DNA of 64,000 bases, taken from a phage. The notes beneath the pieces were generated by a model. The model saw only the letters and a list, made by a program, of their open reading frames with translations. It searched no databases and was not told where the DNA came from. Both the position numbers and the translations under genes were made by a program. How positions within the stretch are numbered: position 1 is the stretch's first letter; the number at the start of each line of letters is the position of its first letter. The stretch lies in NCBI GenBank assembly GCA_018027755.1, contig GCA_018027755.1_4098.1. One strand, written 5' to 3'. This document shows, piece by piece, positions 1-64,000 of this stretch.

Positions 1-254
1 ATTTCAAAGATGGTACTATTCAATCTATCAGTACTGAATATGAATATCAATGGACTGAGTACTTCACTTATGGATCGCGTAATACATTGATGGCTTCACG
101 TAGTAAATTGGAAGAAGTACTGACTCGTATGAATGAACGCGAACGTCAATTTTATGACAAACCAGAAATGTGGAGTTCAACTTACATTGACCGTATTGAC
201 TATGTTATTATGACTCCAATCTTTGACACTGCTTACTATGATTCTTTGAAATAA
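1..254 (+). CDS. hypothetical protein, 3' portion (5' end outside window)
   Basis: Frame open from window edge to TAA at 252-254; co-oriented with downstream genes. Confidence 0.4.
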   Translation, partial: FKDGTIQSISTEYEYQWTEYFTYGSRNTLMASRSKLEEVLTRMNERERQFYDKPEMWSSTYIDRIDYVIMTPIFDTAYYDSLK

Positions 255-265
255 GGATAACTTAT

Positions 266-442
266 ATGAAACTACGTACTCGTAATCGACTGATGGATGC
301 ACTGTACCATGAACAGCTTTCACTGAATGAAGTGAAGCGACAGTTAATGTACACATATCTGTTACCCGCTCGCATTGCAAAACAACGTGCTAAAGAATTG
401 CTGAAAGAAGCAATCGAGTACTGGGAATCTGATTCGTACTAA
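266..442 (+). CDS. hypothetical small protein (58 aa)
   Basis: ATG 266 after AAGGA; below 60-aa track cutoff, read directly from sequence. Confidence 0.4.
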   Translation: MKLRTRNRLMDALYHEQLSLNEVKRQLMYTYLLPARIAKQRAKELLKEAIEYWESDSY

Positions 443-470
443 TTGTCACGTTAATTAAGTGAGGCGATAA

Positions 471-722
471 ATGAAAATTTTATTAGTTCTAATACTACTA
501 ATTGTTTTACCATTTACGTTAGTATCCCCTGAACTTGCATGGAATGTGTTTGTGTACTTACTATGTACTATTGTAGTAAATGGTATCTTGTTCTTAGTTC
601 TATTCATAAATGGAATAGGACACGGTGGAGGATGGACCAGTACTGCTGATATTGTACATAAAACCACTATGTCTTTATTTGTAGTGTGGAATTTATTCTG
701 GACTTGGTTTGTGTTCTTCTAA
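471..722 (+). CDS. small hydrophobic membrane protein (83 aa)
   Basis: ORF track; translation almost entirely L/I/V/F-rich. Confidence 0.5.
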   Translation: MKILLVLILLIVLPFTLVSPELAWNVFVYLLCTIVVNGILFLVLFINGIGHGGGWTSTADIVHKTTMSLFVVWNLFWTWFVFF

Positions 723-733
723 TTAAAAAAAAT

Positions 734-1105
734 ATGAATATAGATTTGAAAGGTGCAACACGAACTGTCATACTCATTGGGGAATATGCTATCAAGATTC
801 CAACCTTTAAAAGTTGGAAGCTATTCTTAACAGGGATGATAGCTAACCTCAATGAACGTTCGTGGATGCAGTACTCCAAGCGTAGTAATAGTGGTATCTG
901 CCCTACGTTGTGGTCATCATGTACTGGACTAGTAACTGTACAGAAACGTTGTAAGCCAGTACAACATAGGGGTTTATTTTGGGTGGAGTTGTGTGCTTTA
1001 GCATTGGATTCAGAGTTAAGTACTGACTTCTTCTATTCAGATGCGAAGCCAGAAAACTTTGGGTATCTGTGTGGTAAGTTGGTTAAACTTGATTATGGAG
1101 ATTAA
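734..1105 (+). CDS. small protein-kinase-like protein
   Basis: Motifs IGEYAIKIP, DAKPENFG, KLVKLDYG resemble kinase Lys/catalytic-loop/DFG-like segments; start placed at internal ATG of track ORF 686..1105. Confidence 0.4.
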   Translation: MNIDLKGATRTVILIGEYAIKIPTFKSWKLFLTGMIANLNERSWMQYSKRSNSGICPTLWSSCTGLVTVQKRCKPVQHRGLFWVELCALALDSELSTDFFYSDAKPENFGYLCGKLVKLDYGD

Positions 1106-1106
1106 T

Positions 1107-1376
1107 ATGTACGCACTGTATAATAAAGAAAAGAAACGATTTGCTAAGGTTGAAATTTCGATTGATACATTTGACATGTTGGAGTACTGTATTGTAACGG
1201 ACTTATATGCTAACTTGTATTACGTTCTTGATGACGTATCAGTACTGCAACGATTGCTTGAGAATTCCAAAAGTCAATGCCAGGACATCCATGATGGTTC
1301 ATCTTATGAAACACCTGAGTGTCCCCACGGGCAACTCGATGGGTATGAGATTGTTAAGTTGGGAATTGTTGAGTAA
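1107..1376 (+). CDS. hypothetical protein
   Basis: ATG 1107 overlaps upstream stop (TAATATG); track ORF 1041..1376 trimmed. Confidence 0.5.
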   Translation: MYALYNKEKKRFAKVEISIDTFDMLEYCIVTDLYANLYYVLDDVSVLQRLLENSKSQCQDIHDGSSYETPECPHGQLDGYEIVKLGIVE

Positions 1377-1382
1377 AAGGTA

Positions 1383-1411
1383 TTGACACCGTACTCATTT
1401 AACTGTATTAT
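1383..1411 (+). promoter_or_regulatory. sigma70-like promoter (TTGACA-N17-TATTAT, TG-extended)
   Basis: -35 at 1383-1388, -10 at 1406-1411, 30 bp upstream of ATG 1442. Confidence 0.5.
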
Positions 1412-1441
1412 GTATGTACACCAACTAATGAGGAATCGGAA

Positions 1442-1801
1442 ATGGCATCTTTATCTGAAATCACTGAACTGAATCCACTGGTAATTAGTACTGTTCAACG
1501 CACCAAGACGTTTTACTTCCGTCCTGCTGATGGATGGAAACGTGGAATGAATGGTGACTATCGAGTACTGGAAGATTCGCTCATCGAGCGTATCAACTCT
1601 GAACTACAGAAGTATGAAGGTGTTAAAGTTGTCCGTTCAACTTCTCGTTATTTTGAGTACTACATTGAGTCTTCAACTGTAAATGAAAACTCATCATTCT
1701 CGGTGGATAACACTGATATTCTTCGCAATGCAGTTGGTTTGCTATGCAACATTGCAGAAGAAATGGGATTAACTATCACCACAATGAGTGAGTTAGAATA
1801 G
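1442..1801 (+). CDS. hypothetical protein (119 aa)
   Basis: ORF track; GAGGAA RBS; promoter upstream. Confidence 0.6.
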   Translation: MASLSEITELNPLVISTVQRTKTFYFRPADGWKRGMNGDYRVLEDSLIERINSELQKYEGVKVVRSTSRYFEYYIESSTVNENSSFSVDNTDILRNAVGLLCNIAEEMGLTITTMSELE

Positions 1802-1805
1802 AATA

Positions 1806-1850
1806 AAAAAAGGGTTGACTTAGGTCGGCCCTTTTGCTATTATATCTATA
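1806..1850 (+). promoter_or_regulatory. composite element: A-run + hairpin overlapping TTGACT-N17-TATTAT promoter
   Basis: AGGGTTGAC..GTCGGCCCT stem between A-run and T-run; -35 1815-1820, -10 1838-1843; same element recurs at 35585, 39262, 42529, 45286. Confidence 0.5.
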
Positions 1851-1871
1851 TCGAAACGAAGGAGACAAACC

Positions 1872-2645
1872 ATGACCCGTCAAGAGAAAGCAATCCAAAT
1901 CGAAAAAAACTTCAATAGCATGATGGCTGCACTGGAATGCCTTCTTGATACACAAGCTAACTCTATCAACTCTCTGATCGTATCAGGTAAAGGTGGTGTT
2001 GGTAAAACTTATAACGTTGACCAACGGTTGCAGAAAGCTGATGATAACTTTGAAATCGACTACAAGAAAATCAGTGGTAAAGTAACTACTTTGGGTCTGT
2101 ACGAAGCACTGTATCGTTCACGTCATGCCGCATCAGTACTGTTACTTGATGACGTTGATATCTTCTCTGACGAGACTAATATTGATTTGCTTAAAGCTGT
2201 GTTGGATACGTCAGAGAAGCGTGTAGTTTCTTACGCGACTTCTGCTAAGTACCTGGAACAGCAGGGTATCCCTAAGCAGTTTGAATTCCGTGGTAAAGTA
2301 ATCTTTCTGACTAACAAAAACCTGTCACAGATTGCTAAAGGTAAAAGCAGCTTAGCACCACACATCGATGCACTGATCACTCGTAGTATCTTTGTTGACC
2401 TGCAACTGTTCACCAACGAAGAAGTGATGATTCACATTGAGAACATCATGAACAAAACTAACATCCTTGAAAACAATGGTGTTAACAAAAATGGTTGTAA
2501 AGCAATCCTGAATTGGATGCTGAACAACGAAGAACGTTTGCGTAGTCCATCACTGCGTATGCCAGTACTGATCGCTGGTTTGTATAATAAATTCCCATAC
2601 GATTGGGAATCAATGGCAGAGAATATGTTCCTTGAGAAAATTTAA
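1872..2645 (+). CDS. P-loop NTPase (deviant Walker A, ParA/MinD-like signature)
   Basis: SGKGGVGKTY Walker A and hydrophobic-LLLDDVD Walker B in translation; GGAGA RBS. Confidence 0.6.
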   Translation: MTRQEKAIQIEKNFNSMMAALECLLDTQANSINSLIVSGKGGVGKTYNVDQRLQKADDNFEIDYKKISGKVTTLGLYEALYRSRHAASVLLLDDVDIFSDETNIDLLKAVLDTSEKRVVSYATSAKYLEQQGIPKQFEFRGKVIFLTNKNLSQIAKGKSSLAPHIDALITRSIFVDLQLFTNEEVMIHIENIMNKTNILENNGVNKNGCKAILNWMLNNEERLRSPSLRMPVLIAGLYNKFPYDWESMAENMFLEKI

Positions 2646-2654
2646 TTACATGTA

Positions 2655-2683
2655 TTGACAGTACTACACTATGGTAGTACTAT
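2655..2683 (+). promoter_or_regulatory. sigma70-like promoter (TTGACA-N17-TACTAT)
   Basis: -35 2655-2660, -10 2678-2683; GGAG RBS then ATG 2713. Confidence 0.45.
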
Positions 2684-2712
2684 AACTTAATATTCACCAC
2701 CGGAGATACGAT

Positions 2713-3051
2713 ATGCTTGAGTTTTTTAATTCAGATACAATGATTAGTATTACTTTGATTTATCTGTTTGGTTTTTTCTTTTATCATGCACTGGTTGTAG
2801 TACTGTGGTATTTTAAAAAGAAAATTGTTTTTAAACTGTATCCAGTAAGGAATTCATCACTAGTTCTTTACACACTAGTTCAAGGTTTGTTTGCAATTGT
2901 TGGTCTTATGGCACACTTAATTTATTGTGCCAATCCTCACTTGAACTCAATCTCACAATATATTGTATTCTTTGGGTTGTTCATTTGGTTAGTTGTATAC
3001 TTAATCCATCTCATTATTCATGGTAGAGATAAAATTCGCGGAGACTTCTAA
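2713..3051 (+). CDS. small polytopic membrane protein, tandem family M
   Basis: ORF track; multiple hydrophobic segments; first of 7 abutting membrane ORFs. Confidence 0.6.
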   Translation: MLEFFNSDTMISITLIYLFGFFFYHALVVVLWYFKKKIVFKLYPVRNSSLVLYTLVQGLFAIVGLMAHLIYCANPHLNSISQYIVFFGLFIWLVVYLIHLIIHGRDKIRGDF

Positions 3052-3398
3052 TGTTTGAAGCTTATCTTGAGTTTTTAAGGAGTAGTTCAGTTGCACATTC
3101 ACTTGCAGGGATTATTCTAACAACTTATGTATCATTTTGGGTAGTTATGTTTCTAGGATGGTATTTTAAACGACAATTCTATAAACGTAATGGTGAAGAT
3201 TTTATGAATTCTGCCATTAATCAATCGTTGTTTGCATCAACATTGATTGCATGTATTGTAGCAACACTCACAGGAAAGGTACTACCAGCTTTTTCCGCAG
3301 TTTACGGCACACTTGGGATGATATGTTTAACTTTTATATTGACCATTAAAATTTGTTGTGTTATGATTGAACTTCGAAATAAGATACCGGAGGAATGA
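3051..3398 (+). CDS. small polytopic membrane protein, tandem family M
   Basis: ORF track; start overlaps upstream stop; hydrophobic segments. Confidence 0.6.
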   Translation: MFEAYLEFLRSSSVAHSLAGIILTTYVSFWVVMFLGWYFKRQFYKRNGEDFMNSAINQSLFASTLIACIVATLTGKVLPAFSAVYGTLGMICLTFILTIKICCVMIELRNKIPEE

Positions 3399-3733
3399 TG
3401 GAGTACTTTATTGATTTACTGCCGTGGTATATGAAAGTTAGTACTTTGTACTATATTATTAGTGCTGGATTCTACTTTCTGATGTGGTTCTTTAAACGAC
3501 CAATTTCAGTATTCATCGCTGATAACATGCTGCAATTAAAATTACACGCATGGTTTGGTATGGCGATGATTATGCCTATTATTCACTACTCAATGATTAG
3601 TAGAGGTTTCCGTTCTAATGGTGAACCAATTGTATTAGTATTCTATTGGGGTTCAACTATTGCATATGTAAGTTTGTTGTTGTTCCCAGTCGTTCATAAG
3701 TTACGTGCTAAAGTTCCTGATGCGAGGTACTAA
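3395..3733 (+). CDS. small polytopic membrane protein, tandem family M
   Basis: ORF track; ATGA overlap with upstream gene; hydrophobic segments. Confidence 0.6.
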   Translation: MMEYFIDLLPWYMKVSTLYYIISAGFYFLMWFFKRPISVFIADNMLQLKLHAWFGMAMIMPIIHYSMISRGFRSNGEPIVLVFYWGSTIAYVSLLLFPVVHKLRAKVPDARY

Positions 3734-4047
3734 TGGATATAGTAACATTGATTTACACGTTGTATTCATTCTATTTCATTATGTGTTGGGTTGGATTTTT
3801 ATTTGTACTCAAGATGTTTGATTATGTTGAAAAACAGATAAAAGAATTTTGTATTCCTTTTATCGGTTCAACCATTATTAGTGTTTCTTGTGTGTATTTT
3901 TTGGTTTTTGATCCACCAGATAACACTGCAATGATTGACTTGATGTTACTACCAACAACTGTTACTTTTTTATGTAGTCTGATGCCGCCGATTAGCCGTG
4001 GACTAACAGAATTTAGACGCAATCAAAAGCGTAAACGAGGGATGTAA
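3733..4047 (+). CDS. small polytopic membrane protein, tandem family M
   Basis: ORF track; C-terminus KRKRG shared with next gene. Confidence 0.6.
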   Translation: MDIVTLIYTLYSFYFIMCWVGFLFVLKMFDYVEKQIKEFCIPFIGSTIISVSCVYFLVFDPPDNTAMIDLMLLPTTVTFLCSLMPPISRGLTEFRRNQKRKRGM

Positions 4048-4415
4048 TGGAAATTGCTCTTATTATCTTAACTGCTATGCTGTTTATTAGTACTGTGGTT
4101 ATAATTGGTAAATTCTTTTGTGTATCATTTTTAGAAACGGTATACGATGAAATTGCTGATGATTATGAATTACAAGCCGGATTTTTCATTACGTATTGGC
4201 TTAGTTTATTTTGTCTAGTCATTGCTTGGATTTTACATATCTTTAAATGGGGTATGGTAGACGGTGATCCTATTATGGCAATTATTGTTCTAGTGTTTGG
4301 TATCCTTGGTGGTGCAGTGCATAATCTAATGGTTATCTGGCAAACTGTTCAATATGTTTTGGTTCCCTATTTCGAAAAGATGCACAGTACAATTAAAAAA
4401 CGTAAACGAGGTTAG
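4047..4415 (+). CDS. small polytopic membrane protein, tandem family M
   Basis: ORF track; C-terminus KKRKRG; hydrophobic segments. Confidence 0.6.
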   Translation: MEIALIILTAMLFISTVVIIGKFFCVSFLETVYDEIADDYELQAGFFITYWLSLFCLVIAWILHIFKWGMVDGDPIMAIIVLVFGILGGAVHNLMVIWQTVQYVLVPYFEKMHSTIKKRKRG

Positions 4416-4416
4416 T

Positions 4417-4779
4417 ATGAACGGGATAGAATTATCTTTCGTTGGTCAATTACTAGTAATGGCGTATACATTTATCTTCTCACTGAATGCATTCGTGTGC
4501 ATTGGGAAGTACTTCCATAAGCGACCATTATCAAATATATATGATGTAATCCAAAAGAGATATAGTCCAGCATATACTGTGTTGGGTACAGTATTCAATT
4601 TTGGTTTTATTGTATTAATAATTGGACTGTTCACATCCTCTTTGAATACAATAACCTTCGGTCTTATGATATGTTCATTGGTATTAGCCGTAATTATATG
4701 TTGTTTAGTACTGCACCTTGTGGTACTATTGTATATAAAGATCTCTGAAATCCACCAACGTTTGGGTATGAGGAAATAA
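4417..4779 (+). CDS. small polytopic membrane protein, tandem family M
   Basis: Track ORF 4354..4779 trimmed to ATG 4417 after CGAGG RBS. Confidence 0.55.
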   Translation: MNGIELSFVGQLLVMAYTFIFSLNAFVCIGKYFHKRPLSNIYDVIQKRYSPAYTVLGTVFNFGFIVLIIGLFTSSLNTITFGLMICSLVLAVIICCLVLHLVVLLYIKISEIHQRLGMRK

Positions 4780-4780
4780 T

Positions 4781-5152
4781 ATGAGTTACCGTGAGATATT
4801 TTCCATTATTTCAATTATTATGTTCAGTACTGGAACACTGGTATGGTTATTATACTTCTTCTGTATTAATCCAGTGTATAATATGTTATGTAATATTAAA
4901 TCAAGTGCCGGATATATCACTTTTATGGTCTTTATGGGATATTATTGTCTAAGCATTTTAGGTGTTGTTTTGGTTGTTATATTTGATGTGGGACCAAATA
5001 GTGATGGTATGGAAATACATGAATTAATAACCATGTTTGGATGTATGATACCAACAGCACTACTGTTTGTAGCTACTTGTAGTGGATTGATAAAATTATA
5101 TAATTATTTAAAATCCATTCATAATTCCATTCATAATAAGCGTATGTCATAA
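4781..5152 (+). CDS. small polytopic membrane protein, tandem family M
   Basis: ORF track; GAGGAA RBS; hydrophobic segments. Confidence 0.6.
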   Translation: MSYREIFSIISIIMFSTGTLVWLLYFFCINPVYNMLCNIKSSAGYITFMVFMGYYCLSILGVVLVVIFDVGPNSDGMEIHELITMFGCMIPTALLFVATCSGLIKLYNYLKSIHNSIHNKRMS

Positions 5153-5158
5153 TAAAAA

Positions 5159-5182
5159 ATCCAGTACTATTAAGTACTGGAT
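5159..5182 (+). other. perfect stem-loop ATCCAGTAC-N6-GTACTGGAT
   Basis: 9-bp inverted repeat built from two AGTACT hexamers between genes; no T-run. Confidence 0.35.
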
Positions 5183-5194
5183 GTATAAGGAGTT

Positions 5195-5857
5195 ATGATG
5201 AAATCAAAATTAGGTTTGTTTTATAAAAACTATTTTGTTAAACAACGTAAATTTATAAAAAAATATTTCTCTGGCGAGAAGTCTAGTCCTATAATCTTTA
5301 AAAGACCAAGTTATAATACTTACTTAGCTGGTGCTAAACAGTCTAAGAAATTTATTACTCTTTTACATAAAAACAAAATTAAAGCTTCTTATGTTGAAAC
5401 GAGAAGAAACTCATCAATAACTCCTGGTGATTTTATTGAGTACGGATGTTTCAATATTAAGTACAATGATAATACATACTTTATGGATATTGATTGTAAT
5501 ACATCCAATCTTTTTAACATTGTAGTAAATCCATTAAAACAATATAATGTTTATGGTGATTCTATTATCAAATTAATCAAAAACAAAGATAGCTTTGATT
5601 TTGAAATAAATGTTTTAGATGATAATTTTGACGAAGTACCAGTAAACCCTGAAATCTGTGATATTTTAAACAGTTTAAAAGGTAGTACCTACAATATATC
5701 ATCTGATTTAATGTTTCAGTACTCATTAATCCATAAAGATATTGAAAAGTATATTGAATGCTCCAGAATTTTGAATTTTCTCTATGATGAATTTAAAAAG
5801 AGTTCTAAAATAACTGCATACACTTTGTACAATATTCCTAAAATGGTGAATCTTTAA
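5195..5857 (+). CDS. hypothetical protein (220 aa), basic N-terminus
   Basis: ORF track; AAGGAG RBS. Confidence 0.6.
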   Translation: MMKSKLGLFYKNYFVKQRKFIKKYFSGEKSSPIIFKRPSYNTYLAGAKQSKKFITLLHKNKIKASYVETRRNSSITPGDFIEYGCFNIKYNDNTYFMDIDCNTSNLFNIVVNPLKQYNVYGDSIIKLIKNKDSFDFEINVLDDNFDEVPVNPEICDILNSLKGSTYNISSDLMFQYSLIHKDIEKYIECSRILNFLYDEFKKSSKITAYTLYNIPKMVNL

Positions 5858-6261
5858 CAAATACAGTACTGGCAACTCCACCGTCTGTAATATATTGTCC
5901 AGTACTGTAAATTTGTATACCATCGGTTAAGTAAGTTCTGTATAAAGTTGCTGTAACATATACGTTATTCATATTCATCTCTATTGGTAGTACACATTTG
6001 GTATAGGCCGACACATCTGTTTGTGTACCTATACCCAATTGACCTGCGTTATCGCCTGTGTTATTACCAGTTGCGTAAACACCCAATGAAGTTATAATAT
6101 GATTAGAAAAATATGAATAACCCAAACTCTTGAGATTCTCTACTGTACAACGTACCATCTGACATAAGGGCAAAAACTGTCGTATCAGATGAAGCTATTT
6201 TTGTAACAGAAGGTTGTATGTTCTTTTTTGATGATGTGATAATTCTTCGAAAGGGTAGCAT
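5838..6261 (-). pseudogene. decayed MLPF-leader RCC1-like paralog (frameshifted, truncated)
   Basis: ATG 6261 after GGAGG gives MLPFRRIITSS..DGTLYSRE then stop after about 53 codons; GQLGIG-containing continuation is in another frame (track ORF 5838..6173). Confidence 0.55.
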
Positions 6262-6353
6262 TGTATCCTCCAAATGTAAATCGTTATTATATTTAGGACA
6301 AAAAAATGCCAGTACAAGGCACTGGCATAAAATCTAAGCAGAAGGCATATCCT

Positions 6354-6464
6354 TCATCTTAATAAATGAAAATTGTGTACCAGTATTTGTGGTTCCAATT
6401 TCTTTATTTCAGGAAGAGTTGGTTTAATATTTCCGTACTTTAACATTCTTCCAAAAGGTAACAT
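6354..6464 (-). pseudogene. MLPF-leader stub (36 codons)
   Basis: Canonical cassette upstream; MLPFGRMLKYGNIKP.. terminates after 36 codons. Confidence 0.5.
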
Positions 6465-6539
6465 AAATCCCTCCTTTATTCATTATACTATATTTAATAC
6501 AAAAAAAAAGAAAAGCCAGTATCAAGTACTGGCCCTATA
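6465..6539 (-). promoter_or_regulatory. array cassette boundary (terminator hairpin + TATAAT + AAGGAGG)
   Basis: Minus-strand reading: GCCAGTA..TACTGGC hairpin, T-run, TATAGTATAATGAATAAAGGAGG, ATG. Confidence 0.55.
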
Positions 6540-7889
6540 TTATTGTAAAGGTATTTCAGTCAAGGTACTATATGTTGTGCCATTATACACACCACGCCAG
6601 TATAATTTACCTTCAGTACTAACCACTAATAATCCATATGTTGTAAACCCAAGAGTACCACCAACATACATAGCATCTTTGATTTTAATACCAATGTCTT
6701 CATATGTAAATGAAGCGACTGCTCCCGCTTGCCATGAAGGACTAGCATAGTAATCACTATAAACACCATGTGCTTTATATATTGATGTTGTTCCGGGTTC
6801 AAAAATTACAGTTCCACAGTAGTTCATTCGTATTTTGGTACTGGATGAAGTTGGTACATTTATACCTACATCATCTTTAATCCCTGTAGTTAGGACGTTA
6901 AAACCACCCGCTACACGGTTGACGTCATTCGCACCGATTAGAAACATACCAACGTTGTAGCCCATATAATACACACTACTTGTACCATTCCAGAAAGAAA
7001 AACCACCACCATTACCACAGCGATATAGTTGTGAATTTGAGCAGTACATCATGCCTTCGTTTGTTGCATCAAAATCATCTGCTGTTCCGATTACAGCCAC
7101 TGTAGTCCACGTTTTAATCACTTGGTTTGTACTAGCTGGTTTTTGTATACCATATCGTATATTATATCCCTTACCTACGATTGTACCATCTTCTAATTTG
7201 GCATAAAGTACAGGTCTATTACCAACAAAATACACATTATTATGTGACATGTCTATTGTGCATCTTAATGAAACTGCTTTTTGTGTCAATTGATTATCTT
7301 TAGTAAAAGAAGTAAAGTAGTAATCTGATGTGGAGTTGTTTATTAAACCTTGAATCGACAAACCCATATACCAGATTTCACCATTAGTGTTCAATGCTGC
7401 CAAAATACAACTATATTTTGAAGTGTATGCTGGGGTTAATGATGTTGCTGGACCTTTATCATATCCACCACAGAATACCATTTCCACAACTTCACCTACG
7501 TTAGAAAAATAAGAAGATACATTTATAAAACCATTTGTTATAAAAGGTGCTGTAGTTATACTTGAATGTGTGAATATTCCATTTGCATATACACCACAAA
7601 AATGATATGAACCATCATTATCTTTAACTATTATTCCATTTGATAGTAGCCAAAAATTGTTTACATTTTTTCGTACTAATTCAATTCCTGTACCATTGGT
7701 TGGTGTTATACCAAAAGAAACATATTTTGTTTGACCAATACCATATAAATTTCCATTTGATGCTAATATTGCACCAAACCAATTACCACCACCATTCCTA
7801 TCATGACCCATACCAATGGAGTCGAATTTCTTCACAGTAGAGGCTTCAACTTTATTTCCGTACTTAACCATTCTCGCAAAAGGTAACAT
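6540..7889 (-). CDS. MLPF-leader RCC1-like beta-propeller repeat protein (449 aa)
   Basis: ORF track; leader MLPFARMVKYGN; G/T/S/N/Y-rich with RCC1-like G-x-N-x-x-G-Q/E/K-L/F-G-x-G repeats. Confidence 0.75.
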   Translation of the reverse strand: MLPFARMVKYGNKVEASTVKKFDSIGMGHDRNGGGNWFGAILASNGNLYGIGQTKYVSFGITPTNGTGIELVRKNVNNFWLLSNGIIVKDNDGSYHFCGVYANGIFTHSSITTAPFITNGFINVSSYFSNVGEVVEMVFCGGYDKGPATSLTPAYTSKYSCILAALNTNGEIWYMGLSIQGLINNSTSDYYFTSFTKDNQLTQKAVSLRCTIDMSHNNVYFVGNRPVLYAKLEDGTIVGKGYNIRYGIQKPASTNQVIKTWTTVAVIGTADDFDATNEGMMYCSNSQLYRCGNGGGFSFWNGTSSVYYMGYNVGMFLIGANDVNRVAGGFNVLTTGIKDDVGINVPTSSSTKIRMNYCGTVIFEPGTTSIYKAHGVYSDYYASPSWQAGAVASFTYEDIGIKIKDAMYVGGTLGFTTYGLLVVSTEGKLYWRGVYNGTTYSTLTEIPLQ

Positions 7890-7959
7890 AATTCCCTCCT
7901 TTATTCATTATACTATATTTAACCAAAAAGAAAAGCCAGTACAGAGTACTGGCATTGTA
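7890..7959 (-). promoter_or_regulatory. array cassette boundary (terminator hairpin + TATAAT + AAGGAGG)
   Basis: Same conserved cassette as at 6465. Confidence 0.55.
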
Positions 7960-9093
7960 TTAAGGTTTATTTTTATAATTAATTTCTACATAGTTACGTT
8001 GTGTTCCAGTATATCCTGGAACATTCCCTATATTTCCATTACCTGCACCAAACAGACGTTCTCCGACTGCAAAATATGTCCCATAGAAACAACCATCAAA
8101 CACAGGAACATCATTATAATTTGATATGTAATTATCCATTGAATCCATTCTAGTGTATGCAGTCAGAGTTACATTTGTACCTATACCATATGCACCATAA
8201 GGGTTAGTACCAGCAACATAATACCCAGTGGGTGTACATATTACTGGTGAATTTGCCCCTGATCTCGTGTGGATAAATCTAAATGTACCTTCAGGTACTG
8301 GTGCTTCTTTACTGAATAATGTTGTAGCTACTACTGGGTAATCAATACCATAACTATTACCACTCAACCACGTTTTACCATCACTATCTTTGAATAATGA
8401 ACAGGATTGTGTGCATCCGAACAGATTCAAATTGGTTACATTTGGAAATTTACTAATTTGTGTATATACCAGAACTGTGGTTGCGGCAGCACTACCAAGT
8501 TGTCCACGACCATTATCACCCGCACTGTACATGTACCCATCGGTCTTTAATATTATACTAGCGTTTCCTAAAATATCAAAATCAACAACATCCGTTTGTG
8601 TTAATGTAGCTATAGGATAACGAAAATTCACTGCCTCACCAGTACCAAATTGACAATTGGTGTTTACCCCACATCCATATAAGTTGCCGTTTTGCATTAA
8701 TATAAACAAACCTGTTGTCATTTTAATTTTCTTAATATTAAGAATATCTATATCTTGGAATATGTGTGTTACATTTACAAATGTGGTTGAGTTAACAGTA
8801 CTTGAACCATAATAAGAACCGTTCCCGCTACCAAAGAATTCATCGCCTTTTCTGTACATTGCACATAGACTGCCACCCCATACATCATCAACTCCAGTGT
8901 CAATTTGAATAACTGAAGTAACACTAGTTGTTGCACCAGTGCCAAGTTCACCACCTGAATTGAATCCAAAACCATACAAATCTCCACTTTCGGTGAGCAC
9001 CAAAACACTGTTATTGGTTGTGCATGAAATCTTTTTGATATTATTAGATGGTCTTTTATTTCCGTACTTAACCATTCTTGCAAAAGGTAACAT
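7960..9093 (-). CDS. MLPF-leader RCC1-like beta-propeller repeat protein (377 aa)
   Basis: ORF track; leader MLPFARMVKYGN; SGDLYGFGFNSGGELGTG-type repeats. Confidence 0.75.
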   Translation of the reverse strand: MLPFARMVKYGNKRPSNNIKKISCTTNNSVLVLTESGDLYGFGFNSGGELGTGATTSVTSVIQIDTGVDDVWGGSLCAMYRKGDEFFGSGNGSYYGSSTVNSTTFVNVTHIFQDIDILNIKKIKMTTGLFILMQNGNLYGCGVNTNCQFGTGEAVNFRYPIATLTQTDVVDFDILGNASIILKTDGYMYSAGDNGRGQLGSAAATTVLVYTQISKFPNVTNLNLFGCTQSCSLFKDSDGKTWLSGNSYGIDYPVVATTLFSKEAPVPEGTFRFIHTRSGANSPVICTPTGYYVAGTNPYGAYGIGTNVTLTAYTRMDSMDNYISNYNDVPVFDGCFYGTYFAVGERLFGAGNGNIGNVPGYTGTQRNYVEINYKNKP

Positions 9094-9166
9094 GATTTCT
9101 CTCCTTTATCCATTATACTATATTTAATACAAATAAGAAAGCCAGTACAGAGTACTGGCTTTTACA
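9094..9166 (-). promoter_or_regulatory. array cassette boundary
   Basis: Conserved hairpin/T-run/TATAAT/AAGGAG cassette. Confidence 0.55.
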
Positions 9167-10357
9167 TTACAATTGTCTAGGTGTATCCAGAACATATCTA
9201 TTTGTTTTAGGACCACCATCATCATAAGTTCCGGTTGAATATATATTTTTCATATCAGCAGTTAGGAAAGTACGTAACGACCCTCGATATATTTTTATTT
9301 TATCATACATAGAATATGTTATTTCTGACGGCAATGGACATGCAGTAAATTTACCAATGGTAACATTAGAACCAACACCCAATGAACCAGCATAACTACT
9401 CGCATTTAAACCTGTTGCATATACACCAGTACTCGTAACTAGTATACTAGATTGTGCTGGGTATCCAGTATGGATTGAATAATAAGTACCGGGTGGTAAT
9501 GTAGCACTATTATTTCCTAAAACTCCATTAACAGTGCTAGATGTAGTTTTATTTCCCCATGCCCCATTATTAGCGTTACCACCTACTAGGAACTGACGTG
9601 CTCCTGTACTTGGATTCTCTACTAAAGCACTGACAGCACCAAATGAACAAACAGTATATTGTAATGTTTTTGTATATGTGGTACTTGGCTTATACAAAGT
9701 ATATTCATTAAATGGTGTCCATGTGGTACTAGTACTTATGCCAGATGTACTACCACCAATATATAAATTATTTTGTGTATCAAAAAACATTGCACAGTAA
9801 TTTGTTGACTGTATTTGTGCAATATCTACATCTGGTGTTACCGCTTTAACAAATGAACCATCTGATATTTGATAAGTAGTTCCTGTACCATCTGCGAATT
9901 GTCTAGCACTATTCCACCCTGTACTCCATATTGTATTATTATCCATTAAGAAAGTAAACCATGTAGTACCTGCATACATCTGTTTAATTGAAGTACTTGA
10001 ACTTTGTTTGTACAATTTTTCAATATATTGGTTATAACTTAAAAATGATGTAGTACTAGTTTCTAAACCAATATGACTACCATATCCACAATAAAAATAA
10101 TTTAAGTCCTTATCTTGAACTAACAAAGTTCCTTGTGTCATCCAGCAATCTTTGACATTTTCTCTAATTAATGTCCACGACCTTACTGCATTATTATTTC
10201 CTCTACCAAACTTCCCAAAACTATTACTGCCTCGTGCGTATAGTTGACCGTCGGTATAAAGTACAACAACCTCAGTATCAGTTGGTATTATTTTCTTAAT
10301 TTGTAGTGGTACAGGCACAATATTCCCATAATTCATCATTCTTGCAAAAGGTAACAT
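9167..10357 (-). CDS. MLPF-leader RCC1-like beta-propeller repeat protein (396 aa)
   Basis: ORF track; leader MLPFARMMNYGN; body near-identical to 13612..14802. Confidence 0.75.
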   Translation of the reverse strand: MLPFARMMNYGNIVPVPLQIKKIIPTDTEVVVLYTDGQLYARGSNSFGKFGRGNNNAVRSWTLIRENVKDCWMTQGTLLVQDKDLNYFYCGYGSHIGLETSTTSFLSYNQYIEKLYKQSSSTSIKQMYAGTTWFTFLMDNNTIWSTGWNSARQFADGTGTTYQISDGSFVKAVTPDVDIAQIQSTNYCAMFFDTQNNLYIGGSTSGISTSTTWTPFNEYTLYKPSTTYTKTLQYTVCSFGAVSALVENPSTGARQFLVGGNANNGAWGNKTTSSTVNGVLGNNSATLPPGTYYSIHTGYPAQSSILVTSTGVYATGLNASSYAGSLGVGSNVTIGKFTACPLPSEITYSMYDKIKIYRGSLRTFLTADMKNIYSTGTYDDGGPKTNRYVLDTPRQL

Positions 10358-10436
10358 AATTCCCCTCCTTATTCATTATACTATATTTAATACAAATAAG
10401 AAAGCCAGTATCAAGTACTGGCATAGTTTTATAGTA
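10358..10436 (-). promoter_or_regulatory. array cassette boundary
   Basis: Conserved cassette. Confidence 0.55.
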
Positions 10437-11546
10437 TCATTTCGGCATTGTAATTGCAGACCATGAGTTCGTGGTAATAGGACCTGGCACATACAAAAAA
10501 GAACCACAAGCATAAATTTGATTATTACCATCAAATACTATACTAAAATGTGCACATGTGTATAATGCTGATTTTTCTGGGTTGTAATTATCTAAAGTTA
10601 GTGTATTGGTGAATCTACTCAAACCACCACCAGAACCATTTCTACCAAATTCACCAGTACTATATATCTTTCCTTCGGTTGTTGCGTACATATTAACATA
10701 TGAAGTTGCACTTGATTTTGATATTTTATGTATCTTACTATCAATAGTAGTGGAGTTAAATGCAAATGGATATACTTGTGTGTTCGTTGTAATACCGTTA
10801 CCAAGTTGACCAACATACTGCCAACCTGCGTTGTATATATTGCTGGCTGAATAAGCAAGAGTACCAGTACTGTTACCACCAAATAGTTTAACACTTGTTA
10901 ACCTTCTTACTAGTGTAGTATACTGTCCGGGACTTACGCCAAGTGAACCATACCCACTGCTCCCGCAACCGAGAAGTTCATTATTTGATGTTAATATTAA
11001 TGTGTTATTCTGTGTACCCAATATATCAAGGACTGTATTAGCTCCGGTATTAACAACTGAAACAAAAGTACTCTGAGCCGTGGAATACCCACCACCGAGT
11101 GAATAGTTACCATTCATGCCTCTACCATAAACAATCGAACCACTAGCATCAACGTAGTGCATTGTATCTGCACCAATTGATATCATTTTAATATTAGATA
11201 TATGTGGAAATGAAGAAGTAACATTCAAACCACCCAACGGAATCATAGTATTTCCTGTGCCTAATTGTGTGGTAACTCCATGCATTATGAATTCTTCACC
11301 CTTGAGATAAAGAATATTGTACGCACCAGCCCATGCATCAGTAACACCTTCTGAAATTAATATCCAAGTATTTCTTGTTGCTGTATTTTCAACGTTTAAC
11401 TGCAAATACGTATTAACCCCACAACCATAAAGTGAGCCATCGCCATAGAGGACGTACAAATTATCAAGACCGCACAGTACTTTCTTTATCTTTGGAGCTT
11501 CAGGTGCAATATTTCCGTACTTAACCATTCTTGCAAAAGGTAACAT
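10437..11546 (-). CDS. MLPF-leader RCC1-like beta-propeller repeat protein (369 aa)
   Basis: Track ORF trimmed to MLPF ATG; AGGAGTG RBS only 8 nt after upstream gene stop. Confidence 0.7.
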   Translation of the reverse strand: MLPFARMVKYGNIAPEAPKIKKVLCGLDNLYVLYGDGSLYGCGVNTYLQLNVENTATRNTWILISEGVTDAWAGAYNILYLKGEEFIMHGVTTQLGTGNTMIPLGGLNVTSSFPHISNIKMISIGADTMHYVDASGSIVYGRGMNGNYSLGGGYSTAQSTFVSVVNTGANTVLDILGTQNNTLILTSNNELLGCGSSGYGSLGVSPGQYTTLVRRLTSVKLFGGNSTGTLAYSASNIYNAGWQYVGQLGNGITTNTQVYPFAFNSTTIDSKIHKISKSSATSYVNMYATTEGKIYSTGEFGRNGSGGGLSRFTNTLTLDNYNPEKSALYTCAHFSIVFDGNNQIYACGSFLYVPGPITTNSWSAITMPK

Positions 11547-11554
11547 ATTCACTC

Positions 11555-12730
11555 CTATTCTGGTAAAATCATTTTCTTCATTTTAACTTGTTGTGTACCT
11601 GGACTCTGTTCCTGAAACATAGACCCGTTACCACACCAGTACACCTCATTAGTACCCACTAACGCGTATAACACACCAGAACCACCTTGTACTGAAAATG
11701 CATTAACATCTGGTGCAACATCCATATCCTCATATTGTACCTGGTGGTAATAAGATCTTTCTGATGCAGTAGTAACAGGCCAACCAAGAGGAACACCACT
11801 ACCACATGTATAAAGTTTACCATTCTGTGTCATTGCCATTATAAAATAATTCAAACTGTGATTGTTCATCGACCCAGCATCTGGTATAATACCACTAATT
11901 GCAGGAGTGGTACTAAATGGACTCATGATAATAGTAGTGTCGCCATACCCTATTCCTAAACAATAATCAGTGTTTTTTCCAGCAGTATATACATTAATCT
12001 TATTTCTATTGGATGTAAGTACTGAAGTGGTTTCAGGAGTACATGAAATACCAATAACTGTTCCAGATATATCAGTACTTACCGTAAATGTCGAAAGTTT
12101 AGAAGAACCTGACCCTAAGTTGTAACTTGCGTTATTCCCACATCTGTAGTATTGATTATTTTTAACATAATGGAAAGCATCCCCAGCCGTTGTTCCCGCA
12201 ATTATAGTAACTCCAGTAGCAATCTGAATTGGCGTTGTTTTTCTACCAGTAACACCCAATGCACCTCCTGTATTACGCCCAATCCCATATAAGTCCCCAT
12301 TACTTAACAAAATCAATAACGCACCATTTGATGCAGTAGTTTCAGTAGCAGCTATATCTACTACTGTAGTAAGTGCTGGTATTGTAGACAATAAAGATGT
12401 GATATTAGTCCATCCAGGAACTGGTGATGCAGATACACCGACATAACCCATTTGACCAGCTAAGTAAAATTCTCCGTCAGTCGTAAGTATAATTGTTGCT
12501 GCAAAGAAGCACCAAACATTAGAAACTTTATATGGACACTGTACCCACCCATTTTGCACATACGCAGTGCTATTATTTCCTAGCATATAGTGTGCACCAT
12601 TTCCACGTAGATATAAGTTACCACTATCAAATAACATACCCATATGTGATGGAGATGTACTTATCTTCATAACACCTGAAGGTGCTGGAACTCTGTTTCC
12701 GTACTTAACCATTCTTGCAAAAGGTAACAT
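11555..12730 (-). CDS. MLPF-leader RCC1-like beta-propeller repeat protein (391 aa)
   Basis: Track ORF trimmed to MLPF ATG after AAGGAGG; leader MLPFARMVKYGN. Confidence 0.7.
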   Translation of the reverse strand: MLPFARMVKYGNRVPAPSGVMKISTSPSHMGMLFDSGNLYLRGNGAHYMLGNNSTAYVQNGWVQCPYKVSNVWCFFAATIILTTDGEFYLAGQMGYVGVSASPVPGWTNITSLLSTIPALTTVVDIAATETTASNGALLILLSNGDLYGIGRNTGGALGVTGRKTTPIQIATGVTIIAGTTAGDAFHYVKNNQYYRCGNNASYNLGSGSSKLSTFTVSTDISGTVIGISCTPETTSVLTSNRNKINVYTAGKNTDYCLGIGYGDTTIIMSPFSTTPAISGIIPDAGSMNNHSLNYFIMAMTQNGKLYTCGSGVPLGWPVTTASERSYYHQVQYEDMDVAPDVNAFSVQGGSGVLYALVGTNEVYWCGNGSMFQEQSPGTQQVKMKKMILPE

Positions 12731-12801
12731 ATTTCCTCCTTTATTCATTATACTATATTTAATACAAAAAGAAATGCCAGTATCAAGTACTGGCCTATAT
12801 T
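12731..12801 (-). promoter_or_regulatory. array cassette boundary
   Basis: Conserved cassette. Confidence 0.55.
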
Positions 12802-13539
12802 TTAGACTGAATTGTTAGGATAATATCTCCCACGTCCCCATATTATTCGCACAGCACCACCACCAGCAGCCGTATAAGAAAAATTATCCCATATACTACC
12901 ACCACCACCATACATCTTACCAGCACCACCACTACCAGCACCACCATTATATGAACCATCGTATCTACCGCCAATACCATTAGCACCTTGAACAATGATA
13001 CCAGTACCACCACCCGTACCAATGAACGAGGTATTATAGAATGCACCACCACCACCGCCGCCGCCAGCACCATTTTCACCAGTGATTGCATCTCCGTTAC
13101 CACCTTTACCAGTGTAGCCACCAGCACCACCACCAATGACTGCACCACCACTTACACCAGCGTTGCCCCCATTACCACCACCATCATTAATAGCGTTAGC
13201 AGCTTTCCCACCTAGTCCACCAACCCTATATTCACCAGTGAAGCTAACACATAGTTTTTCAGTTCCACGATATAAACCGTTTTCAACTGCTGTAGTAGTG
13301 TTGGGATGTGTAAGAGAAACACTTAAGTACTCACCACTAGTAACCGGAATATTATTACGCCACGATAAGCCGCCGCCAGCACCACGTTGACCACCCGGCG
13401 AAATAACACATACTGATATTTCGGTAACGCTAGCAGGAACTGTAAATTGTGTTGTTCCTATTGTCGTGATTAATTGTTCACCATGTGGCTTATATTCAAT
13501 TTCATTCCCGTACTTAATCATTCTTCCAAAAGGTAACAT
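12802..13539 (-). CDS. MLPF-leader glycine-rich protein (245 aa)
   Basis: ORF track; leader MLPFGRMIKYGN but body is Gly-rich (runs of GGG/GxG) and unlike the RCC1-like paralogs. Confidence 0.7.
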   Translation of the reverse strand: MLPFGRMIKYGNEIEYKPHGEQLITTIGTTQFTVPASVTEISVCVISPGGQRGAGGGLSWRNNIPVTSGEYLSVSLTHPNTTTAVENGLYRGTEKLCVSFTGEYRVGGLGGKAANAINDGGGNGGNAGVSGGAVIGGGAGGYTGKGGNGDAITGENGAGGGGGGGAFYNTSFIGTGGGTGIIVQGANGIGGRYDGSYNGGAGSGGAGKMYGGGGSIWDNFSYTAAGGGAVRIIWGRGRYYPNNSV

Positions 13540-13611
13540 AATTCCCTCCTTTATTCATTATAATATATTTAATACAAAAAAGAAAAGCCAGTACAAAGTA
13601 CTGGCATTATA
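13540..13611 (-). promoter_or_regulatory. array cassette boundary
   Basis: Conserved cassette. Confidence 0.55.
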
Positions 13612-14802
13612 TTATAACTGTCTTGGAGTATCCAGTACATATCTATTTGTACGAGGACCACCATCATCATCAGTTCCTGTTGAATATATATTTTTCATAT
13701 CAGCAGTTAGGAAAGTACGATACGAACCGCGATATATTTTAATTTTATCATACATAGAATATGTTATTTCTGACGGCAATGGACATGCAGTAAATTTACC
13801 AATGGTAACATTAGAACCAACACCCAATGTGCCAGCATAACTACTCGCATTTAAACCAGTTGCATATACACCTGCACTCGTAACTAGTATACTAGATTGT
13901 GTTGGGTATCCAGTATGAATTGAATACAAAGTACCGGGTGGTAAGGTTGTACTATTATTTCCTAAAACTCCATTAACAGTGCTAGATGTAGTTTTATTTC
14001 CCCATGCTCCATTATTAGCTAATCCACCAACTAGAAACTGACGTGCTCCTGTATTTGGATTCTCCACCAAAGCACTGACTGAACCCATTGAGCATCCAGT
14101 GTATTGTAACGTTTTTGTGTATGTGGTACTTGGCTGATATAAAGTATATTCATTATATAAAGTCCATGTAGTGCTGGAACTTATACCGGATGTACCACCA
14201 CCAATATATAAATTATTTTGTGTATCAAAAAACATTGCACAGCTATTTGTTGACATTATTTGTGCAATATCAACATCTGGTGTTACAGCTTTAACAAATG
14301 AACCATCGGTTATTTGTTGAGTTTTTCCAGTACCATCAGCGAATTGTTTAGCCCCACTCCACCCAGTACTCCATATTGTATTATTATCCATTAAGAAAGT
14401 AAACCATGTAGTACCTGCATACATCTGTTTAATTGAAGTACTTGAACTTTGTTTGTACAATTTTTCAATATATTGGTTATAACTTAAAAATGATGTAGTA
14501 CTAGTTTCTAAACCAATATAACCACCATAGCCACAATAAAAATAATTTAAGTCCTTATCTTGTACTAACAAAGTTCCTTCTGACATCCAACAATCGTTAA
14601 CGTTTTCTCTAATTAATGTCCATGTTCTTAATGCAGTGTTGTTTCCTCTCCCAAACTTCCCAAAACTATTATTGCCTCGTGCGTATAGTTGACCATCAGT
14701 ATAAAGTACAACAACATCACTATTGATTGGTATTATTTTCTTAATTTGAAGAGGCTCAGGTGTAATATTTCCATAATCAAACATTCTAACAAAAGGTAAC
14801 AT
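13612..14802 (-). CDS. MLPF-leader RCC1-like beta-propeller repeat protein (396 aa)
   Basis: Track ORF 13612..14859 trimmed to MLPF ATG; leader MLPFVRMFDYGN; body near-identical to 9167..10357. Confidence 0.75.
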   Translation of the reverse strand: MLPFVRMFDYGNITPEPLQIKKIIPINSDVVVLYTDGQLYARGNNSFGKFGRGNNTALRTWTLIRENVNDCWMSEGTLLVQDKDLNYFYCGYGGYIGLETSTTSFLSYNQYIEKLYKQSSSTSIKQMYAGTTWFTFLMDNNTIWSTGWSGAKQFADGTGKTQQITDGSFVKAVTPDVDIAQIMSTNSCAMFFDTQNNLYIGGGTSGISSSTTWTLYNEYTLYQPSTTYTKTLQYTGCSMGSVSALVENPNTGARQFLVGGLANNGAWGNKTTSSTVNGVLGNNSTTLPPGTLYSIHTGYPTQSSILVTSAGVYATGLNASSYAGTLGVGSNVTIGKFTACPLPSEITYSMYDKIKIYRGSYRTFLTADMKNIYSTGTDDDGGPRTNRYVLDTPRQL

Positions 14803-14873
14803 ATTTCCTCCTTTATTCATTATACTATATTTAATACAAAAAAGAAAAGCCAGTATCAAGTACTGGCCTATAT
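14803..14873 (-). promoter_or_regulatory. array cassette boundary
   Basis: Conserved cassette. Confidence 0.55.
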
Positions 14874-16043
14874 TTAAACTGGCGAATCTAATATAAATTC
14901 TAAACTACTAATGCCACCATATGTGACATCTGTTCCCGTGCTATATACAAAATTACCATCAGTTATATAAGTTCGGTTATAACTACCTGCCATCTGTGAC
15001 TTACTATAATCAAACCCATCAGGTACGATTGCTTTGGTATATACTAATGCATTAGTAGATGTACCAATACCTAACATACCAGCTTGTGTAGATTGATTGT
15101 AGCCGCAACAATATATACCATCTGTTGTAGCAATAACTTGGTTATAATATGAAGTATTGTTAGCAATGCTTACTACATCACCAGGTGGCATTAGTGATGC
15201 TGTTTGTACCTCAAATGCTCTATAATCTTTGAGAGAACCATCTTTCCCATCTGCTTGTGCACCAAATATTCTTGAACCACCATTTGCGATGATAGTTTTA
15301 CCAGTGGGATCAGTGCCTATTGCCATTGCCATTGAAGTACCATTATTCACATAGTACTTTATATTAATTGTATTACTTAAGCTGGTAGGAGCACCATAAT
15401 ATATATTATATAACTTACTTCCTGAACTTGTAACTGCATTGACTCTTCCTGTATAAAATAACCATCCTTGGTTTGTAACATAACCGTGCATTAAATTACT
15501 TGCAAACAATTTAACAGGTAATTGATTTGCTGCGGTAGGAACAGTACTTTTGACGAATCTACCAGAAACATGGTTAATTGTTGTCCCATCACCCAACTGA
15601 CCATCCGACCCTACTCCAGTACTCCATATTGTTTGGTCTGATAGTAACACACTTGTAGTCTGATAACTAACGGCTATATCTAATATTGGTAATGTTAATG
15701 TATTGAATATAGGCATAGCAGATGTCCATATTGATACTCCTGACCCTTTCATACCAACAGTTGTTGAACTTCCACTGTACCATATTTCATTATTGCTTTT
15801 CTTAACAACTATCGACGTGGCTCCCATCCAAAAATCTTCAACACCAGAAGTACTAAAAGTCCATGTAGTAACAGTATTTTTGTGACCTAAACCCAAAATA
15901 CCATATGCATTATCACCACGCACATATAAATCACCACTGTTTGTTAAAACAGCAACATTATAGTTGTTAGCAAGTATTTTTTTAATATTTGGTTTAGCAG
16001 GTGCAATATTCCCGTAATCAAACAATCTCACAAAAGGTAACAT
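14874..16043 (-). CDS. MLPF-leader RCC1-like beta-propeller repeat protein (389 aa)
   Basis: Track ORF trimmed to MLPF ATG; leader MLPFVRLFDYGN; SGDLYVRGDNAYGILGLG repeats. Confidence 0.7.
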   Translation of the reverse strand: MLPFVRLFDYGNIAPAKPNIKKILANNYNVAVLTNSGDLYVRGDNAYGILGLGHKNTVTTWTFSTSGVEDFWMGATSIVVKKSNNEIWYSGSSTTVGMKGSGVSIWTSAMPIFNTLTLPILDIAVSYQTTSVLLSDQTIWSTGVGSDGQLGDGTTINHVSGRFVKSTVPTAANQLPVKLFASNLMHGYVTNQGWLFYTGRVNAVTSSGSKLYNIYYGAPTSLSNTINIKYYVNNGTSMAMAIGTDPTGKTIIANGGSRIFGAQADGKDGSLKDYRAFEVQTASLMPPGDVVSIANNTSYYNQVIATTDGIYCCGYNQSTQAGMLGIGTSTNALVYTKAIVPDGFDYSKSQMAGSYNRTYITDGNFVYSTGTDVTYGGISSLEFILDSPV

Positions 16044-16114
16044 AATTCCTCCTTTATTCATTATACTATATTTACCCCAAAAAGAAATGCCAGTACTTGA
16101 GTACTGGCATTATG
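16044..16114 (-). promoter_or_regulatory. array cassette boundary
   Basis: Conserved cassette. Confidence 0.55.
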
Positions 16115-17224
16115 TTATTTTGGTAAATCAATTTTAGTAAAGACTGCAACATCTGCACTTGCACCTGGAATGGCGTAATACGATCCAGTACTATATACAT
16201 TCCCGTCTTTGGTTAATAATGATGTTAATCCGTCACTAAAAGCAACATCACTAATCTCACTAACTTCTACAGGTAATTGTAAATTAGCAGCACTATAGAT
16301 AGCACCCGTTTGAGAATTGTTTAATCCCAAACCACGGTTTCCCCCAATACCTTTCTGATATGCACTAGTTAATATAATTTGCGTAGCCGTGCTTGTTGCC
16401 TCTGAATTTGTCATAAACAAAGGTGAATTATTAGGTAAAGTACTTACAGGAACTGCTTTGAATGTAGTTGAATCTGAACTAAGAAAGTTTGGAGTTGTAC
16501 CACATGTGAAATATGATGTACCATTATAGTAATTGAGTGTATGTCCACCAATAGCTGCATCTATTACACCAGAACTACGCAGTCCCCAAATGTTAACTTG
16601 TGTTCTGTTCCCTGTGCCATGTAATCCACGGTCATTCCACCCTGAACTATATAACTTATTATCTATGCTAATATACATACTATCATTAGGAGTAGACATA
16701 ACTTTACGCACATTAGAAGCACATAGTGTTAATGTATATATTGATGAAGAACCAATCCCCAATACACCACGGTATCCATTAGCCCCAGCACCATAGAGTA
16801 CTGAACTTGAACTGAGTACAAATATTACACCACCATTGCATACAATATTAGCAATTTGATTCACAGGAATTGTATTTGTAAACCACTCCGTTCTATCAAC
16901 TAATGTAGTACTGTAAGAAGTTGTTGATGATGATGTGAACCAAAATGTTTCACCTGATGTCCATATCGTATTGTCATTTTTAATAATAACAAGTGTTCGT
17001 CCTCCAGTGAAAAAATTAGAAACATCTGCACTTACTAATGTCCAAGAAGATACCGTGTTTTTATTACCATTTCCAGATTCACCACCTTGATTTCTGCCTA
17101 TGTAATACAATTCATGTGAATCAGTCAATACGAATTGACCTTGAGTAGAAGCACCAACTTTAATTATATTTTTAGGACCAGAGGTAATATTCCCATAATC
17201 AAATAGTCTTACAAAAGGTAACAT
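16115..17224 (-). CDS. MLPF-leader RCC1-like beta-propeller repeat protein (369 aa)
   Basis: Track ORF trimmed to MLPF ATG; leader MLPFVRLFDYGN; RBS 8 nt after upstream gene stop. Confidence 0.7.
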   Translation of the reverse strand: MLPFVRLFDYGNITSGPKNIIKVGASTQGQFVLTDSHELYYIGRNQGGESGNGNKNTVSSWTLVSADVSNFFTGGRTLVIIKNDNTIWTSGETFWFTSSSTTSYSTTLVDRTEWFTNTIPVNQIANIVCNGGVIFVLSSSSVLYGAGANGYRGVLGIGSSSIYTLTLCASNVRKVMSTPNDSMYISIDNKLYSSGWNDRGLHGTGNRTQVNIWGLRSSGVIDAAIGGHTLNYYNGTSYFTCGTTPNFLSSDSTTFKAVPVSTLPNNSPLFMTNSEATSTATQIILTSAYQKGIGGNRGLGLNNSQTGAIYSAANLQLPVEVSEISDVAFSDGLTSLLTKDGNVYSTGSYYAIPGASADVAVFTKIDLPK

Positions 17225-17232
17225 AATTCCTC

Positions 17233-18435
17233 CTATTGTTGCCATAACTGCGTTGGCATTAATGTTAGTGTAGTAATACTATAAGTGCCATCAGGCAATC
17301 TACCACCATTACCATTCCAGCCACCACATGCATATAATTTATAATCTTTAGTAATTATTATGGTTCTGCTCCAATCTTTAGATGCCATAAGAACATTGTC
17401 ATAACCACCACTTATTGCATTAAGATTAAAAATATTCCAAGTCCTAACTAATGTATTAGTTCCATTACCTTCTTGACCGTATCCGTTAGCACCACTACTT
17501 CTAACATATGGTGCGTATTGTGCCATAGGTGCACCAATTGATGCATTTCCCATATTACTTGGACAAATAAAAGTACTGTACTTACTTACATCAACCGTGA
17601 CCGATGTGTTCCTAATTGGTGTTAGCTGATTTACCGATGTAGTCGTACCATTACCAGCTTGTCCAGTACTGTTAGCCCCGCTATAATATACAGGCCCACC
17701 AGTAGTAAACCACCAAGTAACATCGTATGTAGTACTAATATGTTCGACATCACTCATCACATATTTGTTCAAATATATCATAGAACTAGCACCACAACCA
17801 CTTTCACCGAAGTTATCCTTACCACAAAACCATGCCTTTTTATTTGATTTAATATAGTGCGTTCCTTGTAATGAACATGCCATATGTGTAACTTCACCCA
17901 TATTAGTCATAACTGTTAGTGTAGGTATGGAATTTTGATTACCAGACCCACATTCACCATTGGTATTTCTTCCACACGCAATTACTCTACCATCGGTTAA
18001 TAATATTCTAGTACTTTCACCTATATATACACTCTTGATCATATTAGCCATAACACCAATTTTATTAAATGAAGCAGTAACATCAGTCCATGTTCTCAAA
18101 TAACCATTAACAGGTGTTGCATCTCCATAATCAGAAAATGCACCAACCGACCCAGTGTAGTATATTTTATTATCCAAATCAATCATCAATGAACCTTGAA
18201 CACCAAGCCAAAAGGCTGCACATCGCGTTGCAAGTACTGTAAATGACGCAACTGCTGCTGAATTCCCAAGACCAAATTGATAAAAGTTATTACTACCATA
18301 ACCATATAAAGTATTAGTTGGGCTATGTAGATACATACAGTTTGTATAATGTTGTTGTAAAACATCTGAGAACTCTACAGGTTCTGGACCTGGTGCAATA
18401 TTTGCGTACTTAACCATTCGTGCAAAAGGTAACAT
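17233..18435 (-). CDS. MLPF-leader RCC1-like beta-propeller repeat protein (400 aa)
   Basis: ORF track; leader MLPFARMVKYAN. Confidence 0.7.
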   Translation of the reverse strand: MLPFARMVKYANIAPGPEPVEFSDVLQQHYTNCMYLHSPTNTLYGYGSNNFYQFGLGNSAAVASFTVLATRCAAFWLGVQGSLMIDLDNKIYYTGSVGAFSDYGDATPVNGYLRTWTDVTASFNKIGVMANMIKSVYIGESTRILLTDGRVIACGRNTNGECGSGNQNSIPTLTVMTNMGEVTHMACSLQGTHYIKSNKKAWFCGKDNFGESGCGASSMIYLNKYVMSDVEHISTTYDVTWWFTTGGPVYYSGANSTGQAGNGTTTSVNQLTPIRNTSVTVDVSKYSTFICPSNMGNASIGAPMAQYAPYVRSSGANGYGQEGNGTNTLVRTWNIFNLNAISGGYDNVLMASKDWSRTIIITKDYKLYACGGWNGNGGRLPDGTYSITTLTLMPTQLWQQ

Positions 18436-18507
18436 ATTTCCCTCCTTTATTCATTATACTATATTTAATACAAAAAGAAATGCCAGTATCAAGTACTGGC
18501 ATAGTAT
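18436..18507 (-). promoter_or_regulatory. array cassette boundary
   Basis: Conserved cassette. Confidence 0.55.
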
Positions 18508-19635
18508 TCAAAAAGGTAAATCAATTTGCTTAGTAATAATAGTATCTAACGGTATTGAACACAATGAGAAATTCTTTCCACCCGTATTTTTAGGATTATA
18601 TCCATTCATCCATACATTATTACCTTCGTAAAATGTATTCCAGTATAAAGACCCACTATATCGTGTATTCGAATTGAACGATGTAAAATTGAATTCTTGA
18701 AATGCTGTAAAATATGGAAGGGAACTTGAACTACTTCCCGTAAATGGGGTATGCCCAGTTGCTATTAGTTTGTTTGTATCTGCATTAATTAAAAATACAA
18801 CACTAGTCGAATAGTCCAACGAATCAGGATGATATATATTACTCATATCACCTATAGTAAAACCAACATCAAAAACTTTACTATGTGCACCACTACCAGC
18901 AAAAGTAGTTCCAGTTGCATATATTTTATTATCAGATGTTATCATTACAAAACCAACACCAGAAACAAAACTGCATTTTATATCATAAGATATATCATCA
19001 AACAACGGAACAAATGTGGTTGCATCACCCGATGTTGCTTTAACTTGAAAGCTGTTATTTGAACCTGAACCATATACAGTTCCATCGTTTTTAATCTTAA
19101 ACAATGTATCGCCAAGGTAACCGCCAAATATATTATCCACATTAGTGTCAAGTACAGTCCACGCTGAAACATAATTTTTATGTCCTAAACCTAATGCACC
19201 ACTTCGATTCCATCCTCTTCCATAAAGTGTTCCGTCTTTCATTAATATAAATGCTGTATAACCACATAACATTTTTTTAATTTGGGTAACATCTATACCA
19301 GTGAAATACACAGCCCAGTCAGTATATCCTTGTTGGAAAGTATTAGAATTCGTGAATGCATATGTTGAACCTGAACCATATATTTTATCACCTTTAATAA
19401 CAACGGAAAACGATCCTAACCATAAGTCATCAACTTCAGTTGTGATTTGTTGAACTGCTCCTAACGATACAAACTTTGTACTTAAACCCGCATTATAGTT
19501 TGAATCTTCACCGTGTGCATATACAGTGCCATCTTGCATTAGAAACATTTCAAGAGTGTAACTAACAACACTTTTCTTTATATTATTAACTTCGATTATA
19601 TTCCCATAATCAAACATTCTAACAAAAGGTAACAT
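18508..19635 (-). CDS. MLPF-leader RCC1-like beta-propeller repeat protein (375 aa)
   Basis: ORF track; leader MLPFVRMFDYGN. Confidence 0.7.
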   Translation of the reverse strand: MLPFVRMFDYGNIIEVNNIKKSVVSYTLEMFLMQDGTVYAHGEDSNYNAGLSTKFVSLGAVQQITTEVDDLWLGSFSVVIKGDKIYGSGSTYAFTNSNTFQQGYTDWAVYFTGIDVTQIKKMLCGYTAFILMKDGTLYGRGWNRSGALGLGHKNYVSAWTVLDTNVDNIFGGYLGDTLFKIKNDGTVYGSGSNNSFQVKATSGDATTFVPLFDDISYDIKCSFVSGVGFVMITSDNKIYATGTTFAGSGAHSKVFDVGFTIGDMSNIYHPDSLDYSTSVVFLINADTNKLIATGHTPFTGSSSSSLPYFTAFQEFNFTSFNSNTRYSGSLYWNTFYEGNNVWMNGYNPKNTGGKNFSLCSIPLDTIITKQIDLPF

Positions 19636-19707
19636 AATTCCCTCCTTTATTCATTATACTTTATTTAATACAAATAAGAATTCCTGTATCGAGTACTGGC
19701 ATTCAAT
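19636..19707 (-). promoter_or_regulatory. array cassette boundary
   Basis: Conserved cassette. Confidence 0.55.
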
Positions 19708-20856
19708 TTATTGTAAAAAGGACATATCTACTTCTGTATAACTAAGAATGTTTTGACCAGCAATTCCACCCATTACTACTATTGCATACCCACAATAATA
19801 TAATTTCCCAGTGTCCGTAAGTATAAGTGAACCAGAAGGTGTTCTTACCAAATTACACGAACTATTAAAAGAAGTATACGAAGGAGTATAGGAGTACTGA
19901 TTAATATTATTACCAACACCTAATTGACCACCCCTATTCGAACCAGATGCATAAAGTACTTCATCTGCTTTGACAATATGTGATGCCATGTTAGCAACAC
20001 ATGCATATACACCATATACCCCTGTACTCAATAATGTAGGAGTCTTGTATTGAATATCAGTACTAGTAGATGTTCCACCTGTGCCAAATTCATTACCATA
20101 TTGTGCTCCGTACTGCTTCCCACATGCGTACAAATTATTATCCGATTTGATAAAAAATGTACTCTGATAACTTACATCAAAATCTATAACATCCGAAGAA
20201 ATCATCGTTACCCCAGTAATCGAAGTTTGATTACCAGTACCCAACTGGTAGTAATAGTTAAAACCACAACCCCATAAAGTATTATCTTCTCGCAAATAAA
20301 TGTTACCAACAGCCTTTTTAACAGATGTTATAGTACTGACCTTCTTGAATGTATTAAATGAATCAATGTTAGTACCATCTCCAAAGGAGGATATGTTCGA
20401 TGCGTTATTAGCACCACAACAATATAATGTCCCATCCTTCAGTACTAAATTTACCTTCATATCATTAAAACTGCTCATGTACTCAATATCAGATACACTA
20501 ATACCACCTGATGTTATCCACGTAGTACAGTCCGTCCATAACGTCTTCCTATCAGTTACCCCAGTAAATGCCTTCGTGTTACCAGTGATAAACACTTTAC
20601 CAGTACCCTTTTCTTCATACAATTGACAATCACTACTGTTATCTTCCAATAAAACCCTCTGTACATTCTCTGCACAAAGAATAAATTTACTCGAAGCTAC
20701 TCCTGTACCAGTACCCCAATTCGTCGCAGAAGATGCATACAACTTGTGTGTTAGTGTATCATGCAAATACATAGAACCACTAGAATATATTTTAAAACGC
20801 CCTTCTTTCTCAGGTATAATATTCCCATAATCAAACATTCTAACAAAAGGTAACAT
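19708..20856 (-). CDS. MLPF-leader RCC1-like beta-propeller repeat protein (382 aa)
   Basis: Track ORF trimmed to MLPF ATG; leader MLPFVRMFDYGN. Confidence 0.7.
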   Translation of the reverse strand: MLPFVRMFDYGNIIPEKEGRFKIYSSGSMYLHDTLTHKLYASSATNWGTGTGVASSKFILCAENVQRVLLEDNSSDCQLYEEKGTGKVFITGNTKAFTGVTDRKTLWTDCTTWITSGGISVSDIEYMSSFNDMKVNLVLKDGTLYCCGANNASNISSFGDGTNIDSFNTFKKVSTITSVKKAVGNIYLREDNTLWGCGFNYYYQLGTGNQTSITGVTMISSDVIDFDVSYQSTFFIKSDNNLYACGKQYGAQYGNEFGTGGTSTSTDIQYKTPTLLSTGVYGVYACVANMASHIVKADEVLYASGSNRGGQLGVGNNINQYSYTPSYTSFNSSCNLVRTPSGSLILTDTGKLYYCGYAIVVMGGIAGQNILSYTEVDMSFLQ

Positions 20857-20958
20857 ATTTCCTCCTTTATTCATTATATCATATTTACCCCATAAACAAA
20901 ACCCTTGACAACCTTCCAGTACTGATGTACTATAGAAGGAATATAAGGAGAACTACAC
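20857..20958. promoter_or_regulatory. divergent promoter region
   Basis: Minus-strand cassette promoter/RBS for 19708..20856; plus-strand TTGACA-N17-TACTAT and TAAGGAG before ATG 20959. Confidence 0.5.
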
Positions 20959-21186
20959 ATGACAAATACTCTTAAGTACTACCTCAATACTCTAAATGAA
21001 CTAGAGTACGCGAAGTTTCTCGCGGATAGTTCGTGGCTAATTGAGCTAAAAACACATAACAGTACTGGATGTAACCTAATGCTGAACAATGCACTTGATA
21101 CCCTTGTAGTGAGTATTTTACACAGCAACATCTGCGGGGATAGAAACAAACAATTATCAAAAATCTTAGTACTGCTATCTATATGA
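20959..21186 (+). CDS. small protein, tandem family A
   Basis: ORF track; first of a run of 59-75-aa paralogs. Confidence 0.5.
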   Translation: MTNTLKYYLNTLNELEYAKFLADSSWLIELKTHNSTGCNLMLNNALDTLVVSILHSNICGDRNKQLSKILVLLSI

Positions 21187-21386
21187 ATATCGAACAGTAC
21201 TACATCGATGCACTACCAACAAAAGGTCTACGTGAAAGCCTACTGCATACACAAACTAATTTCAAACACCTCAAACGTAGCCCTAAACTCCTGAACTCGT
21301 ACAGGAATAATAACATAAGAAATGCTTTACAAGGGGTAGAATGTATGCAATACTATTACATCCTTACCCTATTAATCGAGTACTAA
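21183..21386 (+). CDS. small protein, tandem family A
   Basis: ORF track; ATGA overlap; C-terminal L-x-L-I-x-Y-like tail. Confidence 0.55.
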   Translation: MNIEQYYIDALPTKGLRESLLHTQTNFKHLKRSPKLLNSYRNNNIRNALQGVECMQYYYILTLLIEY

Positions 21387-21387
21387 T

Positions 21388-21597
21388 ATGAATACTGAAC
21401 ATAAAGAATTCTACACCAAATACCTTAGCAACGAAGAACAATTGTTTCTAAGGAGTGTATCACCTGTAAGTACCAATACTCAATTCGGTAGAGATTGCTT
21501 TAATAATTGTATACGTAGTACTCTAGAAGCAATCGAATGCAATAACAAAAATATTATGTACTCAGGTTTAATAGGACTAATATATTTCTATGAATAA
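21388..21597 (+). CDS. small protein, tandem family A
   Basis: ORF track; MNTEHKEFYTKYLS..; close paralog of 24340..24549. Confidence 0.6.
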   Translation: MNTEHKEFYTKYLSNEEQLFLRSVSPVSTNTQFGRDCFNNCIRSTLEAIECNNKNIMYSGLIGLIYFYE

Positions 21598-21784
21598 TCA
21601 TAAAGATTTCTATTGTAGTAAACTACCCAAACAAGAACAGCTATCATTCTCTTTAGCACCACCTATGAGAAAGGATAATCTGTATTATAATTACGATTTC
21701 AGGATGGTGACACGTTATGCAATAGAACATCAGTTCCCTGAAACTAAGTACCGCTCTATCCTGAACCTCATCTTTAAGTTCTAA
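21590..21784 (+). CDS. small protein, tandem family A
   Basis: ORF track; MNNHKDFY.. N-terminus. Confidence 0.55.
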   Translation: MNNHKDFYCSKLPKQEQLSFSLAPPMRKDNLYYNYDFRMVTRYAIEHQFPETKYRSILNLIFKF

Positions 21785-21836
21785 AAGGTACACCAGGGAC
21801 CGAGTACTTTAATATAGTAAGGCTAATTACATTATA

Positions 21837-22022
21837 ATGAATCATATAAGCTACTACTACCAACAACTATCCGACAGAGACAAGTACAGTCACAACTCCC
21901 ATGTGTGGTACTACAAACGCGGCAGTATAAGAGACAAACAACATTACTTCTGTATTTCTATTAAAGAAGCACTGACAACTAAGTACACGTACCGAGCAGT
22001 ACTTAAACTAATCTCTATTTGA
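21837..22022 (+). CDS. small protein, tandem family A
   Basis: ORF track; ..YTYRAVLKLISI tail. Confidence 0.55.
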   Translation: MNHISYYYQQLSDRDKYSHNSHVWYYKRGSIRDKQHYFCISIKEALTTKYTYRAVLKLISI

Positions 22023-22030
22023 GGTAATAT

Positions 22031-22216
22031 ATGAATACATTTGAGTACTATACCAATAAACTATCTATGCCTGAAAGATCTCATCTCTATGTGTGGAGAA
22101 ATGCGTATAAAAGCGGCAATAAACTTATACAAAGAAATTCCCTTACAGTGTGTACAAATTTAATTAAAGCAGAGTACCGCACATATATTGAAGTACTGAA
22201 GCTGATAGCAATCTAA
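22031..22216 (+). CDS. small protein, tandem family A
   Basis: ORF track; ..YIEVLKLIAI tail. Confidence 0.55.
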   Translation: MNTFEYYTNKLSMPERSHLYVWRNAYKSGNKLIQRNSLTVCTNLIKAEYRTYIEVLKLIAI

Positions 22217-22224
22217 GGTACTCT

Positions 22225-22404
22225 ATGCAAGAATTCTATATCTATAACCTCCAGCACAAAGATAGATACAACTATAATAAATTCCAAAGGTACTACACAG
22301 TCGGGAACAAAAGAGATAAAAAACGATACTTTCTATCATGTACAGTAGAAGCACAAAACGAAAAGTACACGTACAGAGAAGTACTGAAACTCATCTCTAT
22401 GTAA
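22225..22404 (+). CDS. small protein, tandem family A (59 aa)
   Basis: Below track cutoff; MQEFYIYNLQ..YTYREVLKLISM read from sequence. Confidence 0.5.
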   Translation: MQEFYIYNLQHKDRYNYNKFQRYYTVGNKRDKKRYFLSCTVEAQNEKYTYREVLKLISM

Positions 22405-22412
22405 GGAATAAT

Positions 22413-22592
22413 ATGCAAGAATACTATATAGAACACATAAGCATTAAAGACCGTTTCATGTACGACACCTTCGTGAAGTACTACAACCTGGCAACTAACA
22501 GTACTAAAAATATTAATCTCAATAGCTGCATTCATCACGCACTAACAAAAGATAATCCCTTCAGGGAAATCCTCGCACTAGCATCTGTATAA
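22413..22592 (+). CDS. small protein, tandem family A (59 aa)
   Basis: Track ORF 22338..22592 trimmed to MQEYYIEHIS.. Confidence 0.5.
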   Translation: MQEYYIEHISIKDRFMYDTFVKYYNLATNSTKNINLNSCIHHALTKDNPFREILALASV

Positions 22593-22602
22593 AGGAAACC
22601 AA

Positions 22603-23262
22603 ATGAAACTTAATGCACACAGCAAACAATACCTTAAGCACTTTAAGTACCTCAACAGTATTCAAGCAGAATCTTTTACACCAGCATATACGTATCACCC
22701 TAATGTACTAAAGAAACGAAATAAAAAGAAAAAATCCAGAAATGTTCTCGTATCTAAGAACCTCAAATCGTACTTGAAGAAAAATAATATAGCTCTTGCT
22801 TTTATTAATATCTATAATACTGATTTAAAAGTATTGAGTACTAATACCAGCACAAAAGCACTAAAGAATGCATCTATCTATATACACATGGATAATATCC
22901 CGTGCACTATAATTCTATCTTTCGGGAATGTATACTTCTTCGGGAATTGTAATAGCACCCATGATATCAGTACTGCACAATTCCAAATCGGAGATATGTA
23001 CTGCATGGGTTCAGAAAAAATACACGATAACATGCACTTCTTCCAAAAGCAACGTACTAACGAAACTGATACAGTACTGCAATTCCTCAAAGAATTACAA
23101 AACAAAGAATTATCCGAGGAAGAAGAATTCATGTACAGTACTGTAATCGATAATCCAGAACTCTATAAAAACGCGTACAAACTAACAAAACATGTACAGG
23201 AACTTATCAGTACTGATAAGAAATTTCATCACCTCATTACGTATATTTCAAACTATGTATAA
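22603..23262 (+). CDS. hypothetical protein (219 aa)
   Basis: ORF track; GGAAAC RBS; no similarity to flanking family A. Confidence 0.55.
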   Translation: MKLNAHSKQYLKHFKYLNSIQAESFTPAYTYHPNVLKKRNKKKKSRNVLVSKNLKSYLKKNNIALAFINIYNTDLKVLSTNTSTKALKNASIYIHMDNIPCTIILSFGNVYFFGNCNSTHDISTAQFQIGDMYCMGSEKIHDNMHFFQKQRTNETDTVLQFLKELQNKELSEEEEFMYSTVIDNPELYKNAYKLTKHVQELISTDKKFHHLITYISNYV

Positions 23263-23386
23263 AGAATACTAAAATTATCTATAATGAATTAATGAAAGAA
23301 TGTATTAAAGGTGCTATTAACCCTAAAGATACGTATGACTTGTACTATGCAGTACTAACCCTTGTTTTCACGAAATAACACATAAT

Positions 23387-23578
23387 ATGAATAACCACAA
23401 AGAATACTACATAGAGAAACTCCCAATGTATCTCCAACACCTTGTACCAACAGAACCATTGGGTATAGAAAAAAACTACGAAAAAGACTACTTCATTCAG
23501 TGCACTAAATCCTCGATATATATTGAAGACTATAATCGAGTACTGTATCACATCCTTTTACTAATATATAGGTACTAA
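23387..23578 (+). CDS. small protein, tandem family A
   Basis: ORF track; MNNHKEYYIEKLP...LLLIYRY. Confidence 0.6.
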   Translation: MNNHKEYYIEKLPMYLQHLVPTEPLGIEKNYEKDYFIQCTKSSIYIEDYNRVLYHILLLIYRY

Positions 23579-23579
23579 T

Positions 23580-23762
23580 ATGCACAAAGAATACTACACA
23601 CAATTTCTCCCCAGCATTTTTGAACACTACGCCAGATACAAAGTCCCTATGGATAACGATTTGGCAGTACTGGGATTCAATAACTGCATAGAACGAAGTA
23701 TAGAAAATAGTAGTAGTTATGACCAGCTATATAACACTATCCTACTTATATTCAGGTACTAA
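23580..23762 (+). CDS. small protein, tandem family A
   Basis: ORF track; MHKEYYTQFLP...ILLIFRY. Confidence 0.6.
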   Translation: MHKEYYTQFLPSIFEHYARYKVPMDNDLAVLGFNNCIERSIENSSSYDQLYNTILLIFRY

Positions 23763-23763
23763 T

Positions 23764-23952
23764 ATGCATAAAGAATACTACACAAAATATTTCCCAATGT
23801 ACCTCAGTACTAATCTATTAGATAAACCTCGCGGTATCAATGCACAAAACGATAAAGTGTACTTTACTATGTGCACTAAAGCATGTATACTAGATTTTGA
23901 CAGCTATCATCGAGTACTGTATCATACCCTGTACCTAGCTTTCGTATTCTAA
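23764..23952 (+). CDS. small protein, tandem family A
   Basis: Track ORF 23719..23952 trimmed to MHKEYYTKYFP.. Confidence 0.55.
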   Translation: MHKEYYTKYFPMYLSTNLLDKPRGINAQNDKVYFTMCTKACILDFDSYHRVLYHTLYLAFVF

Positions 23953-23961
23953 AAGAACAAT

Positions 23962-24147
23962 ATGCATAAAGAATTCTACTTAAGCCATCTCGATCTAAAC
24001 TCCCAAATGCTTATACCACTAATCCCAATAGATATCAAGGATAAGAAAAATACCGAACAATTCATTTACCATACACAGTGTGCGATCACCCCAAATTACA
24101 TTCCATATGAATTGTACTACATTATCGCCCTAATATATAGGTACTAA
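23962..24147 (+). CDS. small protein, tandem family A
   Basis: ORF track; MHKEFYLSHL...ALIYRY. Confidence 0.6.
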   Translation: MHKEFYLSHLDLNSQMLIPLIPIDIKDKKNTEQFIYHTQCAITPNYIPYELYYIIALIYRY

Positions 24148-24148
24148 T

Positions 24149-24334
24149 ATGCATAGAGAATACTACACACAATTTGTTAAAGGGAACTACAAACATGCCG
24201 TACCCAGAACCCCTTTAAATTCTCATGACCCAAGTACTATATTCTTGTTTAATGACGCAATACGTACAGTACTCAATACTAAAGATGAAGATGTGCAGTA
24301 CGTATTCTTACTATTACTTATATACAGACACTAA
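24149..24334 (+). CDS. small protein, tandem family A
   Basis: ORF track; MHREYYTQFV...LLLIYRH. Confidence 0.6.
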   Translation: MHREYYTQFVKGNYKHAVPRTPLNSHDPSTIFLFNDAIRTVLNTKDEDVQYVFLLLLIYRH

Positions 24335-24339
24335 CTAAT

Positions 24340-24549
24340 ATGAATAAAGAACATAAAGAATTCTACTCCAAATACATAAGCCCCTCAGAACAAATGTTTC
24401 TAAGAACTACTCCACCTTTAAGTACTAATACATTTTTCGGCAGAGTATGCTACAATAATTGTATTCAAATGACTTTAAACGCAAACGAAGATGGTAACAG
24501 TACTAACCTGTACTCAGGTATCATAGGTATACTATTCCTGTATGAATAA
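24340..24549 (+). CDS. small protein, tandem family A
   Basis: ORF track; paralog of 21388..21597. Confidence 0.6.
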   Translation: MNKEHKEFYSKYISPSEQMFLRTTPPLSTNTFFGRVCYNNCIQMTLNANEDGNSTNLYSGIIGILFLYE

Positions 24550-24730
24550 TTTCAAAGACTTCTATTTGAATACACTACCTACTGTACTTTCTCTAAGTGC
24601 TCAATGTAAAATCCCGCTGGATAATGCTTACGCCAGATATAGCTATTCCATAACTGTTAATCGATGTATAGAGAATCATTGCAGTACTAACCAGTACTAT
24701 AACATAATCCTACTTATATTCAGGTACTAA
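24542..24730 (+). CDS. small protein, tandem family A
   Basis: ORF track; MNNFKDFYLNTLP...ILLIFRY. Confidence 0.6.
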   Translation: MNNFKDFYLNTLPTVLSLSAQCKIPLDNAYARYSYSITVNRCIENHCSTNQYYNIILLIFRY

Positions 24731-24731
24731 T

Positions 24732-24914
24732 ATGAATAAAGAACATAAAGAATTCTATATACGAAAACTAACATTCGTCCCCGTAAGAATATATAAAGAA
24801 TGCGACCCAAGATTATACCTATGGCACTTCAATGAGTGCATAAAAGATTCTATATACCATAAGAACTATAAAGAACAATTGTGCTCAGTACTAACACTAG
24901 TACTATCATATTAA
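24732..24914 (+). CDS. small protein, tandem family A
   Basis: ORF track; MNKEHKEFYIRKL.. Confidence 0.6.
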   Translation: MNKEHKEFYIRKLTFVPVRIYKECDPRLYLWHFNECIKDSIYHKNYKEQLCSVLTLVLSY

Positions 24915-24929
24915 TTAATAGAGAATACT

Positions 24930-25121
24930 ATGTATAAAAACTTCTATATAAGTAAACTAAAAGAAAATGAACAAGTATGGATTAGATCTATAATTCCACT
25001 GGCATTTAATAGATATGCATTTAACAGATGTACCGAGATTGCTATAGACCCTTATAATATTAAAGAGAATGTACAGTATAATCAGTACTACTATATCTTA
25101 ATGCTTATATATAGAAAGTAA
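24930..25121 (+). CDS. small protein, tandem family A
   Basis: ORF track; MYKNFYISKL...LMLIYRK. Confidence 0.55.
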   Translation: MYKNFYISKLKENEQVWIRSIIPLAFNRYAFNRCTEIAIDPYNIKENVQYNQYYYILMLIYRK

Positions 25122-25532
25122 TTAAACACATAGAGACAGGGGAAGCTCCTAGTGAACAACCTTTATGTACAGGCGAATTGTTAAAATTCAGCCTGGACAA
25201 ATGCGATCACTAGGATTCTCCCCAGGCTAAACCCCGTAATCATAGGTAGTCATAAGTAATCATATATAAACATTTATATGAGCACCGTAGAATCACAGAA
25301 TGATTATATATGATTCAGTACTGATTAGTATAGACAAGATTGCTCAAGAATGCACGGAAATGTGTGTGAATGATTCAGTACTGATATCCCACTAAGTAGG
25401 CAGAGGAAGTCTGCCGTACTTTGTAGTTTCCAAGCTCCTTTTCCATTTTGCAAATTACATCAAATGTAATCAAAAGTAATCACACAATGATTAGTACTGA
25501 ATTATTACTTTCACCTTAATTACAATTACCCT

Positions 25533-25550
25533 TTTACCCTTCGGGGTAAA
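25533..25550 (+). other. stem-loop with TTCG tetraloop
   Basis: TTTACCC-TTCG-GGGTAAA perfect inverted repeat in ORF-free hub. Confidence 0.35.
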
Positions 25551-26169
25551 ATTCCATTACCCCTTGAGGCTCCAGCAAAAAGTTGGTTAGTACTCCATCC
25601 TAAATCTCGATCCTAAAAATTTTGGAGTACCTATGAAATAAAAGTTGGATCTTCGAAAGTTGAAATTTACGTTGGGACGTTTATGATTTGTGGGATATAA
25701 TGATGTTTGTAGTCGGGTAGTTCTCAAGAATATCAGTACTGAATGATGAAAGAAAGCTATTGACTTTATGATTCAGTACTGTATAATGTTTTACATAGAG
25801 AGATGAGTTGCCGCAAACAATTCATTCACTCTACTTCCTGTCGTGAGACAGTACAGAAAGATAGTTCCTCCTATGGGTGGTACATCTTTTAGAACCTCTT
25901 TTTTCGTAATATGAACAGTACTGATATTAACAGAATGGTGTCAGTACTGATTTTAATTTAATGCATTATGCCACCAGCACAAGCTGGTGGATTCCCTCTA
26001 ACAGTATTCAGTACTACATGATGGTCTTCATCCTCCTAGGGTAACATAGTGAGGGCTATGATGGCAGTACTGAATACTCCCTTTCAAAAGATAGATCTAT
26101 GGTATAGTACTGACGGATTTTGGGCGTAGTTACCCTGGATGGATTTTGGGCGTAGATATGTCTAGCCCT

Positions 26170-26320
26170 CCAGAAGTCTGGAAGTAAAGATGGCTATCCA
26201 TCTAGACGGCTAAACGGCTAGATTTCTGGATGGCTGGATGGCTGGATGGCTGGATGGCTAGACGTTTGGACGGCTAAACGGCTAGATGGTTACACGTCTG
26301 GAAGTATAGACGGCTAAATC
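26170..26320. repeat. iteron-like tandem/symmetric repeat block
   Basis: CTGGATGG x4 in tandem (26226-26258) flanked by repeated GACGGCTAAACGGCTAGA and TCTGGAAGTA-AGA-GGCTA units. Confidence 0.6.
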
Positions 26321-26499
26321 AAAATTTTATTTTGTTTTTTCCAATAGTTCCCCTACCGCGTGGGGATAGTTTCCCCGCAGTATCTGGAGTTAGATTTTTC
26401 TGAATCTGGAATCATTATCTTATAAACTGGGGGCAATGTCAACGACCTGGTCGGATATTTTTAAAAATTTTTTCAGTACTGAATTTTGGGCGTAACTAT

Positions 26500-26514
26500 G
26501 CACCCGGTGGGCTT
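26500..26514 (+). repeat. motif-2 copy (GCACCCGGTGGGyT)
   Basis: Reverse complement of motif-1 core; preceded by GAATTTTGGGCGTAA. Confidence 0.5.
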
Positions 26515-26661
26515 GAGTCTTTCTCGACTTGATGGAACTATTATACAGTACTGAAAAAATAAAGCAATACCCTGGAAGCAAAAAAATTTTAATTAATTTG
26601 CTTGCTATCCTGGGCCGGACTATGGTACTATATTTCAGTACTGAGAAAGTGCGTTTGCCTG

Positions 26662-26681
26662 CTAGGGTGCGGGAGTGTATC
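26662..26681 (+). repeat. motif-1 copy (..AGGGTGCGGGAGTGTATC)
   Basis: Conserved 20-25-nt element, one of 7 copies. Confidence 0.5.
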
Positions 26682-26715
26682 CTTTTTTTATATCTTGAAT
26701 TTTGGGCGTAATTCC

Positions 26716-26730
26716 GCACCCCCTGGGGTT
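26716..26730 (+). repeat. motif-2 copy
   Basis: GCACCCCCTGGGGTT; about 50 nt downstream of motif-1 copy. Confidence 0.45.
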
Positions 26731-26936
26731 TCCGCTTTCTCGCGTCTATGTAGTAATTATACGCTTTTTCAGGATCAAGTCAATACCTAAAAACAAAATA
26801 ATTGAAAATAATTTAACGCGTTTAAACGGCCCGTAAAGCCCTGGAATGATTGGAATGGTGCAAATGTATAGCTTAGGTGTATTAATGCGTTAGAATGCGT
26901 CTGAGGCCGTTTTACGGGGTATAGGGATGATTTAGT

Positions 26937-27031
26937 GGATTGATTCAGTACTGAATAATAGTACTCCTATATAGAAAGATAGTTCCCCTGGATTGATTCA
27001 GTACTGAATAATAGTTCCCCTATATAGAAAG
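26937..27031 (+). repeat. about 42-bp direct repeat x2 containing palindrome TCAGTACTGA
   Basis: GGATTGATTCAGTACTGAATAATAGT.CC.TATATAGAAAG at 26937 and 26990, just upstream of first early promoter. Confidence 0.6.
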
Positions 27032-27063
27032 AAAACTATTTTAAAAGTATTTGTAGAAAGTAC

Positions 27064-27091
27064 TTGCACAGTACTGAAAAAAGCGTATAAT
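27064..27091 (+). promoter_or_regulatory. early promoter (TTGCAC-N16-TATAAT)
   Basis: -35 27064-27069, -10 27086-27091; followed by GTTTTACATC and GGGAA-CAC-TTCCC hairpin. Confidence 0.6.
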
Positions 27092-27145
27092 GTTTTACAT
27101 CGAGAGCGGGAACACTTCCCTACTCACTTTTAAGAGATTAAAACG

Positions 27146-27508
27146 ATGGCGACTCAAATCACTAAAATCATTGCTAACCTGGTTAACTTCCGCGACGATA
27201 TGAAAGATCTTCCGGCGGCAACGGTTAAAACTCACATTGACGCATACCGCGAACTGATTAAAATGCTGCCGCTTAAGCGTGAACAATACGCCGCCACCGT
27301 GATGCTTGATGCGATGATCCATAAGATGATCGCCAGTGATTTGACGATGGTTTATCAGTATATGGGCGAAAATTTCGCGGTGTATAGTAAACCAGTACCA
27401 GGAATGGAAAGTACAGAAGTATTACACGGTTTAAATTTAAAACAAGATGCATGGGATAATATGCCTCGTTTCCTGGTATGGGCTGACAGTGGCAAAATTT
27501 ACGAATAA
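27146..27508 (+). CDS. hypothetical protein (120 aa)
   Basis: ORF track; promoter + 5' hairpin upstream; E. coli-like codons. Confidence 0.65.
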   Translation: MATQITKIIANLVNFRDDMKDLPAATVKTHIDAYRELIKMLPLKREQYAATVMLDAMIHKMIASDLTMVYQYMGENFAVYSKPVPGMESTEVLHGLNLKQDAWDNMPRFLVWADSGKIYE

Positions 27509-27522
27509 GTTTTAGAAAGTAC

Positions 27523-27550
27523 TTGCAAACTAAGTTTAAAAGCGTATAAT
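27523..27550 (+). promoter_or_regulatory. early promoter (TTGCAA-N16-TATAAT)
   Basis: -35 27523-27528, -10 27545-27550. Confidence 0.6.
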
Positions 27551-27564
27551 GTTTTACATCAGGT

Positions 27565-27579
27565 GGGGAATAGTTCCCC
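27565..27579 (+). promoter_or_regulatory. 5'-proximal leader hairpin
   Basis: GGGGAA-TAG-TTCCCC immediately after predicted start site, before AGAGGA RBS. Confidence 0.5.
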
Positions 27580-27600
27580 ACTATATAAGAGGATTAAAAA

Positions 27601-27840
27601 ATGGCTAAATCAAAAATGTTCTTAGGTCACAAAAACAAAACTCATTGGAATGTAAGCCTTTGGATTAATAACGATGAGTCATTGTACCGGTTGGCCCTGG
27701 ACTTTATTGCCGCCAATACTAATCGCAATGATGCGGCCCGTCATATGATGTTATTTTTAGAACAGACTGGACAAGATAAAACACCGGACGGATTCAAATA
27801 TAGCACTACTGCGATCCGTGCGGCGATGGTTGGAATGTAA
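27601..27840 (+). CDS. hypothetical protein (79 aa), paralog of 29645..29884
   Basis: ORF track; shares GHKNKTHWNVSLWINNDESLYR and TPDGFKYSTTAIRAAMVGM with 29645..29884. Confidence 0.7.
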   Translation: MAKSKMFLGHKNKTHWNVSLWINNDESLYRLALDFIAANTNRNDAARHMMLFLEQTGQDKTPDGFKYSTTAIRAAMVGM

Positions 27841-27926
27841 TAGAATTTATTTAAAGTACTATCATTTTTTTGCGATAGTACTTTATAATAGTGTTTTATT
27901 CATACACCAACGATAAGGGCAACAGC

Positions 27927-28193
27927 ATGAATATTAAGTATTTTGCGACGCGTGAACAAGCTCGGATCGCCGCTCGCCAGGACGGGGCAACGTTTAAAGA
28001 TATGGGCGTACAATCGGAACGTGGTAAACGTTGGGCCATTGTAAAGCGTAGTACCGCCAGATCATTACAGTACTGGTTAGCGGCCTTAAAAAGTCCCGAT
28101 AGTGTATCGCGTCGAGTGGTAGAAATAAAGCTCGACCGAAAGGGCAACCGCGTGACCGTGTACCGTACTAAAAAGATTGCAGTACTTGAATAA
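27927..28193 (+). CDS. hypothetical protein (88 aa), paralog of 40612..41016
   Basis: Track ORF trimmed to ATG 27927; KYFATREQARIAAR and DRKGNRVTVY shared with 40612..41016. Confidence 0.6.
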   Translation: MNIKYFATREQARIAARQDGATFKDMGVQSERGKRWAIVKRSTARSLQYWLAALKSPDSVSRRVVEIKLDRKGNRVTVYRTKKIAVLE

Positions 28194-28200
28194 AAAGTAC

Positions 28201-28228
28201 TTGCAAACTATGTTTAATGGCGTATAAT
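28201..28228 (+). promoter_or_regulatory. early promoter (TTGCAA-N16-TATAAT)
   Basis: -35 28201-28206, -10 28223-28228. Confidence 0.6.
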
Positions 28229-28242
28229 GTTTTACATCGAGA

Positions 28243-28259
28243 GCGGGAACACTTCCCGC
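28243..28259 (+). promoter_or_regulatory. 5'-proximal leader hairpin
   Basis: GCGGGAA-CAC-TTCCCGC. Confidence 0.5.
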
Positions 28260-28281
28260 CTATAACCTGGAGTAATAAAAA

Positions 28282-28512
28282 ATGACTAATATGTATATGA
28301 CTGAAGTTAAAACCGTAAAAGATACTACCACGAATAAAACTACTTACTTACAGCGGATCTGCGGTGTATGGCAACGTATCAGCAAATCAAAGTACTTTAA
28401 ATTAACATCATATGCAAATCGTTCGGATTCATTCAGTACTGAAATAAAAGGTAATAAAGTACACCAATACGGCACTTATTATTATTACAGCCTGGACGCG
28501 ATTGCAGTATAA
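28282..28512 (+). CDS. hypothetical protein (76 aa)
   Basis: ORF track; GGAG RBS. Confidence 0.6.
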   Translation: MTNMYMTEVKTVKDTTTNKTTYLQRICGVWQRISKSKYFKLTSYANRSDSFSTEIKGNKVHQYGTYYYYSLDAIAV

Positions 28513-28545
28513 TCATATTTTTTGAAAAATTTACAATTGCCGGTA

Positions 28546-28574
28546 TTGACTTATTTTGTCAGTACTGGCATAAT
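28546..28574 (+). promoter_or_regulatory. promoter (TTGACT-N17-CATAAT) driving an ORF-less unit
   Basis: -35 28546-28551, -10 28569-28574; downstream about 150 nt carries motif-1 and motif-2 and ends in a T-run. Confidence 0.45.
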
Positions 28575-28597
28575 GTATTCATTGGCAGATAAGCCGT

Positions 28598-28622
28598 AGC
28601 CCATAGGGTGCGGGAGTGTATC
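28598..28622 (+). repeat. motif-1 copy
   Basis: AGCCCATAGGGTGCGGGAGTGTATC. Confidence 0.5.
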
Positions 28623-28666
28623 TATAGAAAAATTAGTTTAGTATAGTTACAATTGTGCACCCGGTG

Positions 28667-28680
28667 GGTTAGCTGTTGTC
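28667..28680 (+). repeat. motif-2 copy
   Basis: GCACCCGGTGGGTT. Confidence 0.5.
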
Positions 28681-28764
28681 ATGGGGTATATTATGCCAGT
28701 ACTTGATAATGCTGTCAATACTTTTTTTTAATATTCAGTACTGAAAACTATTTTTAAAAAGTAC

Positions 28765-28792
28765 TTGTAAACTATGTTTAAAGGCGTATAAT
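28765..28792 (+). promoter_or_regulatory. upstream promoter P1 (TTGTAA-N16-TATAAT)
   Basis: First of two tandem promoters before 28943. Confidence 0.5.
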
Positions 28793-28801
28793 GTTTTACA
28801 T

Positions 28802-28881
28802 CAGGACGGGGAACGAAATAAGTAACTTCCCGTTAAGTAGCCCAGGAGTAAGGCACACGAAAAACTCCCCTGATAAAATAG
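28802..28881 (+). ncRNA. candidate about 80-nt leader/small RNA element, copy 1
   Basis: CAGGACGGGGAACGAAATAAG...CTCCCCTGATAAAATAG between promoters P1 and P2; second copy at 39430..39508 before an unrelated gene. Confidence 0.35.
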
Positions 28882-28882
28882 T

Positions 28883-28910
28883 TTGACAATAGAAAGTAAA
28901 AGCGTATAAT
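28883..28910 (+). promoter_or_regulatory. promoter P2 (TTGACA-N16-TATAAT)
   Basis: -35 28883-28888, -10 28905-28910. Confidence 0.6.
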
Positions 28911-28942
28911 ACTTACATCAACTACTGAATGAGGGTTACAAA

Positions 28943-29554
28943 ATGAAAACTATCACTACTACTACTTTTGTTATGGCTTTTTCTGAACTGAACGCAGAAC
29001 AAAAAACGGCGGCTATCGAACTGGTTCGGGATCGTGAGCGTTCATGTGAGGATAATTTCTTTGCTGAGGGCGTTATCGAGTACTATAAAGAAACAGTACT
29101 ACCAGAATACGGCATAGATGAAGCTGAATTGCAATACAGTGGTTTTTGGTCGCAAGGTGACGGTGCATCAATCAGTACTAACCACGTTGACGCTGAGAAG
29201 TTTTTACGCAAGGTTAAGGCGTTAACGAAATATCGTTCAATCCGTCACCTGTTGAACGAGGATGATTTAGAAATGAGTGTAGAACGTTTCCAATCACGCT
29301 ACGCACACGAAAACACGGTAGGCGGTTGCGTTGATACTCGCTACACTGATTTAACTGTAAAACAGGCGGCATTGGCTGAGGATCTGGAAAACTTACTGAC
29401 TGATGCGATCCGTGAATTATCTCGTAAGTTGTACCGTGATTTAGAGAATGCATATGAGGATCAATTCACTACTGAAAACATCGTAGCACTGATTGAGGGT
29501 AACGAATATCAATTCAATGTGATTGATGGCGTAGTAGAATCAATCGAATATTAA
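28943..29554 (+). CDS. hypothetical protein (203 aa), acidic
   Basis: ORF track; GAGGG RBS; only a weak ISTNH motif reminiscent of ArdA, not called. Confidence 0.65.
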   Translation: MKTITTTTFVMAFSELNAEQKTAAIELVRDRERSCEDNFFAEGVIEYYKETVLPEYGIDEAELQYSGFWSQGDGASISTNHVDAEKFLRKVKALTKYRSIRHLLNEDDLEMSVERFQSRYAHENTVGGCVDTRYTDLTVKQAALAEDLENLLTDAIRELSRKLYRDLENAYEDQFTTENIVALIEGNEYQFNVIDGVVESIEY

Positions 29555-29566
29555 TTTAAAAAGTAC

Positions 29567-29594
29567 TTGCATACTAAGTTTAAAAGCGTATAAT
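29567..29594 (+). promoter_or_regulatory. early promoter (TTGCAT-N16-TATAAT)
   Basis: -35 29567-29572, -10 29589-29594. Confidence 0.6.
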
Positions 29595-29607
29595 ACTTTA
29601 TATCGAG

Positions 29608-29626
29608 GCGGGGAGTGGTTCCCCGC
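29608..29626 (+). promoter_or_regulatory. 5'-proximal leader hairpin
   Basis: GCGGGGA-GTGGT-TCCCCGC. Confidence 0.5.
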
Positions 29627-29644
29627 TCAAACGAGGATTTAAAA

Positions 29645-29884
29645 ATGGCTAGTACTAAAACTTATAACGGACACAAAAACAAAACTCATTGGAATGTAAG
29701 CCTTTGGATCAATAACGATGAATCATTATACCGGATTGCTCAAAATTGCATCGCACAAAGTAGAACTAAAGATATTGCTGCGGAATGTATGTACCGCAGA
29801 TTAAAAGCCAACGGTACTACTACAACGCCGGACGGCTTTAAGTATAGCACTACTGCGATCCGTGCTGCAATGGTTGGAATGTAA
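29645..29884 (+). CDS. hypothetical protein (79 aa), paralog of 27601..27840
   Basis: Track ORF trimmed to ATG 29645 after GAGGA RBS. Confidence 0.7.
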   Translation: MASTKTYNGHKNKTHWNVSLWINNDESLYRIAQNCIAQSRTKDIAAECMYRRLKANGTTTTPDGFKYSTTAIRAAMVGM

Positions 29885-29941
29885 TATTCAGTACTGAGAT
29901 AATGGCGGGTAATAGTTCCCGCCTTTACTGAGGGTTATCTA

Positions 29942-30202
29942 ATGAGTAAAGTAATTAGCTATACAGCACTAAGCAAGACATTATCTATTAGCCAGTGCAC
30001 CGATGGTTATTGGCTATTTGATGAAACGCGTGGCATGAATTTAGCCATGCGTGCAAAAACTGCTGAGGCGGCGTATCTTGAAGCATTGGAATACTACCAG
30101 GAACGTTTAAAGGAAGTAGAAGAAGATTATAAAAGCCTCAAAGCGAAAGTAGATCATTTCGTCGGTCAATTCATCGAGGAAGACGACGACAAACAATATT
30201 GA
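29942..30202 (+). CDS. hypothetical protein (86 aa)
   Basis: ORF track; GAGGG RBS; leader hairpin upstream. Confidence 0.6.
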   Translation: MSKVISYTALSKTLSISQCTDGYWLFDETRGMNLAMRAKTAEAAYLEALEYYQERLKEVEEDYKSLKAKVDHFVGQFIEEDDDKQY

Positions 30203-30210
30203 AAAAGTAC

Positions 30211-30238
30211 TTGCAATTAGTTTTCAGTACTGTATAAT
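30211..30238 (+). promoter_or_regulatory. early promoter (TTGCAA-N16-TATAAT, TG-extended)
   Basis: -35 30211-30216, -10 30233-30238. Confidence 0.6.
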
Positions 30239-30250
30239 GGTTTACATCAA

Positions 30251-30270
30251 AGGGAGAAATGGTTCTCCCT
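30251..30270 (+). promoter_or_regulatory. 5'-proximal leader hairpin
   Basis: AGGGAGAA-ATGG-TTCTCCCT. Confidence 0.5.
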
Positions 30271-30288
30271 GGTAATGAGGAAAATAAA

Positions 30289-30510
30289 ATGGCTAATATC
30301 ACTACTCTTTCCCAACTGGAAGCACTGGTGAAATCTATGCGGGAACATGCCGACAAAATCGGCGTACAAGATCCAGCCGTTTGCTTCTGCGACGAATTGA
30401 ATGATGATACCCTGGTAATAGCAGAAGTCCAGGACGTTTCTAACTATTCCTCGCGTTACACTGGCGGCGTAGCAAATAAAGGCGACTTCTGTTTATACCT
30501 TACAAAATAA
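30289..30510 (+). CDS. hypothetical protein (73 aa)
   Basis: Track ORF trimmed to ATG 30289 after GAGGAAAA. Confidence 0.6.
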   Translation: MANITTLSQLEALVKSMREHADKIGVQDPAVCFCDELNDDTLVIAEVQDVSNYSSRYTGGVANKGDFCLYLTK

Positions 30511-30586
30511 CAACGCGGGGAGATAATAACTCCCCGTTACTTTTTCAGTACTGAATCATTTAATAGACGGATCTCGGCACCCGGTG

Positions 30587-30600
30587 GGTTAGTGACTGTT
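30587..30600 (+). repeat. motif-2 copy
   Basis: GCACCCGGTGGGTT. Confidence 0.5.
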
Positions 30601-30678
30601 TCGTCTTGATGTAGTAATTATGCCAGTACTGGATGCACTTGTCAACAACTATTTTTCAAATACTTTTTATTAAAATAC

Positions 30679-30706
30679 TTGCAATTAGTTTTTAAACGCG
30701 TATAAT
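30679..30706 (+). promoter_or_regulatory. early promoter (TTGCAA-N16-TATAAT)
   Basis: -35 30679-30684, -10 30701-30706. Confidence 0.6.
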
Positions 30707-30716
30707 GTTTTGCATA

Positions 30717-30733
30717 GGGGGAGCGGTTCCCCC
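30717..30733 (+). promoter_or_regulatory. 5'-proximal leader hairpin
   Basis: GGGGGA-GCGGT-TCCCCC; identical leader reused at 31039. Confidence 0.5.
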
Positions 30734-30754
30734 TGGTAACTAAGGAATAATAAA

Positions 30755-30991
30755 ATGCTTGAACAAATCAAATCAACGACTTCGAATGTAACGGGAACGG
30801 TAGCACACTTTACTAGTGATGAATCGCGGGGCGTACCCTATTGTGCTGTACATGTAAACACTGATGGCAACTACTGGTTTACTGTTTACGGATCATATTC
30901 CTTTGGACGACCAGGGCATCAAAAAATTCTGGATAAAGTACAGCCAACGGGTAAAAATATCACTGCTGAAATGTTTTATAAAAAATCATAA
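30755..30991 (+). CDS. hypothetical protein (78 aa)
   Basis: ORF track; AAGGAA RBS. Confidence 0.6.
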   Translation: MLEQIKSTTSNVTGTVAHFTSDESRGVPYCAVHVNTDGNYWFTVYGSYSFGRPGHQKILDKVQPTGKNITAEMFYKKS

Positions 30992-30996
30992 AGTAC

Positions 30997-31024
30997 TTGA
31001 TAATAGTTTTTAGTACTGTATAAT
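30997..31024 (+). promoter_or_regulatory. early promoter (TTGATA-N16-TATAAT, TG-extended)
   Basis: -35 30997-31002, -10 31019-31024. Confidence 0.55.
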
Positions 31025-31038
31025 ATTTTACATCGCAA

Positions 31039-31055
31039 GGGGGAGCGGTTCCCCC
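31039..31055 (+). promoter_or_regulatory. 5'-proximal leader hairpin
   Basis: GGGGGA-GCGGT-TCCCCC. Confidence 0.5.
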
Positions 31056-31075
31056 TGGTAACTAAGGATAATCAA

Positions 31076-31375
31076 ATGAAAATTGCAATCATCGCCCTGG
31101 CTTTATCTGTTTCCTCTTTCGCTGTTAATGCGTCATTAGATGTAAGTAGTGAAAAATTCATTCAGTGCACTGTTGCAATGACCGATGAAAGTACTGGCGA
31201 GATTGTATTAAAGGATTTAGAGATCAAGCCGGAAGCATTTAAAAACGGCCCGTTCCATGAAGAAGACGAAAACGGTAGTACAACAATTTATTATGATGCC
31301 AGTACTAAACGCGGTTCGGTCACTGTAATGGATACTGAGAAAGTAACTCATACTGGCGTTATTAATTGCCGTTGA
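31076..31375 (+). CDS. small secreted/periplasmic protein (signal-peptide-like N-terminus)
   Basis: ORF track; MKIAIIALALSVSSFAVNAS.. hydrophobic leader. Confidence 0.6.
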   Translation: MKIAIIALALSVSSFAVNASLDVSSEKFIQCTVAMTDESTGEIVLKDLEIKPEAFKNGPFHEEDENGSTTIYYDASTKRGSVTVMDTEKVTHTGVINCR

Positions 31376-31396
31376 TAGATACTACGGGGTAACATC

Positions 31397-31627
31397 ATGA
31401 CTAAGCGAATTGTTTTACTTAACGAAAGCAGTACTACACAACTACTTAACGCCGTGCATTATGATATTGAAACGAGCGTTAATCTTATCAGTACTGTCGT
31501 ACTGTTGGACACTGGAAAGGTCGCCAATGATAAAGCGATTGCAGGTATACTAACGGATCTTGAGCCTGGTAGCAGTGCACCAATAACGTTAAATGGTAAA
31601 GTGTTTAATATTTTACTCACTGATTAA
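31397..31627 (+). CDS. hypothetical protein (76 aa)
   Basis: ORF track; terminator immediately downstream. Confidence 0.6.
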   Translation: MTKRIVLLNESSTTQLLNAVHYDIETSVNLISTVVLLDTGKVANDKAIAGILTDLEPGSSAPITLNGKVFNILLTD

Positions 31628-31633
31628 GTACAT

Positions 31634-31663
31634 AGCCCACCTGGTGGGCTTTTTTTGTTTTTG
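31634..31663 (+). terminator. intrinsic terminator
   Basis: AGCCCACC-TGGTGGGCT hairpin followed by TTTTTTTGTTTTT. Confidence 0.7.
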
Positions 31664-31861
31664 TAGTATCGTAGTACTGAGATACTTTGAAAATAGTTTT
31701 AAGAAAGTAGTTGACATTACCGCAGAAAAGCGTAGAATGTATTACATCAAGACGGGGAGCACTAAGTAGACCGCCAGTAAGTCGAACGAAAAACTGGACA
31801 CGTCGAGAAAACTTTGATACACTAACCAACGTAAACTAAACTTTAATTGAGGATTTATAAA

Positions 31862-32344
31862 ATGGCTAATGTAAAATCATTCATCAAAGCACTGGTAGCA
31901 AATGAAACTAACGTCGCGGCTGAGATCCTGGCTGAACTGGATAACGATACCATGAAAGCGGTACGCAATAATTTTAACATCGCGTACAGTACTGCGAAAG
32001 AACTACAAGCAAATAAAGCGGCAGAAATTGAAGCGGCAAAGGCGGCCCGTGAAGCAGAACTACAAGCAACAATTGAAAGTATTCAGGCGGCAGTAGTTGG
32101 ATTGGATCTGGAAGTAGTTACAGAGATGGCACAAAAAGCCCTGGCGAAAAAGTACGGTGAAGATAAGCCAGAAGTAAAAGCTAAAAAATGGATTCAAGAA
32201 CGTGTAGCGGTAGTACTTGATAACGGGGAAGAATATCTGATTCCGGTGCGTGGTAACTGCATTGCGGTAGTACTGGATGCGATTAACTCCAGTGGTATGA
32301 CTCGCGAGGAATGGATCGAAGCTCATCGCAAAGTTGAAGCATAA
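31862..32344 (+). CDS. hypothetical protein (160 aa), Ala/Glu-rich coiled-coil-like N-terminus
   Basis: Track ORF trimmed to ATG 31862 after GAGGA RBS. Confidence 0.6.
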   Translation: MANVKSFIKALVANETNVAAEILAELDNDTMKAVRNNFNIAYSTAKELQANKAAEIEAAKAAREAELQATIESIQAAVVGLDLEVVTEMAQKALAKKYGEDKPEVKAKKWIQERVAVVLDNGEEYLIPVRGNCIAVVLDAINSSGMTREEWIEAHRKVEA

Positions 32345-32365
32345 CAATTAAAGTACTGAATCACT

Positions 32366-32392
32366 AGCCCACCTTAAACAGTGGGCTTTTTT
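32366..32392 (+). terminator. intrinsic terminator
   Basis: AGCCCAC-CTTAAACA-GTGGGCT hairpin followed by TTTTTTG. Confidence 0.65.
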
Positions 32393-32619
32393 GTGTCTAT
32401 CGTTTACCAGGCCACCAGCACCGCCTAGAAACGATTCTAACGCATTAAACTGATTATCTGATGCATTGCCCTAGCTGGTGGCGTTAAAGTCGTTAGAATG
32501 CGATTGAGAGCGTTTAAAGTATTTTGCAAAAAGTAATAAAAAGTACTTGCACGATTAAGAGATTAGCGTATAATTAATTACATCAAGGTAAGACACCTTA
32601 ACTAACTGAGGATATAAAG

Positions 32620-32772
32620 ATGAATACTTATGACCTGGATTGTTTTACTTTACAAGTAATGTCAGTATGCAGTAAGAAAGATTGGTCATCAAAGGAATTT
32701 AAAGCAGTTATCGCGTGTGCAAAACACGGCAAGACTATCAATGAAACGGCATCAATCATTGATAAACTTTAA
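32620..32772 (+). CDS. hypothetical small protein (50 aa)
   Basis: Below track cutoff; promoter and GAGGA RBS upstream; read from sequence. Confidence 0.45.
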   Translation: MNTYDLDCFTLQVMSVCSKKDWSSKEFKAVIACAKHGKTINETASIIDKL

Positions 32773-32842
32773 AAAATAGTTTGACAATAGTTTTAAGTAC
32801 TGGCATAATACATACATCAACTACTGAATAGGAATCAAAACA

Positions 32843-33070
32843 ATGGCTATCGTAATCGCTTATGTAACTGGTACTACTGGCACTTCTTCTACTGTTGCTG
32901 TAATTACCAACAAGAAAGGTGCGGAATTACATTCTGCAATGGATACCTGGGCGGTAAATGAGTTCGGTCAGTGGGCAAGTGTAGCATATGTTGAAACCTA
33001 TCAAGTGCCAACCATTAGCTTAACGGATCTCGGTGTAGATCGTATCCTTTGCCTGGATGAATTAAATTAA
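32843..33070 (+). CDS. hypothetical protein (75 aa)
   Basis: ORF track; TAGGAA RBS. Confidence 0.6.
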   Translation: MAIVIAYVTGTTGTSSTVAVITNKKGAELHSAMDTWAVNEFGQWASVAYVETYQVPTISLTDLGVDRILCLDELN

Positions 33071-33157
33071 AAAAGTACTTGCAAAGTAAGTTGGATAAAG
33101 TATAATACATTACATCAAGGGGAGAAAATGGTTCTCCCCACTAAGAGGAAACTAAAA

Positions 33158-33301
33158 ATGAAAACTTGTCAATGTGGTAAAAAATCTATTACTGGTTTGA
33201 AACGGGGCGTTGCTCTTTGTCAGTATCACTATAACGCTCAGGTATGGGGTAAAGAGTGGGCCGACCAGGTGGAAGCAGTAAAGAAAGCAAAAAGTAAGTA
33301 A
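33158..33301 (+). CDS. small Cys-containing protein (47 aa), possible zinc ribbon
   Basis: Below track cutoff; promoter + leader hairpin + AGAGGAAA RBS; MKTCQCGKK...CQYHY. Confidence 0.45.
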   Translation: MKTCQCGKKSITGLKRGVALCQYHYNAQVWGKEWADQVEAVKKAKSK

Positions 33302-33382
33302 AATTATTATCACAGTACTATTGACATAGATTGATAGTACTGGCATAATAGATTTTATCAAGACAACTAAGAGGAAACAATA

Positions 33383-33595
33383 ATGGCTATCATCACAAAA
33401 ATCAAAGTAAACAAATCACTGGTTAAGCTGGAAGAAGTGAAAGAAGGTTATAAAGTATCGTGGTGCGGCATGTATCGGATTTTTACAGATGTTGACGATG
33501 CAATCAATTACTACACTGACACGGTAAAAAACTTTGTTCGTGCTGATGTGGTTATGGCAGTGGCAACACACAAAGCATCGAAAGAAAGTAAGTAA
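33383..33595 (+). CDS. hypothetical protein (70 aa), paralog of 36530..36709
   Basis: ORF track; MAIITKIK..; shared upstream promoter sequence with 33677 and 36530 genes. Confidence 0.6.
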   Translation: MAIITKIKVNKSLVKLEEVKEGYKVSWCGMYRIFTDVDDAINYYTDTVKNFVRADVVMAVATHKASKESK

Positions 33596-33676
33596 AAATA
33601 TTATCACAGTACTATTGACATAGTTTGATAGTACTGGCATAATAGATTTTATCAAGACAACTAAGAGGAAATTAAA

Positions 33677-34021
33677 ATGGCTAATATCAACACTATCGCA
33701 AAACAAAATATCAACCTGTCTTCTGTTGAAGTTGTACATATTGCCGCTCGGCGTTGGTTCCAGGCTTCATATGGTAACACTTATTTCTCTTTAAGTGTAG
33801 ACGTAGAAATTGATGGTAATTTTATTGAAGTAGTAAACGTGCCGTTCCAATATGGATACGGGGATCACTTTGACACTGTAGCAATGGAAGAATTTAGCAA
33901 GGTTATTAATATGGAAGATAAAGAGTTTTTACGCGGTTCTTATCTTTCCCGTTTTTGCCGTGACAATAATATCACTGTTTACAGTTCGGTAACTGATGTT
34001 AAACGCAAAAAAGATCTTTAA
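33677..34021 (+). CDS. hypothetical protein (114 aa), paralog of 40202..40525
   Basis: ORF track; shared GNTY, YGYG and C-terminal DVKRKKD. Confidence 0.65.
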   Translation: MANINTIAKQNINLSSVEVVHIAARRWFQASYGNTYFSLSVDVEIDGNFIEVVNVPFQYGYGDHFDTVAMEEFSKVINMEDKEFLRGSYLSRFCRDNNITVYSSVTDVKRKKDL

Positions 34022-34101
34022 TTAGCTTTACTTTATGCAGATACTTTGATATAGTGTCTGCATAGGGGAAAGAAATTAAATTAACTTAAGAGGATCGTAT
34101 A

Positions 34102-34371
34102 ATGAAAAATATCAGTACTTTAATCGATGCAGGTACTCATGTTCGTCGGTCTATGGTTGCAACCAGTACTACAAAACAAGTAGCGAGCGGTTATCTTGTA
34201 TTTGTGCACGATGGTAAACTCCTGGAACGTTCAATCAATTTTGATGTTAAAAACAATTGCCGTTTTATTATCTTTCGCCGTGAACAATATAAGATCGACA
34301 TTCCAGCGAAGCCCATTAGCGGTGCGTACAACGTGCAATCATTGTTTGAACGTCAACCATACACCTATTAA
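34102..34371 (+). CDS. hypothetical protein (89 aa)
   Basis: ORF track; AGAGGA RBS. Confidence 0.6.
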   Translation: MKNISTLIDAGTHVRRSMVATSTTKQVASGYLVFVHDGKLLERSINFDVKNNCRFIIFRREQYKIDIPAKPISGAYNVQSLFERQPYTY

Positions 34372-34422
34372 TCAAAACATCGTTAGCGGTCGATTTAGGC
34401 CGCTTATATTGGGGATTATACC

Positions 34423-34695
34423 ATGAACGTTAATCAAGTACTGAATGAGATCGAAAGCATCATTAAACCGATGAAGCGTACTGATGCTATGTTAACACCG
34501 GAAGAATGCCGCCTTTATGAGCGTTACAGCGTCGAACAAGTCCAGGCAATGGCTATGGCTACCCCAGCCGTTAAACAGCCTGAGAACGCGTTACAGGACG
34601 TTACAGGGGATTATATCATCAATCCAGTACTAGGGAAGATGGCTGCAATCACCGAAGATCAACAAGACTACTTAAGCCAGTACTTAAAAGGTTAA
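34423..34695 (+). CDS. hypothetical protein (90 aa)
   Basis: ORF track. Confidence 0.55.
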   Translation: MNVNQVLNEIESIIKPMKRTDAMLTPEECRLYERYSVEQVQAMAMATPAVKQPENALQDVTGDYIINPVLGKMAAITEDQQDYLSQYLKG

Positions 34696-34700
34696 TTAAT

Positions 34701-34910
34701 ATGCTTACTGTACAGGATAAGATCGACATCTTAAAGGTTAATATGTATGTGATTGATGCAGTACCTGGTAAAGTATTTGCATACGATGACAGTACTGTAA
34801 GCGATTTCTACTATAGCCAGGACGTGGGGGATCTTTCTGTACAGTCGGTTATTGAAAACGTAGTTAATGCAGCGTATGAGCATTTACTTTCAAATAGTAC
34901 TTGCAATTAG
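34701..34910 (+). CDS. hypothetical protein (69 aa)
   Basis: ORF track; starts 5 nt after upstream stop. Confidence 0.55.
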   Translation: MLTVQDKIDILKVNMYVIDAVPGKVFAYDDSTVSDFYYSQDVGDLSVQSVIENVVNAAYEHLLSNSTCN

Positions 34911-34979
34911 TTTTTAAACGCGTATAATGTTTTACATGAAGGGGAGAAATGATTCTCCCCACTAATTAAGGAATATGAA

Positions 34980-35126
34980 ATGAAAGCATCAAAAAAGAGT
35001 AATACTAAGAAAGCACGTTCAACCTTAGATGGGGTATTCCCTTTACGTTTCGTTGATGAAGTAGTTTCCTACCCGCCGGGCCTTACTCCTGAGATGGTAG
35101 AAAGTTTGCGTAAATCTAAAAAATAG
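34980..35126 (+). CDS. hypothetical small protein (48 aa)
   Basis: Below track cutoff; promoter + leader hairpin upstream. Confidence 0.4.
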   Translation: MKASKKSNTKKARSTLDGVFPLRFVDEVVSYPPGLTPEMVESLRKSKK

Positions 35127-35207
35127 TACTTGCAATTAGTTTTCAGTACTGTATAATAGTTTACATGAAGGGGAGAAATGATTCTCCCCAATAACAGGAG
35201 AAACAAA

Positions 35208-35360
35208 ATGAAACAATACAACGCTCGGTTTGATGTTACTATCGGTAACGGCAAAGGTCAATTCTCTTTCAGTACTCGCCGCAGTTATACAGAAAACTTC
35301 CTGCGTAATTGTGCACTGACCGCCGCACAAATTAAACATTACTTCCAGGCTAAAAAATGA
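35208..35360 (+). CDS. hypothetical small protein (50 aa)
   Basis: Track ORF trimmed to ATG 35208 after CAGGAG RBS. Confidence 0.5.
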   Translation: MKQYNARFDVTIGNGKGQFSFSTRRSYTENFLRNCALTAAQIKHYFQAKK

Positions 35361-35446
35361 AATCATTAGCTTATTACAGTTCAGCGGTGATCGGTGCATT
35401 GATCGCGGCATTGTTAGTAACCTATCTATTCTTTATGGTGATTTAA
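35357..35446 (+). CDS. hydrophobic micro-protein (29 aa)
   Basis: ATGA overlap with upstream gene; MKSLAYYSSAVIGALIAALLVTYLFFMVI single TM-like helix. Confidence 0.35.
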   Translation: MKSLAYYSSAVIGALIAALLVTYLFFMVI

Positions 35447-35581
35447 ATGAATCCTAACGGTTTAATTTACAGTACTCCTAAAACGAAAGCAGATAAAGCG
35501 AAAGCACGTAAAGCGAAAGTAAAGGAGTACATTAAGCAAGGCATGACGCGAAAGGCGGCAGTACTGAAAGCTAAAAAATAA
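35447..35581 (+). CDS. basic micro-protein (44 aa)
   Basis: TAAATGA coupling; Lys/Ala-rich. Confidence 0.35.
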   Translation: MNPNGLIYSTPKTKADKAKARKAKVKEYIKQGMTRKAAVLKAKK

Positions 35582-35584
35582 ATG

Positions 35585-35625
35585 AAAAAAGTGGTTGACT
35601 TCGGTCAGCCATTTTGCTATTATAT
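35585..35625 (+). promoter_or_regulatory. composite element: A-run + hairpin overlapping TTGACT-N17-TATTAT promoter
   Basis: Same element as 1806; followed by motif-1 copy and a second promoter. Confidence 0.5.
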
Positions 35626-35647
35626 ATTCATTGAGAGATAGCTCACT

Positions 35648-35672
35648 AGCCCACCGGGTGCATAAGTGTATC
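35648..35672 (+). repeat. motif-1 copy
   Basis: AGCCCACCGGGTGCATAAGTGTATC. Confidence 0.5.
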
Positions 35673-35795
35673 TATTATATAAGTATTGAGTACTGAAAAC
35701 TATTTTTAAAAAGTACTTGCAAACTATCTCAATTGGCGTATAATGTTTTACATCGCAAGGGGAAACGGTTTCCCCTGGTAATAAGGAAACAAATC

Positions 35796-36137
35796 ATGAC
35801 TATCTCAATTGCTCAATCTAACTTTGAAAATGAAATCATCGCCCAGGCACTGCGTTTAAATGATGGTCGGGCCGAAATTAATTACGGTTTCAATTCAGGC
35901 GGTTGTGAAAACTATCAGTACTTTGTAACGGCTGATGGCGGTGTCCTGGGTATCAATACAGTTATTGTAAACATCCAAAAAATTAATTTCAATGATCCAG
36001 ACGATAGCCAGTTTTACATTGTAGGCGTAGACGTGAACTATGAGGATGACTCACTAACTGATGATCACACTGGCGAGCGGTTAGAAAGTGCATACGGTGA
36101 AGATGATTATCAGTCCGGTCCAGAAGATTTCGAATAA
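35796..36137 (+). CDS. hypothetical protein (113 aa), acidic C-terminus
   Basis: Track ORF trimmed to ATG 35796 after AAGGAAAC. Confidence 0.6.
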   Translation: MTISIAQSNFENEIIAQALRLNDGRAEINYGFNSGGCENYQYFVTADGGVLGINTVIVNIQKINFNDPDDSQFYIVGVDVNYEDDSLTDDHTGERLESAYGEDDYQSGPEDFE

Positions 36138-36233
36138 TATAAAAAAATAGTTTGACAATAGATTATAGTACTGTATAATAGTTTACATCAAGGGGAGAAA
36201 AACTTCTCCCCACTAACAGAGAGAGAAAACAAA

Positions 36234-36446
36234 ATGGCTAATATCCGGTCGAAATTAAAAAATGCAAAACAAGTTTTATTTTCAGATCATGAATACTTTA
36301 ATAAAGATATTACAGGAGTTACAAGTATCAAGGAAGTAAAAGAAAAAACCGGTGTTTTGTGTGATGTGCGATTAGTTGGGACATTTGGGAATAACGTGCT
36401 ATATCGCTGCGGTGATTACAATTTTACACTGACTATCATTAACTAA
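36234..36446 (+). CDS. hypothetical protein (70 aa)
   Basis: ORF track; promoter + leader hairpin upstream. Confidence 0.6.
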   Translation: MANIRSKLKNAKQVLFSDHEYFNKDITGVTSIKEVKEKTGVLCDVRLVGTFGNNVLYRCGDYNFTLTIIN

Positions 36447-36529
36447 AAATATTATCACAGTACTATTGACATAGTTTGATAGTACTGACATAATAACTTT
36501 TATCAACTACACTACTAAGGAATTAAAAA

Positions 36530-36709
36530 ATGGCTATCATCGCAAAAACTGAAATCGTTGGTCTGGATTCTATCATCATGACGTTTGAAGATCAAAAAGG
36601 TATGTATGTAGTTTCCTATGGTGATTATGTTCGGGAGTATGAAACGGTAGACGAAGCCTTTGAAAGTTATATTCGCCAGGTGAATAAAGCATACGACGAC
36701 TACCGCTAA
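36530..36709 (+). CDS. hypothetical protein (59 aa), paralog of 33383..33595
   Basis: Below track cutoff; MAIIAKTEIVGL..; same upstream promoter sequence. Confidence 0.5.
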   Translation: MAIIAKTEIVGLDSIIMTFEDQKGMYVVSYGDYVREYETVDEAFESYIRQVNKAYDDYR

Positions 36710-36810
36710 AATATATTACCAGTACTATTAAATCTATTGACAACGTTTGATAGTACTGTATAATAAGTTTTATAAACAGTAATTAACTTAACCTAAGAGA
36801 GAGAAACAAA

Positions 36811-36954
36811 ATGATCGCACTGGATTCATTCATCGACGCAGTACTGGCAAAAACTGGCGAGGATCTGACCGCAGAACAATACGCGATGATCGAGCAATGT
36901 CAGCAAAACGGTAAATCGGTGAAAGATACTGTTAAGATTATCCGCAAGATGTAA
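36811..36954 (+). CDS. hypothetical small protein (47 aa)
   Basis: Below track cutoff; AGAGAGAGAAAC leader then ATG. Confidence 0.4.
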   Translation: MIALDSFIDAVLAKTGEDLTAEQYAMIEQCQQNGKSVKDTVKIIRKM

Positions 36955-36960
36955 TATTAT

Positions 36961-36986
36961 AGCCCACTGGTTAACGCTGGTGGGCT
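36961..36986 (+). terminator. probable intrinsic terminator (weak T-tract)
   Basis: AGCCCAC-TGGTTAACGC-TGGTGGGCT hairpin; contains a GCTGGTGG octamer. Confidence 0.45.
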
Positions 36987-37059
36987 TTAATCATTTACCC
37001 TATACAATGCCAGTACTAAACCGTTTATCTCGTTAGAATGCGTTACAGGACGTTTAACA

Positions 37060-37257
37060 ATGATTAGCATGAAATCAGTACAAAAACAAATAGAAACATT
37101 ATCAAAAATTAAACGTAAACAGTACTCCTTAGAATATACAATCAATGGTAACTATCATCTAATGAAAGAAAATAATTTTATAGTCATTGATGAATCATTG
37201 CAAATCATTAGTATAGTACTGAAAGCATTAATCAATGACAGAAAAAAATTAAAATAA
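37060..37257 (+). CDS. hypothetical protein (65 aa)
   Basis: ORF track; AT-rich, weak RBS. Confidence 0.4.
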   Translation: MISMKSVQKQIETLSKIKRKQYSLEYTINGNYHLMKENNFIVIDESLQIISIVLKALINDRKKLK

Positions 37258-37317
37258 TCTATTGACAATATCATCCAGTACTGGCATAATACTTACATCA
37301 AGACGAGAACGTCACTA

Positions 37318-37342
37318 ACCCATAGGGTGCACAAATGTAACT
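37318..37342 (+). repeat. motif-1 copy (diverged)
   Basis: AACCCATAGGGTGCACAAATGTAAC. Confidence 0.4.
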
Positions 37343-37586
37343 ATATAATATCGTTCAATAAATGATCAAAAAAGTACTGGATCAATTTAACATAAGGAGT
37401 ATAATTCTGATCAATTCTTGATCAAAGGCAATATACGCAGTTGAATTTATATAGACAATACAAAGGCGTTACTATCCGTGGTAATGCTGGTGGATATGTA
37501 GTATCATATGGTTTGAATAAGATTAGCACTAGTAGTATTATTGTAGCATTACAGTACTATAGTATTTTTATAATGAGGTTAAAATA

Positions 37587-37844
37587 ATGGCAGTAGGATA
37601 CGCGAAAGACGGGGCCGAACAAGACGAGATTCACGCAGTGATTCAGGCCGCCGTTAACCACGCTAGAAAGCAAATTAACGCACAAAGAGAATCACTGGTA
37701 CATTGCCTCGACTGCGGCGATAAAATCCCTGAGAATCGACGCCAGGCCGTTATAGGGTGCATGTATTGTATTACTTGCCAGGAGGATCATGATAGTACTT
37801 TTAAAAGAGATCCGCGTAATTGTTGGCATAGATCTATGAGATAA
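37587..37844 (+). CDS. TraR/DksA-family C4 zinc-finger protein
   Basis: INAQRESLVHCLDCGDKIPENRR....CMYCITCQ matches TraR-type CxxC-N17-CxxC pattern. Confidence 0.65.
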   Translation: MAVGYAKDGAEQDEIHAVIQAAVNHARKQINAQRESLVHCLDCGDKIPENRRQAVIGCMYCITCQEDHDSTFKRDPRNCWHRSMR

Positions 37845-37907
37845 AAAGTATTGACAGTACTGAAAGATAGTGTATAATGTTTTATATCTTAACTGAGGAT
37901 AGTAATC

Positions 37908-38264
37908 ATGGGAATACAACATATCACGCGTACTACTGACAATGGAGAGATCACTGGTTATCAGGTACAGGGCAAAGTAGCACAATTGCAGTACTGGTTT
38001 GTTAAACGTGGAATCATTGCACCGGATCTTGATTATGACCGTGTAGCGTTTATTGATTCTCTTTATGTTGATCCTGATAGTCGGGGCAATGGTGAAGGTA
38101 ACGAATTAATGAATGCCTTTATTGATGCCGCCGGTGATTCAGATTGTATCATCTTAGAATGCGATACGGGAGAAGATAACGCCTTTAATCTTAAAGAATG
38201 GTACGAAGGTTTCGGATTCGAGGTATTGATAGATAGTGAATATCCTATCATGATTTTATCATAG
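37908..38264 (+). CDS. GNAT-family N-acetyltransferase-like protein
   Basis: IDSLYVDPDSRGNGEGNELM resembles GNAT acetyl-CoA motif (V-x-P-x-x-R-G-x-G); promoter upstream. Confidence 0.45.
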   Translation: MGIQHITRTTDNGEITGYQVQGKVAQLQYWFVKRGIIAPDLDYDRVAFIDSLYVDPDSRGNGEGNELMNAFIDAAGDSDCIILECDTGEDNAFNLKEWYEGFGFEVLIDSEYPIMILS

Positions 38265-38336
38265 TACTTGCATTTAGTTTTCAGTACTGTTATAGTACTT
38301 ACATCAAGGGGAAACGTCTTCCCCTACTAAGAGGAA

Positions 38337-38531
38337 ATGAAAATGGAAAACTTATCAAGTATTTTAGTACAAGATGATTTTGGCAATCCTGGTAGTGCTA
38401 TCATTGTTCGGGGTAATAAAGCAACGTTTGTTATTGCTGGTGGGCCAGTACAGCGTAGCATTAAAAATAATGCTGTTACCATTAATAATGTACGCTATCG
38501 CTTAGATAAAGAATTGATTCATAAACTTTAA
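38337..38531 (+). CDS. hypothetical protein (64 aa)
   Basis: ORF track; leader hairpin + AGAGGAAA RBS. Confidence 0.6.
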   Translation: MKMENLSSILVQDDFGNPGSAIIVRGNKATFVIAGGPVQRSIKNNAVTINNVRYRLDKELIHKL

Positions 38532-38615
38532 AAAGTATTTGACAATAGATTATAGTGCTGTATAATAAGTTACATGAAGGGGTGAAATGATTCTCCCCAC
38601 TAAGAGGAAAGAAAA

Positions 38616-38828
38616 ATGCAAGGTCAACTAATCGTTCGTAAATGGTCTGATACTAACGAAAAACCGTGGGATGTACAATACATCGGACCGGATGGGGTAT
38701 CACGTTATCAGCCTGGCGTAACGCATAGTACTGAGCAATTCGCAAACGCTCACCGCGAACGCCTGTTAGAATCCATGAAACAGGGATTCTGTGAAAAATT
38801 CATTCAAGATCATTGGCTGAAAGATTAA
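38616..38828 (+). CDS. hypothetical protein (70 aa)
   Basis: ORF track; leader hairpin + AGAGGAAA RBS. Confidence 0.6.
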   Translation: MQGQLIVRKWSDTNEKPWDVQYIGPDGVSRYQPGVTHSTEQFANAHRERLLESMKQGFCEKFIQDHWLKD

Positions 38829-38845
38829 TATAAGGAGTACAGCTT

Positions 38846-38938
38846 ATGCAAATGAATCCGATGATTATTGTTTTAGCTGTACTTATGATCATTCATGCAA
38901 TAGTAGAAGTATTAACGCAATCAGGAGTAATAAAATGA
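38846..38938 (+). CDS. hydrophobic micro-protein (30 aa)
   Basis: AAGGAG RBS; MQMNPMIIVLAVLMIIHAIVEVL.. Confidence 0.35.
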   Translation: MQMNPMIIVLAVLMIIHAIVEVLTQSGVIK

Positions 38939-39108
38939 TTCAAGTAGAATTATCAGTACTGAAAGATCTGTTTTATCGGTTAGGTACTACTGGCGAGTAT
39001 CCTAAAAGTGATACCGCAAAACTTTTTGTATCACTCGACTTATGGCAACGCGAACAATTAGTAATGTCCTGGCGTAAAGGTAAAGCAGATAGCGAGGTGA
39101 AAGCATGA
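38935..39108 (+). CDS. hypothetical small protein (57 aa)
   Basis: ATGA overlap with upstream micro-ORF. Confidence 0.4.
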   Translation: MIQVELSVLKDLFYRLGTTGEYPKSDTAKLFVSLDLWQREQLVMSWRKGKADSEVKA

Positions 39109-39254
39109 AAGAATTCTTATTCGAAGTAGTGTTTCAAGGTGTCGGTAGTAACCAACTGATTCGCTCAAGTGGTTACAATGTTAACCAGGCATGGAATAAC
39201 ATTAAACAAATGTACCCGAACGCTATCACCTATCGCAACCCGAAACAAGTTTAA
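39105..39254 (+). CDS. hypothetical small protein (49 aa)
   Basis: ATGA overlap; followed by composite terminator/promoter element. Confidence 0.4.
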   Translation: MKEFLFEVVFQGVGSNQLIRSSGYNVNQAWNNIKQMYPNAITYRNPKQV

Positions 39255-39261
39255 AAATAAT

Positions 39262-39303
39262 TGAAAAAGGGATTGACACCGGTCAGTCCCTTTGCTATTA
39301 TAT
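39262..39303 (+). promoter_or_regulatory. composite element: A-run + hairpin overlapping TTGACA-N17-TATTAT promoter
   Basis: AGGGATTGAC-ACCG-GTCAGTCCCT; -35 39273-39278, -10 39296-39301. Confidence 0.5.
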
Positions 39304-39320
39304 ACGCATAGAAACAAATC

Positions 39321-39345
39321 AGCCCACAGGGTGCATAAATGTATC
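39321..39345 (+). repeat. motif-1 copy
   Basis: AGCCCACAGGGTGCATAAATGTATC, followed by a GCTGGTGG octamer. Confidence 0.5.
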
Positions 39346-39429
39346 TATTGTTTGCTGGTGGCTAGTACTGAAAACTATTTTTAAAAAAGTACTTGCATTG
39401 TACTTAGAATCAAGTATAATGTTTTACAT

Positions 39430-39508
39430 CAGGACGGGGAACGAAACAAGTAACCCCGTTAAGTAGTCCAGGAGTAAGACATACGAAAAACTCCCCTGAT
39501 AAAATAGT
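39430..39508 (+). ncRNA. candidate about 80-nt leader/small RNA element, copy 2
   Basis: Near-identical to 28802..28881, again between tandem promoters. Confidence 0.35.
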
Positions 39509-39569
39509 TTGACAATAGAAATTAAACGAGTATAATACTTACATCAACCACTGATAAGGAAACATAAAA

Positions 39570-39845
39570 ATGCGGATTCTACTGACAGCTAACGAAATCG
39601 AACAAGTACTGACTACTAACCTGGAAGACTGGAAACGTGAAGCAGATATCCAGGCGGTTCAATGGCTTAACGATAAGTTAACGCCGGATGACTTAAGCAA
39701 GATTGTAGATCCTCAATTCTACGAAGATATTCACGACACCGCGTTAAGCGTCGAGGATGTACTTGATAAGCACTACATTGATACTGATTTACATGTTTAC
39801 GGTCGTAAAAACTTTATCACTATTCACGACATTTACAATACTTAA
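39570..39845 (+). CDS. hypothetical protein (91 aa)
   Basis: ORF track; AAGGAAAC RBS. Confidence 0.6.
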   Translation: MRILLTANEIEQVLTTNLEDWKREADIQAVQWLNDKLTPDDLSKIVDPQFYEDIHDTALSVEDVLDKHYIDTDLHVYGRKNFITIHDIYNT

Positions 39846-39932
39846 GTATTGACAAAGTATCTTAGTACTGTATAATAGTTTACATCAAGGCGGGGAAATG
39901 GTTCCCCTCCTAACTAAAAGAGAGAAATTAAA

Positions 39933-40115
39933 ATGGCTAAGTGCACTATCTGTAAGAAAGAAATCGTATTAGTTCCAAGTGCCCGTGAACGTGCCGCTCG
40001 GTTCGGTGGCAAAGCGTCAGACTATACAAAAATGTTTACTGCCCATGCAGATTGCCAGGTAGCAAAACGTTCACAAGAAAGCGTAGAATTAATGCGTAAA
40101 CTTTCCAAAAAATAA
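39933..40115 (+). CDS. small Cys-containing protein (60 aa)
   Basis: ORF track; MAKCTICKK...HADC; promoter + leader hairpin. Confidence 0.55.
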   Translation: MAKCTICKKEIVLVPSARERAARFGGKASDYTKMFTAHADCQVAKRSQESVELMRKLSKK

Positions 40116-40201
40116 GTATTGACAAAGTATCTTAGTACTGTATAATAGTTTACATCAAGTGAGGGGAAACGGTTCCCCTCCTAACAGAGAGAGAAATAAA
40201 A

Positions 40202-40525
40202 ATGGCTATGATCCTTACCCAGAAAGTGGAATTGAAAATTGTAACCTCCTTTGACATTAAAGTTAATCGCTGGACTGATCGGAACGGCAATACTTACCAC
40301 TCTTGCTACGTGTCTGCATTGATTGGTGATCGTTGGGAAGACCTGGGACACGAAACTTTTACATACGGTTACGGTACGCAAGGCGAATACACGGGCTTGG
40401 AGATCATTAAAGAAACCGTTATAGGTTTCAACCCGAAAGAAAAAGTTATTCACCGCATCGAAAAAGAGATTAACAAAGAAATAACAGTTCGCTACTACGA
40501 TGTAAAACGTAAGAAAGACATGTAA
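40202..40525 (+). CDS. hypothetical protein (107 aa), paralog of 33677..34021
   Basis: ORF track; C-terminal DVKRKKDM. Confidence 0.65.
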   Translation: MAMILTQKVELKIVTSFDIKVNRWTDRNGNTYHSCYVSALIGDRWEDLGHETFTYGYGTQGEYTGLEIIKETVIGFNPKEKVIHRIEKEINKEITVRYYDVKRKKDM

Positions 40526-40611
40526 TAGAATCCATTTAAAGTACTATTTGACATTACACAGATAGTACTTTATAATAGACTCTAACTTGTAGTACTAACT
40601 CAACTAATAGG

Positions 40612-41016
40612 ATGTATACCATGATTACTAAATTCTACGCTACCCGTGAAGCTGCCCGTATTGTTGCACGCGAGGAAGGAGCAGCATTTAAAGACATGGG
40701 AACGACAGCACCGAAAGGTCAACGCTGGGCCGTACAGTTCAAAGAAATCTCTGATATTGTGAATTCACCTGAGCCAGTACTGACAGCAGCAGAACTAAAA
40801 CGAGCGGATATGCTGGCGGCAATACTTGACGCTCAAGATGAATTTATCGCTGATTCTGATATCAAAGTACAGGTAAACCACACCGCATGGACTCACGCGG
40901 ATCACCTGGCAAACCTTAAGCGTCCAAGTGAACTGATTCGCAACCAGAAAGAGATCCGACACGACCGTAAGGGTAATCGTGTAACAGTATACAGTAAACG
41001 CCGCCAGGTTATCTAA
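40612..41016 (+). CDS. hypothetical protein (134 aa), paralog of 27927..28193
   Basis: ORF track; shared N- and C-terminal blocks with extra central insert. Confidence 0.6.
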   Translation: MYTMITKFYATREAARIVAREEGAAFKDMGTTAPKGQRWAVQFKEISDIVNSPEPVLTAAELKRADMLAAILDAQDEFIADSDIKVQVNHTAWTHADHLANLKRPSELIRNQKEIRHDRKGNRVTVYSKRRQVI

Positions 41017-41038
41017 TAACTTGCAGTACTAACAACAC

Positions 41039-41064
41039 GGCGGGATCAGTTCCCGCCTTTTTTA
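41039..41064 (+). terminator. intrinsic terminator
   Basis: GGCGGGA-TCAGT-TCCCGCC hairpin followed by TTTTTTA. Confidence 0.65.
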
Positions 41065-41077
41065 TAGGACAAACAAA

Positions 41078-41332
41078 ATGATTAAGGTTCAACTATATAA
41101 AGATAACATCTTACGGGTACACTATAAAGCACCGAAGAGAATCATCACAAAGGCCGTACAGCTTGCTAATGAGTTTATTAATGGTAACCTATTACCAAGG
41201 AAGTTAAGCAACGGGAAACTGCGTGTAATCGACGTGGACACTAACAACAGGATAGTAATCGAGAACACAGGAAAAATAAACCTTTATGAACACCAACAAT
41301 ATAATAAGAAAATAAAACTAATATCACGTTGA
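41078..41332 (+). CDS. hypothetical protein (84 aa)
   Basis: ORF track. Confidence 0.55.
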   Translation: MIKVQLYKDNILRVHYKAPKRIITKAVQLANEFINGNLLPRKLSNGKLRVIDVDTNNRIVIENTGKINLYEHQQYNKKIKLISR

Positions 41333-41385
41333 CAGTACTCAAATGTTTTAGTACTATGTACACATACCAACACGGGAGAAACAAA

Positions 41386-41604
41386 ATGAAATTATCTAAA
41401 ATCGAAAAAACAACTATTGATGTAGCAGTTAAGCACGGTTATACCTTTCGTAATGATTCACATTTTACCAATTTTCAACAAGGACAGAGAACTATTAAAA
41501 AACTAATTGACAAAGGCTTATTAGTTAAAGTAGATAACGGTAACGGTGTGGAGTATCAACCAACACAGGACGCATTTTATTTTAAGAAATATAATATTAT
41601 CTAA
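41386..41604 (+). CDS. hypothetical protein (72 aa)
   Basis: Track ORF trimmed to ATG 41386; TTGACA-N17-TACTAT promoter at about 41334. Confidence 0.55.
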   Translation: MKLSKIEKTTIDVAVKHGYTFRNDSHFTNFQQGQRTIKKLIDKGLLVKVDNGNGVEYQPTQDAFYFKKYNII

Positions 41605-41662
41605 TTGACAGTACTCAAATGTTTTAGTACTATATGTACATACCAACACGGGGAAAAACAAA

Positions 41663-41905
41663 ATGATTACTTTAGAAAAACGTATCAAAGAAACTACATC
41701 GCTGGTGGAATTGTTAACAGTACTCAAATGTAAAACAACACCATTCAGCACGCCGGACTTTATTAATATGGTTGATGTTAATGGTCGCTATCGTATCACG
41801 GTCGAACAAGGAGCGGCGAAAGTATTCAGTACTAAAAACACTAAGGAAGTGATCCACGCCGTTAATGTTAAAAAAGTAGTTGCCATTGATAGTAAAGTAC
41901 TGTAA
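41663..41905 (+). CDS. hypothetical protein (80 aa)
   Basis: ORF track; upstream region duplicates that of 41386 gene. Confidence 0.55.
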   Translation: MITLEKRIKETTSLVELLTVLKCKTTPFSTPDFINMVDVNGRYRITVEQGAAKVFSTKNTKEVIHAVNVKKVVAIDSKVL

Positions 41906-41936
41906 GATAGTTTCATTAACTCAAGGAGTAAATGCA

Positions 41937-42521
41937 ATGCGTAATTATACTAAATTCATCCGTACACTGTCAGAAATGGAAACCAACAAAGAGATCCTTT
42001 CAGCTTGTCGGTTAGCTGGCCTGGAGATCATCGGTGCTGGTTCTTCCCGTATAGTATTCGCTTTAAATGATCGGTTAGTGATTAAGGTCGCGAATTGTGA
42101 TGCGGGTGTCGAACAAAATGAAACTGAATGTAAGGTATGGAATTTTTTAGACTATGACCGCCCTCAGTTGAAACAGTACTTTGCAAAGGTGCATATGCAT
42201 TTATGCGATCCTGATAATATGTTTATCGTTATGGATCGGTTGAGTACTGCAAGCAAAGGCAGTGTGAAGCACGTTAACGCGTGCAATGAATTAAAGTACA
42301 ATATTAAACGTAATGCAATCGAACGCCAGCACCGCTTTGCTGATGCACTACAACACGTTGATGATACATTATCAACACTAACGATAAGAGATATCAGAAA
42401 ACAGAATATCGGCCAGGATCGTAATGGCCTTATTAAAGTACTTGATTACGGTTTAACCCGCAATATCTGGAATCAGTACTATAAAAAGCGTGATGTGGCA
42501 GCAAGTAAGGTAACACGATAA
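41937..42521 (+). CDS. protein-kinase-like protein (194 aa)
   Basis: Track ORF trimmed to ATG 41937 after AAGGAG; IIGAGSSRIVF (Gly loop), VIKV, IRDIRKQN, KVLDYG resemble kinase motifs. Confidence 0.45.
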   Translation: MRNYTKFIRTLSEMETNKEILSACRLAGLEIIGAGSSRIVFALNDRLVIKVANCDAGVEQNETECKVWNFLDYDRPQLKQYFAKVHMHLCDPDNMFIVMDRLSTASKGSVKHVNACNELKYNIKRNAIERQHRFADALQHVDDTLSTLTIRDIRKQNIGQDRNGLIKVLDYGLTRNIWNQYYKKRDVAASKVTR

Positions 42522-42528
42522 AAAAGAT

Positions 42529-42570
42529 TAAAAAAGGGATTGACTCCGGTCAGTCCCTTTGCTATTATAT
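42529..42570 (+). promoter_or_regulatory. composite element: A-run + hairpin overlapping TTGACT-N17-TATTAT promoter
   Basis: -35 42540-42545, -10 42563-42568. Confidence 0.5.
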
Positions 42571-42592
42571 ATCCATTGAGAGATAACTCACT

Positions 42593-42617
42593 GACCCATA
42601 GGGTGCGGAAGTGTATC
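42593..42617 (+). repeat. motif-1 copy
   Basis: GACCCATAGGGTGCGGAAGTGTATC. Confidence 0.5.
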
Positions 42618-42742
42618 TATTATATAAGTATTCAGTACTGAAAACTATTTTTAAAAAAGTACTTGCATTGTACTTAGAATCAAGTATAATGTTTTATATC
42701 GAGAGGGGGAAATGGTTCTCCCTGGCAATAAGGAATAAAATC

Positions 42743-42964
42743 ATGACTACAATGACTTGCATTTACGCTTCCAATCGTCTGAATGATGCGGCCTTTAATG
42801 TTGATTCAGAATATCAATGTTATCGGGATGAAAATAAAAAAGTTTTTGTAGTTGATAATAATGGTTTCCATATTGAATTACAATCCGGCTTCACTGGTGT
42901 TGATGGTAAATCAGTATGGGGCGTACAGGATGATAAAGGTACATATCATTTTAAACGTAATTAA
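42743..42964 (+). CDS. hypothetical protein (73 aa)
   Basis: Track ORF 42611..42964 trimmed to ATG after promoter, leader hairpin and AAGGAA RBS. Confidence 0.55.
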   Translation: MTTMTCIYASNRLNDAAFNVDSEYQCYRDENKKVFVVDNNGFHIELQSGFTGVDGKSVWGVQDDKGTYHFKRN

Positions 42965-43048
42965 GTATTTGACAAAGTATCTTAGTACTGTATAATAGTT
43001 TACATCAAGGGGAGAATAGTTCTCCCCGATACTAAAAGGAATAAAATC

Positions 43049-43456
43049 ATGACTACTACCAATCAAGCTCGGAACATCACCAACGATAAAAATCATGCTG
43101 CAATGGTCGCTGGTTACATTGAAGCTATGCAATTCAGTACTGTACACAATGAGAACGGCGAATACCTGGAAGATTATGAATTATCAGAGCAAGCCCATCA
43201 AGCGGCAGTGATTGCATGTTCACGTTTCCTTGCTGTACATGGTGAAGATATGGAAACAGTACAAAAACACCATAATCCTGATTATACTTATAGTCATGCA
43301 GGTCATGATCTCTTTCTTACTCGCGAAGGTCACGGCACTGGTTTTTGGGATCGTGATATCGGTCACTATGATGATATATTCACTAAGTACTGCGAAGAAA
43401 TCAACGTTTGCGATCCCTATGTAGGCGATGATAATCTAATCTATATGGGCGAATAA
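43049..43456 (+). CDS. hypothetical protein (135 aa), His-rich
   Basis: ORF track; leader hairpin + AAGGAA RBS. Confidence 0.6.
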   Translation: MTTTNQARNITNDKNHAAMVAGYIEAMQFSTVHNENGEYLEDYELSEQAHQAAVIACSRFLAVHGEDMETVQKHHNPDYTYSHAGHDLFLTREGHGTGFWDRDIGHYDDIFTKYCEEINVCDPYVGDDNLIYMGE

Positions 43457-43544
43457 AAGTATTTGACAAAGTATATCAGTACTGTATAATAGTTTACATC
43501 AAGGGGAGAATAGTTCTCCCCCACCAATAAAAGGAAACAAAATT

Positions 43545-43817
43545 ATGTCCAGCTACTCCGCTACTATGATCATTAAAGATATGAACGGTAATCCTACTTC
43601 TGCTGGTGGATCATTTGGAAACATTAATTTAGATGGGCGGTTATCCATGCAATCAGCCATCGATACAGCGAAAGAAGTTTTTAAGAATGAATGTACTGTA
43701 AGCAAGCTGGATTATATGGGATTCGCTATCGAGAAAACTAATCGTTTTGTGAACTACAAAAATCCACTGATGATTGATACTAACCTGAAAGCTAACGAAG
43801 TGGAATACTTATTATGA
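43545..43817 (+). CDS. hypothetical protein (90 aa)
   Basis: ORF track. Confidence 0.6.
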   Translation: MSSYSATMIIKDMNGNPTSAGGSFGNINLDGRLSMQSAIDTAKEVFKNECTVSKLDYMGFAIEKTNRFVNYKNPLMIDTNLKANEVEYLL

Positions 43818-44005
43818 CAGTTGAAGAAGTTAAAAAAGTACTGGCAGTACTACGCTATCATAATCATTGCAAGGTGAAGAATGATCCTGATTATCTCGAT
43901 TCATCCCTGGAAGAGGATACACTACAAGCAATAAGCCATATGCAAAAAATGCTTAAGCGTATGACCGAAAAGAATAGACCGGACTATATCGGAAATAAAA
44001 TTTAA
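43814..44005 (+). CDS. hypothetical protein (63 aa)
   Basis: ORF track; ATGA overlap. Confidence 0.55.
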   Translation: MTVEEVKKVLAVLRYHNHCKVKNDPDYLDSSLEEDTLQAISHMQKMLKRMTEKNRPDYIGNKI

Positions 44006-44091
44006 AAAGTACTTGCATTGTAGTTAGATTAACGTATAATGTTTTATATCGAGAGGGGAAATGGTTTCCCCTCAAGTCCAGGAGATACACC

Positions 44092-44355
44092 ATGAACACT
44101 ATCGAAATCACTATCAATGCACACGTATACGACAACGTAGTACTGCAAACTACTATGACCGCTAATGATACCAGTACTTTGCGGAATACTGTTATTAGTG
44201 CCGTATGTGCTGCAATCGGTGATGTTGCCCTGGAAAATGCAGAACATATCAACAACGGTTTCACTATGTGCAAACGTGATAACGCAAAACATATCATCGT
44301 GGAAGGTTACGGCGGTGTAGAATTTAATGTTTATATGAAAAAAGTATTTGCATAA
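44092..44355 (+). CDS. hypothetical protein (87 aa)
   Basis: ORF track. Confidence 0.6.
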   Translation: MNTIEITINAHVYDNVVLQTTMTANDTSTLRNTVISAVCAAIGDVALENAEHINNGFTMCKRDNAKHIIVEGYGGVEFNVYMKKVFA

Positions 44356-44422
44356 TAACTAAAACAAAGTATAATGTTTTGCATAGGGGGAGATATCCTC
44401 CCCCACTAAAAGGAGTAATAAA

Positions 44423-44647
44423 ATGGCTAACTTTGATGAACTGATGCGGGAAGTAGCTACCCTGGCAGAAGAGAAGAAATCATTCGATTCTATCTATAAC
44501 ACCTCTTACCGTGATTCAGTACTGGCATGTACTCAGGATCAAAAAGATGAACTAATCGCCACATATCATGAAGCATGGAAGTACTACCGCCAATGGGAGA
44601 AAGAAGAAAGCGAGTCTACCATCAACGGCATCAATAATCTAATCTAA
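44423..44647 (+). CDS. hypothetical protein (74 aa)
   Basis: ORF track. Confidence 0.6.
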   Translation: MANFDELMREVATLAEEKKSFDSIYNTSYRDSVLACTQDQKDELIATYHEAWKYYRQWEKEESESTINGINNLI

Positions 44648-44723
44648 AAGTTTTATTTCAGTACTATTGACATAGCTTGATAGTACTGATGTAATAACTT
44701 TACTAACTACAAGGGGAAACATA

Positions 44724-44981
44724 ATGGAACAGTTCACACAATATCGGGTAAATCCTCAAGCTATGGCCTACGTAGAAGACCATAAAACGTTACCAGTACT
44801 GCAACCAGTTAAAGGCCATATCTATCGTGCAATGTCGTGGAGTACGGCCCAGGATGGCTATAAAACCGTAGCTGTCGGTATGTACTGCGGTAATGGTGAA
44901 TGGTTTGATCCAAATAATCCGGTCGCCGTTGACAGTACTGAAAAAATGAAATGGGCCGACTACATCGAAGATATTTCATAA
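44724..44981 (+). CDS. hypothetical protein (85 aa)
   Basis: ORF track. Confidence 0.6.
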   Translation: MEQFTQYRVNPQAMAYVEDHKTLPVLQPVKGHIYRAMSWSTAQDGYKTVAVGMYCGNGEWFDPNNPVAVDSTEKMKWADYIEDIS

Positions 44982-45071
44982 AAACTATTTGACAGTACTA
45001 ACCAGTAATGTATAATGTTTTACATAGAGCGGGGGAATAGTTCTCCCGCCAATAGTTTGGAGTAAAACATT

Positions 45072-45272
45072 ATGTCTATCGCTATCGCCCTGGTTGAAGT
45101 ACTGAAAGAAGCTAAAGCCAACCTTATCGATGTACAGATTAAGGAATTGCAAAACGGCTTAATCGGCTGCACTTGTACCGCTGGCGGTGCGGCAGACTAT
45201 CGAGAACACGAATCACTCGAATCACTGGTTCGGTATCTTACCATGATCGTTGATGATTGGAGAATCATCTAA
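45072..45272 (+). CDS. hypothetical protein (66 aa)
   Basis: ORF track. Confidence 0.55.
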   Translation: MSIAIALVEVLKEAKANLIDVQIKELQNGLIGCTCTAGGAADYREHESLESLVRYLTMIVDDWRII

Positions 45273-45285
45273 CAAAAAAAGAATA

Positions 45286-45327
45286 AAAAAAGGGATTGAC
45301 TCCGGTCAGTCCCTTTGCTATTATATA
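45286..45327 (+). promoter_or_regulatory. composite element: A-run + hairpin overlapping TTGACT-N17-TATTAT promoter
   Basis: -35 45297-45302, -10 45320-45325. Confidence 0.5.
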
Positions 45328-45343
45328 CGCATAGACAAAAACT

Positions 45344-45368
45344 AGCCCACAGGGTGCATAAGTGTATC
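45344..45368 (+). repeat. motif-1 copy
   Basis: AGCCCACAGGGTGCATAAGTGTATC, followed by a GCTGGTGG octamer. Confidence 0.5.
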
Positions 45369-45519
45369 CAAAATATATAGTTAATAACGGTGAGTAACTA
45401 TCTGCTGGTGGAGTGAAAACTATTAATAAAAAAAGTATTGACAAAGTATATCAGTACTGCGATAATGTATCTCGTAGGGCGGCAATGGTGCGACGGCCCA
45501 CAAAGTTAGGAGATTCAAA

Positions 45520-45852
45520 ATGACTACTTCAATCGCTATCGTTAAAGCTTTCATCCGTACTAATGTTTCCTCTGTATTCATCGACGGCCTCGACCGTAAC
45601 GTAGAATACTCAATCATTATCGCACAAACGGCAAACGGTTCTCGGTACATCCTTAATGATAGTGAAGCAAATCACTACTACTTCACTAAAGCCACTGGCT
45701 TTAAACGCATCGATGCTGATGTAGTATACGCTAAGATGAATAAGCTGGTAGATAAGATTAACGCTAAAGGTACTATAGATTTACAGTACTGGACCGAAAC
45801 CGATCCAGAATATGGATCTCACCGCTACCTGAATCCAGGTATTAAAATGTAA
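45520..45852 (+). CDS. hypothetical protein (110 aa)
   Basis: ORF track; AGGAG RBS. Confidence 0.6.
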   Translation: MTTSIAIVKAFIRTNVSSVFIDGLDRNVEYSIIIAQTANGSRYILNDSEANHYYFTKATGFKRIDADVVYAKMNKLVDKINAKGTIDLQYWTETDPEYGSHRYLNPGIKM

Positions 45853-45941
45853 AAAGTACTTGCATAGTACTTAGAATCAAGTATAATGTTTTACATAGAG
45901 AGGGGGAAATGGTTCTCCCTCCTAAATTAAGGAGTTTTATC

Positions 45942-46343
45942 ATGACCTTCTCAATCAATTCCTTCGCTGACGTTTTAGTACTGGCTCGGACTTTCGGTAA
46001 AGATGCACTGGAGTACGCTGTAAGTAATGGTACTATCCAACCGGAACAGTGCCGCATCATTGGAAACTGCAAACGTTGGGCGGTATCCAATACTATTGCA
46101 CTGGAAAACTTCCACGATGGCAACAATGAATATTCTGTTGATGTAGTATTCGAAGCCGTTGATCTCGGCGGTATCTATAATACTAACCTGAATGATGTGC
46201 GTATCGTTCGCACGGGGTTCGGTGCTTATGATGTATCTATTCGTGAAGCTATGAACACCGGATACATTAGCAAGGACTTACTTGCTCACATCATGCAGCT
46301 GTGTACGGAACGTAACGAAGCACGTACTATCTTAGGGCTGTAA
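45942..46343 (+). CDS. hypothetical protein (133 aa)
   Basis: Track ORF trimmed to ATG 45942 after AAGGAG. Confidence 0.6.
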   Translation: MTFSINSFADVLVLARTFGKDALEYAVSNGTIQPEQCRIIGNCKRWAVSNTIALENFHDGNNEYSVDVVFEAVDLGGIYNTNLNDVRIVRTGFGAYDVSIREAMNTGYISKDLLAHIMQLCTERNEARTILGL

Positions 46344-46411
46344 GCAATACACATCACCAAACATCATAGGCCGCTCTCTAGCGGCCTTAACTATATCAGG
46401 AGGGCATACAT

Positions 46412-46621
46412 ATGTTCTATACAGTATACAGCGTTCTAGGCACTATTGCAGGCGTACATGATAACGTCAATGATGCTATGCGTACAGTACTGCAACAGGT
46501 TCCACTAAAGCCTAAGACCATTAAGCAGATGACAGCACGACTAACCAGGGCGACCGATGGCGTGGAAGTATGGCAGGACTACGGGGATACACAGATAATC
46601 GTAAGCGTAACGAAGGATTAA
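46412..46621 (+). CDS. hypothetical protein (69 aa)
   Basis: ORF track; AGGAGGG RBS. Confidence 0.6.
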   Translation: MFYTVYSVLGTIAGVHDNVNDAMRTVLQQVPLKPKTIKQMTARLTRATDGVEVWQDYGDTQIIVSVTKD

Positions 46622-46871
46622 TGCGTAAAGGGATCTAGTACTGATTCAGAAAAAAGTCAAGGCGTTTTTAAAATTATGCGTTAAAAAAATGCATAGGTAA
46701 TCCCTTGACTTTTTTGAAATAAAAGGGATTGGACTATGGCAAAATGCGTAGGGGGCTAAAGGGCGGGTAACCTTAGCGACTTCGATAAAGGGGTATTACG
46801 AATAAAATGTTATTGATTTTTTATACGAATCGTATATTATAGGATTGATATTATTTTTTAATGGAGTCCCT

Positions 46872-47069
46872 ATGCGTATTTTAACTAAAGAACAGCACCA
46901 CGAAAGACTTATCAATAACATGGCTATGATAATGTATAAGTCCCATGACCGTGGTATTGCCTATAAGCGTGAATTAATTATGGCACTATTCATTGGAACT
47001 AACTTTCAGGAAAGGTATGTCAACGATTGGATTTGGTATTTAATTGAAGATATAACGAGTAAACTATGA
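46872..47069 (+). CDS. small protein, tandem family B (LGTNYQE motif)
   Basis: Track ORF trimmed to MRILTKEQ; FIGTNFQERYV motif. Confidence 0.6.
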   Translation: MRILTKEQHHERLINNMAMIMYKSHDRGIAYKRELIMALFIGTNFQERYVNDWIWYLIEDITSKL

Positions 47070-47266
47070 AAATGCGTATTTTAAATAAAGAAGAATATCA
47101 ATCACTGTTACGTAAAAACTTCACAAAGATTTATAATACAGACACACACGTAGAACGAATGGAGTTATACCTTTTGATTACTTTGGGAACTAACTATCAG
47201 GAAAGATGGGTGATTCAATATATGGATACATTGAAAAATAAAATATTGTCCACGAGGAAACAATGA
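47066..47266 (+). CDS. small protein, tandem family B
   Basis: ORF track; ATGA overlap; LGTNYQERWV. Confidence 0.65.
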   Translation: MKMRILNKEEYQSLLRKNFTKIYNTDTHVERMELYLLITLGTNYQERWVIQYMDTLKNKILSTRKQ

Positions 47267-47472
47267 AAACTATAACACGAACCCAATCATACGGTCTTAT
47301 CTTGAAATACATGGACTTAATGGTGGATATCAGCAAAGACCTTCCTAAAACTGAAATTGAAGTTGCAAGAGCAGAGATCCGCATGTTGGCTGTACTGAAC
47401 ACAAACCATCAGGAAGATTATGTTGAAGAATGGATTCGATTTTTAATTCAAGATATAAAGAGTAAATTATGA
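47263..47472 (+). CDS. small protein, tandem family B
   Basis: ORF track; LNTNHQEDYV. Confidence 0.6.
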   Translation: MKTITRTQSYGLILKYMDLMVDISKDLPKTEIEVARAEIRMLAVLNTNHQEDYVEEWIRFLIQDIKSKL

Positions 47473-47684
47473 TTATTATAGAAAACTCATATCAATATAC
47501 TGAACGCATCGCTGCCAGACAACTTGAAATCCTCATAATATACGAAGAGACTTCTGATTTAAACTTAGCCGAGGTATTGGAAAATGATATACTATTGGGT
47601 GCATTCTTAGGAACAGACTATCAGAAGTATTATGAGGAAAAGTATTTGTCATCTCTTGAGAAATATATCAGGAGCAAATTATGA
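47469..47684 (+). CDS. small protein, tandem family B
   Basis: ORF track; LGTDYQKYY. Confidence 0.6.
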   Translation: MIIIENSYQYTERIAARQLEILIIYEETSDLNLAEVLENDILLGAFLGTDYQKYYEEKYLSSLEKYIRSKL

Positions 47685-47893
47685 TTTTTTTAACACCAGA
47701 AGAATATAAGAAACGTTTCAATTCCGCACAGGGTGAAATCTTACTTATATACCTTTCAAATGCAGACCTTAACTTATCAAGGGTATTAGAAAAAGATTTA
47801 CTTATGGGTGCATTCCTTGATACAGACTTTCAGGTGTATTATGTAGGGGAATACTTAATTGCACTTCAGAATTATATCAGGAGTAAACTATGA
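47681..47893 (+). CDS. small protein, tandem family B
   Basis: ORF track; close paralog of 47469..47684. Confidence 0.65.
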   Translation: MIFLTPEEYKKRFNSAQGEILLIYLSNADLNLSRVLEKDLLMGAFLDTDFQVYYVGEYLIALQNYIRSKL

Positions 47894-48117
47894 AACATTT
47901 AAGTAACTCCGAGAAGAATAAAATTATCGTTGCTGCAATAAACAAATATTTTACACTTCCTCACAAAGAAGGTTTATGTGTAAGGGAACACAGGATAAAC
48001 ACCACCGATAAACGCATGATGGCTGTACTGGGGACGAACTTCCAGGAAGAGTATGTTATTGCACACATAGTTGCACTCAAGAATTACATTATGGACAAAT
48101 GTAATGAACATCATTAA
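47890..48117 (+). CDS. small protein, tandem family B
   Basis: ORF track; LGTNFQEEYV. Confidence 0.65.
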   Translation: MKHLSNSEKNKIIVAAINKYFTLPHKEGLCVREHRINTTDKRMMAVLGTNFQEEYVIAHIVALKNYIMDKCNEHH

Positions 48118-48328
48118 TAACTTTGAATACGAGGCCCGTGCTAAGAGTGCCAGAAAAAAAGAGAACACCATTTACTTCACTATGATGTACTTACAATGGA
48201 CTGAAATTGAAGAAAAGGTTGCTGAAGTATGGATGTTGGAATTCATGGGGACGCAGTATCAGAATAGGTTTGCGGGTGAGTATATCAATGTTCTTATGAA
48301 ACAAATAGAAAGAAAGGAAAAGAACTAA
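48104..48328 (+). CDS. small protein, tandem family B
   Basis: Track ORF trimmed to MNIINNFEYE; MGTQYQNRF. Confidence 0.55.
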   Translation: MNIINNFEYEARAKSARKKENTIYFTMMYLQWTEIEEKVAEVWMLEFMGTQYQNRFAGEYINVLMKQIERKEKN

Positions 48329-48486
48329 TGGTTTTCATTAACATATCTGACCAACTCGATACTAAACTAGAAGTCGAGCAGAGTGAGGGAGGGATGTTGT
48401 ACTTTCTTGGAACTTCTCATCAGAATTTTTATATCCATGAACACATAGTTGCACTCACAAATCTAATAAGGGATAAATGTAAATGA
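48328..48486 (+). CDS. small protein, tandem family B (52 aa)
   Basis: Below track cutoff; FLGTSHQNFY motif. Confidence 0.5.
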   Translation: MVFINISDQLDTKLEVEQSEGGMLYFLGTSHQNFYIHEHIVALTNLIRDKCK

Positions 48487-48740
48487 AACACTTGACGAAC
48501 GATGAATATTCACTTAGAATTCGAAAGCTCACCCCAGAAGCAAGAGTAATCTACGATGACGATGCACTTTCATGGAACGAGATGAAAGTTAAAGTTCATG
48601 AGCTATGGTTGCTGTACTTTGTGGGAACCCAATATCAAGAGAAATATTGTACCGATTATCTTGAACAACTAATGGATCTTATACAGATAAAACTAAATGA
48701 ACGAATTGTGGAAAAATATGAAAACTTTATCAAGCACTGA
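48483..48740 (+). CDS. small protein, tandem family B
   Basis: ORF track; VGTQYQEKY. Confidence 0.65.
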   Translation: MKHLTNDEYSLRIRKLTPEARVIYDDDALSWNEMKVKVHELWLLYFVGTQYQEKYCTDYLEQLMDLIQIKLNERIVEKYENFIKH

Positions 48741-48969
48741 GTATCAAACTGCCCTCTTCTCCCTTCTAAACACCCTCCGCACGAACAATAAACTTTATAA
48801 TTCCCGTGAAGCTGATATCGTCAACGCTGATGTATATCTTAATAAATTCATAGGGACTAACTATCAAGAACTGTTCACTCTACGATATATCGCTGCATTG
48901 AGAAACGAAATATCAGATAAAACCCGTCAAGCCAGAAGAGAATGGAATAAACAATGCGACACAGACTAA
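48718..48969 (+). CDS. small protein, tandem family B
   Basis: Track ORF trimmed to MKTLSSTEY; IGTNYQELF. Confidence 0.6.
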   Translation: MKTLSSTEYQTALFSLLNTLRTNNKLYNSREADIVNADVYLNKFIGTNYQELFTLRYIAALRNEISDKTRQARREWNKQCDTD

Positions 48970-49205
48970 ATCACAAAATGTATTGTAAACTATTACAGAC
49001 ACTGGCACAGAAACACTATGACACGGTATCTGGAATATTACCCTATGATATCATGCGTTTACTTCACTGTGAGGCCGAGATGCTTGTACTGATGACTGGC
49101 ACAGATAAAAACGCAATTGCCAAATCTATAGATATGTTCATCGATGCACACTGCCAACACATTAGAACCGAGATATGGAGACGTGAGAATGAAAATCCTG
49201 ACTGA
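48954..49205 (+). CDS. small protein, tandem family B (divergent)
   Basis: ORF track; MTGTDKNAIAK in motif position. Confidence 0.5.
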   Translation: MRHRLNHKMYCKLLQTLAQKHYDTVSGILPYDIMRLLHCEAEMLVLMTGTDKNAIAKSIDMFIDAHCQHIRTEIWRRENENPD

Positions 49206-49404
49206 GCATGAGTATTACAATAGGTTAAGAACTATACAAGGAAAAGTCTCGTGGACTTTTTTAGATAATTCTATTGCAGAAGCGGACCGATGTGTTATAA
49301 TAGCTGAAATGAAGCTATTACTCTTCATTGGGACAAACTATCAAAGTATCTACATAGACGCATGGTTAAGCAGCTTACGTCTGAAGTCGGTGAGTTTAAA
49401 ATGA
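49189..49404 (+). CDS. small protein, tandem family B
   Basis: Track ORF trimmed to MKILTEHEY; IGTNYQSIY. Confidence 0.6.
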   Translation: MKILTEHEYYNRLRTIQGKVSWTFLDNSIAEADRCVIIAEMKLLLFIGTNYQSIYIDAWLSSLRLKSVSLK

Positions 49405-49619
49405 GAAAATTAATAGGTTTCGAATATGTTAAGCTTCTACAAACCTGTGGAATCAGAAGGAGAATGATTCAAAAGGATAAAAAAATTGCCGAAGAACGAA
49501 AGTATATAATGATAACTGAACTTTATGTCTTAACACTCTTAGGCACAAACTATCAACACACTTATGTAGACCTATGGATCGATGCACTACAGAAAGAGGT
49601 TAAAAGTAAATGCAAATGA
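49401..49619 (+). CDS. small protein, tandem family B
   Basis: Track ORF trimmed to MRKLIGFEY; LGTNYQHTYV. Confidence 0.6.
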   Translation: MRKLIGFEYVKLLQTCGIRRRMIQKDKKIAEERKYIMITELYVLTLLGTNYQHTYVDLWIDALQKEVKSKCK

Positions 49620-49828
49620 TTAATTTAAGTAAAGATGAATATTATGAACGTCTTGCAAAAACTTATCCAGCACGTAACGCCGTTTATAATAGTAACATTA
49701 TTGAACGCTCAAAGAAGTTGATTGTAGTAAATGAGATTAAGATGCTTTCAGTCTTAGGAACAAACTATCAAGAGAATGCTGTACTGTTGTTAATTGATGC
49801 CCTCCAGAGAGAGATACAAAGTAAATGA
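49610..49828 (+). CDS. small protein, tandem family B
   Basis: ORF track; MQMINLSKDEY; LGTNYQENAV. Confidence 0.65.
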   Translation: MQMINLSKDEYYERLAKTYPARNAVYNSNIIERSKKLIVVNEIKMLSVLGTNYQENAVLLLIDALQREIQSK

Positions 49829-50073
49829 TTCATTTATCTTACCATGATTATCAAAAACGTTTAAATGCATCAAGGGATATAAGGATTCAAATCTTCAATA
49901 ACAAAAAATTGAAACCTGACACCAGAAGAATCAAAATGATAGAAGCAGAGTTATGCAACTTCCTGGGGACGAACTATCAGGCAGGTAAGGTAAAAAACTA
50001 TCTTAGAGAACTAATGATTTGTATCGAAAATAAATGTGAGGTTGATGAACATGCAAATGATCAATTTAAGTAA
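49825..50073 (+). CDS. small protein, tandem family B
   Basis: ORF track; LGTNYQAGKV. Confidence 0.6.
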   Translation: MIHLSYHDYQKRLNASRDIRIQIFNNKKLKPDTRRIKMIEAELCNFLGTNYQAGKVKNYLRELMICIENKCEVDEHANDQFK

Positions 50074-50314
50074 AGATGAATATACCGAGCGTATGACAAA
50101 AATTACGCACAAACGTAATACAATCTATCACAACCCAGAAATCCAACACAGTAAGAAAATGATTATGATGCGTGAGTTAAAGATGGGTGTATTCTTAGGA
50201 ACAAACTATCAAGATACAGAAGTAAATCGCTTAATCGCGGAGTTACTACTGGAAATCAGAGGTAAGCTGTACTTTCATCAAATGACCCAACCACTGAGGT
50301 GTACTGATCGATGA
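50051..50314 (+). CDS. small protein, tandem family B
   Basis: Track ORF trimmed to MQMINLSKDEYTER; paralog of 49610..49828. Confidence 0.6.
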   Translation: MQMINLSKDEYTERMTKITHKRNTIYHNPEIQHSKKMIMMRELKMGVFLGTNYQDTEVNRLIAELLLEIRGKLYFHQMTQPLRCTDR

Positions 50315-50562
50315 ATGCGATGAATATTGTGAATAACATCAGATTAGCAGAAAGATTTGATAGAATTGGGGAAGCACTGAGAAGATACGATAAAGAATAT
50401 GGTCATTTGAGCTTTTCTATAGAAAAGAGATATGAACTTGAAGCAGAGTTTAAAATGCAGAGTCTCTTAGGCACACAGTATCAAAACCAATATATTCAAA
50501 CTTGGATTGATTGTTTAATCCAGACAATTTACGTAAGAAACATTAAATGCAAAATGAAATGA
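50311..50562 (+). CDS. small protein, tandem family B
   Basis: ORF track; LGTQYQNQYI. Confidence 0.6.
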   Translation: MNAMNIVNNIRLAERFDRIGEALRRYDKEYGHLSFSIEKRYELEAEFKMQSLLGTQYQNQYIQTWIDCLIQTIYVRNIKCKMK

Positions 50563-50807
50563 TATACTTAACCTATAATGAATACGTCGAGAGATTAGTT
50601 CGTGCCAAGAGATATACCAATAAACGTCCAATTGACCTAAACCAAACCCCAGCAGAAAGGAGTGCAGAAGTATTATTCCAATCACTACCATATCTTCTGG
50701 GAACTGATAGACAAGAGGAATATGTTGCACGTATGATTAGATATCTTAAAATCACTATTAAGGAAAAAGTAAATGCAAATGCAAATGAAATACTTAACAG
50801 ACGATGA
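50547..50807 (+). CDS. small protein, tandem family B
   Basis: ORF track; LGTDRQEEYV; paralog of next gene. Confidence 0.6.
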   Translation: MQNEMIYLTYNEYVERLVRAKRYTNKRPIDLNQTPAERSAEVLFQSLPYLLGTDRQEEYVARMIRYLKITIKEKVNANANEILNRR

Positions 50808-51030
50808 GTTAAAAGAACGACTAATTAAATCCAGAAAACTTACAAATCAACTTCCAAACGACACAAACAAGTCACATGCCGAAAGGAGTGCAGAAGTTTT
50901 ATACATTCAACTCATGTACTTTCTTGGAACTGACAGACAAGAGTATTACATTGAAAGTATGCTTCGATATCTTAAATTCTCTATAAAGGAAAAGATACAT
51001 GCTCAAGAATTTAAAAATCCTAACAGTTAA
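50773..51030 (+). CDS. small protein, tandem family B
   Basis: ORF track; LGTDRQEYYI. Confidence 0.6.
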   Translation: MQMQMKYLTDDELKERLIKSRKLTNQLPNDTNKSHAERSAEVLYIQLMYFLGTDRQEYYIESMLRYLKFSIKEKIHAQEFKNPNS

Positions 51031-51256
51031 TGAATATCATACGATTGTAATGAAAACTAATAGTGAAATTTCTAAAAAATCAAACCCAAAGTACATACTG
51101 GAACACACATTCGAAGAACGCCAATTAGCTCTAGTTGAAGCAAAACTTCTTGCACTCCTAGGAACAAACTATCAGGAAGAATACATCAGAAAACTAATAT
51201 ACCTTTTAACTAAACACATCAGGAAAAGAAAAAAGCATGAAGCACTTGACAGATGA
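50999..51256 (+). CDS. small protein, tandem family B
   Basis: ORF track; LGTNYQEEYI. Confidence 0.65.
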   Translation: MLKNLKILTVNEYHTIVMKTNSEISKKSNPKYILEHTFEERQLALVEAKLLALLGTNYQEEYIRKLIYLLTKHIRKRKKHEALDR

Positions 51257-51467
51257 TGAACATGGGCTTATAGTAATGGATGTAATCAACATCGAATACA
51301 AAAAGTTGATACGCTACCGTTGTTATGAAGATAAGCAACTCGTTCTAGCAGAACAGAAGTTGTTTCGACTCTTAAACACAAACTTCCAAGCACAATACGA
51401 AGAATCGTATATGTACCTTTTGGCGAGGAAAGCAAAAAGAGATTATGAAAATTTTAAGCAAAGGTGA
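51237..51467 (+). CDS. small protein, tandem family B
   Basis: ORF track; LNTNFQAQY. Confidence 0.6.
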   Translation: MKHLTDDEHGLIVMDVINIEYKKLIRYRCYEDKQLVLAEQKLFRLLNTNFQAQYEESYMYLLARKAKRDYENFKQR

Positions 51468-51660
51468 TTCAGTAATATTACTTATAGAGAGTTCAAGTAA
51501 ATTCTTAAACATAACACTGTCTGATATAGATGAAGATGACAAAGAAGTACTGAGAGCAGATTTAAGAGTACTGTTACATATCGGAACAAACCTACAAGAA
51601 GAATATGTAGAGTGCTACATCAATGAACTTAAAGAATTAGTACTGAGAAAATGCAAATGA
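51445..51660 (+). CDS. small protein, tandem family B
   Basis: ORF track; IGTNLQEEYV. Confidence 0.6.
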   Translation: MKILSKGDSVILLIESSSKFLNITLSDIDEDDKEVLRADLRVLLHIGTNLQEEYVECYINELKELVLRKCK

Positions 51661-51878
51661 AAATCATTACCGATGCAGAATACCTAACAATCATAAATGG
51701 ACTGTTTTTGAAGCTCTTCGTCATTAACACATCAGATATACCAGATATGGATAAAATTATTAAGAGAAATGAAGTCTATGTTCTAGCTACCCTTGGAACG
51801 AACTATCAAGAACACGACATTAAAGATTATATTAATACACTTAAACGAGCGATTGAACTAAAATGCCAAAACCACTAG
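51651..51878 (+). CDS. small protein, tandem family B
   Basis: ORF track; LGTNYQEHDI. Confidence 0.65.
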   Translation: MQMKIITDAEYLTIINGLFLKLFVINTSDIPDMDKIIKRNEVYVLATLGTNYQEHDIKDYINTLKRAIELKCQNH

Positions 51879-52078
51879 GAACAGCAGAATACATTGAACT
51901 AATGGGATTACACTTCTCATCCTTTCAGAAACTTATGCGAGAATCAAAGAATGATTTAGAATATACCATCAGAGGTTCCGATTTAAGAATGCTTCTCACC
52001 CTAGACACAGATTCCCAAGAGCGATTTGTCAATGAGCATATTAGAGCACTTTTAATGGAAATTCAAAGTAAACTATGA
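51863..52078 (+). CDS. small protein, tandem family B
   Basis: ORF track; LDTDSQERFV. Confidence 0.55.
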   Translation: MPKPLGTAEYIELMGLHFSSFQKLMRESKNDLEYTIRGSDLRMLLTLDTDSQERFVNEHIRALLMEIQSKL

Positions 52079-52290
52079 AGGTAATATCAAATCAAGAGTA
52101 CTTGGCACTATTCAGGAAGAATAATCACAAATATATGGCACTTGATTCAAGAACTGATATAAGTGAACTTGAAAAAAATCTTTTGCGTTCAGATATGATA
52201 GTACTGACACTCTTAGGAACACAGCATCAAGAGAGAACTGTTAATTCACACATAGAAATACTTAAGAAGCTTATACAGGAAAAGTTATGA
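52075..52290 (+). CDS. small protein, tandem family B
   Basis: ORF track; LGTQHQERTV. Confidence 0.6.
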   Translation: MKVISNQEYLALFRKNNHKYMALDSRTDISELEKNLLRSDMIVLTLLGTQHQERTVNSHIEILKKLIQEKL

Positions 52291-52508
52291 GAATCATAAC
52301 ACAACAAGATATTCTTAAGTTCACAAGGGTTCATGCATCTGAATTTGATGCTATATTATCAAAAAGTTACAACAACCCTTATACACAAGATGTACACTAC
52401 AATGAATTATGGGTGTATATACTTTTAGGTACAGATCATCAAGAGCAAGCAGTACAGAAGTATTTGTTAGCTTTACGTGATGCTACTGCTAATGGAGTAC
52501 GTGTTTAA
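52287..52508 (+). CDS. small protein, tandem family B
   Basis: ORF track; LGTDHQEQAV. Confidence 0.6.
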   Translation: MRIITQQDILKFTRVHASEFDAILSKSYNNPYTQDVHYNELWVYILLGTDHQEQAVQKYLLALRDATANGVRV

Positions 52509-52509
52509 T

Positions 52510-52752
52510 ATGAAAGTACTGACAGAACTAGAAATGTATCATAGATTTAATAAGTACTATCATTTACTTAAGCCTATACAGAGGATTAAATGTCCATTTG
52601 AAGAGAAACAGGTTTTAATCTATGAGCACAAGTTCTTTGTATCATTAGGTACAGATCAACAAGAGTACTATTTGACGTTGTACTTGATTACATTAATAGA
52701 TTTAATTTACTATAAAACCAAACAAGCTAATAAAGAGAAATATGAAAACTAA
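52510..52752 (+). CDS. small protein, tandem family B
   Basis: Track ORF trimmed to MKVLTELEMY; LGTDQQEYYL. Confidence 0.6.
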   Translation: MKVLTELEMYHRFNKYYHLLKPIQRIKCPFEEKQVLIYEHKFFVSLGTDQQEYYLTLYLITLIDLIYYKTKQANKEKYEN

Positions 52753-53086
52753 TATACAACTCAAGGTATATAAATCATTTGAACATACATATATCAAAAG
52801 TAGTCTATGTAGAGATGTAATGGATTACAAGGGTAAGCCATTCACAATTACTTATGATTCTTATGTTGATGATTTATATATATCATTTGTTAATTACGAA
52901 AATAAAATATACAAGCACGTTGATATTAAAGATTTAAGTACTTTATCTGAAGAGGAATACTTTCAGGAATCATTAGTATGGGATTTAGAGTTTCCTATGC
53001 CATTAGTACATAAGATGATAGTACTAATGAAAGAATCTAAACAGGAGCCTAATGGTGATTATGAAGAACACACAGTTGAGTATTAA
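52742..53086 (+). CDS. tandem family C protein (acidic-aromatic-FQ-x-SL motif)
   Basis: ORF track; SEEEYFQESLVWD. Confidence 0.6.
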   Translation: MKTNIQLKVYKSFEHTYIKSSLCRDVMDYKGKPFTITYDSYVDDLYISFVNYENKIYKHVDIKDLSTLSEEEYFQESLVWDLEFPMPLVHKMIVLMKESKQEPNGDYEEHTVEY

Positions 53087-53456
53087 AAGTACTGATAATA
53101 TTAAGAGTTATACAAGCTCAAGTACTGTGACAATCGAAGTGAATTCTATTAATGCTGGTAATGCAGTAGATAAGTTCTTTATTGCTCAAGGGTACAGGAA
53201 AGATATTCATCAATATTGTTCAGTATATGGGGAGTACAATAGTACTGAAGATATAATTTATTGGTCAACACATCAAGATTATCTAACTAAAATTGGAGTC
53301 CCAGATGTTAGTACTTTATCTGAAGAAGAATACTTTCAGTACAGCTTAATATGTGATGTACCTATACCTTTAGGGTTAATCAAGGGTATACAGGAAGAGG
53401 TTCATAAGCTTAAATCCATGAGTAAAGGTACTTTCATTAGAACAGTGCAATACTAG
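53052..53456 (+). CDS. tandem family C protein
   Basis: ORF track; SEEEYFQYSLICD; paralog of previous. Confidence 0.6.
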   Translation: MVIMKNTQLSIKSTDNIKSYTSSSTVTIEVNSINAGNAVDKFFIAQGYRKDIHQYCSVYGEYNSTEDIIYWSTHQDYLTKIGVPDVSTLSEEEYFQYSLICDVPIPLGLIKGIQEEVHKLKSMSKGTFIRTVQY

Positions 53457-53457
53457 C

Positions 53458-53486
53458 TTGACAGTACTTTTCATTACTGATATAGT
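53458..53486 (+). promoter_or_regulatory. sigma70-like promoter (TTGACA-N17-TATAGT)
   Basis: -35 53458-53463, -10 53481-53486, before ATG 53516. Confidence 0.5.
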
Positions 53487-53515
53487 ACACTAACGTTAAT
53501 CATAGGGTAAAAATT

Positions 53516-53761
53516 ATGTTAAATTTTTTAAATTTCCTTATCGTTTTGTGTATTGTTCTTGGGATTGCACCATTTGTATTGTATTTCATGGATTCAGATG
53601 AAATGCAGAAGATGAATTGCACAAGGACAGGACAGAGTAGAGAAGAGACGATTCTTATGCCTGTTACGGTTATTGTTAACAACATGCCCATTACAAACAT
53701 GGTCCCTACCCTAACGACAACGTACCAGTACTCTTGTGCTGACGGAGAGAGGTGGAGATGA
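53516..53761 (+). CDS. small membrane-anchored protein (81 aa)
   Basis: ORF track; hydrophobic N-terminal helix; own promoter. Confidence 0.55.
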   Translation: MLNFLNFLIVLCIVLGIAPFVLYFMDSDEMQKMNCTRTGQSREETILMPVTVIVNNMPITNMVPTLTTTYQYSCADGERWR

Positions 53762-54078
53762 AATTTAATATAGCAAAAACATCGAGTATATGTATTTTTG
53801 GTTATGCAGAAGAGTTAGGTGATATTGACATTCTTTTGTACAAAAAGGATGGTGTTATGCATTTCAAGTACCAGGATGAAGAGGCAGACAATTATCTTTT
53901 ACCTAATTTAGTACAAATGCAGGAAGAGGAATTATTCCAGTACAGCTTAGTATACGACATTGATATTTGCACGATGCCAGTACTAATTAGTATTCAAAAA
54001 GTGATGCTCGATATGTATGATAAGCTAATACAAGGTACATCAGGGAGAATCATTGAAATCGATATACAAGACAATTAA
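53752..54078 (+). CDS. tandem family C protein
   Basis: ORF track; EEELFQYSLVYD. Confidence 0.6.
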   Translation: MEMKFNIAKTSSICIFGYAEELGDIDILLYKKDGVMHFKYQDEEADNYLLPNLVQMQEEELFQYSLVYDIDICTMPVLISIQKVMLDMYDKLIQGTSGRIIEIDIQDN

Positions 54079-54271
54079 TCAAGAATGGAAGACCCAAAAG
54101 TACAGGGAATTCAACAGGAATTTTACAAAAGATGCATTGAATTTAAAAACAACAGAGTTTGATATGTTTATTTTTCTTGGAACACGTTCACAAGAACAAT
54201 TTGTTCATTATTATATAAATTCGTTGCGAACGGAGATAGTATGCAAAACACAGGGTATTATAAAAAGGTAA
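54053..54271 (+). CDS. small protein, family B-like (embedded in family C array)
   Basis: ORF track; FLGTRSQEQFV motif. Confidence 0.5.
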   Translation: MKSIYKTINQEWKTQKYREFNRNFTKDALNLKTTEFDMFIFLGTRSQEQFVHYYINSLRTEIVCKTQGIIKR

Positions 54272-54507
54272 ACCAATATTTGTACGCTACAAAGTACAGG
54301 GATTTTTGTTTAAAGGGTGGTGATGAAGATTTTTCTTTGCGATTATCAGAATTTAATCTGTTATTTTATCTTGGTACAAAAGAACAAGAAGAAATGGCAC
54401 AGAAATTTATCAAGCACCTTTTACAAAAAATTAATATGCAAATTTTGATGCTTAAGTTACAGAATGAGATAAATGAATATGAATCCAGAAATAGTTCAGG
54501 ATCTTAA
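54241..54507 (+). CDS. small protein, family B-like
   Basis: ORF track; YLGTKEQEEMA motif. Confidence 0.5.
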   Translation: MQNTGYYKKVNQYLYATKYRDFCLKGGDEDFSLRLSEFNLLFYLGTKEQEEMAQKFIKHLLQKINMQILMLKLQNEINEYESRNSSGS

Positions 54508-54865
54508 AAAAGTAATATTTCTTTTGAATACCAGAAGTGAATTGTATACAGAGTTAAAAGAGATTAATGCATTTTATCAGAATTTTGTAATCCAAGAGTT
54601 CAGTGATTTAATTACAGATGCATTATTTGAATTCTCGGAGAAATACAAAGGAACAGAGTTCAGTGTTAAGAATGTTATTCGTCCAAGTACAAGGAAAATT
54701 ATATTATCACATTTTACATTTGACAATAAAGATTTATTCAGTCATAATCCAAGTACAGCTTTATATTTTATTCCTGATTCAGACAAAAATCATCCTATTC
54801 ATTACGGATGGATTTTGTCATATATAGTACAAGGAAAGGAGTATCCTATTAAATGGAAAGATTAG
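54473..54865 (+). CDS. hypothetical protein (130 aa)
   Basis: ORF track; no family motif. Confidence 0.5.
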   Translation: MNMNPEIVQDLKKVIFLLNTRSELYTELKEINAFYQNFVIQEFSDLITDALFEFSEKYKGTEFSVKNVIRPSTRKIILSHFTFDNKDLFSHNPSTALYFIPDSDKNHPIHYGWILSYIVQGKEYPIKWKD

Positions 54866-55013
54866 GGCGATTAGATTATTACACAATTAATACAAATTAT
54901 TTGTTGAGTAATATAAAATCCGATTACAAAATATGGATAAAGAACAGAGATAGCATGTGTTATGAATTTTATTTAGATTATGCTATCAAACGATTTTTAA
55001 GAGAAGAACATTA

Positions 55014-55217
55014 ATGCAAAAGATTAATACGATAACATTAAATGCATTACAGGATTCATTATTAGATAGTATTAAGATGTATTACAATATACATTTGAAG
55101 GGTGGTATTGATAATTACGATTATTATTTGAGTTTAATTACATTTGAGCACCTTTCAGTACAGGACAGGATTATACATCCTACAAATCCTAGGTATCCAT
55201 CGATAGGTAAATTATGA
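55014..55217 (+). CDS. hypothetical protein (67 aa)
   Basis: ORF track. Confidence 0.45.
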   Translation: MQKINTITLNALQDSLLDSIKMYYNIHLKGGIDNYDYYLSLITFEHLSVQDRIIHPTNPRYPSIGKL

Positions 55218-55762
55218 ATGAGATAGATTTATTAGCACACAAGATAAGTACAATAATGCTTATCCTCAATAACAACCATCCTATATCGCAGATAGATGGA
55301 ATCCTGAGTCAGAGGACAGGTGGTAGTTTATATTTGTCCATAAACGCAGATATCGCAAGGAAATACATTGATATTGATGTTGAAATCGAATATGATACAA
55401 CGGGGATTGTTGATGTAGGAGCATTAATCAGTTCAAATCCAGTATCAGCATCCCCATTGACCAAAGATGTTAGTACAGGATTCGAAGGATATTTGTGGTA
55501 CAATACCAATGATGATTATTTTATATATCAGCATTCCAATACAAATTATGATGAAGACAAATTTCAGTTCATAGACCCTTATGATGAAGCTGAAGTATTT
55601 CAAAAATCATTAATCACAAAACCGCATGAGATGATGTATCTAATGTTATTCAGTACAATGCATTTGAATCCATTAATTAAAGGTTTAAAATTTTATATTC
55701 AATTAAATTTAGTCCATGTAGTTTATGATTTATTAATGCAAGGATATAGTTATGAAGTATAA
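55214..55762 (+). CDS. tandem family C protein
   Basis: ORF track; DEAEVFQKSLITKP. Confidence 0.55.
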   Translation: MNEIDLLAHKISTIMLILNNNHPISQIDGILSQRTGGSLYLSINADIARKYIDIDVEIEYDTTGIVDVGALISSNPVSASPLTKDVSTGFEGYLWYNTNDDYFIYQHSNTNYDEDKFQFIDPYDEAEVFQKSLITKPHEMMYLMLFSTMHLNPLIKGLKFYIQLNLVHVVYDLLMQGYSYEV

Positions 55763-56063
55763 AATGATGTATACCCCAGATATGATTTATGTTGAATTAG
55801 AAGATGATGACGATGGGTGGAATTTGATTTATTCAAGAAGTTCAGGTTGGTACATGGCACATTTAAATGATTCGATAGTTACAGATTATTTTGTAGATTT
55901 CAATACATTATCCGATGAAGAATTGTTCCAACAGCAATTAGTGATTGACACGGGTGGTTATGATGTCTTATTATTAAAAAAGATACAAAAAGCTGTTATT
56001 GATTTTAAGCCCATGATATGGCAAAGGAAATATTATGACCTCGAAGTACCATACCAGCAATGA
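55752..56063 (+). CDS. tandem family C protein
   Basis: ORF track; SDEELFQQQLVID. Confidence 0.6.
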   Translation: MKYKMMYTPDMIYVELEDDDDGWNLIYSRSSGWYMAHLNDSIVTDYFVDFNTLSDEELFQQQLVIDTGGYDVLLLKKIQKAVIDFKPMIWQRKYYDLEVPYQQ

Positions 56064-56601
56064 AATTCAGTACACCTACGCTAATGCAATCCTTATGGGA
56101 CAAAAGTTAGCTTGTATTGTTGCAGCCTTATATAATGCCCAGAAAGATTACAAGCGTCATATCCACAAATGTATTGGTATTATTCCATCGAAGTACAATA
56201 CATATATTGCGTGCACGAGTCATTTTGATAAACGATTCAATACACCTGATACCCCAAATGCCAGTAGTGTTATTGGTCTTTTGGATTTCGCACCTGGTGC
56301 TGTTATTGGAAAGAATGATTTAGAGTACACATGGTATAATAAAAATGCCCCGTTAGTAATGGGAAAATATGATACAGAAACGAATAAAACAATAGAGTAC
56401 AATACATATAAATCAGAGGAAGAATTTTTCCAAGGTTCATTGCTTGTACCAGTGCGTTTGTTGTTTTATAATGTCCTTATTAGTACAGTACACAATAGTC
56501 CATTACACAAGAATCACAAAATTAATTTCAATTTTTGTGCTTATGCGATTGATGGTGTGTATGAGTGTTTAATGGAGGTATTGAGTTATGAAGCTGAATA
56601 A
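56035..56601 (+). CDS. tandem family C protein
   Basis: ORF track; SEEEFFQGSLLV. Confidence 0.6.
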   Translation: MTSKYHTSNEIQYTYANAILMGQKLACIVAALYNAQKDYKRHIHKCIGIIPSKYNTYIACTSHFDKRFNTPDTPNASSVIGLLDFAPGAVIGKNDLEYTWYNKNAPLVMGKYDTETNKTIEYNTYKSEEEFFQGSLLVPVRLLFYNVLISTVHNSPLHKNHKINFNFCAYAIDGVYECLMEVLSYEAE

Positions 56602-56929
56602 TACATTTGATATTAATAAGTTAAGAGAATGGTTTTATAGTATTGAAATTGAAGCCATCCCGTATCATAGATATGAACAATATAATTTAACCAGTATTGA
56701 TATCCGTGAGTTGTACGCGTATTATCAAAGTGCATTAGAGATGCATAAGTTATTTTTGAGTACAGATTTTGTTATAAATTACAATTTTGAGGAATTTAAT
56801 AATTATAATTTAGTACAGAAATATGTAGTAGCAAAGTACATGTACCTTCAAGGAATTACAAGTAATTTGGAATTCAATACAGTCCTGGCTTTAGTTGAGG
56901 TAATTTTATGCAGTACATGTATGATTTAG
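56588..56929 (+). CDS. hypothetical protein (113 aa)
   Basis: ORF track; no clear family motif. Confidence 0.5.
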   Translation: MKLNNTFDINKLREWFYSIEIEAIPYHRYEQYNLTSIDIRELYAYYQSALEMHKLFLSTDFVINYNFEEFNNYNLVQKYVVAKYMYLQGITSNLEFNTVLALVEVILCSTCMI

Positions 56930-57414
56930 AGTTTAGTTTAGATGCTGCCTTTAAATTTGTTCACAAGATAGAAACAATATACAGTACATTATGTGCAATA
57001 CAATCAGTATCATCTGAGTTTGATGTTGGTGAAAAATATCAGGTATGGAATAATACATTTCTAAACAAAGAACGTTGCTCTACGGGGTTTAATATTTTAA
57101 CATTTAATCCCAGCAATTGTTACCCAGAGAAGCATGAACGTTATCCGAATGACGACATGTGGTTTGATTACACAAAAGATGGTGATATGTCATCCCTTGT
57201 AGTTCCTGATGATTTTAATGCCGAAGATTTAACGAAAGAGTGGTGGTTTCAACAGAATTTAGTACACGATGATATTGATTTATTTTTTTATGTAGTATTT
57301 AAAATGCTTTACCACAACAATATATTAAAAGATAGTGTGTTTTTTTCATGTCTATATATTGATGATTTGTACAATGAAATCCAAATCAACATGCCCAGAA
57401 CGCCTGTATCGTAA
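56908..57414 (+). CDS. tandem family C protein
   Basis: ORF track; KEWWFQQNLVHDD. Confidence 0.55.
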   Translation: MQYMYDLEFSLDAAFKFVHKIETIYSTLCAIQSVSSEFDVGEKYQVWNNTFLNKERCSTGFNILTFNPSNCYPEKHERYPNDDMWFDYTKDGDMSSLVVPDDFNAEDLTKEWWFQQNLVHDDIDLFFYVVFKMLYHNNILKDSVFFSCLYIDDLYNEIQINMPRTPVS

Positions 57415-57439
57415 GATATGGGCTTTTTTCGTTTTGGTA

Positions 57440-57468
57440 TTGACAAAGAAGTGCAAAGCTGTTATCAT
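57440..57468 (+). promoter_or_regulatory. sigma70-like promoter (TTGACA-N17-TATCAT)
   Basis: -35 57440-57445, -10 57463-57468; T-run just upstream; AAAGGAG RBS downstream. Confidence 0.45.
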
Positions 57469-57496
57469 GTGTAATCATTTTAAAGGAGAACATATA

Positions 57497-58009
57497 GTGA
57501 GTTTCATAATCCCTAGTACATACGAAGATGCATCAAGTGCAGTTCATAAGATTCATTATATTTTTAATTTAATTATTAGATCTGCAAAAATTAAAATGTA
57601 TGCACCTCTTGTGACAAATAATCGAAATGAAGAAATTTTTATTAGCACAGACAAAATTATTTTTCCATATTTCAATGAAGATATATTGTGGTTCATACAT
57701 TTAGCTGCATTACAAAAATATAAAATGTCAATTCGTAATAATTTGGATATACCGTTATATCATCCTGATATTGGAGAGGATGAATATTTTCAGTACAGTA
57801 CAGTACACCGCCATGAAGATATCTTTGTTGCTATGCTTATTGCTAAATTGAACACCGTTGATTTGGAGTACCACAAATACAATAATAAATCATGTAAGAT
57901 CATAATCCCTGCATTCATAGCTCTTTATGATTATGTGGTGCATAACAAAAAAGATGATACATATGCTTTCAATGAAGAGTATTTGAATTTTTTTAAGGAG
58001 AACATATGA
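57497..58009 (+). CDS. tandem family C protein
   Basis: Track ORF 57335..58009 trimmed to GTG 57497 after AAAGGAG; EDEYFQYSTVH. Confidence 0.5.
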   Translation: MSFIIPSTYEDASSAVHKIHYIFNLIIRSAKIKMYAPLVTNNRNEEIFISTDKIIFPYFNEDILWFIHLAALQKYKMSIRNNLDIPLYHPDIGEDEYFQYSTVHRHEDIFVAMLIAKLNTVDLEYHKYNNKSCKIIIPAFIALYDYVVHNKKDDTYAFNEEYLNFFKENI

Positions 58010-58533
58010 GCAGTGAAGTGCAGAAATCAATGACATTCAATGAAATTGGTGCATTTAAAGATAAGATCATTGATTGCATTGAATACATGATTTGTAGTAA
58101 TATCGAAAGTATCGAGATATTTAACAAGACAAATCGCTCTTACCATATGATGTACATTGCAAACAATAATGGTATCATTCCATTTATTTCGGATAGTACA
58201 ATATGGTACGCATGTGATACGAAAAAAACCACAATAGGTTTACATTCATTTGAGACACATTATGATCTAATTATTCCTGAACATTGTATGCAAGAAGAAG
58301 AATATTTTCAAATGCAATGTATACATTCACCATTAGTGTTGTTTAGTTTATATATTATACCTTATATCACCAAATGTGTTCATGAGAATAAAGCTCCGTG
58401 GAATCATGAATTTGTATCGTTGAAGTTATTGTATAATGTATTAGTAGAATATTATGATTACAGGCACAATGGTACAATCAGTGATGTATGGGATTTTGAA
58501 TCGCTAAGGGTGAAAACATACACAGGTGAATGA
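58006..58533 (+). CDS. tandem family C protein
   Basis: ORF track; EEEYFQMQCIH. Confidence 0.6.
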   Translation: MSSEVQKSMTFNEIGAFKDKIIDCIEYMICSNIESIEIFNKTNRSYHMMYIANNNGIIPFISDSTIWYACDTKKTTIGLHSFETHYDLIIPEHCMQEEEYFQMQCIHSPLVLFSLYIIPYITKCVHENKAPWNHEFVSLKLLYNVLVEYYDYRHNGTISDVWDFESLRVKTYTGE

Positions 58534-59149
58534 TATGACCAGAATTAAAATGTATGATTTGATGCAGTACAGTAAAATTGCCATTCCAGTGCTTAATAAA
58601 GTGCTGGATGCATTCATTGCCAAATACCCTGAGAATTCAGTGTTATGTATTCCATTTAGTGTTCCAGATAAAGATGATATATTCCAAGTGAATGTCAGTA
58701 CACGTGGTATTACATTGCAGCAGAAATATATGGATACGGAATATTATGGAATAAAGTTGGATTCAGTACAGGGTTCTAAATCAGCCTATGATTTTTTTGT
58801 TCCTAATAACATCGAGTCATGGGAAACAAACATTTCAAAGAAAGATGAAAATGATGTTCCTATTAGTGGTGTGTTCAACAATAAAGTTTTTTATTATTAC
58901 GAAACCGACAAATTCCCTGAAGAGTTATATTACAATTCAGAAATGAATGAAGATGTAGATGCATTCATGTTTCAATTATCTTTAGTACATGATATCATTG
59001 ATGTTCAAGAGTTAAGAGCAGAAATCAATTTAGCTAAAGAGTTATCGGACATGCTGCCACCGTTTAGTATGCTTTTTTGTGAAGGAGGTTATTTTTCAAA
59101 AGAAGTGTTTGAACATTTCGTAGATGTTGTAAAAGGGTTGGATATATAG
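58526..59149 (+). CDS. tandem family C protein
   Basis: ORF track; DAFMFQLSLVHD. Confidence 0.55.
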   Translation: MNDMTRIKMYDLMQYSKIAIPVLNKVLDAFIAKYPENSVLCIPFSVPDKDDIFQVNVSTRGITLQQKYMDTEYYGIKLDSVQGSKSAYDFFVPNNIESWETNISKKDENDVPISGVFNNKVFYYYETDKFPEELYYNSEMNEDVDAFMFQLSLVHDIIDVQELRAEINLAKELSDMLPPFSMLFCEGGYFSKEVFEHFVDVVKGLDI

Positions 59150-59150
59150 T

Positions 59151-59345
59151 ATGCTTATAATTGATATTAAACAAAAATACCGTAAGTTTGATTGGTTCAC
59201 CGATAGTTTCCAGCTTGAATTATTACATATGAATATCAGTGAAACATTATGTGCAGAAACACAAGATGAATTTGATGATAGAGTGATGAACATAGTAATG
59301 CTTTCTTGCTTTAAACATTTTGGTTATTTTTTCGGACAGAATTGA
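59151..59345 (+). CDS. hypothetical protein (64 aa)
   Basis: ORF track. Confidence 0.45.
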   Translation: MLIIDIKQKYRKFDWFTDSFQLELLHMNISETLCAETQDEFDDRVMNIVMLSCFKHFGYFFGQN

Positions 59346-59353
59346 GGTAAAAA

Positions 59354-59872
59354 ATGCATCAACACAAGCATCATTCATATGATTTTGCAATTAACATTAT
59401 GAAGTTTATTCGAGCGTTGGAGGATGGGAAGCTTAGTCATAAGTACACCAAAGTAGGTGACAATTGGTTCAGAAATGATGATGATGAGTTCAGAAGTCAT
59501 AAGATTGTTTACAGCAATAATTACAGTGCCAATTACCTACAAGATGTAGTGATGTGTTTTGAATACGTGTTGCAGTTCAGGGGTTCAATCCAAGATGAGT
59601 TGATGGAGAACATGTACATCCGATACCTTCCAATGCTCAAAGATGAAAATGTATTATTAAATTCAATATACCAACGAGTTCGTGAAATTGAGTGCAGGGA
59701 TATATTAGATACAGAAGAATCGTATTTCCAGCAATCCCTGATTTATGCACCTGATTTATTACAGGTACATAATTTGTTTAATACATTACGTCAGAACATC
59801 AGTACAGACATATTTTTGTCATTATCGGATTATGATACATTTGTCAAAGATTTAGAGGAAATAGGTTTATGA
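59354..59872 (+). CDS. tandem family C protein
   Basis: ORF track; EESYFQQSLIYAPD. Confidence 0.6.
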   Translation: MHQHKHHSYDFAINIMKFIRALEDGKLSHKYTKVGDNWFRNDDDEFRSHKIVYSNNYSANYLQDVVMCFEYVLQFRGSIQDELMENMYIRYLPMLKDENVLLNSIYQRVREIECRDILDTEESYFQQSLIYAPDLLQVHNLFNTLRQNISTDIFLSLSDYDTFVKDLEEIGL

Positions 59873-60213
59873 GTCGATTTTCGGTTTATATAGTAAACGT
59901 CAGTAAAGATGGTAGTTTAATTGAATTTGATGTAGTTGATAACAATGATAATTCATATGGTATTAAGGTACAGGACAATAATGTACAGTTCAGTACAAGG
60001 ACAAATTTTGAGAATCCAGTCCAAGTTCCGAATTTCATAGAAGATGAAGCTGCACGATTCCAATACGAAACGGCCTTTGATAATATGCATATGCATATTA
60101 TTATGCAACAAAGTTTAGTTCAATTGCTTCAGGTATTCAGACAAAATATATATGTACATGAAGTGTCGATTAATGGCATTCAAAGTTCCGTTTTGTTCGG
60201 TACAAATATGTAA
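59869..60213 (+). CDS. tandem family C-like protein
   Basis: ORF track; degenerate motif (ARFQYETAF..QQSLVQL). Confidence 0.5.
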   Translation: MSRFSVYIVNVSKDGSLIEFDVVDNNDNSYGIKVQDNNVQFSTRTNFENPVQVPNFIEDEAARFQYETAFDNMHMHIIMQQSLVQLLQVFRQNIYVHEVSINGIQSSVLFGTNM

Positions 60214-60223
60214 GGAAAGTACA

Positions 60224-60775
60224 ATGAGTTCAATGAGTTTATTAGATACATTAGAAAAAGACAGAAGTGCAATTAAGCGTTTAAAAGAGCAAGTACAAAA
60301 GATTGTATACAACGTTGATAAGTTTGAGGTTCCCGGAAGATTTGGTGATATTTCCCATACGGAGATCAAATCCCTTAAGTCAGATTTGTTGATTAAAAAT
60401 AAAAATGGGTTGATTTTAGTTTTGAGTTCAGATATGATGGGGGCAACACATAGTTATAATGCCGTATCGGTGCGTTCCGAGTGTGAAGGTATATATCTAT
60501 CACAGGGTTTCAATAGCGAGACACAGGTTTGTTTTTGTGATGCAGTACATGACCCTATGAAGTTCACGAGAAGTGAAGCCCAAGCGTTATTAGAGCTATC
60601 AGACGAGAGTTTGTTTCAGTACAGTACAATGTATGACAATGATAAGCTTCGTTGTATGTACGCTGTAAAGCATTATACACAGGAGTTTTCTGGATTTGCA
60701 TACCTTTTAGTTAGAACCAATACCAGATATATTGATATGTTAGAAGATTACATCGATAAAGTTGTTAATGTATGA
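60224..60775 (+). CDS. tandem family C protein
   Basis: Track ORF trimmed to ATG 60224 after AAGGAAAG; DESLFQYSTMYD. Confidence 0.55.
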   Translation: MSSMSLLDTLEKDRSAIKRLKEQVQKIVYNVDKFEVPGRFGDISHTEIKSLKSDLLIKNKNGLILVLSSDMMGATHSYNAVSVRSECEGIYLSQGFNSETQVCFCDAVHDPMKFTRSEAQALLELSDESLFQYSTMYDNDKLRCMYAVKHYTQEFSGFAYLLVRTNTRYIDMLEDYIDKVVNV

Positions 60776-60965
60776 TGTATTATTATGTGATGGGATAATG
60801 CTGATGAAAGAGTTATTTGAAGATCAGTTCAATACATATGTGGATAATATTCTTTATTCCAGCCGTGCTAGTCAACGAGGAAATCGTGCTTACAATATTG
60901 ATTACCTATTAGTGGTGCTGAGTTCACAGTACACCTACGCTGTACAGAGGACATATTATGAATAA
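60762..60965 (+). CDS. hypothetical protein (67 aa)
   Basis: ORF track. Confidence 0.45.
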   Translation: MLMYDVLLCDGIMLMKELFEDQFNTYVDNILYSSRASQRGNRAYNIDYLLVVLSSQYTYAVQRTYYE

Positions 60966-61161
60966 TTTTAGAGATGTTGCTAAGGAGAAGTTCAAGTGCA
61001 GTTTAGATTTTGGGTTAAATGATTTTCTGACATGCACAATGTACAGGAATGATGATTATGAGCAATCCGTAATTTCGTTGCACAGATATTTCGAAATAAT
61101 TTACGCAAGATATCTTAGAAGGTTAGAGGGAATAGGGGATTGGTATAATGATTACGTTTGA
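60958..61161 (+). CDS. hypothetical protein (67 aa)
   Basis: ORF track. Confidence 0.45.
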   Translation: MNNFRDVAKEKFKCSLDFGLNDFLTCTMYRNDDYEQSVISLHRYFEIIYARYLRRLEGIGDWYNDYV

Positions 61162-61384
61162 AGAACCAGAAACAATGAGTCCATATACGATGAAAGGTTT
61201 TGAATTCATGATGGATTCAATTTTGAAGAGTTCGTGTTTAGTACACAATCCTGAGCGTGCAACAGTGAGGGAATATCAGGACAATGCATTACAGCGTGTA
61301 ATGAATATGTACAGGAATACGAGTCGCAAGCTTTGTGCGTTGAAAAGGATTGAAGAAATCAAGGTTTCTAGGCTGAATAAATAG
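61148..61384 (+). CDS. hypothetical protein (78 aa)
   Basis: ORF track. Confidence 0.45.
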   Translation: MITFEEPETMSPYTMKGFEFMMDSILKSSCLVHNPERATVREYQDNALQRVMNMYRNTSRKLCALKRIEEIKVSRLNK

Positions 61385-61581
61385 AGACGTTTCATTTTGA
61401 CAGGCCGCAGGGGGGGTCAAAAAAATTTCCGCTGAAAAACATGCTAAGGTATATGTTTAATATAAAGTTTTATATTGTGTTTTTCAGAGTACAGTTCATG
61501 TTTCCTGAAACAAAAAATACCCCGCCGCCGAACGTTCTCCTTATATTGGAGTTTACCTTATTAATTATAGTAGAGATTAAG

Positions 61582-61959
61582 ATGGAAATAAAATATAATG
61601 AATTTTGTGCAAGGACATGGATGTACACTGGTGAGTTAGTTACGCACTCTAACTTATACAAGGGTGATTTAAACTACGCTAGGGACAAGATTTTAAAGTA
61701 CTGGAATGCTGACTTTTATTTGATGGATTTTAGTACTGGGTTTAGGGGTAAAGCAACCGAGATGTTGGACTATACAGTACTTGATGATGCTGCACTGTTT
61801 CAGGAGGCATTAGTATTTGATAAGAAGTACATCTGTACATTAGAAGAGATGATTGAATTACAGCGTAGTATTAAATGTATTCACAGGGAATGTATAGATA
61901 TCTGGTGCAGTACTGGTGAAGATAATTTTTGTAATCATTTCAATCTAGGGGAAGTGTGA
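61582..61959 (+). CDS. tandem family C protein
   Basis: Track ORF 61441..61959 trimmed to MEIKYNEF; DAALFQEALVFDKKY. Confidence 0.5.
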   Translation: MEIKYNEFCARTWMYTGELVTHSNLYKGDLNYARDKILKYWNADFYLMDFSTGFRGKATEMLDYTVLDDAALFQEALVFDKKYICTLEEMIELQRSIKCIHRECIDIWCSTGEDNFCNHFNLGEV

Positions 61960-62315
61960 TGGAATTTGATTTTTTAATATCAGTACATACTTTCAAGCAC
62001 AGTTATCAGTACTTTTGTAATTTAAACAAAGGTGATTTAATGCACAGTGCAAATGAGTATATTCATTACACTCAGGGTAAATTTACATTCATTGATTACA
62101 GTTCATTACAGTATCCACACCAAGATATGCCGGACTATACATTAATGGATACCGCAGAACTATTCCAAGAATCATTAGTATTTGATAAGAAGTACTTGTG
62201 TACATTTGAAGAAGTTATTGCAATACAAAATGAAATGAAAGAGTATGCTGCTTTGCATAAACCCAATGCAAGTATTAATCAAGAATACAAATTCAATTTA
62301 GGAATTCAAGAATGA
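61956..62315 (+). CDS. tandem family C protein
   Basis: ORF track; TAELFQESLVFDKKY; close paralog of neighbours. Confidence 0.65.
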   Translation: MMEFDFLISVHTFKHSYQYFCNLNKGDLMHSANEYIHYTQGKFTFIDYSSLQYPHQDMPDYTLMDTAELFQESLVFDKKYLCTFEEVIAIQNEMKEYAALHKPNASINQEYKFNLGIQE

Positions 62316-62671
62316 CATATGATTATTCTATGTACTATTATAAGTTACCTAAAGGATGGGACTTGTGCTGTAATCTTATTAAGGGCGACTCGGAACATGA
62401 GTTGAGTTTATATATGCATTACAAAGATTCTTGTTTTAAATTTATTCATGTATCACATGACGACTATGACTATGAATCTGAGAGTCTTATAGATTATACA
62501 GTACTGGACGATGGTGAACTATTTCAGGCTGCATTAGTGTTTGATAAGAATAAGTACTCCTGTACATTTGAAGAAATGGTTTCTTTGCAAAATGAAATGA
62601 AGAGATTTGAAAAAGAAAACGTATTTAATCCATCCCCATCAAGAACGAATAATTATTATTTCAATATATGA
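62312..62671 (+). CDS. tandem family C protein
   Basis: ORF track; DGELFQAALVFDKNKY. Confidence 0.65.
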   Translation: MTYDYSMYYYKLPKGWDLCCNLIKGDSEHELSLYMHYKDSCFKFIHVSHDDYDYESESLIDYTVLDDGELFQAALVFDKNKYSCTFEEMVSLQNEMKRFEKENVFNPSPSRTNNYYFNI

Positions 62672-62680
62672 GATTATAAA

Positions 62681-63175
62681 ATGACATTACAGAGTTCATT
62701 GGAAAAAGCAAAGAAGATTCATGAGTACATGAATATGGCAAAAGAAGGTTCAGTTTACGGTGTTTTCAAAGACACAAGTACTCAATATTATGTGCCAGAT
62801 AACCTCCTTTATAATGACTGCTCAGATACAGAAACGTGCGTACTGGATACAGAAACGTGCATACTAGATACCGACCCTAATGATTATGAATGTTTCATTG
62901 ATATGCATAATGAGTACATGGTCTATATTAATGATGCAGATATTACCATATACAGTACTGACTGCGATTCCGATGACATTATAATTCCGAGTGAAGTACT
63001 AGAAGGTCAGTGGGATAGTGAAGAGTATTACTTCCAACAAAGTACTGTATACGATGATGAAGTACTTGAAGTATTAGTTATTATGTGGTACTTTAAAAGT
63101 ATTGGTTCTGGGAACTTCTATTTCGATTACAGATACGTAACGAAAACTGTAGATAACGGTATTAACAGGGGTTGA
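62681..63175 (+). CDS. tandem family C protein
   Basis: ORF track; SEEYYFQQSTVYDDEVLEVLVIMWYF. Confidence 0.65.
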   Translation: MTLQSSLEKAKKIHEYMNMAKEGSVYGVFKDTSTQYYVPDNLLYNDCSDTETCVLDTETCILDTDPNDYECFIDMHNEYMVYINDADITIYSTDCDSDDIIIPSEVLEGQWDSEEYYFQQSTVYDDEVLEVLVIMWYFKSIGSGNFYFDYRYVTKTVDNGINRG

Positions 63176-63176
63176 A

Positions 63177-63647
63177 ATGAGTTTAGAAAGAGCATTAGAG
63201 ATTGCGAAGTTAATTGATTTATGCAGCAAAGAAATTGTAGCAAATTGTCTTAATGGATATCTATTCAAGGAAGGTAAATCATATTGTCGAATGAGATACG
63301 ATGACAGTAGTGAGTACATTCACATGTATGAAGAAAACTTAGATTCTTCTGAAACAACACTCAATGGGTGTGATGTTAATTTGGAAGATAATTACATGTA
63401 CTTCTGTCGTGATGCTGATATTTTAATACAAGATTCTGACATTATATCTGGTGCAGCAGAGAAACATCTTCCGTATTCAGTACTGGATAATGACTGGGGA
63501 AGTGAAGAGTACTACTTCCAGCAGAATACTATCTACGAGGAAGATGTACTTGACAAGCTTGTCATTCTGTGGTACTTTAATAATACAGATTGTCCTAGCT
63601 TCTATTTGGACTTGGATCTACTACGAGTTATTAAAGAGGATATATGA
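63177..63647 (+). CDS. tandem family C protein
   Basis: ORF track; SEEYYFQQNTIYEEDVLDKLVILWYF. Confidence 0.65.
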   Translation: MSLERALEIAKLIDLCSKEIVANCLNGYLFKEGKSYCRMRYDDSSEYIHMYEENLDSSETTLNGCDVNLEDNYMYFCRDADILIQDSDIISGAAEKHLPYSVLDNDWGSEEYYFQQNTIYEEDVLDKLVILWYFNNTDCPSFYLDLDLLRVIKEDI

Positions 63648-64000
63648 GTTTAGCAAGTGCACTTGAACTAGCACACAGAATACATCACTTCCACGATAAC
63701 ATAAAAAGTGGGTTCTATGGTGATAAAGTAAGTGCATTTGGTGATGAGTATTATCTATCAGGTATAAAGACATACTCTGATGATATTTTACTTATGGGAC
63801 AGGATAAAGACAATACTATACAGTACTCTTCATGTAGTCAATATACTAATTTTTTTGTATATATTCCAGGTACTAAGATTACTTTTGACACAACAAATAC
63901 ACCTGTTGACTTCGGGGTACTTGATGGCCCGTGGGGTACTGAAGAGTATTACTTCCAACAGAGTCTCATTTTTAACCAAGAAATTCTTGATTCCTTGGTT
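63644..64000 (+). CDS. tandem family C protein, 5' portion (3' end outside window)
   Basis: ATGA overlap at 63644; TEEYYFQQSLIFNQEILDSLV; open to window edge. Confidence 0.55.
   Translation, partial: MSLASALELAHRIHHFHDNIKSGFYGDKVSAFGDEYYLSGIKTYSDDILLMGQDKDNTIQYSSCSQYTNFFVYIPGTKITFDTTNTPVDFGVLDGPWGTEEYYFQQSLIFNQEILDSLV

Follow-up and report, generated by a model that had tools for sequence, protein, structure and literature searches.

A short N-terminal tag on unrelated proteins of an Asteriusvirus tandem array: a putative virion-docking signal and its DNA as a site of gene shuffling

Results

The tandem array and its shared tag

Twelve intact genes and the remnants of a tandem phage array shared an MLPFxRMxxYGN-type start (the degenerate last copy lacked YGN). 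This N-terminal tag probably acts as a virion-incorporation (docking) signal, its DNA and the adjoining cassette serving as portable homology for gene shuffling. The DNA analysed, a stretch of 64 kb (the window), is from an Asteriusvirus, a 121Q/PBECO4-like jumbo coliphage. Features of the array are listed in Table 1. All ATG-Leu-Pro-Phe starts of the window (n=14) were on the minus strand, within 6103-20856. No other convincing gene was found among the ORFs inside the array, and therefore no recombinase or reverse transcriptase is encoded there.

Table 1. Features of the tagged-gene array (positions in the window)
Feature	Coordinates	Strand	Remarks
Whole tandem array	5838..20900	-	12 intact tagged genes and 2 remnants; transcription right to left
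RCC1-like OG3	19708..20856	-	B tag; first gene of the array
RCC1-like OG26	18508..19635	-	B tag
RCC1-like OG4	17233..18435	-	tag MLPFARMVKYAN
RCC1-like OG2	16115..17224	-	tag MLPFVRLFDYGN; 8 nt after OG4; RBS only, no cassette
RCC1-like OG14	14874..16043	-	tag VRLFDYGN
Cassette upstream of 13612..14802	14803..14867	-	hairpin 14849-14867; promoter/SD 14807-14832
RCC1-like OG1	13612..14802	-	B tag MLPFVRMFDYGN; canonical position, directly upstream of glycine-rich gene
Cassette upstream of glycine-rich gene	13540..13605	-	hairpin 13587-13605; promoter/SD 13545-13570
Glycine-rich cargo, 245 aa	12802..13539	-	tag MLPFGRMIKYGN
RCC1-like OG15	11555..12730	-	A tag
RCC1-like OG7	10437..11546	-	A tag; no upstream cassette
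Cassette upstream of 9167..10357	10358..10422	-	hairpin, promoter-like motif and RBS
Terminator-like hairpin GCCAGTACTTGATACTGGC with T-run	10404-10422	-	in cassette upstream of 9167..10357
Promoter-like motif TTAAATATAGTATAATG and GGAGG RBS	10363-10388	-	in cassette upstream of 9167..10357
RCC1-like OG1, second ectopic copy	9167..10357	-	C tag MLPFARMMNYGN; between OG7 and OG20
RCC1-like OG20	7960..9093	-	A tag
RCC1-like OG9, 449 aa	6540..7889	-	A tag
OG8 remnant, 36 codons	6354..6464	-	tag MLPFGRMLKYGN
Degenerate last copy	5838..6261	-	starts MLPFRRIITSSK; no YGN

Syntenic arrays in ten related Asteriusviruses held from 3 to 16 tagged genes; an earlier note on this DNA had proposed comparing related genomes for such copy-number variation. 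No intact OG26 ortholog was present among the ten arrays compared, and CMSTMSU (frameshifted) contained a 130-aa fragment sharing the OG26 N-terminus. The OG8 remnant showed an internal deletion of ~1.04 kb relative to G17, and the degenerate last copy was retained in 6 of 10 phages examined, fragmented into short ORFs in each of these.

The tag consensus was MLPF-x-R-[ML]-h-x-Y-[GA]-N (12 residues), followed by a short proline-rich linker; no published description of it was found in the literature. Bodies of the paralogs were just 18-28% identical to one another, and seven of the 14 invariant columns were tag residues (M1, L2, P3, F4, R6, Y10 and N12). The A-type leader was ARMVKYGN (codons GCA AGA ATG GTT AAG TAC GGA AAT); the C type, a third recurrent haplotype, was ARMMNYGN (codons GCA AGA ATG ATG AAT TAT GGG AAT) and had the synonymous TAT GGG in common with the B type. 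These variants may be functionally equivalent haplotypes and not distinct specificities.

Codons 1-4 were ATG TTA CCT TTT in every intact Asteriusvirus copy, only the degenerate terminal copy deviating, and synonymous choices were fixed within each tag type, which indicates that concerted evolution is operating. The tag was also found in CBB, GAP32, fHe-Yen9-04, a further jumbo-phage contig and uncultured relatives, being conserved as amino acids in RaK2-like jumbo phages of several genera; in IMG/VR, a degenerate tag pattern matched solely contigs of jumbo phages (348-378 kb), GAP32 and fHe-Yen9-04 among them. Synonymous sites varied in the other genera (Pro CCA/CCT/CCC/CCG, Tyr TAC/TAT and Gly GGA/GGG/GGT; 35 distinct tagged proteins), and the tag was kept at two gene junctions without a cassette, so that constraint acts on the protein.

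The upstream cassette

Cassette and tag DNA were the sole sequence common to all units. Against 0 expected, the 26-nt promoter/SD cassette was present 11 times, and the minus strand carried the hairpin 10 times (0.01 expected matches), so that the pattern does not arise by chance; the annotation of phage G17 calls the same hairpins terminators. A sigma-70 scan gave 71 sites where 77.9 were expected, and so no enrichment. We infer that the TTAAATA/TATAAT motif acts as a promoter. OG2, which follows OG4, had an RBS but no cassette, and the tag is therefore kept independently of the cassette.

Leader exchange between related phages

Recombination at the leader/body boundary, as the earlier note had proposed, was borne out by 40 ortholog pairs across phages, but not by the two OG1 genes from which it had been deduced. 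The 40 pairs were clean swaps, with different leaders on bodies at most 3% different over nt 61-360 (9 body groups, ten related phages compared), and their breakpoints lay at nt 33-57 of the genes, the 3' edge of the cassette and tag block. WIN_7889 and WPEC3_21140 showed 16/42 and then 1/420 differences (p=2e-15), and WIN_10357 and fEgEco12_19053 12/42 and then 5/420 (p=3e-8). The OG9 ortholog in WPEC3 had a body 99% identical, but a VRLFDYGN leader and a different upstream region; the OG14 ortholog in G17 carried GRMIKYGN on an identical linker; and OG7 orthologs (98.5-99.1% identical) carried ARMVKYGN, TRMVKYGN, VRMIKYGN or VRMFDYGN. In OG10, 121Q differed from G17 at 8 positions of nt 22-39 but nowhere within nt 61-360, the G17 patch matching exactly the C-type tag of both its neighbours. 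Junctions at the tag edge were thereby shown to yield swapped variants on near-identical bodies and short conversion patches, and also insertions, deletions and arrays of anywhere between 3 and 16 copies.

The parallel with cassette-shuffling systems drawn in the note was not supported in the programmed sense: every copy had its own RBS and start codon (most also their own terminator and promoter-like cassette), and neither silent cassettes nor a recombinase were found in the array. Shuffling is visible between phage genomes, over evolutionary time, with no sign of programmed switching.

The OG1 pair

Genes 9167..10357 and 13612..14802 both encoded 396 aa, with 352/396 residues (89%) identical without gaps and 90% identity in the coding DNA. 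Their description as identical at most positions holds in this sense, the protein identity falling short of near-identity. The B-type leader reported for 13612..14802 was present, whereas the A type attributed to 9167..10357 was actually the C type. Along the genes, nt 13-54 differed at 13/42 positions, nt 55-240 at 23/186, nt 241-420 at 3/180, nt 421-840 at 52/420 and nt 841-1188 at 27/348. Since divergence runs on into the body, the leaders of this pair were not cleanly swapped; leader differences continuous with body divergence, which the note had named as evidence against its reading, were thus seen in part. The low divergence of nt 241-420 (p=1.7e-5 against the remaining body) could reflect conversion between both copies.

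OG1 was single-copy in every other phage examined. Gene 13612..14802 was a JNE01-type allele (98% identity to the JNE01 ortholog, 0 differences over the first 240 nt). Gene 9167..10357 was a mosaic allele of the phAPEC6/ph0011/fEgEco12 type inserted at a second position: cassette, leader and the first ~780 nt were phAPEC6-like and the 3' part ph0011/fEgEco12-like, with 95.5-97.4% identity to the ph0011, fEgEco12 and phAPEC6 relatives. Judged from these alignments, the pair is best read as alleles of two phage lineages united in one array, and not as the leader swap on one duplicated body that had been claimed.

Cargo, structure predictions and virion proteomics

The glycine-rich protein gave no Pfam match at E<=0.01, whereas its neighbours matched RCC1, RCC1_2 and WD40_RLD; the earlier note was right in placing the leader on a body unrelated to the RCC1-like paralogs. 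Its view of a modular leader also extended beyond the window, since Kelch, LamG/ConA-like and unassigned bodies were tagged in related jumbo phages (at least four unrelated Pfam-classifiable body types in all, plus unassigned ones). The best Foldseek PDB matches of the glycine-rich body were the cyanophage Pam3 fiber and Bxb1 tail-tip chains, with low TM-scores (about 0.3). In the ~145-kb Vequintavirinae the same bodies occurred without MLPF and shared another N-terminal peptide, MxE[ML][ML]L, a pattern compatible with a tag whose partner is specific to the lineage.

AF2 models gave a pLDDT of 90.8 for the glycine-rich protein (residues 1-11 below 50) and 69.7 for an RCC1-like protein (residues 1-13 below 50; alignment of 11 sequences only). 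In both models the tag was coil and the first strand began at residue 20. The tag is thus predicted to be an unstructured N-terminal extension outside the folded domain, though low pLDDT is commonplace at termini and is no proof of a docking role.

Tagged proteins were found in virions in three independent proteomes (CBB, phAPEC6 and JP4). Nine of the 11 tagged CBB proteins identified were present in the virion mass-spectrometry table (PMC5259590), and all six proteins gp003, 005, 006, 007, 009 and 010 detected in phAPEC6 virions were tagged, with 1-4 peptides and 3-17% coverage (PMC7247149). Three were detected in JP4 (1-2 peptides each). Some may be co-purifying contaminants, because many tagged proteins were represented by few peptides.

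Discussion

Each unit (terminator hairpin, promoter-like motif, RBS and gene) is self-contained, and encodes a small ligand-binding-type (sugar-binding-type) domain, RCC1-like beta-propeller or glycine-rich, behind the common tag. Most likely the tag is a docking peptide by which these binders, interchangeable with one another, are plugged into a repeated site of the particle exterior, candidates being capsid or tail “hairs” as on phAPEC6 and CBB. The cassette-tag block would serve homologous recombination or gene conversion, both inside one genome and between phages that co-infect a cell, and the cargo repertoire would so be reshuffled, the OG1 pair being one putative outcome.

It is possible, if rather unlikely, that the tag is instead a capsid-targeting sequence (CTS) as in T4 internal proteins, with effectors (e.g. 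anti-defence) packed in the prohead or inner body and injected with the DNA, the array then corresponding, in a jumbo phage, to the hyperplastic internal-protein locus of T4. Both cases follow one logic (in a T4-related myovirus, unrelated cargo encoded at a hypervariable tandem locus begins with a short conserved peptide), the virion abundance of tagged proteins is low, Kelch and propeller domains also serve as protein-binding modules, and phAPEC6 has an inner body to which its authors assigned RCC1-like proteins, as a proposal (PMC7247149). Against this, the tag lacks similarity to the T4 CTS; no conserved protease site was found in the linkers after it, many of which are without any Glu (IVPVPLQIKK, KRPSNNIKK, ITSGPKNIIK); tagged cargo is of low charge (K+R about 6%, pI 4.7-9.0), unlike basic DNA-associated internal proteins; and the cargo has lectin-like folds, with a glycine-rich body that resembles external fiber/tail-tip proteins and whose more distant homologs carry fibronectin type III (FN3) domains. 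Recognition of the tag by a partner other than the virion (for instance a host protein, a modifying enzyme, or a chaperone or assembly factor of the phage), with virion association of the cargo being independent, appears unlikely: a disordered, conserved terminal peptide is typical of short linear recognition motifs for many kinds of partner, but virion presence is the strongest common property of tagged proteins, and restriction of the tag to a phage lineage agrees better with a structural partner from the phage than with one from the host.

We give very little credence to a tag without any protein role, arising as a by-product of gene-conversion homogenisation of the promoter/RBS/first-codon block. 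The invariant first codons and type-specific synonymous choices of Asteriusvirus would agree with it, but amino acids stay constant across genera while synonymous sites change, the tag persists at cassette-free junctions, conservation extends to Y10, G/A11 and N12, well away from the start codon, and another phage lineage has a different shared peptide on the same bodies. Equally improbable is recent local duplication followed by leader exchange between the copies through programmed switching, which the different leaders and 89% identity of the OG1 pair and its near-identical nt 241-420 might suggest: each copy is closer to a gene of another phage, divergence runs past the leader, and the array lacks silent cassettes and a recombinase. 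For the OG1 pair this origin was largely refuted by the ortholog comparison. A docking signal on portable DNA is the reading preferred here, and several known systems resemble it.

Comparison with known systems

In secondary receptor-binding proteins of the KP32gp38/KP34gp57 type, an N-terminal “conserved peptide” mediates docking to the RBP1 branching domain (PMC13352976; PMC6872550). There too, a short N-terminal peptide is found on unrelated bodies that are exchanged behind a transferable element. However, that peptide has about 29 aa and no sequence relation to the present tag, and each genome has it a single time, on trimeric beta-helix depolymerases, whereas the tag described here is 12 aa and occurs in 3-16 copies per genome on small propeller, lectin or glycine-rich domains, its docking being putative.

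The T4 CTS, about 10 aa long, tags the N-terminus of the internal proteins IPI-IPIII, from a hyperplastic locus of T4-type phages. Unrelated cargo, a variable tandem locus in a T4-related myovirus and the presence of tagged proteins in virions are common to both systems, but the present tag shows neither sequence similarity to the CTS nor a conserved gp21-type cleavage site, and its cargo looks like external binders, unlike the basic T4 proteins. PeSLs (promoter-early stem-loops) are mobile regulatory cassettes of T4-type phages, in which, as here, repeated stem-loop and promoter blocks flank variable ORFs and provide homology for modular shuffling. Unlike PeSLs, the block described here reaches into the coding region, so that what recombines includes the protein tag; its promoter motif resembles the late (TAAATA) and not the early sigma-70 type, and its cargo is of one functional class.

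Branched tailspikes (CBA120 TSP1-4, RaK2 gp526-534) have conserved N-terminal anchor or XD domains (PMC10253068). There too, phages of this clade assemble a repertoire of several binding proteins through conserved N-termini, with variable C-terminal bodies, but the anchor is a folded domain (about 100 aa or more) of a trimeric fibre or spike, whereas the tag is an unstructured 12-aa peptide and its cargo probably monomeric, judged by domain size and fold type. The likeness to cohesin-dockerin in the cellulosome, where many cargo modules bear one small tag for a repeated receptor site, is pure analogy.

Organization of the tagged array

Products starting with M-L-P-F were encoded between positions 5838 and 20856 of the minus strand by 12 intact genes and 2 remnants, and no further ATG-Leu-Pro-Phe start was found on either strand of the 64-kb window. 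Eleven of the 12 intact products were RCC1-like, and the twelfth was a glycine-rich protein of 245 aa without a Pfam match. The earlier note's observation of the same leader on a body unrelated to the RCC1-like paralogs was thus confirmed. Nine RCC1-like proteins were included in the Pfam scan: all matched PF25390 (WD40_RLD; E-values from 1e-11 to 1e-31, under its 150-bit full-domain cut-off), and eight passed the cut-off of PF13540 (RCC1_2) and/or PF00415 (RCC1), the ninth (16115..17224) scoring 21.2 of 22 bits. The other two RCC1-like proteins (7960..9093 and WIN_7889) aligned with the other paralogs, and WIN_7889 matched the same PHROG family. Identity among the 11 RCC1-like bodies was 18-28%, and half of the 14 invariant columns of their alignment (M1, L2, P3, F4, R6, Y10 and N12) belonged to the 12-residue tag, MLPFxRMxxYGN.

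Megablast of positions 6000-21000 matched 37 GenBank phage records. All were from jumbo phages of E. coli or Salmonella, 310-386 kb in size, which belong to the 121Q/PBECO4/phAPEC6 group (genus Asteriusvirus). Identity was 85-96% and coverage was patchy, reaching no more than 38% in one place; close relatives thus differ in the genes that they carry at this locus. The remnant of body group OG8 retained 36 codons, with a clean internal deletion of ~1.04 kb with respect to phage G17 that spared ~70 nt at the 5' end and ~60 nt at the 3' end. The last array member carried a decayed tag (MLPF[RG]RIITSSK, without YGN) and appeared as short ORFs in all the phages keeping it (6 of 10, including 121Q gp234/235, phAPEC6, ECO103, PBECO4 and G17); this member is possibly a conserved pseudogene, or else requires a frameshift. 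The hydrophobic genes adjoining the array were found in the same neighbourhood in 121Q, G17 and other relatives, and phage CBB has “membrane protein” genes (gp434-436) beside its tagged cluster. The run of small ORFs on the other side was present in all relatives examined (gp249-265 in 121Q).

Coordinates and composition of the features discussed (window positions unless another source is named; OG, body group of tagged genes)
Feature	Coordinates	Strand	Description
Hydrophobic gene run	2713-5152	+	Seven tandem paralogs of ~105-140 aa, probably membrane proteins, adjoining the tagged array
Last array member	5838-6261	-	Decayed tag
OG8 remnant	6354-6476	-	Internal deletion
WIN_7889	6540..7889	-	RCC1-like
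Tagged gene	7960..9093	-	RCC1-like
WIN_10357	9167..10357	-	RCC1-like, first OG1 copy
WIN_11546	10437..11546	-	RCC1-like
Glycine-rich gene	12802..13539	-	Tagged, 245 aa
Second OG1 copy	13612..14802	-	RCC1-like
Tagged gene	16115..17224	-	RCC1-like
OG15-OG7 pair	12730-10437	-	8-nt junction with RBS, no terminator/promoter cassette
OG4-OG2 pair	18435-16115	-	8-nt junction with RBS, no terminator/promoter cassette
Junctions of these two pairs (RBS only)	17233/17224; 11555/11546	-	No cassette, downstream gene still tagged
Small ORF run	20959-24147 and beyond	+	Long tandem run of paralogous ~60-70-aa ORFs (M-N/H-x-x-KEYY...L..I/L...), divergent from the array
Cassette element 1			Hairpin GCCAGTACT-nnn-TACTGGC, then T-run
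Cassette element 2			TTAAATATAGTATAATG motif
Cassette element 3			AAAGGAGG, then ATG
fEgEco12 distal array	fEgEco12 10399-21496		Nine genes
Two-domain tagged protein	L020 (uncultured 355-kb contig), start 8416	-	667 aa
PVP-SE1 gp018	L001:5998-6840		M-x-E-[ML]-[ML]-L start
4MG gp182	L032:2950-3600		M-x-E-[ML]-[ML]-L start
Proteins P0005-P0037			M-x-E-[ML]-[ML]-L start

Origin of the two OG1 copies

The two OG1 genes, which the earlier note had taken for one near-identical gene with exchanged leaders, both encoded 396 aa and were aligned without gaps; 352 of the 396 residues were identical, as was 90% of the coding DNA. Their leaders did differ (MLPFARMMNYGN in the first copy, MLPFVRMFDYGN in the second), but that of the first copy was not of the A type proposed: it belonged to a third recurrent tag haplotype, C (GCA AGA ATG ATG AAT TAT GGG AAT, vs. 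GCA AGA ATG GTT AAG TAC GGA AAT in A). A simple exchange of leaders within a duplicated gene did not fit the distribution of the differences, which ran far past the leader: 13/42 in nt 13-54, 23/186 in nt 55-240, 3/180 in nt 241-420, 52/420 in nt 421-840 and 27/348 in nt 841-1188. The near-identical segment (nt 241-420; p=1.7e-5 vs. the remaining body sequence) could represent either a patch of conversion or a conserved stretch, and was similar in most alleles.

Exactly one OG1 gene or fragment was found in each of ten other phages, directly upstream of the glycine-rich gene or fragment wherever the latter was present (7/10). The second copy occupied this canonical place and corresponded to the allele of JNE01, to which it was 98% identical, without any difference over the first 240 nt. 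The first copy was located between OG7 and OG20, a place that is empty in phage fEgEco12. The cassette, the tag and the initial ~780 nt of this copy matched phAPEC6 (0-3 differences per 60 nt), and its 3' part was a better match to ph0011 and fEgEco12. The two copies are hence diverged alleles of two phage lineages, joined through the insertion of a whole unit, and not the products of a duplication followed by leader exchange.

Recombination at the tag in related phages

Syntenic arrays were compared in ten phages (121Q, phAPEC6, fEgEco12, ECO103 4-12-1, CMSTMSU, PBECO4, WPEC3, G17, JNE01 and ph0011; CMSTMSU, which is full of frameshifts, was counted for tags only). The bodies of the tagged genes were clustered at ≥75% identity into 32 groups (OG), and segments were compared from coding-only alignments. 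This comparison of cassette copy number, which the earlier note had proposed as a check, revealed from 3 (ph0011) to 16 (ECO103 and WPEC3) tagged genes or fragments longer than 30 codons per phage, in varying order.

In the ten arrays and the window, a single body group could carry differing tag haplotypes in different phages. OG7 bodies were 98.5-99.1% identical and were headed by ARMVKYGN, TRMVKYGN, VRMIKYGN or VRMFDYGN; the OG9 bodies of the window (ARMVKYGN) and WPEC3 (VRLFDYGN) were 99% identical; and OG14 carried VRLFDYGN in the window vs. GRMIKYGN in G17, with an identical linker. Differences were far denser in nt 13-54 than in nt 55-474: 16/42 vs. 1/420 between WIN_7889 and WPEC3_21140 (Fisher p=2e-15), 12/42 vs. 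5/420 between WIN_10357 and fEgEco12_19053 (p=3e-8), 11/42 vs. 9/420 between WIN_10357 and ph0011_22114 (p=4.5e-8), and 7/42 vs. 7/420 between WIN_11546 and fEgEco12_16980 (p=1e-5). Among all the arrays, forty ortholog pairs from 9 groups combined at least 3 nt differences in codons 5-12 with no more than 3% divergence in nt 61-360, with the differences concentrated in nt 13-57. The OG10 genes of 121Q and G17 had 8 differences, all of them in nt 22-39, and agreed fully over nt 61-360; the patch in G17 was identical to the C-type tag of both immediate neighbours, the mark of gene conversion over a short tract between neighbouring paralogs. In other cases, the WPEC3 OG9 gene among them, the sequence upstream was wholly different, fitting a crossover at the tag that joined the body to another upstream neighbour. 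These breakpoint statistics, together with the variation in copy number and order, show that units exchange, convert, insert and delete at the homology that they share, the cassette-plus-tag DNA.

The nine distal genes of the fEgEco12 array showed a strict B A B A B A B A B alternation of tags, absent from WPEC3 and the window; it could reflect chance or selection against adjacent identical repeats.

Intergenic cassettes and expression signals

Most gene junctions of the array contained a ~70-nt block made up of three elements (hairpin, promoter-like motif and RBS). The 26-nt promoter/SD block occurred 11 times (0.00 expected) and the minus-strand hairpin 10 times (0.01 expected), in both cases exclusively within the array; terminator-like sites were also enriched (23 vs. 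6.0 expected), and in phage G17 these hairpins carry a terminator annotation. Sigma-70-like promoters were not enriched (71 vs. 77.9 expected; best cassette match 9/12, CTGGCA-17-TATAGT), and the cassette cannot therefore be called a sigma-70 promoter. A TTAAATA/GGTAAATA element recurred 5' of tagged genes in CBB, GAP32 and uncultured relatives; its likeness to the T4 late-promoter box suggests that it may be a late promoter.

Every intact copy had an RBS and an ATG, and 10 of 12 had a terminator and/or promoter cassette. The OG4-OG2 pairing, without a cassette at its junction, was kept in PBECO4, G17, JNE01, ECO103 and WPEC3, suggesting the existence of bicistronic units inside the array. The earlier note had drawn a parallel with cassette-shuffling systems; in the programmed sense (shufflon, silent-cassette antigenic variation or diversity-generating retroelement), this was contradicted by these expression signals, as no silent donor cassette devoid of them was found among the intact array copies, and by the lack of any recombinase or reverse transcriptase within the array: no reading frame of ≥60 aa stood apart from the array genes, and the remaining short frames overlapped array genes or cassettes. 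Nothing indicates programmed switching of the array.

The tag in other jumbo phages

A tblastn search with the glycine-rich protein retrieved the CBB “structural protein” gp144, which starts with MLPFSPLIVYGN; the PVP-SE1 homolog was devoid of the MLPF tag. IMG/VR was scanned with a degenerate DNA pattern for M-L-P-F-x-x-(xTx)-(xTx)-x-Y-G-N, and all 16 loci detected were on contigs of 348-378 kb: 121Q (array only), CBB, GAP32 and Yersinia phage fHe-Yen9-04 (both verified), a 357,154-bp contig and three uncultured contigs. A slightly relaxed pattern applied to the fetched fragments yielded 35 distinct tagged proteins, whose bodies were RCC1-like, Kelch (PF24681, PF13964 and others), LamG/ConA-like (PF13385), glycine-rich or, in several cases, without a Pfam match. 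The 667-aa protein of an uncultured contig looked RCC1-like in its N-terminal part and Kelch-like in its C-terminal part by eye; if so, the tag can head a two-domain cargo as well.

Synonymous sites varied among the 35 proteins (Pro3: CCA 28, CCT 3, CCC 2 and CCG 2; Tyr10: TAC 22 and TAT 13; Gly11: GGA, GGG and GGT), and the constraint therefore acts on the peptide. Other genera had a second tag subclass, MLPF[PS]I[MIL][NS]xYGN. The two subclasses of RaK2-like phages (MLPF-[PSA]-[RQ]-[LMI]-hydrophobic-x-YGN and MLPF-[PS]-I-[MIL]-[NS]-x-YGN) apparently co-varied at positions 6 and 8 (R/Q with a hydrophobic residue, I with N/S), and the I6 subclass was mostly found on RCC1-like and Kelch bodies of ~380 aa. 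Position 9 (K/D/N) was freely variable in other genera, for which reason the A, B and C tags are only possibly separate docking specificities.

The full tag start was present in only the two closest of 120 glycine-rich homologs; two others (P0004 and P0016) had an MLPF start without the Y-[GA]-N end, and many more, including those on ~150-kb contigs, started with M[LI]E[LM][LM]. A jelly-roll cargo family of CBB and GAP32 was aligned from residue 1 in jumbo phages, but only from residue 14-22 in smaller phages (~145-150 kb, plus the 213-kb PCH45). The 4MG jelly-roll homolog, a “virion structural protein”, started with MEEMLLVGGG and the PVP-SE1 glycine-rich homolog with MFEMMLATSE. Both homolog families shared an M-x-E-[ML]-[ML]-L start in phages of the Vequintavirinae type (~145-150 kb; the two starts just given, plus MIELLAISG and MLEMLTVG), which may be a second, lineage-specific N-terminal tag. 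Two unrelated bodies thus start with MLPF in jumbo phages of the RaK2-like type and with a peptide of the MxEMLL type in Vequintavirinae, as expected if the N-terminal peptide matches a lineage-specific partner.

Virion association, predicted structure and composition

In CBB, the tag starts all the genes of two small minus-strand clusters (gp425-431 and gp442-443), as well as gp144 and gp247, which were matched through gene order and domain content to CBB_554-548, 537-536, 144 and 247. The ESI-MS/MS table of CBB virions includes CBB_144, 247, 536, 537, 548, 549, 551, 552 and 553, with 1-8 peptides and coverage up to 50.7% (PMC5259590), i.e. 9 of the 11 tagged proteins. In phAPEC6 virions, gp003, 005, 006, 007, 009 and 010 were detected (PMC7247149), and all six are tagged array genes. 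GAP32 gp1, a reported structural protein, is RCC1-like and tagged, and three tagged proteins were present in the JP4 virion dataset (1-2 peptides). Hair-like appendages without explanation occur on the tail of phAPEC6 and CBB, and also on the capsid of phAPEC6.

WIN_10357 is a candidate for a closed beta-propeller with several blades: its AlphaFold2 model, based on an alignment of the 11 window paralogs, was all-beta with repeated strand groups (pTM 0.75, mean pLDDT 69.7; blades at residues 200-290 poorly defined); residues 1-13 were coil with pLDDT <50, and the first strand began at residue 20. The glycine-rich protein (29-sequence alignment) had a pLDDT of 90.8 and a pTM of 0.88, with residues 1-11 again coil and <50. 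Both models thus predict a tag outside the folded body and free to bind. The best Foldseek PDB matches of the glycine-rich model were the cyanophage Pam3 fiber (E 1.4e-4, probability 1.00), Bxb1 tail-tip chains and the ALK glycine-rich domain, with low TM-scores (~0.3); its distant homologs matched PF21722, some also having fibronectin type III (FN3) domains. When the PDB was searched by sequence with proteins of both types, only eukaryotic RCC1/HERC/RPGR domains or no useful matches were retrieved, and none of the solved virion structures contained these proteins.

The composition of the tagged proteins (K+R ~6%, S/T/N/G ~40%, pI 4.7-9.0) fits adhesin- or fibre-like rather than DNA-condensing proteins. 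The database names “regulator of chromosome condensation” and “DNA condensation protein”, which imply a chromatin/DNA condensation or Ran-GEF activity, are inherited from eukaryotic RCC1; they have no support here, and the low charge lends none to DNA binding.

Interpretation and comparison with known systems

The best-supported account has two linked parts: the peptide would act as a virion-incorporation signal on cargo proteins, and the DNA encoding it, together with the cassette, serves as the homology block through which tagged units are reshuffled. The main rival, an internal targeting signal like the capsid targeting sequence (CTS) of T4, shares the same genetic logic and is nevertheless disfavoured: the T4 CTS ends in a prohead-protease site (L/I-x-E), whereas MLPFxRMxxYGN is unrelated, several array linkers lack Glu and no cleavage site is conserved; the cargo folds also speak against it. 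A RiPP-like or secretion leader was rejected, as judged from the sequences, owing to the lack of a hydrophobic signal-peptide core and to cargos that are folded domains of 200-450 aa.

A more specific proposal, which we consider possible rather than probable, is that the MLPF tag is the universal plug of a natural multivalent display: in RaK2-like jumbo phages, mixed and rapidly reshuffled lectin-like binders (RCC1-like, Kelch, LamG and glycine-rich) would occupy a repeated site on the outside of the particle (the centres of capsid hexamers, or the “hair” rings on the tail sheath of phAPEC6 and CBB), the tag subclasses (R6 with hydrophobic 8 vs. I6 with N/S at 8, possibly A/B/C) would address different sites, and other phage lineages, such as Vequintavirinae with MxEMLL, would use a tag of their own in the same way.

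The RCC1-like paralogs of 121Q-type phages have so far carried annotations of the “DNA condensation” type, and their gene expansion has had no explanation. One 12-residue tag ties them to Kelch, LamG and glycine-rich virion proteins in several jumbo-phage genera and offers a single testable explanation, i.e. interchangeable binders plugged into the particle. If true, likely components of the “hairy” decorations would be named, the copy-number variability of these loci would be explained, and a very short natural tag would be available for loading foreign domains on jumbo-phage particles. The array is also a clear case of a protein-coding tag doubling as a gene-shuffling homology block.

Full-text literature searches turned up no description of this 12-residue tag. 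With respect to the searchable literature, what appears to be undescribed is the tag itself, its presence up to 16 times per genome and, across several genera of jumbo phages, on at least 4 small binding folds that are unrelated and classifiable by Pfam, plus unassigned ones, and the use of tag-coding DNA as a recombination block. PeSL cassettes, the T4 CTS and the conserved N-terminal anchors of exchangeable receptor-binding proteins are established concepts. The array tag resembles the conserved docking peptide of phage receptor-binding proteins in being short, N-terminal and borne by otherwise unrelated proteins, in having virion components as carriers and, according to the models, in probably lying outside the folded body; that docking peptide is experimentally necessary for incorporation and transferable to foreign cargo (PMC13352976). 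The array likewise has two features of a PeSL-like mobile regulatory cassette: a repeated stem-loop and promoter-like motif between variable ORFs, and recombination junctions at the repeated block.

Follow-up and report, generated by a model that had tools for sequence, protein, structure and literature searches.

The MGF of African swine fever virus and the terminal host-range families of poxviruses include some whose part in evading immunity or setting host range is established. Gene accordions, as seen for poxvirus K3L and the T4 tifA region, are recent tandem amplifications under selection, whose copies are nearly identical and transient. Among phages, the host-takeover module in the terminal redundancy of SPO1 and the pre-early genes of T5 are blocks similar to those of PA5oct and CBB. 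The terminal-repeat genes of PA5oct reach high transcript levels early (PMC7318152), and CBB has its RpoD-like promoters concentrated on short ORFs beside and inside the terminal repeat, where the authors suspect early host takeover (PMC5259590).

The 64,000-nt stretch of DNA analysed here (‘the window’) comes from an Asteriusvirus (121Q/PBECO4-like) jumbo phage infecting E. coli. Its array of small genes resembles the PA5oct, CBB, SPO1 and T5 blocks in consisting of many tiny uncharacterised genes by or in a terminal repeat, with host-type (RpoD-like) promoters, putative in the case of the array. Those blocks hold mostly unrelated genes, whereas the Asteriusvirus array comprises 16 paralogues on one scaffold in one operon; early timing was measured for PA5oct and is what we infer for the array. 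With the African swine fever virus MGF and poxvirus terminal families it shares tandem paralogues near the genome end, a content and copy number that vary between close isolates, and an adjoining genome that is far more conserved, although the families have no relation in sequence or fold, the Asteriusvirus host is bacterial and a host-range role is here hypothesised. The likeness to gene accordions lies in copy number that shifts via recombination or deletion at repeated junctions, with a microhomology deletion present in the window.

The family itself is already in databases as hypothetical proteins, an uncharacterised instance of a well-known kind of family. The entry phrog_11711 is the same protein family as the array, although its profile misses ORF2 and ORFs 5–8, and it is without annotation of function, structure or array behaviour; GenBank labels its members ‘hypothetical protein’ (for example 121Q gp251-265 and phAPEC6 gp540c-547c). 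None of the papers on Sharanji, fEgEco12, phAPEC6, PA5oct and CBB describes the family, those on the first three are silent on paralogues and tandem genes, and our literature search for Asteriusvirus found no transcriptome or functional study. We propose that one operon makes up the region, with 16 paralogues (~60 aa, all-helical) and, unrelated to them, a small ORF and a 219-aa protein, delivering host-directed binders early in infection; taken whole, this explanation is tentative, its chances a little short of even.

Organisation of the array and family membership

Seventeen tightly spaced ORFs of 59–75 aa occupy positions 20959-25121 on the + strand. A preliminary description from the sequence had taken all of them for tandem paralogues of about 60 aa; the layout stands, and the family numbers 16, with ORF1 unsupported. 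ORF1 (75 aa, 20959..21186, +), the operon's first gene, had an hhalign probability of ~1% or less against each of three family subgroups, so the supported paralogue count is 16 rather than 17. It is missing in JNE01 and Turkey5, and purifying selection acts on its orthologues (dN/dS 0.35).

The remaining genes, all on the + strand, begin with ORF2 (67 aa, 21183..21386), a divergent member forming subgroup g4, and the core members ORF3 (69 aa, 21388-21597) and ORF4 (64 aa, 21590-21784), followed by the subfamily g2 of ORFs 5–8 (59–61 aa; 21837-22022, 22031-22216, 22225-22404 and 22413-22592). Core ORFs 10–18 (60–69 aa) span 23387..25121, with ORFs 10–13 at 23387-23578, 23580-23762, 23764-23952 and 23962-24147, and ORFs 14–18 at 24149-24334, 24340-24549, 24542-24730, 24732-24914 and 24930-25121. 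The start codons of ORF8 (22413) and ORF12 (23764) lie downstream of the longest-frame starts.

phrog_11711 (PHROGs v4) matched 11/17 ORFs (3, 4 and 10–18) over its full 62-position profile at 1e-12 to 6e-28, the core HMM matched ORFs 10–18 at 1e-22 to 1e-29, and pairwise BLASTP E-values between core members went down to 1e-31. ORFs 5–8 were similar among themselves (BLASTP E-values 1e-4 to 1e-15) and, with ORF2, join the family through profile–profile comparison only: against the core, hhalign gave full-length alignments at 94% probability (P 1.4e-7) for ORFs 5–8 and 93% (P 3.4e-7) for ORF2. The N- and C-terminal motifs first quoted for the array are present in the 11 ORFs 3, 4 and 10–18 and absent elsewhere, the tail of ORFs 5–8, for example, being of LKLISI type. 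Among the window's 765 six-frame segments the family profile matched solely array ORFs and one remnant, so that the alignment and HMM search proposed earlier gave similarity far above chance. Identity between paralogues was 20–45%; the closest pair, ORF3/ORF15, was 74% identical in DNA, and the ORF3/4 pair duplicates ORF15/16 (246 nt, 74% identity; BLASTP 1e-31 and 1e-11).

Embedded in the array is a 219-aa gene (22603..23262, +) matching phrog_29152 at 2.6e-114, which was found in all arrays examined and whose occurrence is limited to the same phages. Its protein had no match in PDB or Pfam, and its AlphaFold model was unusable (pLDDT 38). A family-like domain within it was considered and rejected, the family profiles not being significant (best 6.6 bits).

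Predicted fold, conserved core and variable surface

From an input of the 16 paralogues only, AlphaFold2 modelled ORF10 with pLDDT 89.3 and pTM 0.74, placing helices at residues 3-9, 14-17, 30-45 and 49-62; the family fold is thus confidently predicted to be small and all-helical. The fold had no match above noise in PDB or BFVD. Array proteins had no match above curated thresholds in Pfam-A, NCBIfam or PADLOC, and the sole match among PDB sequences was to a helical repeat designed de novo, no single aligned stretch of which passed by itself.

In the alignment of 114 distinct members, the hydrophobic columns are the conserved columns. The conserved buried positions are aromatic or aliphatic (Y7, Y8, L12, F37, T/I41, I/L45, Y54, I57, L58, L60, I61, Y64), whereas the loop of residues 14-36 and the exposed helix faces are almost wholly different from copy to copy. 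The surface of each copy is, moreover, kept among that copy's orthologues. dN/dS pooled over 34 orthogroups was 0.28 (0.16 in conserved and 0.33 in variable columns): the array genes are genuine, with purifying selection acting on them, which argues against the refuting condition set with the first description, namely a lack of conservation on alignment or of evidence for expression.

These features are consistent with a repertoire of small soluble binders sharing one scaffold, in which each copy would be tuned to a separate host target, most likely in defence or takeover. A more specific version, which we regard as possible and on balance unlikely, is a germline-encoded binder library on a new mini-helical scaffold, with ~50 or more surfaces genus-wide and 14–21 per phage, each copy neutralising a separate defence system of the host or a separate variant of a host factor. 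If true, such a library would be the phage equivalent of what large eukaryotic viruses have in their terminal multigene families. Should the copies prove to be host-directed binders, they would offer dozens of natural small inhibitors on one 60-residue scaffold, and a genetic handle on the host range of jumbo coliphages considered for therapy.

The composition of the proteins also bears on whether they are zinc-binding mini-domains, as had been suggested, or small membrane proteins anchored by a hydrophobic tail. Many copies do have one or two Cys, as described, and the C-terminus is hydrophobic. Yet 17/114 members have no Cys and 66/114 have one, a single column is Cys (in 52%), and CxxC occurs in 0/114, a pattern that speaks against zinc binding. 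Nor was a transmembrane segment, defined by a Kyte-Doolittle 19-residue window > 1.6, present in any member (0/114, maximum ≤1.25), and in the AlphaFold model the C-terminal tail packs as the last helix of the bundle. The probability left to either form of this explanation is close to negligible.

Putative promoter, gene junctions and possible transcript end

Upstream of the array lies a putative sigma-70-type promoter (TTGACA-17-TACTAT, 20905..20933, +), recognised by consensus scan and conservation, the spacer of which holds CAGTACTG. It is followed by an AAGGAG ribosome-binding site immediately 5′ of the ORF1 start. Both promoter boxes (−35 and −10) and the SD are kept in 10 phages, the divergent JNE01 and Turkey5 among them, and the promoter's class has seven further sites in the window. 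A generic sigma-70-like scan found 26 sites, compared with 27.4 in shuffled sequence, and the case for the promoter is therefore made by its conservation and by the CAGTACTG class that it shares. Because there is one conserved sigma-70-type promoter, and promoters of its class crowd the terminal repeat next door, host RNA polymerase would read the operon early in infection.

The CAGTACTG palindrome is more than tenfold over-represented (94 matches, 5.2 expected) and needs a binder, and the family might supply it, as small nucleic-acid-binding regulators acting on the palindrome in early promoters or on host DNA or RNA. The proteins are small and helical, and several are strongly basic (net charge +5 to +6 for ORFs 5–7, up to +10 in some members). 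The model gave no structural match to a helix-turn-helix or other known small DNA-binding fold. We consider a regulatory role of this kind quite unlikely.

The array had been described as facing the RCC1-like genes across a divergent promoter. A sigma-70-like promoter does face the array; on the minus side, however, the RCC1-like gene, whose start is most likely at 20856 and not at 20874, has an upstream junction of its own, conserved and recurring before every RCC1 paralogue. The two arrays therefore stand back to back with no obvious single regulatory element between them.

Within the operon the genes are spaced for translational coupling. The coupled junctions noted at the outset were confirmed, with an ATGA overlap at ORF1/2 and TAAtATG with its one-base spacer at ORF2/3, 10/11, 11/12, 13/14 and 16/17; ORF3/4 and ORF15/16 overlap by 8 nt. 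Where Arg is encoded within the final three codons of the genes, AGG is used in 30/39 cases, compared with 44/330 in gene bodies (Fisher p = 2.5e-16), and in many copies the penultimate Arg codon, AGG, doubles as the site at which ribosomes bind for the gene that follows. The best-conserved DNA of the array is this junction of 40–70 nt, running from the tail codons through the stop codon to the next start codon, a sequence that is protein tail, ribosome-binding site and recombination substrate at once.

Such junctions lend themselves to a different explanation, in which the genes are dispensable passengers of little individual function, kept by duplication and translational coupling, and the conserved protein ends are due to the DNA of the junctions, with its ribosome-binding site, start region and recombination homology, and not to what the proteins do. 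That the junction is the most conserved DNA, that selection for a ribosome-binding site is clear at the AGG tail codon, and that copies are easily lost, as in the deletion of ~240 nt discussed below, all fit this. Against it, the variable middle columns still evolve at the constrained rate given above, a confident AlphaFold fold emerged from paralogue co-variation alone, and F37, C40, T/I41 and I/L45 are conserved mid-protein, distant from the junctions. Passenger status seems to us improbable, about as much so as nucleic-acid regulation.

Just 3′ of the last stop codon is a long RNA hairpin lacking a T-run (25139..25223, +), with an MFE of −35.7 kcal/mol (z = −3.45; 0/200 shuffles folded equally well), which may be the 3′ end or a stability element of the operon transcript. 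Rfam had no match over 20500-27500.

The terminal repeat and the RCC1-like neighbours

Position 25395 of the window is homologous to position 1 of fEgEco12 by blastn (fEgEco12 1-3000 against 25395-28400, 95.7% identity) and is marked by a GC-rich hairpin, GGCAGAGGAAGTCTGCC (25395..25415, +). The fEgEco12 genome starts at the start of its direct terminal repeat of 20,993 bp, verified by restriction digests (PMC13070987). The array thus ends, at 25121, 274 nt before the homologue of a terminal-repeat start, and a location beside a long terminal repeat is one mark of an early, host-takeover module.

On its other side the array directly faces 11 RCC1-like genes on the opposite strand, as the preliminary description had it, an arrangement found back to back in all genomes and metagenome contigs examined. 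The constancy of this pairing suggests that the small proteins could be chaperones, adaptors or other partners of the adjacent RCC1-like beta-propeller proteins, the two arrays being one co-evolving host-range cassette. Both arrays are hypervariable in comparison with JNE01, family members being 20–59% identical and flanking terminal-repeat genes 88–98%, and at least two RCC1-like proteins reach the virion: the phAPEC6 virion proteome includes gp549 and gp551, together with a 4.7-kDa protein. It contains no small-family members, however. Further, the strands are opposite, the small-ORF promoter is of the terminal-repeat class, and the RCC1 array has almost no CAGTACTG (0.14 compared with 2.0 per kb), which suggests different timing. 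Nor are copy numbers paired in the window (16–17 small genes, 11 RCC1-like). We judge a partnership with the RCC1-like proteins improbable, less so than a regulatory or passenger role.

In the same comparison with JNE01 the RCC1-like array and the 219-aa gene were equally divergent (24–39% identity), and fast evolution may accordingly be a property of the whole island, with a different cause.

Repertoire turnover among sister phages

Copy number, which had been proposed for comparison across related phages, varies from 14 to 21 copies in ten phages, among which there are ~50 sequence types at 65% identity. The family was confined to the Asteriusvirus group both in an exhaustive profile search (1.84 billion representatives) and in a widened search with a 41-sequence profile, the relatives found by both being 57–69 aa long (90 aa at most). 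The array is an old, diversified repertoire, and the repertoires of sister phages change fast by duplication, deletion and replacement. Under the host-directed binder explanation that we favour, an arms race with the host would drive this turnover.

A single event of loss can be read in the window. Directly after the 219-aa gene, a remnant of a family copy (23263..23378, +; family profile 8e-9) retains the C-terminal half, ending ECIKGAINPKDTYDLYYAVLTLVFTK at its stop codon. Alignment with phage E9.1 shows that it was left by a recent deletion of ~240 nt, running between (A/G)TACTA microhomologies, which took one whole copy too. The array is thereby a clean case for the growth and shrinkage of a phage multigene family. 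It was also considered as a gene accordion, which was rejected: the paralogues show the low identity given above, each is conserved among orthologues, and there are no near-identical tandem copies. Selection on orthologues is purifying, not positive, and the signal of an arms race is found in repertoire turnover only.

Array layout and family membership

The small-ORF array (20959-25121, plus strand) comprised 17 ORFs of 59-75 aa, packed back to back with hardly any intergenic sequence and with the couplings noted in the preliminary description: one ATGA overlap and several TAAtATG one-base spacers, besides two 8-nt overlaps and a few spacers of 5-15 nt. The starts of ORF8 and ORF12 were trimmed to internal positions (22413 and 23764), each with its own ribosome-binding site. 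A 219-aa ORF (22603-23262) interrupted the array, and the 124-nt ‘spacer’ between it and ORF10 proved to be what is left of a family copy, its C-terminal half; alignment with phage E9.1 revealed a ~240-nt deletion in the window array, between (A/G)TACTA microhomologies, that took out one complete copy together with the N-terminal half of the following one. ORF3/4 and ORF15/16 represented a duplicated two-gene unit.

Eleven ORFs (3, 4 and 10-18, the core) matched phrog_11711, a PHROG of unassigned function, with E-values down to 6e-28, and also hit one another by BLASTP; ORFs 5-8 formed a separate cluster. When non-overlapping subgroup profiles built from ten phages were compared by hhalign, the core aligned at full length with both the ORF5-8 group (94% probability, P 1.4e-7) and the divergent ORF2 group (93% probability, P 3.4e-7), while ORF1 aligned with no family group (probability about 1% or less). 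Profile comparison, joining the core to both other groups and ORF1 to none, supports sixteen paralogues, so that the seventeen originally proposed are reduced by ORF1 alone. No further copies were found elsewhere in the 64-kb window by family profile search.

About 30 jumbo phages of Escherichia and Salmonella, all in the genus Asteriusvirus (including 121Q, PBECO4, SP27 and E9.1), shared 90-98% identity with the window DNA, and in all of them the array ORFs are annotated ‘hypothetical protein’. Exhaustive searching of 1.84 billion representative proteins with the family profile yielded 32 clusters, each of 57-69 aa; widening the profile added nothing beyond the same phage group, and all tblastn hits, for either subfamily, fell in one set of 36 phage records. 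Searches of Pfam, NCBIfam, PADLOC and PDB sequences found nothing for the family, and BFVD matches were family members only. The array thus represents a genuine multigene family restricted to one phage lineage, already present in databases as hypothetical proteins but without known function or fold neighbour.

Conserved core and variable residues

Pooled dN/dS among orthologues from the ten phages was 0.28 (Nei-Gojobori), falling to 0.16 over the 18 conserved columns and rising to 0.33 over the variable ones, the latter value indicating that copy-specific residues, too, are maintained. The AlphaFold2 model of ORF10, for which the input alignment held the 16 window paralogues only, was confident (pLDDT 89.3, pTM 0.74) and placed helices at 3-9, 14-17, 30-45 and 49-62. 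In the alignment of 114 distinct members, informative columns were aromatic or aliphatic (Y7, Y8 (invariant), L12, F37, T/I41, I/L45, Y54, I57, L58, L60, I61, Y64) and the rest near random, a pattern that points to a conserved core beneath a variable surface. Net charge ranged from -7 to +10.

Cysteines had raised the prospect of a zinc-binding mini-domain, but a zinc site is ruled out: Cys occupied a single column (52% of members), 17/114 members were Cys-free and none contained CxxC. No member had a hydrophobic stretch of transmembrane length. The zinc-domain and membrane readings, together with those of the products as regulators or passengers, are weaker or refuted.

Position beside the terminal repeat

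Phage fEgEco12 carries a direct terminal repeat of 20,993 bp, shown by restriction mapping (PMC13070987), and in that genome the array stops some 300 nt short of the right-hand repeat. Since fEgEco12 position 1 aligns to window 25395, and 25395 to about 46400 is homologous to the repeat, the window spans the junction of unique region and repeat; this alignment makes the array the final gene block of the unique region, with 274 nt separating it from the repeat, towards which its genes read. A GC-rich hairpin, GGCAGAGGAAGTCTGCC, lay exactly at the boundary (25395). PA5oct, a related phage, shows high early transcription of its repeat genes (PMC7318152), and the short ORFs beside and inside the repeat of CBB carry a cluster of RpoD-like promoters (PMC5259590); from these parallels we infer that the array is transcribed early.

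Around the boundary, 25122-27145 contained 2 kb without an ORF above about 100 aa, crowded with promoter-like sites bearing the palindrome CAGTACTG, and 8-nt tandem units (GATGGCTG/GACGGCTA) at 26173-26316; it had no Rfam match and may function in packaging, replication or regulation. Within the repeat-homologous region, short sequences (50-340 nt, 74-92% identical) recurred between genes (27046-27120, 27510-27608, 28181-28289, 28753-28814, 29555-29886, 35705-35766, 42641-42711 and 45848-45908), and the metagenome relative L013 had two DUF7249 genes there, which suggests that the terminal repeat contains additional paralogue families and recurring promoter cassettes.

Promoter, palindrome and translation signals

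Upstream of ORF1 lay one sigma-70-type promoter recognised by consensus, TTGACA-17-TACTAT (20905-20933), together with an AAGGAG site; both were kept in 10/10 phages compared, the divergent JNE01 and Turkey5 among them. The spacer of this promoter contained CAGTACTG, which (searched as CAGTACTGAT, up to one mismatch) had 94 matches in the window where 5.2 were expected, often in sigma-70-like spacers directly before TATAAT (e.g. 25760, 30211, 35130, 43463 and 45438), defining a recognisable promoter class, TTGACA/TTGCA...CAGTACTG TATAAT. Sites were densest at 20900-46500 (2.0 per kb in the small-ORF array, 1.86 in the repeat-homologous 21 kb) and nearly absent from the RCC1-like array (0.14) and from 46.5-61.9 kb (0.28 beyond 46.4 kb). 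The palindrome may be an operator for a dimeric regulator of early transcription. Four exact copies fell within 250 nt in the 3′ part of the 219-aa gene (22968-23215), where they could mark an internal site that regulates the array's second half.

The penultimate Arg codon, AGG, often served as the ribosome-binding site of the next array gene, and AGG made up 30/39 Arg codons in tails vs 44/330 elsewhere (p = 2.5e-16); through this double use the conserved R-Y tail is partly a nucleotide signal. Directly after the last stop codon lay a long RNA hairpin (25139-25223, MFE -35.7 kcal/mol, z = -3.45), rejected as a canonical intrinsic terminator because it lacks a T-run.

A hypervariable island and its likely role

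Copy number did vary across related phages, at 14-21 copies in ten phages drawn from about 50 types (65% identity), with outer copies more stable than those flanking the 219-aa gene; a metagenome contig had the same layout. Between the window phage and JNE01, two downstream repeat genes were 98% and 88% identical in protein sequence, whereas best hits among family members reached 20-59%, the 219-aa protein 39% and the RCC1-like proteins 24-33%, so that the two arrays together constitute a hypervariable island adjoining a conserved repeat.

The best-supported reading is an early operon of diversified binders. The array would be translationally coupled, and its products small, soluble helical proteins, each binding a different target, most likely in host defence or takeover functions; we advance this chain as a whole tentatively, as falling a little short of probable. 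Accessory genes of this sort, small, early and close to the ends of phage genomes, are a familiar kind, within which the array is unusual in copy number and in its one-scaffold design. The main rival would make the small proteins partners of the eleven tandem RCC1-like (beta-propeller) paralogues (6540-20874, minus strand), of which two belong to the phAPEC6 virion; no family member, however, occurs in that virion, and strand, promoter class and copy numbers also disfavour partnership. A conserved junction some 100 nt long lay ahead of each RCC1-like paralogue, and the last of these genes probably starts at 20856 (MLPFVRMF..., after AAAGGAGG) rather than 20874.
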